Positions 1 through 30,132 of a stretch of 30,132 nucleotides of DNA are shown one piece after another; the first letter of the stretch is position 1; each line of letters opens with the position of its first letter. The stretch lies in contig JANKJI020000004.1 of assembly GCA_024626585.2 (NCBI GenBank), forward strand, positions 95,619,108 through 95,649,239, in the 5' to 3' direction. Made by a program: the position numbers and the translations under genes. This DNA is from Ginkgo biloba. Taxonomy: Eukaryota; Plantae; Ginkgophyta. Under the pieces are notes generated by a model that worked only from the letters and a program-made list of their open reading frames with translations, was not told the origin of the DNA and did not search any database.

Positions 1-1343
1 GCATCAACATGGCTCTTGTTATTCTATATACACATATTAACAGTTATTTTTCAGACGATGGTTGCTATCCTTGCTTTATGCCAAATTCACCTTCCAATTT
101 TGAGTTTTTGCTTTAGAATTTGTTTGTCTTGTTTGCATAGTTACCAAGACATTATAGCATAGCACTGACACACACACTAGCAACCACAAATTGTCCTTAA
201 ATAGGTGGTACATAAACANNNNNNNNNNNNNNNNNNNNNNNNNNATGCTATAATGATGTATTGAAAACAACCATAATGTTGTAGCAATTCCTATGACCAA
301 TCCCTACGAACAAACTTTTAACACTAATGCTTTTTTTAATGTTGTAGAATGCACACTAGTACATAAACCATACTAGAGGCTCATAAATACTAATTTAGAG
401 GGTTGAAGATGTTTCTTTTACAATTAGCTATGATAGAATTGATTATGATCAATTCTAAAGCACAATAAACCCCTTCCCAAGCTTATGCATTGAATCTAAA
501 TATAATGCTTCATTTTATGCCTTTTATGCATGTTGACCCTTCCTCAAGGTCCCATAAACCTCTAATAATCCAACAAACCCTACTAAGTACCTAAAAGCAA
601 GGTGAATGCATCCTATAACCATTGAACCCCTTTCAAGTTGAGAATCAACATTAAATGTCCCAATATCATGTTGCACAACAAAAATACCAACAAAACGAAC
701 AAACTTTTTTTTGTGTGTTGTAAAGAAGTGGTTCTCTTAATTGAAAAAATTACAAGCAATTACAACAAAAAGTTGAGTTGTCGTAGGCACACCCACTAGA
801 ACGGAGGACACTTACACATTGTGTCAAATCCAAAAACTTGGAACCTTAACAGAAACAATACCCTAGAGGTGAGATGCTCCTCTTAGGGTTACAAGATGAT
901 TAATACCAAGAACGGGCACCACGTAGGACACCAAAACAAAGTATAACACAAATTAAAAGTGACACACCTTAGAGAGTTGTGAACAACACCGTTGTGAATA
1001 CAAAATCATAGACAAACATATCTAATCACCTCAAAATCCACTACAACCATCGTGGCCAAAAAATGAACAGACACTGGTTGTGCAGAGGAACCCTGTCTAA
1101 CGCACTATGAGAAACCACTAGAAAAAACGAGAGGAAAATATATTTTGTTGACACCAAAAATTAATGAAGTTCACAATATTAAGGCTTACTTCGCTGGGGG
1201 AGATTCCCTTTGTGGATATTAAGCTAGCTTGCACGCCGCCTTTCGGAAACATCGATAATACACGAGAAGAGGCATAACGAGGGTTTATGTTTTAATAGTT
1301 GTTTTTTTTTGAAAAATTTTGAACACTTGTCTGCAACCAAATT

Positions 1344-1433
1344 ATGGACATAGCTGCTACCACCCGGCTGGATGCCCACAATCAACCGCCCTTGTCTTAC
1401 TGCTATCGAATTGCTGATAACTTGCTCGAGCAG
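1344..1433 (+). CDS. AMSH: AMSH exon 1 (MDIAATTRLDAHNQPPLSYCYRIADNLLEQ)
   Basis: ATG at 1344 is the first in frame after TGA 1320-1322. Ends CAG|GTAAGA, phase 0. YRIADNLL matches plant AMSH1/3. Confidence 0.9.
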
Positions 1434-4400
1434 GTAAGATTATAACGGTTCCAGACAGTTATGTAATGGGAAATGTAAACAATACTCTGAAAATTTCAGA
1501 AATAGGGTATCATATCGATTACTTGGCATTCCGGCACTGAATTATGCTTCTTTTGATGGGTTTAGCTCGTGCCTCAGTTATGCTTGACTGACATTATCTG
1601 TATCAATGCTGTTGGGTTCTCTATCTTGTTAACTAGAGTTTAATTGTGGGTTGAGGTCAGGCGAGGCTTTACCGGGAGGAGAAGAATGTTATAGACCTGT
1701 ACATTATACTACTTAGATTTTCCAGGTATTGTATGCACAGAAACTACTGTCGTTTAAAATCTTAATAATTCCGTTGATCGTCAAATCAGAAGTGCACTTA
1801 GAGTGGATTACCATGTTAAACTGCGTTCCAGCAAGTAAATAGTTCCGTTCAATGTCTTGGTAAAATTGGGACTGTGTTAGATTTGCTCAGCTCATTATGT
1901 TAACTAAATTTCATCTGTAGTGCACCAGGACAACTGCAACATTTTTTTGGTGATTGTCTTCATAAAAATAACCATGGAGAGGGTTCTGTCAGGCGTTTAT
2001 GTTAACCTAAATTGTTTTTACCATGGGCTCTTGAATTTTATTACGATGATCCCTTTCAATTACGCACTTAGTCCGTAGGCTGAGTTTGCTTGCCATTAGG
2101 TTTAGTCCATAGGCGTAGATTACTTGCCATTAGGTTTGTCGTTTGCCAGCTTGGTGAAAACGATCGCACTACACCACTAGAACACCACCTTGGGGACAGT
2201 GACAAACTTCAGTAACAGTTGCCAGTTAAAATGTCTTACCTGCACCCCTGTTGTGTTGACTGTCTTACTAAAAGAGACCATAAAGTGGATTCCCACAGTT
2301 TGTTATGGTAAGTTGAATTTCAAAAAATTGTCTGCCAGATGAATTATCCAGGGCACCATTGCCGGTTTTACTTTGACATGGCCTACTTTTGTATTGTATT
2401 TTAGTACATGTATTGATTGACATTCATATTATTCTGTGTTTTTCAGTTTAGTTTCCAAAATTATACCTCAACATCAGGACTATCCTTCATTTGTTACCAA
2501 AGAGAAGTTCGGGTACTTGAAGGTAATATCTTTCTGATTTCAGGATTCTGTTAGTTTCTATATGTTGTAAAGCACTGGGCATCATTTTCATAATTCCTTC
2601 CTAAAGCATGGTAATTAGCTTCAAACATGCATAAGAAGTATCTTTTATTGGAAAGTTATTCTTAATTGAGATTGCTTGAGGATTACGATCATACTTCCTT
2701 CCTTATGAATGGTTCTTAGCTTAGGCCATATAGATGAAGAGTTTTTACAGTAAGTTTTGGTTTATAATCAAACTTATTGTATTCTTAATAGAGACTACGG
2801 GAAGTTGTGACTGAGTTGGATGCACTAAAACCAGAGGTACAAACACAAGTNNNNNNNNNNNNNNAACTATGCATATCAAAATGATAGTCAGAACGAAGAT
2901 TATGCACGTCTTACTTCTCTGCAGGAGGGTAGTATCTCTTGTGACTGGCCTGCTCAAAAGGATCAAGTTTTGCCAATGTATGACAGTCGAAAGGTATTAC
3001 AAATAGACATGCAACATTTTATATCTGGGCAAGTTGTACTCTTAAATCAAGTAACTCGGGTGCTTAATATTTAGTTGTTGTCATTATTCATCATTAGGCA
3101 TTACTAATGAGCTGGAATTAGTTCAACAGGGATATGAAAACACTGGAAAAACTAGTACAATACAAAATNNNNNNNNNNNNNNNNNNNNNNNNNNNNNNNN
3201 NNNNNNNNNNNNNNNNNNNNNNNNNNNNNNNNNNNNNNNNNNNNNNNNNNNNNNNNNNNNNNNNNNNNNNNNNNNNNNNNNNNNNNNNNNNNNNNNNNNN
3301 NNNNNNNNNNNNNNNNNNNNNNNNNNNNNNNNNNNNNNNNNNNNNNNNNNNNNNNNNNNNNNNNNNNNNNNNNNNNNNNNNNNNNNNNNNNNNNNNNNNN
3401 NNNNNNNNNNNNNNNNNNNNNNNNNNNNNNNNNNNNNNNNNNNNNNNNNNNNNNNNNNNNNNNNNNNNNNNNNNNNNNNNNNNNNNNNNNNNNNNNNNNN
3501 NNNNNNNNNNNNNNNNNNNNNNNNNNNNNNNNNNNNNNNNNNNNNNNNNNNNNNNNNNNNNNNNNNNNNNNNNNNNNNNNNNNNNNNNNNNNNNNNNNNN
3601 NNNNNNNNNNNNNNNNNNNNNNNNNNNNNNNNNNNGTCATGTTAGAGATTACTATTATATTCCAGTTTCTGTAGGTATGGCATAAGACCAAGCCACAAGT
3701 TTTGAACTTGGTGTGTGTGTTTTTGTCCTTGCGAGCAAATTTCACTTTAAAATTCTCTGTCCAAAATGATTTGGGGTTGCACCATGATAAAATGCACATT
3801 TGGCTTGTTTTTCATAGCTTTTGCACCATTGACAAGTATGGTGGTGTGCGCAAATAAATACATTTGAAATGTTTTCCTGCCAAATATTGTACAAATACTG
3901 TTATAGACCAGACTAGTCAAGCAAATTTGGCCTTGAAAACAGGAAAGCCAAGGAAATAAGCGAGGAAGTTGGCAGGTAGGCCCTATAGTTGTTAATAGAA
4001 CCGCTAGGAGTTGCGTTGATAACAAGAAGATGAAATTATTAAAGAACAAGTGGAAATCCCAGTCTAGGGCACCCCTAATGAAATAATAACATGTGGCAAA
4101 AGGCACATACATTAGTGATTGGGATGTGGGGCAGTTCCAGCACAACTTTAGCCAATCTATGAAAGTGTCACTACCCAGACTTGCTACTTATGGAATGCCA
4201 AGTTAGGGCTTAGCATTCCTTTGGCTCATCAACATTCTTTTTTTTTTTTTTTTATTCTTTTGGCTTTTTGGGCATTTTGAAGANNNNNNNNNNNNNNNNN
4301 NNNNNNGATCTCTTTATCTTCTATTGGGTTGAACTAAAGATGTCTTTAGAAGGCTGGCTTAACTCACAGAAGGACGTTGCATGCCCTAGTGTGATGTCAT

Positions 4401-7400
4401 CATTCTAGAAGTAGAATTGGTGTAGTAGTGCAAGGGACCCTTGGAAATCCCCAAAAATTGCTACAAGCACTTGCAAAGTAGAGTGCCCCTCTCTAAAGAT
4501 ATTTTCTATATTGGTTATTGGTTGGAGATTGGAGAGTGGTTGTCACAGGAATTGTTGTAGAAGTTTCTAACTAGCTACAGAAAGAAGTTGTTTCTAGAAA
4601 TTAGGGTTTTAGCAAGTGTCATGATCCTAAAGGAAGACTCATAAACTACAAGCAATGAACGCATAAATGTGGAAGTCCATGGAGACCTATGCTCTGAGGG
4701 CAAAGCATGTTAAGGGGGATGGCATGTTATGTCCCCAAATTANNNNNNNNNNNNNNNNNNNNNNNNNNNNNNNNNNNNNNNNNNNNNNNNNNNNNNNNNN
4801 NNNNNNNNNNNNNNNNNNNNNNNNNNNNNNNNNNNNNNNNNNNNNNNNNNNNNNNNNNNNNNNNNNNNNNNNNNNNNNNNNNNNNNNNNNNNNNNNNNNN
4901 NNNNNNNNNNNNNNNNNNNNNNNNNNNNNNNNNNNNNNNNNNNNNNNNNNNNNNNNNNNNNNNNNNNNNNNNNNNNNNNNNNNNNNNNNNNNNNNNNNNN
5001 NNNNNNNNNNTCAAGTTTTAACAAAATGCACCCCTCATTTCAAAATTTAGATTTGGTGGGCCGATAGAGGTAGAGGATTGGTTGCTCAAGTTAGAAACAA
5101 CAATTGATCAGGTTTATCAAGTTGGTTGAGCGTATACTCAACAAGAATTAAGATAGTAGTACAATTCTTGGAAGGTGAAGCATGCATGTGGGGATTAAAT
5201 TGGCTAAATAAGTATCTAATCAGGGATTACCTTTGGGCCTTTGAAACAAATTTCCTTAAAGAAGTATGATTAGATAGAGATTGAAGATACAAATATGGAA
5301 TAGAATTTAAATATTGCTTTCAAAGAGAATAGTTAGTTGTAGAGTGCACAGAAAAATTTGAGGCCATTTAAGAAATAGCAAAATTTCCAAGTGATGAAGC
5401 TCAGGAATGGTACATTGCCAATTTGAGACTAGAAGTAAGATGGAATAAGCTACAAACCTTGAAGGATGCAAATCACCTAGCCAAATAAGAAGAAGAAAGG
5501 CAACAAGCATATACAAGGTGGTATACCCAACCACTAGTCTCAAAGGAATCAAAGGAAGATGAAAAAGAAGATAATGAGATTAAAGAGAACATTGTTGAAG
5601 AACATAAAGGAGATGAGAATATAATTCTAAAGATAATGATGATCGGTTGTTCGAAGATGAAAACAAATTAGAGATTGTAAGGGAGAACGATAAAGGCAAT
5701 GATAAAGAGAAGTTACAGAAAGAGTCATTCATAGAAGAGATTCCTAAGGTAGAACTAGAAGCTAAGAACAATATGGAAGAAAAAGATAGAATTCCAAAGT
5801 GGTTCAACATGATCTATAACAATACAAATGTAAGGCTTAATAACGTTGAGTATACTCTTAAGCAAATCAATGGCGTGAAGGATGCTCTCATGAGAATCAA
5901 TGATCGACTTGATGAAAGTACTCTTAGGAATATCAATGTGCAATTACAAACAAGGAGGGACCAAAAGCCAAGATTAAGCCAAACAAGCCAAAGAACATCA
6001 CATGGAGAATAATTTAGGTACATTGCAAGAATGTATAGCATGGTANNNNNNNNNNNNNNNNNAGCTCGACCATACACTACAGTGAAGAACATGGAATAAC
6101 GTGCCATACCATTTCGAGAAAAGGACAAGAAAGATGATGATACGATAGAAAGTTGTGCCAAATCATGTCGAGAAGAACTCGAAGACCACAAGATATAGTG
6201 TCGGCACTCTGTTCAAGCACATGAAATGACTGACGAGTAAATAGAAAACCACATTGTAGCACATTGGTGAAATTAGAACTGAAGGACAAGAAGGTAGAAG
6301 CATATCGACACCCTNNNNNNNNNNNNNNNNNNNNNNNNNNNNNNNNNNNNNNNNNNNNNNNNNNNNNNNNNNNNNNNNNNNNNNNNNNNNNNNNNNNNNN
6401 NNNNNNNNNNNNNNAAAGGGAGAAGACAACTAAATTTATTATATTCAAGATCCTCACCTAGTATGGAGTACCAAGGAATATTGTAAGCGATCAAGATACT
6501 AAATTGATAAGCCACTTGTGGAAAGAATTTTTCCAAAGCTTGGGTACATAGTGGAACTTTAGTAGATGATCCTCAAATGGAGGGACAAATAGAAAGAATC
6601 AACGAAATCATGGAGGATATGTTGAGGTTGCATGTAGCGACCAAGCCAACCGGTCAGGAGGAGAAGCTTCCCTTTGTGAAGTTCACATATAACAATAGAA
6701 AACATTCNNNNNNNNNNNNNNNNNNTGGATATGATCCTCTCATCCCTTTAGATTGGATTTGAAAAACTTCAAAGGGCAGAGATAAGTATTGATGGAGATG
6801 TTGGAGCAAATGCAAGAGGAATTGAGAGAATGCCTAAGGAATATTGAAAGAGTTGAAGCTTGTGCCAAATTATAGATCAACATAGATTGCCAAGAGCATT
6901 TGAAGTGGGAGATATTGTTTAAACCGACTAGCTCTTTGTCCATAGGGAGGTGCACCAAGCTCTCACGAAGATATTGTAGGCCATTCCAAGTATTGAACAA
7001 AATAAATGAAGCAACTTATAAATTACAGTTACTAGCCCATGTTAAAATACATATAGTCTTTCATGTAAATTTCCTGAAGAAAACGTTATCTCAATTTGAT
7101 AATGTGATCCCTATTTTTGTGGATGTTCAAGAAGTGCAAGGAGTCCCTAATCCCACAAGAATACTAGATGAAGGAAGTAGAAAACAATGAAATAGAGAAA
7201 TCAAAGAATAACTCATGGAATGGTCTAAGAAGTCCATTGGAGAGCCCATGTTGGAGTTGACAATTTTTGTTCATGTAGTAGGCCTCATTGAGGACAATGA
7301 TCTCTCCACGATAGCGAGAGATGTTGTTGGACAATGTATTATAATTTATAATGTNNNNNNNNNNNNNNNNNNNNNNNNNNNNNNNNNNNNNNNNNNNNNN

Positions 7401-10400
7401 NNNNNNNNNNNNNNNNNNNNNNNNNNNNNNNNNNNNNNNNNNNNNNNNNNNNNNNNNNNNNNNNNNNNGAGAGAAATCAATCTAATGTGATTGTAATGCT
7501 TGGGCAGAACTGCCCCTTAATGGAGTCTCTTTCATTCTCTGGTTAATCTGTGCATATCTCTTGTGAATGGTTCCTCTTGTATGCCTGCTTGTTCGTGATG
7601 GATTTATCTTCCTGTTGGAAAAATTCTATCAACATTTGGCGTTGTTGTCCGTGTTCGAATCTAAAACCATACGCGTGATAAATATTTGGAGTTCAAGTCT
7701 CATTCGATCTTGTTGTAGATGGAGATGCCACTTTTTCTTCCCCAAGATCAAATTCTACATAGAGGGGCTCGCAAGAATCCTCATGGTGATCAGATTTAGA
7801 TAGGTATAAAGGAAATTCTTTTTATATATAGTGGGGATTTTGTGCAATGGGAGAAAATAGTTGTAGAAAGACGACAAGATTCTTCCATTAGTTTTGGAGC
7901 TCTTGTACATGTGAACATGAGGAGTAGCCTAATAAATGCTACACTTACATCTTCTTTACTGGAATCGACAAAAAGTAGTAGTGATCTTGTTGCTTATGGA
8001 TTGATACCAAAGTTTCTTGGAGGAGCATTGTGGCAAATTGCACAAAACGCAATGGCTAAGAATACGGGAATCCGTGGGTTATGTTCTATCCTTGATACTC
8101 TGGTGACTGATGCTATTCCAAAAACAACAGCAAGGAAAAATAAACGAATAATGAATACACAATCATATATCCAAAGACTAGTGGACAAAATCCTTCGTGG
8201 CGAGGATGCGTTGGAGTGCACTCAAAAGAGATGTTATCGGTCCACTTTGACATAAAAATAAATCATTCCCATTATGGATAGCGTGTAACCCAGCACAAGA
8301 ATTCTTTGATATTACAGTGAAGTAATCTCCATAGGAAGCAATAGTACAAAGGGAAATGTGAGTAGCCAATGCCAGGAGAGTGTCAACAGATTCCCAGAGA
8401 AGGTCTATAACTATTGGAGGAATTTCCACAACCGTTGGAGAGAATTCATGTTTATACATCTGAGAGAGTCCACAGCCATCGGAAGAATTGTCACAGCTCG
8501 TCGGAGGGCTCTTCATAATTCGTCAGCGATTTTGATGTCGGAGGTCTTTGAATACCATTGGAGGACATCCATCACCTGTTGGAGTTCCTGCCTATTCAAC
8601 AGAGACCAGTCATTTGTCAGAGGAGAAGTTCCATGTGTCGAAGGAGGGTGCTTTGATCACGTCGGCAAAAGGAAGCTACTCACGTCAAGCATCGGAGGGA
8701 GTGAATTGTTGGAGGAGAAGAGAGACTGCTCACACCGGGTGTCAGAGAGGGTTTCACGTCGGACAACATGCACCTCTCACATCAGATGTCAAAGCGCTCC
8801 CATGGAGAATTACAACGCCATGTCAAAGCAACACCATGTTGAAGTTTCTCATAGGAGAATAAATCAGCATCCAATAATAAATAAAAGGAAATACATGTAT
8901 TGAAAATTTTTTTATCAAAGAGTATAGTTGATTAAAATTCATTCAAGAGGGATACACTTTAGTCATATGGAACGGACTCATAGAGGAAGGTTATTTTGAC
9001 AAAAAAAAANNNNNNNNNNGAATATATTTATGTGAGTAGGTCAATGGGCCAAATGTAATGATGATAATTATAGTTTAGTTTTGATGAATGGATACCGATA
9101 ATTAATAGAGTTTCCTTAATTTTTTTACACCAATAATGATAGATATCTTAGTCAATGGAGGAATTATTCATAGAGCTGCATCAATAAGAAAATTTTTCAT
9201 AAATAAGTATAGCTTCATATTGATATTTAAGAGTCTATCTATCTGATATGTTATATGTCACCATATAGATATTTTATCCTAAATTTTATAATTTCTCTAT
9301 TCCAATAATGAGTCAAAGTCCACTAATGTTCAATCCAATAAGCCTTTAAGTGAGTCTTATTAGTGTGTCATTCTCCATCTAAGAATCGGTTATAGGTGCA
9401 CGTTAGTTTTAGTTTGATACCTTGTCAATTTATAGATTGGTATTCATATTGTACATTGAGTCATATAATGTTGTAGTTTTGTATTTCCATCGAAGATGGC
9501 TAGAAATTGTGAAGTAGTGCACCTGAAACTACCTGATAATTGCACTTTAAATATTGGTCTGAGATGACAATTGCGATATTAGTTGCAAAGGGCCTTGCAA
9601 CTATGTTAATGTTTGTGGATGACCTAGAACTTGATTATAGGAGAAATAATACTAGTTATAGTAACATAGTTATGAAGACAATAGAAAAAACCATCCTAGA
9701 GATGCAAAGAGACCAATTGACAATATCACCTTGGAGTTTTCTTACCCTGGATCTTTCTAGGGCTAAGGTTTTTCTTCAAGGCAAGAAAAAATAACCTCAT
9801 TATTATAATGATAGATAAAAGTGACCACTCAGCCTTCCACTACAGAGCTAAAAGGAACATCTGAATAGTGAAATCACAATAAATTTAGAGTAGTAAGCAA
9901 AATGGGTGCCTCCTCCTTTAAAAATTGGATGGAAATAAAGAGTAGAGAGAATAATTAATGCTTCACCCCTTATAATTAGATTACAGTAGGGAGTAGAGAG
10001 AAAAATGGGTGCCTCTTCCTTAATGAAAATGTTGCATTAAAATTAAAAATGACTGATGTGATGGACTACACGTTTGATGGATGGAATCTTTACAAAATCC
10101 CCTATATCTAGTGTGATGGCCTATATGAATGGAAACTGTTGTGGGTTGTAACCCAAAAATATTGCTAGATGGCATCAACACCATAGGGATTCTTCTAACT
10201 TCAACCAAGGTGGATAACAAGGCTAGTTACCTAGACATTCTGGAAGAAGATGAAGGTAGGGATCCAAACTATTTTTCACTTATTTTCCTCAAGACGAGAC
10301 AAAGGTTTAGGTGTGGGGGAGTGTTGGACGGTCATATTTTTGTAATAAATGACTTTATTATGTATTATAATGAGGATTTAGATGGATGATTAGTAATTGA

Positions 10401-13400
10401 GTTTTCTAATGACCCCTAACACCTATATATGTACTATATAATTATCGATCTAAGATATTATAGAATAGAGAGGGAAGAAGTCATGGATGTAATTCTTAGG
10501 GAATTCCTAGGTTTAGGACTTTCCCTCATCTAATAGAATCTTTGTTCTCATTATTGTGCATTTCTAGTGAATGGTTAGGTGAGTTATCCTCCTATTGGCA
10601 AACCATAGCCAACATAATTCATCAAAAAATTATTTCCTAATTCGATTATTTGGGCATCCAAAATGTCAAGAGTCTCTTAGTAGTGTTTTAGAAAAAGGAA
10701 TTCTAAAGGACATAATAGAAAAAAGAGGAGGACAGAGGATAAACTAGAGAACATGAAAGAAGAATAGAAGAAGAAAGGAGATGAATTTTATTATTATATT
10801 GAGAAGAATCAATCTCCCCTTTTATAAAATAATATAATCTATATAATTTATTGAGACACTTAGGATGAGGAGGAAAGAGCCACTTGAAGACAAGTAGGAT
10901 AAAGCCACTAAGAGTAGAGTAGGTAAAATCCACTCAACCAAGAGGAGGATANNNNNNNNNNNNNNNNNNNNNNNNNNNNNNNNNNNNNNNNNNNNNNNNN
11001 NNNNNNNNNNNNNNNNNNNNNNNNNNNNNNNNNNNNNNNNNNNNNNNNNNNTTATGGGCGTGCTTTTGTATGGGCTAGGGTTAAAATGTACTTGGTTGGA
11101 TTGTATAACTATTAGGTTGAAATGATACCCATTATTTTGTTAGCCATACGGGTTGAAAGACGCCCATGGTGACTTTCAAGTGGAAAGAATGCTTACTGTA
11201 CGATTAGTCATCTGGTACTATAAATTAATATAAATGGGTTGAAAGGATACCCATAGGAAGGCGCCATAATTTAATTTAATTAAATATTGCTATTCAAGGG
11301 TGGAGTCTTTTCGGGATTTCTAATGCCAAAAAGGGTTGAAATGATATCTATGGCTTGACACCCTTATTGACATTGGTTGAAGAGATGGACTTTAGCATAG
11401 CAATCATAGCTAGTGGGTGTTGATGATGCACATGAAGATGTCACCAAAGTTTTGGGTGCTAGTGCAAGAAGCCCTTAAAGTCATCCCCACGGTCAATAAT
11501 GGATGTTATTTCTCCATGTCATTGTCCCTTAGCTTTAGCAACCTTATCTATGTACCTTATGATGCGTGCATGAGTATATTATATGTGCTAATGCTGGATG
11601 TGTGCATGTTGGAGCATGTTTGTGTTGTAGGTATAGGGTAGTGAGTTGTAAATATTGTGAAATATCAATCCTTTATGTGTATGTCTAAAGTGTATCGGTT
11701 GCAATGTAGACCTCATTTTGCTTTTGTGCATTTTTGAGGAAATATGTTTGGATTCATTTTTCTTATATGTTTGCTTCTTCTTATTCTGTTATGCTTATTT
11801 TGTATTTTGCTTGCGATTTCTTGTTCTTGAATTTCTCCTTTTTGTCTATGTTTTTAAGGTGATTTTTTTCCTCCTTATTTTGACCTAGATTTCTTATTTA
11901 TAGTAAGGACTCTAATCACCTATATGGGCTTACTAATTCAAGCAACCAAACCTTTGGTAAAGAACAAGATAACTGTTAATCCCTAGTAGCTATGACCGAT
12001 CTGCTAGATTCTGCGTCACAACCTTGCATTAGCAAGGGTGCCAGGCACAAGTCTATTTCAACCCATCGTCAGCACTAGGATAACCCTATAAAGATACAAT
12101 ATGCATCCCTACTAGCAGTTTATATTGATTTTTGGTTTCAAACCCTAGGGTTACAACAACAAACCCTAGACCAGAAAACAATAGGCCAAACCCTTATGGC
12201 TACGACAATAGTCTACATAGACTCATGGCTGCAACAATAAACCATAATCCCTATAGCTATATTGATAGACTATAGCCTGTAGCTACAACAACAGATTGAA
12301 ACCCTATGGTTGCAACAATAGACCATAGAAAATCGGTAAGAGGATAAGCAAGAGCACCAACTCAGTTCTCTTAGGGAAAGGCAAATTCATACTGCAAGTA
12401 AGCCCAANNNNNNNNNNNNNNNNNNNNNNNNNNNNNNNNNNNNNNNNNNNNNNNNNNNNNNNNNNNNNNNNNNNNNNNNNNNNNNNNNNNNNNNNNNNNN
12501 NNNNNNNGATTGGGTGCCTAGATATGTTCTTGAAAGAACAATTACACTAAGCCTCTCTACAAATCCTTTCAATATTATACTTCATTTATTTTCTCCCATT
12601 GAGTGTACCATTGATATGGGATTTCGTGTAGTGTGGATGCAAGTGCATTTATCCTGGTCATATTGATTTTTTCTCCAGTTTAAATCCAGTGTTTGAATCA
12701 TCATAGTAGTCAATGATTCTTGAAAAGTATTGCAAATAAAGTTTAGTTTTAATCGAATGAACTTATGTGGAACATAATGAACTTTTTATCTTCAATTGTT
12801 GGATCCTGACTTCTATTCTCTATTTGTTTGAATGGTGTGAACAGATTGGGACAGGTTGGGCAAACTGGTCTTTCAAGAGTCAATTTTGGTAGTTTGGACT
12901 TTGATGCAAGGCCTCTTCAAGTTGGTGGTTCCTGTTCTCTGTCTTCTGTTAATACTCATGTCCATATTGTTAGAGAACCTTCTCCATTGCCAGTTCTTGC
13001 TTATGTAGAAAACTTGCCTGCTGGACTGGATGCGGTGTCCCATGTTTCTCATTTCAATGTTGCTGATTCAAGACTTGGGCCTGCTAAATCCTCACAATAT
13101 GTCATGTCCCGATCTATGAGTCCTCAGTATGTACAAATTGTAAGTTTCTGAGAGTTGCCCTTGCCCACATTTTTAAATTGACATTTTTCATGCTTGCTTG
13201 TACAATGTATGCATGTGCTGGATGTGGCATTTACAAGGTTCCAGAAAGTTGGTGATTTGTTGTGCGATTCATTTTCAATGGTGAGACTTGGTGTGGAAGC
13301 CTTCTATCCATGAGAATAATGGATGATTTATTGGGATCTTATTTGCAGTCATCAAATATGATGGAAGATTTCTTGAAACTTGCCAAATCAAACACGGAGA

Positions 13401-13876
13401 AAAACCTCGAAACATGTGGTGTTCTTGCAGGTTCACTTGTAAGCTTATGAAACCATTTTCTCAACTAGAGTGTTATAATCTGCCTATATGTAAAATATTT
13501 TCTTATGCATATGCATTGGGCTTCAAGAGGTTAAAATATTATTTTGTGTTGCTTTCTCCATTGGCAGAAAAAGGGAACATTTTATGTTACGACTCTTATA
13601 ATTCCAAAACAGGAGTCAACTTCTGATTCAGTAACTTGTGATATATCATGCGTATGGTATCCTTTGGGAGTTCTATGCATCATAATTTTCCCCTAGAACA
13701 GTTCTAGATTATGTGTAGCTTGAAGCTAACATGCATAACTAAGCTGCTCTACAAAAATGTAGAATGCAACTAATTTATATTATTGATGTATTGTGTGACA
13801 GTGTCAGACAATGAATGAGGAAGAAATATATGCTGTGCAGGAGGAATGTTCTCTTCTACCTCTTGGATGGATTCAT
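1344..13876 (+). CDS. AMSH: AMSH-like ubiquitin thioesterase (JAMM/MPN+ deubiquitinase with N-terminal MIT/USP8-dimerisation domain); partial gene span, 3' exons not seen
   Basis: Eight clear GT-AG exons plus two candidates join in compatible phases, apart from one frame offset across a 14-N run in exon 4. They translate to recognisable plant AMSH sequence: YRIADNLLEQ / ARLYREEKNVIDLYIILLRFS / RLREVVTELDALKPE / PSPLPVLA / NTEKNLETCGVLAGSL / FYVTTLIIPKQESTSDS / CQTMNEEEI...LGWIH. Confidence 0.93.
1661..1725 (+). CDS. AMSH: AMSH exon 2 (ARLYREEKNVIDLYIILLRFS)
   Basis: TCAG|GCG acceptor, AG|GTATT donor, phase 0 to 2. Strong match to AMSH3-type ASIYREEKNVVDLYIMLLRYS. Confidence 0.93.
2447..2522 (+). 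CDS. AMSH: AMSH exon 3 (SLVSKIIPQHQDYPSFVTKEKFGYLK)
   Basis: TTTTTCAG|T acceptor, AAG|GTAATA donor, phase 2 to 0. Matches SLxSETIPxHRDY. Confidence 0.9.
2792..2993 (+). CDS. AMSH: AMSH exon 4 (RLREVVTELDALKPEVQTQV-gap-NYAYQND...SISCDWPAQKDQVLPMYDSRK)
   Basis: TAATAG|AGA acceptor, AAG|GTATTA donor. RLRxVxxELxxLKPE and xWP motifs present. The frames either side of the 14-N run (2851-2864) differ by 1 nt. Confidence 0.82.
3130..3168 (+). CDS. AMSH: Probable start of AMSH exon 5 (GYENTGKTSTIQN...), running into the N-run 3169-3635
   Basis: CTAAT branch-point-like motif at about 3104, CAACAG|GGA acceptor, phase 0 as exon 4 requires, open until the gap. No conserved motif is visible. Confidence 0.5.
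5040..7324 (+). mobile_element. Decayed Ty3/gypsy chromovirus internal region (gag, start of RT, integrase, GPY/F region, chromodomain)
   Basis: Gag-like PIEVEDWLLKLE and VVQFLEGEA (5060-5190). YRHP at the RT start (about 6300). Integrase SDQDTK..HLWK..F and PQMEGQIERINEIMEDMLR..LPFVKFTYNN. KLSRRYCRPFQV..YKLQL..IHIVFHV. Chromodomain-like PTRILD..EWS. Most of RT/RNaseH may sit in the 100-N gap 6315-6414. The 5' LTR may be at about 3990-4400 (not verified). Confidence 0.88.
7325..7634 (+). repeat. 5' LTR
   Basis: Starts TGTTGGAC, ends ATCAACA. Shares tgtgcat..gtgaatggtt and ttatcYtcctRttgg with 10322-10614. Partly N. Confidence 0.72.
7637..7659 (+). promoter_or_regulatory. Decayed primer-binding site, tRNA-Asp type
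   Basis: TGGCGTTGTTGTCCGTGTTCGAA begins after a 2-nt spacer following the LTR end. It matches the plant tRNA-Asp complement TGGCGCCGTTGCCGGGGATCGAA (recalled) at 17/23 positions; three of the differences are C>T. Confidence 0.6.
7719..8255 (+). pseudogene. CLPX: Processed fragment of plant ClpX (AAA+ Clp protease ATP-binding subunit), C-terminal half
   Basis: One frame from ATG 7719: ...[53 protein letters not shown]...TSSLLES..SSDLVAYGLIPKFLG/GALWQIAQNAMAKNTGIRGLCSILD...KILRGEDALE. This matches plant ClpX [62 protein letters not shown]. A single TAG at 7797. Confidence 0.9.
8411..8790 (+). repeat. Degenerate array of about 15 copies of a (c/t)RTYGGAGG-like motif
   Basis: ctattggagg, ccgttggaga, ccatcggaag, tcgtcggagg, atgtcggagg, ccattggagg, ctgttggagt, ttgtcagagg, gcatcggagg, ttgttggagg and others, mostly 15-45 bp apart. 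Confidence 0.55.
10309..10321 (+). promoter_or_regulatory. Polypurine tract
   Basis: AGGTGTGGGGGAG immediately before TGTTGG at 10322, preceded by CTCAAGACGAG. Confidence 0.7.
10322..10614 (+). repeat. 3' LTR
   Basis: TGTTGGAC...AGCCAACA, internal TATA-like tatata, diverged homology to 7325-7634. Confidence 0.7.
11078..11390 (+). repeat. Dispersed repeats of about 19 bp (GGGTTGAAAnGATACCCAT) with variable spacers
   Basis: Clear copies near 11114, 11150, 11236 and 11333; weaker ones near 11078 and 11375. Confidence 0.55.
12140..12330 (+). repeat. Degenerate tandem repeat of about 28-30 bp (AACCCTATGGCTGCAACAATAGACC-like)
   Basis: About 6 imperfect copies, e.g. aaaccctagggttacaacaac, cccttatggctacgacaatag, accctatggttgcaacaatagacc. 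Confidence 0.6.
12644..12690 (+). CDS. AMSH: Candidate 47-nt AMSH micro-exon (CIYPGHIDFFSSLNPV)
   Basis: YPGHIDF resembles AMSH1 YPSNIDF. CAAG| acceptor and |GTTTGA donor give the phase-2 end needed by the 12845 exon. Splice sites are weak. Confidence 0.45.
12845..13139 (+). CDS. AMSH: AMSH linker exon (LGQVGQ...REPSPLPVLAYVENLP...VADSRLGPAK...PQYVQI)
   Basis: ACAG|A acceptor (phase 2), ATT|GTAAGT donor. PSPxPVLA and VADxRxGPA are plant AMSH motifs. Confidence 0.88.
13349..13438 (+). CDS. AMSH: AMSH MPN exon (SSNMMEDFLKLAKSNTEKNLETCGVLAGSL) with the catalytic Glu
   Basis: TTTGCAG| acceptor, |GTAAGC donor, 90 nt. ETCG motif of JAMM deubiquitinases. Confidence 0.96.
13568..13630 (+). CDS. AMSH: AMSH MPN exon (KKGTFYVTTLIIPKQESTSDS)
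   Basis: GGCAG| acceptor, |GTAACT donor, 63 nt. LIIPKQESTSDS is conserved. Confidence 0.96.
13802..13876 (+). CDS. AMSH: AMSH MPN exon (CQTMNEEEIYAVQEECSLLPLGWIH) ending in the first JAMM His
   Basis: GACAG| acceptor, CAT|GTAAGT donor, 75 nt. LGWIH motif. Confidence 0.96.
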
Positions 13877-15165
13877 GTAAGTAGAGTCTGAGCTCTAATT
13901 GACTTGTTTTTCTTGTGGTCCTCTGCAATCTTTGCTGGAGCATATTCACGGCTGTATTTTTGACAGTAAATGTTTTGAAATCCATAATTTTTTTCTTTTT
14001 TAATGTCGTTACAGTTGTCTATATGTCTTCTTTTGTCTCACAACGTATATCTCTGTCTCTCTCTTTCATACAGAGATCATTTTCTCAATTTCACCCCTGG
14101 CTGTATTCCATTTGGAGAACTTCCGGAAGGGTATAAGAGTGTTTCCAAAATGGCAGCTTATATTGATATCTTTGATTACTGTAGTAGCTCAACCTCAAAA
14201 TATTATGTGCCAGAGGTGCTTACAAAAGTATTTCCTTGACCCAGACACTTTGTTGTGAAGGGTGTGATTCATTTAAATGTAAATATTACTTACAACACAA
14301 AAAAATAGGTGGCTAAAGGCACTCTATCAGCACTCTTAAGTGCAAACTGTTTCTATTCAGGTGAGTCAGGTGTACAACACAAAAATTGACGTCCACTGAC
14401 AAATAACACGTACTTATAAAAAATCACATAACATAACAGGCCTTTAAAATTCATCTTTATTCAACACCAACACACACCCAGCAAACAACACGCATACAGA
14501 AGGATTTGGGTGACATGATCCTTGCTTGTCCTATGAAAAACTTGGGAAATTGGCATCAATAAAAGGATATGTCAAGGCCGAAGCAATTTAGGACATTCCC
14601 CAAATGGGATGTTGTGGGAGGCCATTCAAGAAATATACCATGCCAACCCTGTTGGTCTTCTGCAAGTTTATTGGAACTGTTTCAGCCTGAAATATGGTAA
14701 AAGCATAGTTGTAGGAAAAAGGCACAACTGTCGTTACAAACTGTGGCATGTTTGCCAAGTGCATTTTCAGTGTCATAAACCATGAGAAATGGGCGTTGTA
14801 GCCTTGCAAATCCAAACATGGATTGGCAGTGGACAAATGAGGCCCTGGATTGACTGTATAAAAGATTGAAACAAGGAAATTTAAGGAAAAGGCACAAACT
14901 AGGGGGATTGCTTCCCTCGCCCTGTTTGTTTGAGAATTTCCTTGATGATAAATTGATAATTGACTTTTACAACAGAAAACTACCTTGCTTGACTTTAACT
15001 ATTCATGCTTGAGGGCTTCAAGAAGGCTCCTTTGTAATGTTGCCTATTCCCAAGTGCAAAGGAATNNNNNNNNNNNNNNNNNNNNNNNNNNNNNNNNNNN
15101 NNNNNNNNNNNNNNNNNNNNNNNNNNNNNNNNNNNNNNNNNNNNNNNNNNNNNNNNNNNNNNNNN

Positions 15166-15683
15166 GTCTTGACTTGCTCAAAATATATCAAGAAGCCATA
15201 GGCCTTACCATTGGTAAAGGCAACATCAGATTTATCCATAAGCCAAGAGATCTTGAAAAACTTGCCAACAAGAAAAACTATTACTTTGTTGAATCTCTCT
15301 TACAAGACCCTAGCCCAAGTGATGGCAAGGAGAAGTAAGAACCTCTTCCTACCTATAGTCATGCCTAAGCAAACTTAGTTCATCAAAAGAAAATATATAT
15401 TGCCAAATATGACTGTTGCTTGGGACGACGTGGAGAAGGAAAGAAGCACTGCATTGGACTCCCTTTTATCAAAGTCTACTTTAAAAAAGTCTATGATTAA
15501 ATTGAATGACTTTTTTATCATAGGAATGTTGATGGTTTAAGCTTTGGGGAGCTCTTCATCAAAGTCATTAAAACCCCTTTTGCAGATGCCTTGACCTACT
15601 TGGCCATCAATGGGGCTAGGATTGAAGCTATCGGGCTGTTCAAATCTATTTGGCAAGGATACATGTTAACCATTGATTTGTGT
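15166..15683 (+). mobile_element. Decayed L1-clade LINE reverse transcriptase (probably extends upstream to about 14500)
   Basis: Collinear frameshifted motifs: LLKIYQEA..KGNIRFIHK, LLNLSYKTLAQVMARR, PIVMPKQT*FIKRKYIL, FIKVYFKKVYD*IE* (= KxDFxKAYDxxxW), NVDG, FADALTYL, VNH*FV. Confidence 0.85.
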
Positions 15684-15710
15684 NNNNNNNNNNAGAGCAC
15701 CCTTAGATAA

Positions 15711-17080
15711 TGTAGGATGAGCTAGGGGACTCAGACGACGAAGGGGAACTCTTGGATGACAAACAACAACCAAAAGTCAGAGAGTTATCTGACGACCCTT
15801 AGATGGGATTTGAGGATTATACATTAGTAGCATAGTGACTAGCATATTATTGTATAAGGAGTTATCATTGGGGTTCAGTGCATCAATCGTCCTCAACGAA
15901 CACTCGTTGCTTGTACAGGGTTTCCCATCACAGAGGGCCCCCTATTATTTTCTGGAGATAGCATTAGCATAACATGGGCTTGGTCATCATACTACTCTCC
16001 ATCTGATCTCTTTGGATGATCTAGTTGTACATTATTTTCCCCGATTAACGTGAAGCTTTTGTTATTGCATATCTCTGTTGTCTTGATTCTTTGTGCAATT
16101 TGTCTAGTGTACATAGAATGGTATTTGGAATTTCTCCAATCTCACTGTTCATTTAGGCTCGTAACCTAAAATTAGTATTCAACATCTGGCATTGTTTTCG
16201 GTCTAACTAGACATAGGAGATCCCTAATTTTCCCAATCACGGGCAGTGATAACGGCCTTGATGGAGATTGGTGGAACATTGGTAGAAAATTTATACGTTA
16301 TTGGTCAAAATTTGATGGGCATTCCTATTCCTCTCCACCAATAGTGCAACGTACGCCATGTTGAAGAAGTTGAAACCTGTGAGCTTTGGAACCAACTTGT
16401 TGAAGATTACATTTTGGAATAAACCTAGAACAAATGTGTGACGATTAAACACTATCTGTGGGACGATTAGACATAATGTGTGAGACAAATGGATACTATC
16501 TCTAAAACGAATGGACACTATTTGTGAGACAAACGAACAAACACTATTTTTGAGACAAAGGAACAGTGTCTGTGAAACGAACGAACACTTTCTATGAGAT
16601 GAATGAACACTGTGTATGAAACAAATGGACACTGATTTTAAAAAATAGTTAATTACAAGAAAAAAACAAATAACCACAAATAGTAGTGATTGTTGGAAAA
16701 ATTCTAAGTTGAGATAATTCTAAAAAGATCTAGAAATATGACAACTACTATAGTTCAAATTATCTTAGGTAGCTACCGAAACTAATGATGGGACACTCTC
16801 CCATAGATTTTCCTTAGAGACATTGTTCCATCACTTCCCTTCATGACAAAATTTTGCCATCGAGGCTAGCATCGTCGAAAATTCTATTATATAAGACCAT
16901 GATTTGCAAAATTCATGACATGAGTGCCAACACGGATGGTAGTACAGAAGGAACTAGTTAGTGAAGAATTGATTATACTTGCAAATGATTGTTAGAAATG
17001 GGCACTAAAGCACCAATCAACTTTGATATTAAAGTCTACTGCTGGAAAATGGGTGTTGAGGCGCTAATCGACTCTGATAT
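15711..17080 (+). mobile_element. Truncated gypsy-like element: putative LTR 15711-16113, weak PBS, internal region with protease remnant
   Basis: TGTAGG...GTGTACA, then TGGTATTTGGA (weak Met-PBS-like). VEALIDSD at 17054-17077 resembles the retroviral protease ALIDSG motif. It is cut by the next insertion. Confidence 0.45.
16434..16633 (+). repeat. Degenerate tandem repeat of about 22 bp (ACACTATCTGTGAGACAAATGG), about 9 copies
   Basis: Periodic acacta/acagtg..tgaRac..atgg/acga units. Confidence 0.7.
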
Positions 17081-17945
17081 TGTAGTCCTTAGAGGGGACC
17101 AAGCTCCATTATTCTTAGGTGGATCACTTCCAAGCCTTGAGGCCACACACAAATCTTCTCTTTGCCTCCCAATTAGTTCTACATGGCTCCCTTTTACACT
17201 CTTTCCNNNNNNNNNNNNNNNNNNNNNAGAAAGCTACTTTATTTGTTTCTTCTTGTTTTATTCCCTCTTTTCAGAAGTGCACAAAGCAGTGCTTTATTCC
17301 AAACTTTATTTATGAAGTCAACTACTATTTTATTCCTTCCTAATCCTGTCTTCCATGATGGTGCCACCTTTACCCAACAAAAATCAGATGGATCTTAGTT
17401 GAATTTAAATTATACTTATGTTATCTAATGGGCCATTAGGTCTCAAGGGCTCATAACATCACCCCCCATCCTGAAGATGCTTTGCCCTCAAACCATGCAA
17501 TGTGAAAGATGGATACCTCTTGAATATGTCATCATATTCCCATGGTGCATCTTTTACAAGTAGATTTCTCCATTTGGTTAGGTATTCAGTCCTTGATTTA
17601 TTTCTTAAGATTTTGTCCCTGAACTCTAGTATTGCTTTCGGTACCAAAATCAGCTTACCTTCTTCATCCAATGGCAACGACTCCATTTGTCCCACTACAT
17701 TCTGTCCTAATTTTTCTTTTAAGCATGACACATGGAATGCATTATGCACCTTAGTAGTTATAAGCATCTCGAGAGCATAGGTTACATCATTAATTTTCTT
17801 AGCAATCTTCTAGGGTCCATAAGACCTAGCAAACAACTTCTCCTTACCTCCTTTCTTCAATGATGATTGTTTATATGGCTACAAATGTACAAATACCCAA
17901 TGATTCATATTAAAAACTCTCTTTGTTCTCTACTAATCTGTAACA
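17081..17945 (-). mobile_element. 3' end of a Ty3/gypsy chromovirus: integrase C-terminus, chromodomain, PPT, 3' LTR (17081-17458)
   Basis: Minus strand PYKQSSLKK..EKLFARSYGP..VHNAFHVSCLK..PLDEEGKLILVPKAILE..EYLTKWRNL..DAPWE. PPT GGATGGGGGGTGA abuts TGTTATGA...GACTACA. Confidence 0.9.
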
Positions 17946-19049
17946 GCCTTGCCTTAAGCCTATAACTATAGTTAGCAATTTACATAGAAATCATTATCAT
18001 CAATACATNNNNNNNNNNNNNNNNNNNNNNNNNNNNNNNNNNNNNNNNNNNNNNNNNNNNNNNNNNNNNNNNNNNNNNNNNNNNNNNNNNNNNNNNNNNN
18101 NNNNNNNNGGATAACTATTTATATGATATATCCTTAACTCCTTTATTAATCTCTACACTACCCTATGTAGGAAGTGGATATCTCTATCACTAATAATCTC
18201 TATTGGACATTTATAGTTTGTTATAATGTTATAACAAAAGAAAAATGGCAACTTAGTTGATTTTATATAATAAGAGACCACTTATGACTCTTGGATAGGA
18301 TCCTAAGGCAATGTTTAAGGTCAAATATATAAATACGATGTGTTAAAGCATATTCATGTAATTATTTTATCACAATTAATAAAATCAGCCTACTAACCTC
18401 TATTTGTGGAAGTCTTTATTAATTAGAGCACATCTATGGCATCGATCTTAATAAACATAGCCGCTAAAATCCTCCTTTTACTAGAATGATCAACTCCCTA
18501 ATTAATAATTTCTTCAAAGATAATTGTTTTCTCAAAAACACCTTCACCTATAATCTGTGTAGGGTTCGCAAATTTGTGAATGTACTATAATTTTTACAAT
18601 GCTTATTACAAGGATATAGAGTACACCACATTCAGAAGTACATCATGCAAGTGCAATAAGTAATTCATCATAAATACAGGAGGTGGCCCTTACACATGCC
18701 CTAGACATAAACAATGCCTTACAACCAATAAGCATATCATATTTCTAGTTCTAAGCCCTTATAAATTTTGTCCTAAACATGCGCAATAGAAATTCTAAGA
18801 CCTCCAAAACAAGATTTAATTTTGGAATGGAGGAGGAAATTCAAGGTTAAAAACACTGTATAGAAACTCTCTCTTTGTAGGAAAAATTTGATGCTTCTTA
18901 CAATAAACTGATCTATCTCGTGACTGATATTTAAGTTAGCAACCCACACTCTTTTAAGAATGCATATCTATGCCTAGGTAATAGACTAAGTTGTTCCTTG
19001 TATAATAATGATGATAATATAACCATAATGTGTCAATTAAGTAATTTTA

Positions 19050-21050
19050 TCTTACCTTTAAGGGGCTCACCAAAGAAGAAGATCACAATGAGAAAGGGCA
19101 CAATGATAGAGGAGACACTAATAAAATGATGATAACAATGATGTATGAATCCCTATTAGGTGTATATAGCATAGGTTCATCTTGTCTCCTTCATTGAGGT
19201 TAGATGACACTTTTTTAAGGTTGGTTTAGTAAAGGGCTACCATGTGTCACTAGGGTGCTTCTTATAGCCCCAATAATCCCCTTTAAAAGTTGTTGCCTTT
19301 CTCCATGTGTGAAGGTTTGTTTTTGCCATTGTGTGGTCTTTAGTTTAACATTTGGCTTAGGTTTCTTCTAACTATCTAGTGGGCCCTTGTTTGGCCAGTA
19401 ATATCGATGCTTAGCTTCCATAGAGTATGCCTTTGATTCTAATGTTTATTTATTGAACTCTACATGTGGACCCTATAATTGTTGATTTAGTTACCAGATG
19501 GTTTGATTCAACTTCTTGGTCGAACTTAGGTGAGTTGGACATTTTTCATGTGGCAAAGAGCTGACATGGATGTCGAGCTAGACCATAGAAAGCTTCCTAA
19601 GTGGCTTAGTGCAACATTGGAACTTTTCTCTTTGTCAGAGCCTTTTGTTGTTTTTAGAGCTTCATACAGTTTTACATGCTNNNNNNNNNNNNNNNNNNNN
19701 NNNNNNNNNNNNNNNNNNNNNNNNNNNNNNNNNNNNNNNNNNNGGGAGAGCTTTATACTTTGTCGGAGTCTTTGTCATTTGTCGGAGCTTCTTACAATTT
19801 TTCTTCTTCCTCCAACCTTTGCACTTTGCTTTGACGAGACTTTAACCTTTTGGTAAAGTTTAGCTGAATTATCCACCCCATAGGAGCAAGCTTTCATTAA
19901 TTCACTATTGGATTTTGAAACTTTATTATATGGAGCTTTTGGATCACTCAAACTCTTTGCTTTAACATTTAATGTGGCATTGGACAAATCGCCCAAATAT
20001 GAGCATTTACTTGAGTTTGTGTTGGAGTTTATTGCATTTTGCAAACACCTCTGCTATTTTGCGACTTCCTTTGACGAACTTTCCTCAACCAAAAGTGTAT
20101 GACTTCATATTGTAACTTGGCCATACGGTTGCTCAGGCTAGGGAGCCCAAACCCTAGGAGGGGCTCTACCCTAAGGACGCAAGCAAGGGTCACTACCTTT
20201 AGAACCCCATAGATAATTTTGGTCTTAGATTTGACGATCAATCATAGTTGTTTCTAAGACGAAACATTTTGGCTATGCTTAGGTTTGTCAACTTTCCTGC
20301 TACCATTGAATTGAAGCTAACGATTATCCTTCTAGAGTAAGATCTAATCCGAATCACTTGGGTATCACAAAGAGTTAAAAATATGCCTAAAGAGGAATAG
20401 GAAATGACATTGTGGCCTATTGAATGACAAAATTTGAAACCTACAATTGATAAACTTTTTATCAGATTATGCACAAGAGTAATGGGCAATTGAAGTGTAC
20501 CCACCATTTAACTAGAATATGTTAGGGGAGATGAATATATTTGTAAAGTTTGACAATTTTGTTAATTGATATGCATCCACATCCTTCTTCATTCACATTT
20601 ATGTCAATTTTGCCTTCTTTATGTAGAAGCCCTTCATGTAGGGTTGCTAAAGATGCATTATGAAATACAAATTAGTTAGGTGTAGTCTCTTTAGTTGGGT
20701 GTAGTCTTTTTTAAAAGCAAAAGCTTTAATTAAGGTATGGCACTGATGTTGTCATAGATTTGTCTTTTTATTGGAATTAAGTCACCTACTTCAAGAGTTA
20801 CATGGATGTTTTTTGTCCATAATATGCTTATAAATTTTAAAGAGGGTAGTTGTGAAGGTAGGCAAGACTTGTTGAACCTGCCACTTGTACAAGAGAATGT
20901 AGATGGTTTGTTCCCTCAATAAGCATACATGGCAATCGAGTTTTATCCTCATTATTGTACATGTAACCCTATGTATTGATTCTTTATGGATTGTGTCATC
21001 CAATCTCCACAGTGGGACTTTCATAAATTACATAGTTGCATTGAGACCTA
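19050..21050 (-). mobile_element. Heavily decayed copia-like remnant
   Basis: Minus-strand PPT AAAGGGGAT at 19276-19284 next to a decayed LTR start. LWRL...DCHVCLL.EQ (20900-21010) resembles the GAG-pre-integrase LWHxRLGH..CxxC..KQ motif. Confidence 0.35.
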
Positions 21051-22955
21051 GCTCAAGGATTTTCTTAAAGTTGTTTCCACCAATTTGCAAAATGCAAAGG
21101 CTAACAATAAATGNNNNNNNNNNATTTCTTGAAAACCTTTCTTTTTCAATGAAGTTTATATTATACTTTATTAATCCTTAATTCAATTAAGTTTAATTAA
21201 TTTAATGTTGAGTAAACATTTTTCTATATAATTTTAATCAAAATCATTCTTATATACTCTTCCAAACATAAGTATGTTCTCATTGTAACTTGCCACTAAG
21301 ATATTGTCGCGAAGGTTTCTACGAATTGTAATATGTACCAATGAATTTGTTACNNNNNNNNNNNNNNNNNNNNNNNNNNNNNNNNNNNNNNNNNNNNNNN
21401 NNNNNNNNNNNNNNNNNNNNNNNNNNNNNNNNNNNNNNNNNNNNNNNNNNNNNGCTAGTATTAAATGTGGTTGTACTTGGCATTTAGTGCAGTTGTTCTT
21501 CATTATTTAATGCAGTTCTATGTAGGTCTTCGACCAACGACTTTGACCAGTAATGTTTTTGTTGCTGATGTCATTACTATTGTTGTTGATGTCATCTTTA
21601 TGTTGTCACATCGTCATTTGGACTGCCATGTCATCATTTGGACTGCCACATCATCATTTGGAAATTTGGCCAACGACATAACATTGTTTTGACTTGGTCA
21701 ACATTATTTCACTGTTGTTTGAGCAATTTTGACCTTCCTTAAGGCAGTTTTGTCCTTCCTTATGGTAGTTTTTCCCTACCTTACGGTGGCTTTGTCCTTA
21801 CAATAATTTTGCCCTACCTTAAGGAGGTTTTTCCTTTCTAAGGTGGTTGAACTGGATTTCATCTTCCATTCACATCATTCCCTCTTTGGATGTCACGTCG
21901 TCATTTGTTGTTGTTAGATGAATCATGTCGTTTGTTTGCGTTATCAGTTAGAGATGGATATCTTGCAAACACTTCTTTTTTTTTTTTTTTTATTTAACAC
22001 CTAGTCTAACTGTTGGAAAAGATTGTTATTATTTATGACCACTATGAAGTGCCACATTTCTTTGTGGTACCCAAGAAATATACATATGACTTAAGAACAT
22101 CAAGCACTTACAAAATAATCGAAGTCTAAATGTCATTAGTTATCAATATAAGCCTAGATGTGTAGAATTGAGATTTTTCAGAAATATTGGTTGGATATTA
22201 AAAAAATGAGTTTTATGAAAGATCTGCACATTTCAAGTATTAATTGTCTTATGGGTAAAAGAACAACTTTATATGTTTTCTCCATTGATTTTGAAGATGA
22301 GGTGATAATAAAAGAAAAGCAAAGACAAGATGTAACGTGAATTGATAATGATCCTCATCTTAAGATAAGACATTTAAAACAATTTGCTTACTTAAAGATT
22401 AAAACAACACATTTTTAAGGATTACGTTCCTCACAAGAACTTTCAAACATTCATCTTGACTCAAACTCTAGTTGAAGTGATAAGAGAATGGAATCTATAT
22501 TCAATGTACAACTAATCCCAAATATACTACAGAACCCTCACAGATGAGTTCACTAAAAANNNNNNNNNNNNNNNNNNNNNNNNNNNNNNNNNNNNNNNNN
22601 NNNNNNNNNNNNNNNNNNNNNNNNNNNNNNNNNNNNNNNNNNNNNNNNNNNNNNNNNNNACTTGTGAATTGGGCATGGGGCCCACACAGGGTCGTGTCAT
22701 CTGTATGGGGTTGGTTGGTTGTCAGATGAGTTCACTAAAAATCGTGATATGGGAGTGAATGTCATTGCCCTTTCCAAATCAAATAGTGCCCTCACATTGG
22801 TAGGCAATTTCAGTTTTCTTAGCTATCATAAATAAAATTGGAGCATTCTCATTTATGTACTTGTCCAGTTCTTTGTCTACATGGGTGCAAATTTGATTTC
22901 CAACTTCACCTTAATTTCTTGCCAAGTGTTGCACTTTGAATTGGTGGTGTTACAG

Positions 22956-22966
22956 TGGTATCAGAG
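22956..22966 (+). promoter_or_regulatory. Primer-binding site, tRNA-iMet
   Basis: TGGTATCAGAG after a 1-nt spacer following the LTR end TGTTACA. Confidence 0.85.
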
Positions 22967-23076
22967 ACAACTACGATTGGAAGGAGGACTTATGGAGCAT
23001 GGGAATTAGCTCTTCTTTAACTAGTTTCAAAATTACATTGTTTGAAGCATCTATGAAGCTATATGGAATGATGTGT

Positions 23077-23400
23077 AAATAGGTGACGATCTAAGCCATC
23101 CGAAGATGATCCTGTTTGTCAAGCGATTTTTTGGGCACGAGACTGCGCTGTTGAAAGTTGTTTCGATCATTCTTCCTTCTCTTGGAATTTTTTTGTTTAC
23201 ACCAATGTCGCCTTTCTTGATGGCTACTTCATGCACATCTTGGAGTTTTCCTCTGTAAATGCTCCCGATGCTACTTGTGTCATTTTTGAAGAGAAGAGCT
23301 TGGTCAATTGAATTGTTGTTGAATCATGCCCATGTTGGAGTTTTCCTCGAATTTCCAGTTTGTATTATTTTGAAACCTCCTAGGTTGGCCACTTTACCAA
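23077..23400 (-). pseudogene. Fragment of a receptor-like protein kinase (juxtamembrane to subdomain V), CRINKLY4-related (CCR3/4)-like
   Basis: Minus strand, with frameshifts: SGQPRRF, SSIGSIYRGKLQDVHEVAIKKGD, KKFQEKE, ETTFNS, LDRHLF, in correct kinase order. Confidence 0.68.
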
Positions 23401-23965
23401 GTGTGGGGCGGTTTTGATTTCCTATATCATCAAACTGCCATTTTTTTTTGTAGGCAGGAGACTTTAACGTAAGACCTCCAACTTCAAGAACTAGGTTTGA
23501 GGTATCAAGACAGAGGCGGGTAATGCCATGGGCCATTGTTTAAGTTATCGAAAATTCATTTGTTGGCAATGTTAGAAGCAAAGAATAAGGTGAGTGAGTG
23601 TAACCCAAGCTGAGTTGAACCGCAGGGCAGTCAAATCTGTGCTGGGGAGAAAACAAAGACAAAAACAAAAGAGCCTTACTCACATGAAAATTTAATTGAA
23701 AGAGAGATTCAAAATGAAAATATAATTTTCAACTGAAAATACATGAACTAAGACAAAAATCCAAAGGATGACACAATATTGTCCTAAATTCCTATGTTCT
23801 TTTTTTCTTTGTTTTTGTGAATTTTTTATTTTTTATTTTTATTTATTTTATTCTTTTTGTATGATTATCTACAGTTGCCTTCATTTGTTCATTTACCTAG
23901 CCATTATCATAGATGAAATTTTAGAGATGTACAACAATGACAAGGATAGGGATGAAAAAACTACT

Positions 23966-25172
23966 TGTTATGAAATACANNNNNNNNNNNNNNNNNNNNN
24001 NNNNNNNNNNNNNNNNNNNNNNNNNNNNNNNNNNNNNNNNNNNNNNNNNNNNNNNNNNNNNNNNNNNNNNNNNNNNNNNGTGCTATTATTTAATTAGTTG
24101 TATATTTTTCCACTACACTTTGTATCAGAGCCAACGATCCTCCACTGTTCACCAATCATTACTCACATTCCAACCCACCTATGCATAAATTATTCACTTG
24201 CCACACTTGTTTGCAGTCATTCTAGTCACCATTGACTGTCGTTCTATCTCTGTTTTCCGTTGCACACTCTACCCACTGCCCGTCTGTCATTCATTTTTCA
24301 TCTACCATCCAACATTTGTTCCATCGATTCCATCGAGAAAAAATTAGGAGCCAACTGCGCCATTCACCCACTGTTGTAGCTTCTCAAATATCATTTCTTA
24401 CTGTCATGCATTTTGCCATCGTGTTTCCTCTTTAATCTGTGCTTCGTCTACTTAGTCTGCCATCGTGTCACCCTAGTTCTTCCCTGCAAACACGTTGTTG
24501 CAGCGACAAACACTGCATGCCGCAGTGAACCTGCGCAACAAACCACAGTCGCACCTACAACAAACCCAAAGTCGATTGTAGTTATACAATTTCCCATCCG
24601 TTGTTCGCCATATATACCACTCAATCCATAGCCCAATTCACTGTAACACCTCGTCGCCAGTAAAGAAATTGCAACAAAAAAAAATCGCATAAAAGAAAAA
24701 TCGTATTTTTCACAAACATTAGGGAGATTTTAAAAATTAAAACAAGAATATTCTTTAAGAATATCCCTTCTTTTAAACTTCAAACTTTAACCCGCAGTAT
24801 CATCTTCAATGGTCAACGCTCGAAGTTAGAAAGACATGGACGCCAACAGTCAAGACTTACTGGAAAGAACATCAGCATTAGAAAATGGCGTCCAAATTAT
24901 AAAACGTTAAATTAATGAAATAACTAAGGCTATTTTAGACATTAATAAAAATATAGCCCATATAGTAGCAAGACCTCCATCACCACCTCAAGAACAAGCA
25001 CCAATTCCAGAATCACAATCAGATTCTCAACAAGTGATAAATTGAGGAATAACCTCTTGTCTACAGACAAAAATACCCCAATATCAATTTAATGGACAAA
25101 TTGAACCCTCGGAAGTCATCAACAAATTGGAAACAACCTTCTTGAACACACAAATAACAATAGAGCTTGAAA
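23966..25172 (+). mobile_element. Nested gypsy 5' end: LTR (23966-24117), PBS, long leader, decayed gag start
   Basis: TGTTATGA...CCACTACA, the same termini as the 17081-17458 LTR. TTGTATCAGAGCC at 24120-24132. Gag-like MVNARS...KIPQYQFNGQIEPSEVINKLE from ATG 24809, with stops. Confidence 0.65.
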
Positions 25173-25281
25173 NNNNNNNNNNNNNNNNNNNNNNNNNNNN
25201 NNNNNNNNNNNNNNNNNNNNNNNNNNNNNNNNNNNNNNNNNNNNNNNNNNNNNNNNNNNNNNNNNNNNNNNNCAGTTATCA

Positions 25282-25419
25282 CCGTTTGTTGACCTGAGCA
25301 AACATAGAACATCATTTGCTAAGAATTGAGCAAACATAGAACACCGTTTGTTGAGAATTGAGCAAACATAGAACACCATTTGTTGAGAATTGAGCAAACA
25401 TAGAACAACGTTTGTTGAA
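25282..25419 (+). repeat. 32-bp tandem repeat (CCGTTTGTTGAGAATTGAGCAAACATAGAACA), about 4.3 copies
   Basis: Near-perfect head-to-tail copies with no spacers. Confidence 0.9.
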
Positions 25420-25479
25420 CCGAAAAAACTAAAACAAAAGATTTATAGAGAATTAAGCCTTGATGACTAAATCACAACA

Positions 25480-25830
25480 TTTTTGAGTTTTGAAACCTTG
25501 ACCTCCTATTTGGAAACCAAACGACCTTACCATATGTGTTGCTACTGATTTCGCAATATAAGCTAATAGAAAAACATACTTGAATTCTAGTTAACAAAGG
25601 AGTTTAAAAAAAAATGGCCATCCATGCGGCCTTGATATCCATCGAGGGCAAACTTCATACATGATTCCAATTTAGTTAAATCAAAATTAAACCTTTGAAA
25701 AATAAATTCGCTCCCGCTTGCTCCTTCAGCGTATGATTTGATTCGGGGCGAGACTACAATCTTTGCTTCCAGTTGTTTCATTTTAGTCTGATCAATGACG
25801 CCTTGTTTGTGCTCTTTTACCATCTATGGC
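25480..25830 (-). mobile_element. Possible LINE ORF1 (DUF4283-like) remnant
   Basis: KSYAE and LESCMKFALDG, with downstream FQIGGQG, loosely resemble plant L1 ORF1. Confidence 0.3.
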
Positions 25831-28800
25831 CGATCACCATTCAAACCGTTCGTTGTTGTGTGCACTTAGCTGACTACTTCGATTCACAGTGTCTCGTCTA
25901 ATTCTTCTCATGGCAACCATGCTTTACTCACCCCTTACACAACTCTGTGCTTCACGCTTTTAAACAACCCATGGATCGGCCTCTACGTTCTCCTTTGATT
26001 GTTCAATCGTGGTATGCTTTGCCTCTCACTACGATTCAAGTGTGGCATTGCTTAAGTTTCTTTAGTTACCTAGTTTCCTCTTCACGACTTCACCCTGCTC
26101 TTGGGCATCACCTTCATGTTGCAGACTTGGCACCTTTGCAGACTTTCATCTCAGTAAAAAACGTCTACAACCTCCCTTCGTTCGGTGTAGGTTTGAAATC
26201 ATTGACTTCTTCCTATCTCCTCCATGGCCATTACCATTAACAAAAATGTAAGGCCTTCGTCCGACCATCACACGAGTTTTGATACCATTATAATACAAGA
26301 GGCGGATAGGAGGACATTATCACGGAAGCTCCACAATGAATTACNNNNNNNNNNNNNNNNNNNNNNNNNNNNNNNNNNNNNNNNNNNNNNNNNNNNNNNN
26401 NNNNNNNNNNNNNNNNNNNNNNNNNNNNNNNNNNNNNNNNNNNNNNNNNNNNNNNNNNNNNNNNNNNNNNNNNNNNNNNNNNNNNNNNNNNNNNNNNNNN
26501 NNNNNNNNNNNNNNNNNNNNNNNNNNNNNNNNNNNNNNNNNNNNNNNNNNNNNNNNNNNNNNNNNNNNNNNNNNNNNNNNNNNNNNNNNNNNNNNNNNNN
26601 NNNNNNNNNNNNNNNNNNNNNNNNNNNNNNNNNNNNNNNNNNNNNNNNNNNNNNNNNNNNNNNNNNNNNNNNNNNNNNNNNNNNNNNNNNNNNNNNNNNN
26701 NNNNNNNNNNNNNNNNNNNNNNNNNNNNNNNNNNNNNNNNNNNNNNNNNNNNNNNNNNNNNNNNNNNNNNNNNNNNNNNNNNNNNNNNNNNNNNNNNNNN
26801 NNNNNNNNNNNNNNNNNNNNNNNNNNNNNNNNNNNNNNNNNNNNNNNNNNNNNNNNNNNNNNNNNNNNNNNNNNNNNNNNNNNNNNNNNNNNNNNNNNNN
26901 NNNNNNNNNNNNNNNNNNNNNNNNNNNNNNNNNNNNNNNNNNNNNNNNNNNNNNNNNNNNNNNNNNNNNNNNNNNNNNNNNNNNNNNNNNNNNNNNNNNN
27001 NNNNNNNNNNNNNNNNNNNNNNNNNNNNNNNNNNNNNNNNNNNNNNNNNNNNNNNNNNNNNNNNNNNNNNNNNNNNNNNNNNNNNNNNNNNNNNNNNNNN
27101 NNNNNNNNNNNNNNNNNNNNNNNNNNNNNNNNNNNNNNNNNNNNNNNNNNNNNNNNNNNNNNNNNNNNNNNNNNNNNNNNNNNNNNNCATGGAACCCACA
27201 TAGGGTTGTGTCATGTATATGGGGTTGGTTGGCTGTCAGATGAGTTCACTAAAAAACGTGATACGGGTGTGAATGCCATTGCCCTTTTCAAATCAAACAT
27301 TGCTCTTACATTAATAAACGATTTCATTTTTCTTTACTATCAAGAATAAAATTGAAGTATTCTCATTTATGTACTTGTCCAATTTTTTGTTTACATTGTG
27401 CAATTTTATTTCTAGCTTCACCTTAATTTCTTGCTAGTGTTGGACTTTGAGTTGGTGTTGTTACAATTTAGACTAGATTGGTTGTTTCCTTTGTATAAAG
27501 CCTCCATATCATATCCTTTGGGTGATAAACCCACGAGGCAATGAATGATAATATAATGGAGGAGTACAAATACATGATAGTATAGAGGTTCTTTTCTTGA
27601 TCCTTTTTAGAATCCTTATTACTACATTTCGATGGATTGAACTTCTATGAAAAGATGTGAATGGACCATTAAACTTTTCTTACATGCCTTACATCCATTT
27701 CTAAAATACTTTTATGACCTTTCCACATCCTTTGGTTTATTGTGGAAGTTTTGCAAGGAATTGCCTTATCGTGCAAAAATAACAATGAATGTGTATTTAG
27801 TCTTGATATTAACATTTATATATCTATTTAGGCTTTCATTGAGGGTGGAGGGAAGAGAATAATATACAAGTGGTAGCAAATGAAATGTACTTTTGGTTGC
27901 TAAAATACCTATATAGTTTCCAAGAATTATTGGTGACCACATAACCCAAATGTTTTTTTTGCAATGTATGGGATATTGGTGCTCATTCTTTTTATTTTTT
28001 TGTTAAGTTTTCTTAGAAAAGGGCATGCTACAGAAATGCGCACCATGCCACGACATGGATTTGTATATTTTCATGGTGCCATGGAATTGTGCGCCCTTCC
28101 TTGGTTGGTTCATGTGCATTTCCATGATATCATGTAAATGTGCGTCCTATCATAGTATTAGACTAATACCACGCGCATTTCCAAGGTATCTATCTCGATG
28201 TCTAAAGATGCATTTTTTTGAGATATTTTTTACCTTTTTGAGCTATGACTTATCACTCTGGGGGATTATTTTACCTCCTCACAGACCTGGACACCTAGAA
28301 AGGTAGTCAAATTGATTTCAAACTCTTTTATCTTTTAGATCTCCATGTTTTTCTATAAATATAGGGATCCTTGAAGAGCTTGAGGAGGAAGAATATTTGC
28401 ACTATTATGCTACCATTTTTTGTCCAGAGAGCTATTTCATATCCTTATATGTACTTTTATGCTGGTGGGATTTTGTCAATTAAGGTGGAACTCATAGTTG
28501 TTTGGGAGGTTATTTAGGAAGAGGGACTGATAGGTTACCTATTGTTATAATCTATTCATGGCCATCCAACCCCCCTTAATCCATCCTTGTCAGTTTCATT
28601 AGCATATATTTTGTCTTTCATATCTTGGAGCATTCTTTTGGACATAAGAAGGAGAATTCATAGAGCTTGGAGGCCTATTCAGCTAGAATTGACGTCACTT
28701 TTGTAAAATCTTTATGGATTTCATCTTAGGTGCATGGTTTCTAGTTATTTATTCCTTTTTTTAGGTTAGTACTTGTGAAGAAAGTTGCTTATTTTCATTT

Positions 28801-30132
28801 AAGAAAGAGAAGATAAAGGCATATACAAATTAGTTTCAATTCATGCTTGCATGCCTGTCTTGTTTCCTCCTTCTTATAAATTTCTTTCTATTATTTAAGC
28901 TTATATTTAGGAAAAGTATTTTAGTTATTTTCCTTCACTTTATTTTATGAAATTGAAGGATTTGGACTATTTCCANNNNNNNNNNNNNNNNNNNNNNNNN
29001 NNNNNNNNNNNNNNNNNNNNNNNNNNNNNNNNNNNNNNNNNNNNNNNNNNNNNNNNNNNNNNNNNNNNNNNNNNNAGTGTGAGACCAAATTCCCTCCCTA
29101 TGGGGAAGGAATAATAAAGAGATGTTAGCCATTATGCATGCTTAGTACTAGGAGATAATACCTACTCAATAATAAGTTCTTGATGAAAATAGATCATGGT
29201 AGTCTCAAATATCTATTCCAACAAATGTCCCTTATCAATGAATAGAGGAAATGGATAAAAGAAATTGAAACTTTTAGTTTGACATCGTATATAAAAAGGG
29301 AAGGAAAGTGTAGTGGTAAATGCAAACCAAAGTGATATGATGAAGCGTTGTTGATAAGAATGACAATGGCCAAATCTATATGAATTAACGAATATAAAAA
29401 AAGTATCAACAACATCTAAAGACAATGAATCTTATGGAATAAATCAAACAAAAACCATTGTACTTAAGATTAACTTATAAAAATATCATATTTTCCTAAA
29501 ATGTTGAAATCTATATCGCCCAACCTAATAATTCATATATAAGGTCCTTCAAGAATGACATGCATCTCCTCTATCTTAATATATGGACATTTATCAAACC
29601 TAGGACAATATTAAGAAATCATTGTATTGATGAGGCATGAAGAACATAATATAGTATATCTCTACATGTGATAACTATTAAAGAAAAAAGGTAGAAGAGA
29701 TTATNNNNNNNNNNGGATTTCTATAACCACTACCAATTCTAGGGAAAAATAAGTGGATAAGTCCATGTATTTTATTATACGATTACTAAAATCAAAAGGA
29801 AGAGACAATTGTTGTGATTGTAGATTAGCTAACTATGATGATATTTACACCTAAACTAAGTGGATAACCCTTTCACTTACTTGAGTTTAATGTAATGGAA
29901 AAAATTATTCAAGCAATAAAGTTATTTAAATCCATTATACATATAATATTTAGATATAATTGCACTAGTAATAAGATTACAATTAAATTGTGATTGTATA
30001 ATTAGTGGGCAATCTTTGATTACCTATATTCTTAAGTTAGTTGTAGTTGTGATTGCACCATTACAACCAATCTTTGATTAACTCCAATTATAGAGGTACC
30101 TTTAATTCGTGATTGCATAGTTAGTGGGCAAT

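What the first reader, a model, noticed from the sequence alone, without database searches (positions are those of the whole stretch)
7719..8255. Intron-less ClpX fragment in the gag position of a non-autonomous LTR element, in frame with an upstream ATG
Seen: ATG 7719 lies about 60 nt after a tRNA-Asp-like PBS. It opens one frame (MEMPLFLPQDQILHRGARKNPHG...) that runs to 8255, broken only by one TAG where homologues have Gln (CAG>TAG). The frame carries the ClpX RKH-loop region (RKN here), the IGF ClpP-docking loop (ISF here) and the sensor-II GxRGL. It lacks Walker A/B. About 46 codons including the arginine finger are deleted in frame at a GGA/GGA junction, with a further in-frame deletion of about 3 codons. 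Established: plant CLPX genes are intron-rich, and LTR elements can transduce mRNA by template switching. Inference: a spliced CLPX mRNA was captured and propagated as cargo. The preserved frame suggests the chimeric, ATPase-dead protein may once have been expressed from the LTR; alternatively the element may be a source of siRNAs against CLPX.
Basis: partly seen in the sequence, partly recalled or inferred. Interest (0 to 1): 0.78.

Follow-up and report, generated by a model that had tools for sequence, protein, structure and literature searches.

The report
Spliced ClpX fossil in Ginkgo retrotransposon
A piece of the spliced message for the ginkgo mitochondrial chaperone ClpX sits just behind the primer site of an old retrotransposon, occurs in several diverged genomic copies, and has decayed like junk DNA, so it is most likely an ordinary fossil of gene capture by a jumping element rather than a working new gene.

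Summary
Window 7752-8222 is a fragment of ginkgo CLPX (closest protein Gb_29683, 105 of 140 codons identical). It crosses three inferred exon borders without introns and lies about 100 nt behind an LTR end and an Athila-type primer site, inside an intron of an AMSH-like gene. Genomic contigs show at least four sibling pieces, 12-20% diverged, with the same leader-ClpX junction; the long ones share the 138-nt deletion. So it is family cargo, not a lone pseudogene. The protein idea is not supported. Conserved residues are hit as often as variable ones (16 of 73 vs 19 of 67; working homologues 1-2 of 73). One stop is what neutral decay predicts. The frame is likely broken by two compensating frameshift deletions (13 and 8 nt), and no poly(A) read matched this copy at 99% or more. 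A matching 3' LTR, a target-site duplication and the 'gag position' were not shown. Best reading: a CLPX mRNA piece captured by template switching, amplified a few times as a non-autonomous element, then decayed by C>T/G>A changes. This is a Bs1-like event of a kind reported by the hundred thousand in gymnosperm genomes.

The parts
2994..12815 (+). Host intron (about 9.8 kb, approximate ends) of an AMSH-like deubiquitinase gene; the element lies in it in sense orientation
   Evidence: AMSH homologues align to exons at 1344-1433, 1658-1723, 2439-2522, 2792-2993 and again from 12816; downstream exons match Gb_28140, JAB domain, AMSH/Sst2 structures
6417..7324 (+). Decayed integrase C-terminus and purine-rich tract of an upstream Ty3/Gypsy (chromovirus-like) element, abutting the LTR; probably a separate element
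   Evidence: SH3_Tf2-1 E=8e-15 and Integrase_p58_C; high contig depth
7325..7634 (+). LTR (TG...CA, 310 nt, 114 of them masked) upstream of the cargo
   Evidence: Right end fixed by contigs that stop matching at 7634 with mixed flanks (5 in X2, 3 in X15); left end read from the sequence and from likeness to the start of 10322
7637..7654 (+). Primer-binding site, Athila type (tRNA-Asp/Asn), decayed
   Evidence: 10 of 13 match to the published Athila PBS core, all 3 mismatches C>T; it follows a TATCA pentamer and an AT-rich spacer as described for Athila
7655..7751 (+). Element leader with ATGs at 7719 and 7725 in frame with the ClpX piece
   Evidence: the leader is covered by more contigs than the ClpX piece (X2 summed depth 267-331 vs 48-120)
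7752..8222 (+). Intron-less CLPX mRNA fragment (Gb_29683 residues about 360-571): TAG at 7797; exon borders crossed at 7800, about 7869 and 7968; 138-nt deletion at 8019-8024; 9-nt deletion at 8115-8117; likely 13-nt and 8-nt deletions at 8145-8174
8223..9386 (+). Non-coding internal region; 8225-8495 is shared with the sibling copies, the rest is low-copy; the frame from ATG 7719 ends at TGA 8253-8255
   Evidence: no Pfam hit in six frames of 8230-9009 or 9020-10330
9387..10321 (+). High-copy 3' internal region ending in a purine tract; whether it belongs to the same insertion is not shown
   Evidence: summed contig depth in the thousands to tens of thousands; no Pfam hit
10322..10614 (+). 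Candidate 3' LTR (TG...CA, 293 nt), related to but well diverged from 7325-7634; no target-site duplication
   Evidence: Best-scoring tile of the window for the first LTR; 2 of 1000 shuffles reached its score; 68% column identity with long gaps

Best explanation
This is a decayed, intron-less fragment of ginkgo CLPX mRNA behind the LTR and primer site of an Athila-type element, likely captured by template switching during reverse transcription and then likely copied a few times as non-autonomous cargo. Shown: the fragment, its donor, the loss of three inferred introns, the shared junction and deletions in sibling copies, and the lack of purifying selection on the protein. Inferred: reverse transcriptase left the element RNA about 100 nt after the primer site, copied about 640 nt of co-packaged CLPX mRNA and switched back near 8222. 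Short repeats (GGA, AT, CCAA, TCT) then seeded internal deletions in the master copy. Helper elements supplied Gag/Pol for a small burst of copies. The copies were then methylated and decayed by C>T/G>A changes. This copy now sits, probably rearranged, in a stack of retroelement remains in an AMSH intron and most likely makes no protein.
For: Donor: 105 of 140 codons identical to Gb_29683, next best 95 of 140, among 116 homologues; 7 residues shared with Gb_29683 against all 5 other gymnosperm-type proteins, 1 the other way. Poly(A) reads of X24 break off at exactly the two deletions and continue in CLPX sequence. Introns: breakpoints in 115 homologues cluster at Gb_29683 residues 375/376 (2 proteins), 398 (2), 432 (11), 467 (9), 488 (5) and 528-530 (3), with Val-initiated (GT-compatible) inserts and exact exon skips; the window crosses 375, 398 and 432 without inserts. 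Family: X2 records 9-12 and X7 records 17-18 bridge leader and ClpX at 12-20% difference; X1 record 3 (7737-8495, 113 differences, 6 gap letters) and X3 record 10 (7652-8493, 136 differences, 4 gap letters) span all the deletions. Neutral decay: 16 of 73 conserved vs 19 of 67 variable codons changed (p=0.44), against 1-2 of 73 vs 18-33 of 67 in five working homologues; a neutral simulation at 12% gives 75% identity (observed 75%) and 1.4-1.8 stops. Polarity: 29 places with A/T in the window where reads have G/C, against 7 the other way (p=0.0003). Expression: of 61 X24 reads laid, 0 were 99% or more alike and 59 were under 90%; X21 had no depth on 7719-9247.
Against: No paired LTR or target-site duplication in this copy. 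The long sibling contigs stop matching near 8495, and the 270-300 nt they carry upstream of the primer site were not displayed as matching either LTR (most rows were not shown). Ginkgo's own CLPX gene structure was not seen; introns are inferred from annotation variants, mostly of flowering plants. Microhomology at the two capture junctions could not be tested because no cargo-free relative was retrievable. The run of frame-keeping indels is unusual taken alone (about 0.004). Distinct contigs may be alleles, so the locus count is a floor of about three to four, not a census. Only about 6% of X24 and 2% of X21 were read.
Confidence: 0.78

Rival explanations
1. The capture is as described, but the master element was under selection to keep an open frame from ATG 7719 through the cargo. 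The selection would be for translatability of the RNA (escape from nonsense-mediated decay, or packaging coupled to translation), not for ClpX residues.
For: The 138-, 9- and two 3-nt indels are multiples of three, and the 13+8 pair cancels (joint chance about 0.004). Two further sibling deletions, 231 nt (DNA contigs of X1 and X2, also X15) and 171 nt (X15 only), are multiples of three. The sibling pieces with few gaps keep the ATG linker in register.
Against: The finding was picked because its frame looked open, out of what is probably a very large pool of captured fragments. Counted as single events, 4 of 6 in frame has p=0.10, and two of the four are 3-nt indels of the slippage kind. Siblings also show 1-nt losses at 8202, 8224 and 8227, and one X1 contig with the 231-nt deletion has an extra base in the ATG linker.
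Confidence: 0.1
2. A chimeric, ATPase-dead ClpX fragment was once made from the LTR promoter and selected as a protein, for example as a decoy for ClpP or ClpX.
For: In-frame ATG and recognisable RKH-loop, IGF-loop and sensor-II regions.
Against: No sparing of conserved residues. The IGF Gly, the following Pro and the Ala of the GAR motif are all changed. Among five displayed sites where no X2 contig carries the mRNA letter, four change the residue, three of them conserved ones. The N-terminal 359 residues, which would hold the targeting sequence (position recalled, not tested), and the core of the AAA fold are missing.
Confidence: 0.04
3. The cDNA piece entered a resident element by another route (LINE machinery or double-strand-break repair using a cDNA) or the copies arose by DNA-level duplication, so LTR template switching was not the cause.
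For: No paired LTRs or target-site duplication; the locus is a stack of nested, truncated elements; junction microhomology untested.
Against: The piece is internal to the mRNA with no poly(A) and no 3' end. It is in sense orientation right behind the primer site. Sibling similarity starts at the primer site and ends near 8495, and does not run into the upstream integrase in the pieces displayed.
Confidence: 0.08

Closest known systems
Maize Bs1 (LTR retroelement carrying fragments of three host genes; PMC13317346 and PMC5131818, passages)
   Same: Partial exonic host sequence inside an LTR element, a few copies sharing the same switch points, including an ATPase gene fragment.
   Different: Bs1 holds three donors and is reported as transcribed and translated; here one donor, neutral decay, no matching poly(A) reads, and LTR pair not shown.
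LTR-mediated retrocopies by microsimilarity-dependent template switching (Tan et al. 2016, PMC5131818, passages)
   Same: Partial, intron-less mRNA piece replacing internal element sequence, no poly(A), secondary retroposition, genic insertion site.
   Different: Those are young with both LTRs and measurable junction microsimilarity; this one is 12-20% diverged from its siblings and the junctions could not be tested.
TE-captured gene fragments in gymnosperm genomes (PMC13477047, abstract passage and section 12)
   Same: Old capture of coding fragments by LTR elements in a giant gymnosperm genome; about 400,000 fragments per genome reported, mostly one fragment per element.
   Different: That survey counts exon matches; this case is a multi-exon spliced piece with a traceable series of shared deletions. 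Its supplementary tables were not read, so a ginkgo CLPX entry there cannot be excluded.
Athila lineage of Ty3/Gypsy and its non-autonomous deletion derivatives (bioRxiv 10.64898/2026.03.20.713144, passages)
   Same: TATCA pentamer, AT-rich spacer and tRNA-Asp/Asn primer site at the LTR junction; no coding domains left.
   Different: LTR here is about 300 nt against the 1-2 kb default for Athila in that paper; the motifs were defined in Brassicaceae; no RT or integrase is left to classify by.
Plant mitochondrial ClpX (Ginkgo Gb_29683)
   Same: Donor; 105 of 140 aligned codons identical.
   Different: Lacks residues 1-359 (Walker A and B), the 46 codons from the FIGRF Arg, and the C-terminal 34 residues; carries a stop and 16 changes at conserved sites.

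Membership tests
LTR-captured retrocopy (Bs1/Tan type) | Host-gene fragment with introns removed | tested here: met
   Three inferred exon borders crossed without insert; borders come from annotation variants of homologues, not from the ginkgo gene itself
LTR-captured retrocopy (Bs1/Tan type) | Partial mRNA, no poly(A) tail | tested here: met
   Residues about 360-571 of 605 only; element sequence follows directly
LTR-captured retrocopy (Bs1/Tan type) | Further copies sharing the switch points | tested here: met
   X2 records 9-12, X7 records 17-18; X1 record 3, X3 record 10
LTR-captured retrocopy (Bs1/Tan type) | Flanked by two LTRs of one insertion with target-site duplication | tested here: inconclusive
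   5' LTR and primer site present; downstream LTR only distantly related, no duplication; sibling flanks not retrievable
LTR-captured retrocopy (Bs1/Tan type) | Microhomology between element and mRNA at both junctions | not testable with these tools
   No genome held; no cargo-free relative or parent cDNA could be fetched
Athila (Ty3/Gypsy) | tRNA-Asp/Asn primer site after a TATCA-type LTR end | tested here: met
   10 of 13, all mismatches C>T; five other places in the window match with up to 3 mismatches, none with C>T changes only
Athila (Ty3/Gypsy) | Athila-type RT/RNase H/integrase domains | tested here: not met
   No Pfam hit in six frames of 8230-9009 and 9020-10330; expected for a non-autonomous element, so the label is 'Athila-like'
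Functional ClpX | Walker A, Walker B and arginine finger | tested here: not met
   no Pfam AAA hit for the read-through product
Functional chimeric retrogene | Purifying selection on the protein | tested here: not met
   16 of 73 conserved vs 19 of 67 variable codons changed; controls 1-2 of 73
Functional chimeric retrogene | Transcribed and translated | tested here: inconclusive
   0 of 61 laid poly(A) reads at 99% or more, 1 at 95-99%; no X21 depth on the fragment; small shares of two runs read; no ribosome profiling
siRNA-producing captured fragment (donor-gene silencing) | Small RNAs from the fragment and raised methylation of the donor exons | not tested
   No small-RNA or methylation data were laid

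The most novel reading that the evidence does not exclude
The master element kept an open frame from its leader ATG through foreign cargo across a series of deletions while the amino-acid sequence drifted freely. That would mean selection on translatability of a non-autonomous LTR RNA itself (decay avoidance or translation-coupled packaging), readable as a fossil series in a small ginkgo family.
Probability: 0.1. Interest if true: 0.6.

Novelty: new member of a known kind. Interest (0 to 1): 0.27.

Why it matters
As it stands it is a clean, traceable example of mRNA capture by an LTR element in ginkgo: known donor, lost introns, shared deletions, neutral decay. It adds a case, not a mechanism; gene capture is reported at about 400,000 fragments per gymnosperm genome (PMC13477047). 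It is also a caution: an open-looking frame in an old gymnosperm repeat is weak evidence of function. It would matter more if the run of frame-keeping deletions proved to be selected, since that would show a translation requirement on non-autonomous retroelement RNA that can be tested across thousands of captured fragments.

Tried and rejected
No whole genome is held, so no direct copy count. The repeat finder found no LTR pair, and low-stringency blastn did not link the two LTRs; only pairwise alignment did, weakly. The metagenome scan returned three intron-less plant-type contigs at 74-76% and 77 more distant ClpX loci at 44-52%, and no genomic plant CLPX with introns among the 80 kept of 584 confirmed. 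No RNA holder was listed by the run search. Rfam found nothing in 7469-9009. The 197-codon frame at 8310-8903 has no Pfam hit and is treated as non-coding. Exon skipping as the cause of the 46-codon loss was rejected: it runs from residue 450 to 495, while the exon borders are at 432, 467 and 488. A lone processed pseudogene was rejected because siblings exist and there is no poly(A). The nucleotide check of the shifted 8150-8173 segment failed for L001 and L002 (anchor not found) and gave only 10 of 24 for L003. The bacterial promoter scan, a 31-residue PDB search and the Atlas search were uninformative. No dating was attempted beyond the 11-20% sibling differences. Earlier findings: none by sequence or place. 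Literature: searches for ClpX + retrotransposon + plant (20 listings), Ginkgo + retrotransposon + retrocopies (1 listing), Ginkgo + Athila (3 listings) and CLPX gene structure (5 of 6 listed) showed no title or abstract on this element; only listings were seen.

Full report
Host and setting. The window is ginkgo DNA: exons at 12837-15063 match Gb_28140, a JAB-domain, AMSH-like protein. Full-length AMSH homologues also align at 1344-1433, 1658-1723, 2439-2522 and 2792-2993 (9 of the 150 listed proteins were used). The finding therefore lies in sense orientation inside an intron of about 9.8 kb that is filled with retroelement remains. No assembly was available, so copies were studied through contigs and reads of public runs (8 of the 24 listed runs were laid).

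The observation. ATG 7719 opens a frame to TGA 8253-8255 with one TAG at 7797. The product matches solved ClpX structures (best E=4e-9) and plant ClpX. The best donor is Gb_29683: 105 of 140 aligned codons are identical, against 95 for the next of 116 homologues, and 7 residues side with it against five other gymnosperm-type proteins while 1 does not. The 140 codons leave out the codons at the deletion and insertion edges. Homology covers residues about 360-571, so Walker A (257) and Walker B (321) are absent, and the 46-codon gap begins at the Arg of FIGRF. Poly(A) reads of run X24 leave the window sequence at 8019/8020 and at 8116 and continue in CLPX sequence, which confirms both deletions against the host mRNA. 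One correction: 8150-8173 fits parent residues 546-553 best in a shifted frame, implying 13-nt and 8-nt deletions that cancel. This is likely, not proven; the score margin is small (16 vs 11) and the nucleotide check was weak.

Is it spliced? The ginkgo gene itself was not seen. In 115 homologues, alignment breakpoints cluster at Gb_29683 residues 375/376 (2 proteins), 398 (2), 432 (11), 467 (9), 488 (5) and 528-530 (3). Several are inserts starting with Val, as retained GT introns give, or exact skips from 432 to 467 and from 467 to 488. The window crosses 375, 398 and 432 with no insert. 467 and 488 fall in the large deletion and 529 at the edge of the small one. The large deletion does not match exon borders, so it is not exon skipping. 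There is no poly(A) and the last 34 codons are missing.

The element. Contigs with mixed flanks stop matching at 7634, fixing the LTR's right end. It is followed by a primer site matching 10 of 13 bases of the published Athila core, all three mismatches C>T. Upstream, the LTR abuts the integrase end of a chromovirus-like element. Downstream, a purine tract and an LTR-like segment lie at 10322-10614. That segment is the best match to the first LTR in the window, and 2 of 1000 shuffles scored as well, but it aligns at only 68% of columns with long gaps, well below the 80-89% between sibling copies, and there is no target-site duplication. So this copy is probably rearranged, and 'between two LTRs' and 'gag position' remain unshown.

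Copies. Among the pieces displayed (24 shown, 339 not shown), X2 records 9-12 and X7 records 17-18 run from the leader into ClpX at 12-20% difference. X1 record 3 (7737-8495; 113 differences, 6 gap letters) and X3 record 10 (7652-8493; 136 differences, 4 gap letters) span every deletion with almost no gaps (24 shown, 23,259 not shown), so the deletions arose before amplification. Other contigs show further losses of 231 nt (X1, X2, X15) and 171 nt (X15 only). The leader and the region after 8225 are covered more deeply than the ClpX piece, as expected if cargo-free or further-deleted relatives exist; depth is not a copy number. The long siblings stop matching near 8495. A floor of three to four sibling loci is reasonable, since alleles may be counted twice.

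Selection. At 73 codons conserved in at least 95% of homologues, the copy has 16 changes; at 67 variable codons it has 19 (Fisher p=0.44). Five working homologues change 1-2 of 73 and 18-33 of 67. Random mutation of two plant CLPX coding stretches at 12% gives 75% residue identity, as observed, and 1.4-1.8 stops, with a 45-58% chance of at most one. Of 50 places where X24 reads differ, 29 have A or T in the window against G or C in the reads and 7 the reverse (p=0.0003), the signature of decay in methylated DNA (established knowledge); reads of a second paralogue contribute to part of this count. Of 12 displayed X24 differences, 8 change the residue; of the 5 where no X2 contig has the mRNA letter, 4 do. 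These are small numbers picked by the tool for support, but they suggest the master copy was not under protein selection either. The one oddity is frame-keeping: four indels in multiples of three plus a cancelling pair (about 0.004 jointly, 0.10 counted as 4 of 6 single events), and two in-frame sibling deletions. Against this stand the selection of this finding for its open frame, 1-nt losses at 8202, 8224 and 8227 in siblings, and an extra base in the ATG linker of one X1 contig.

Expression. Of 61 X24 reads laid from about 6% of the run, none was 99% or more alike, one was 95-99%, one 90-95% and 59 under 90% (the host mRNAs). X21 (about 2% read) had no depth from 7719 to 9247. One X15 contig matches 7834-8088 with one difference, which intron pre-mRNA or DNA would equally give. 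No small-RNA data were examined, so the siRNA idea stands untested.

Mechanism and comparison. [quoted passage not shown] Capture of coding fragments is reported at about 400,000 per gymnosperm genome (PMC13477047, abstract passage and section 12; supplements not read, and they may list ginkgo donors). LTR build-up in ginkgo introns is described in PMC9364684 (passages). Four literature searches (listings only) showed no description of this element.

Verdict. A real, modestly amplified, Athila-like non-autonomous element carrying a spliced CLPX fragment that has decayed neutrally (confidence 0.78). New member of a known kind; interest 0.27. The boldest reading left open, selection for an open frame regardless of its amino acids, has probability about 0.1.

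Noticed in passing
window 1344-13879 (+): AMSH-like gene whose first four exons (1344-2993) are missing from the public model Gb_28140, which starts near 12837 and runs into intron-like sequence after 13876. The model looks mis-annotated across the 9.8-kb intron.
   Followed up: yes
window 7310-7330: The Athila-type LTR starts 3 nt after the purine tract of a chromovirus-like integrase end, as if it replaced or landed in the first bases of that element's own 3' LTR.
   Followed up: partly
window 7637-7661: The primer-site likeness seems to run past 18 nt into a GTTCGAATC stretch resembling a tRNA T-arm complement (recalled, not tested); Rfam gave no hit.
   Followed up: partly
window 7803-7975, run X15: One contig of a guessed RNA run skips 171 nt starting at GT, seen in neither DNA run of that call; it may be a deletion copy or a cryptically spliced transcript of a sibling.
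   Followed up: no
window 7866-7922, runs X24 and X15: Reads of a second CLPX paralogue match only this short conserved stretch.
   Followed up: no
window 9387-10330: Very high-copy region with broken reading frames and no Pfam hit, ending in a purine tract; possibly an extra 3' ORF of an abundant Athila-like family.
   Followed up: partly
window 4689-4742, 5011-6300 and 17459-17990 (-): Further chromovirus-like remains: an element end with purine tract, a decayed gag-like stretch (by eye, no Pfam hit), and an SH3/chromodomain integrase end on the minus strand.
   Followed up: partly
window 22674-22922 and 27188-27434; 25280-25418; 16435-16634: A 209-nt direct repeat pair at 85% identity (possible LTR pair, 4.5 kb apart) and two tandem arrays of 32-nt and 22-nt units.
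   Followed up: no
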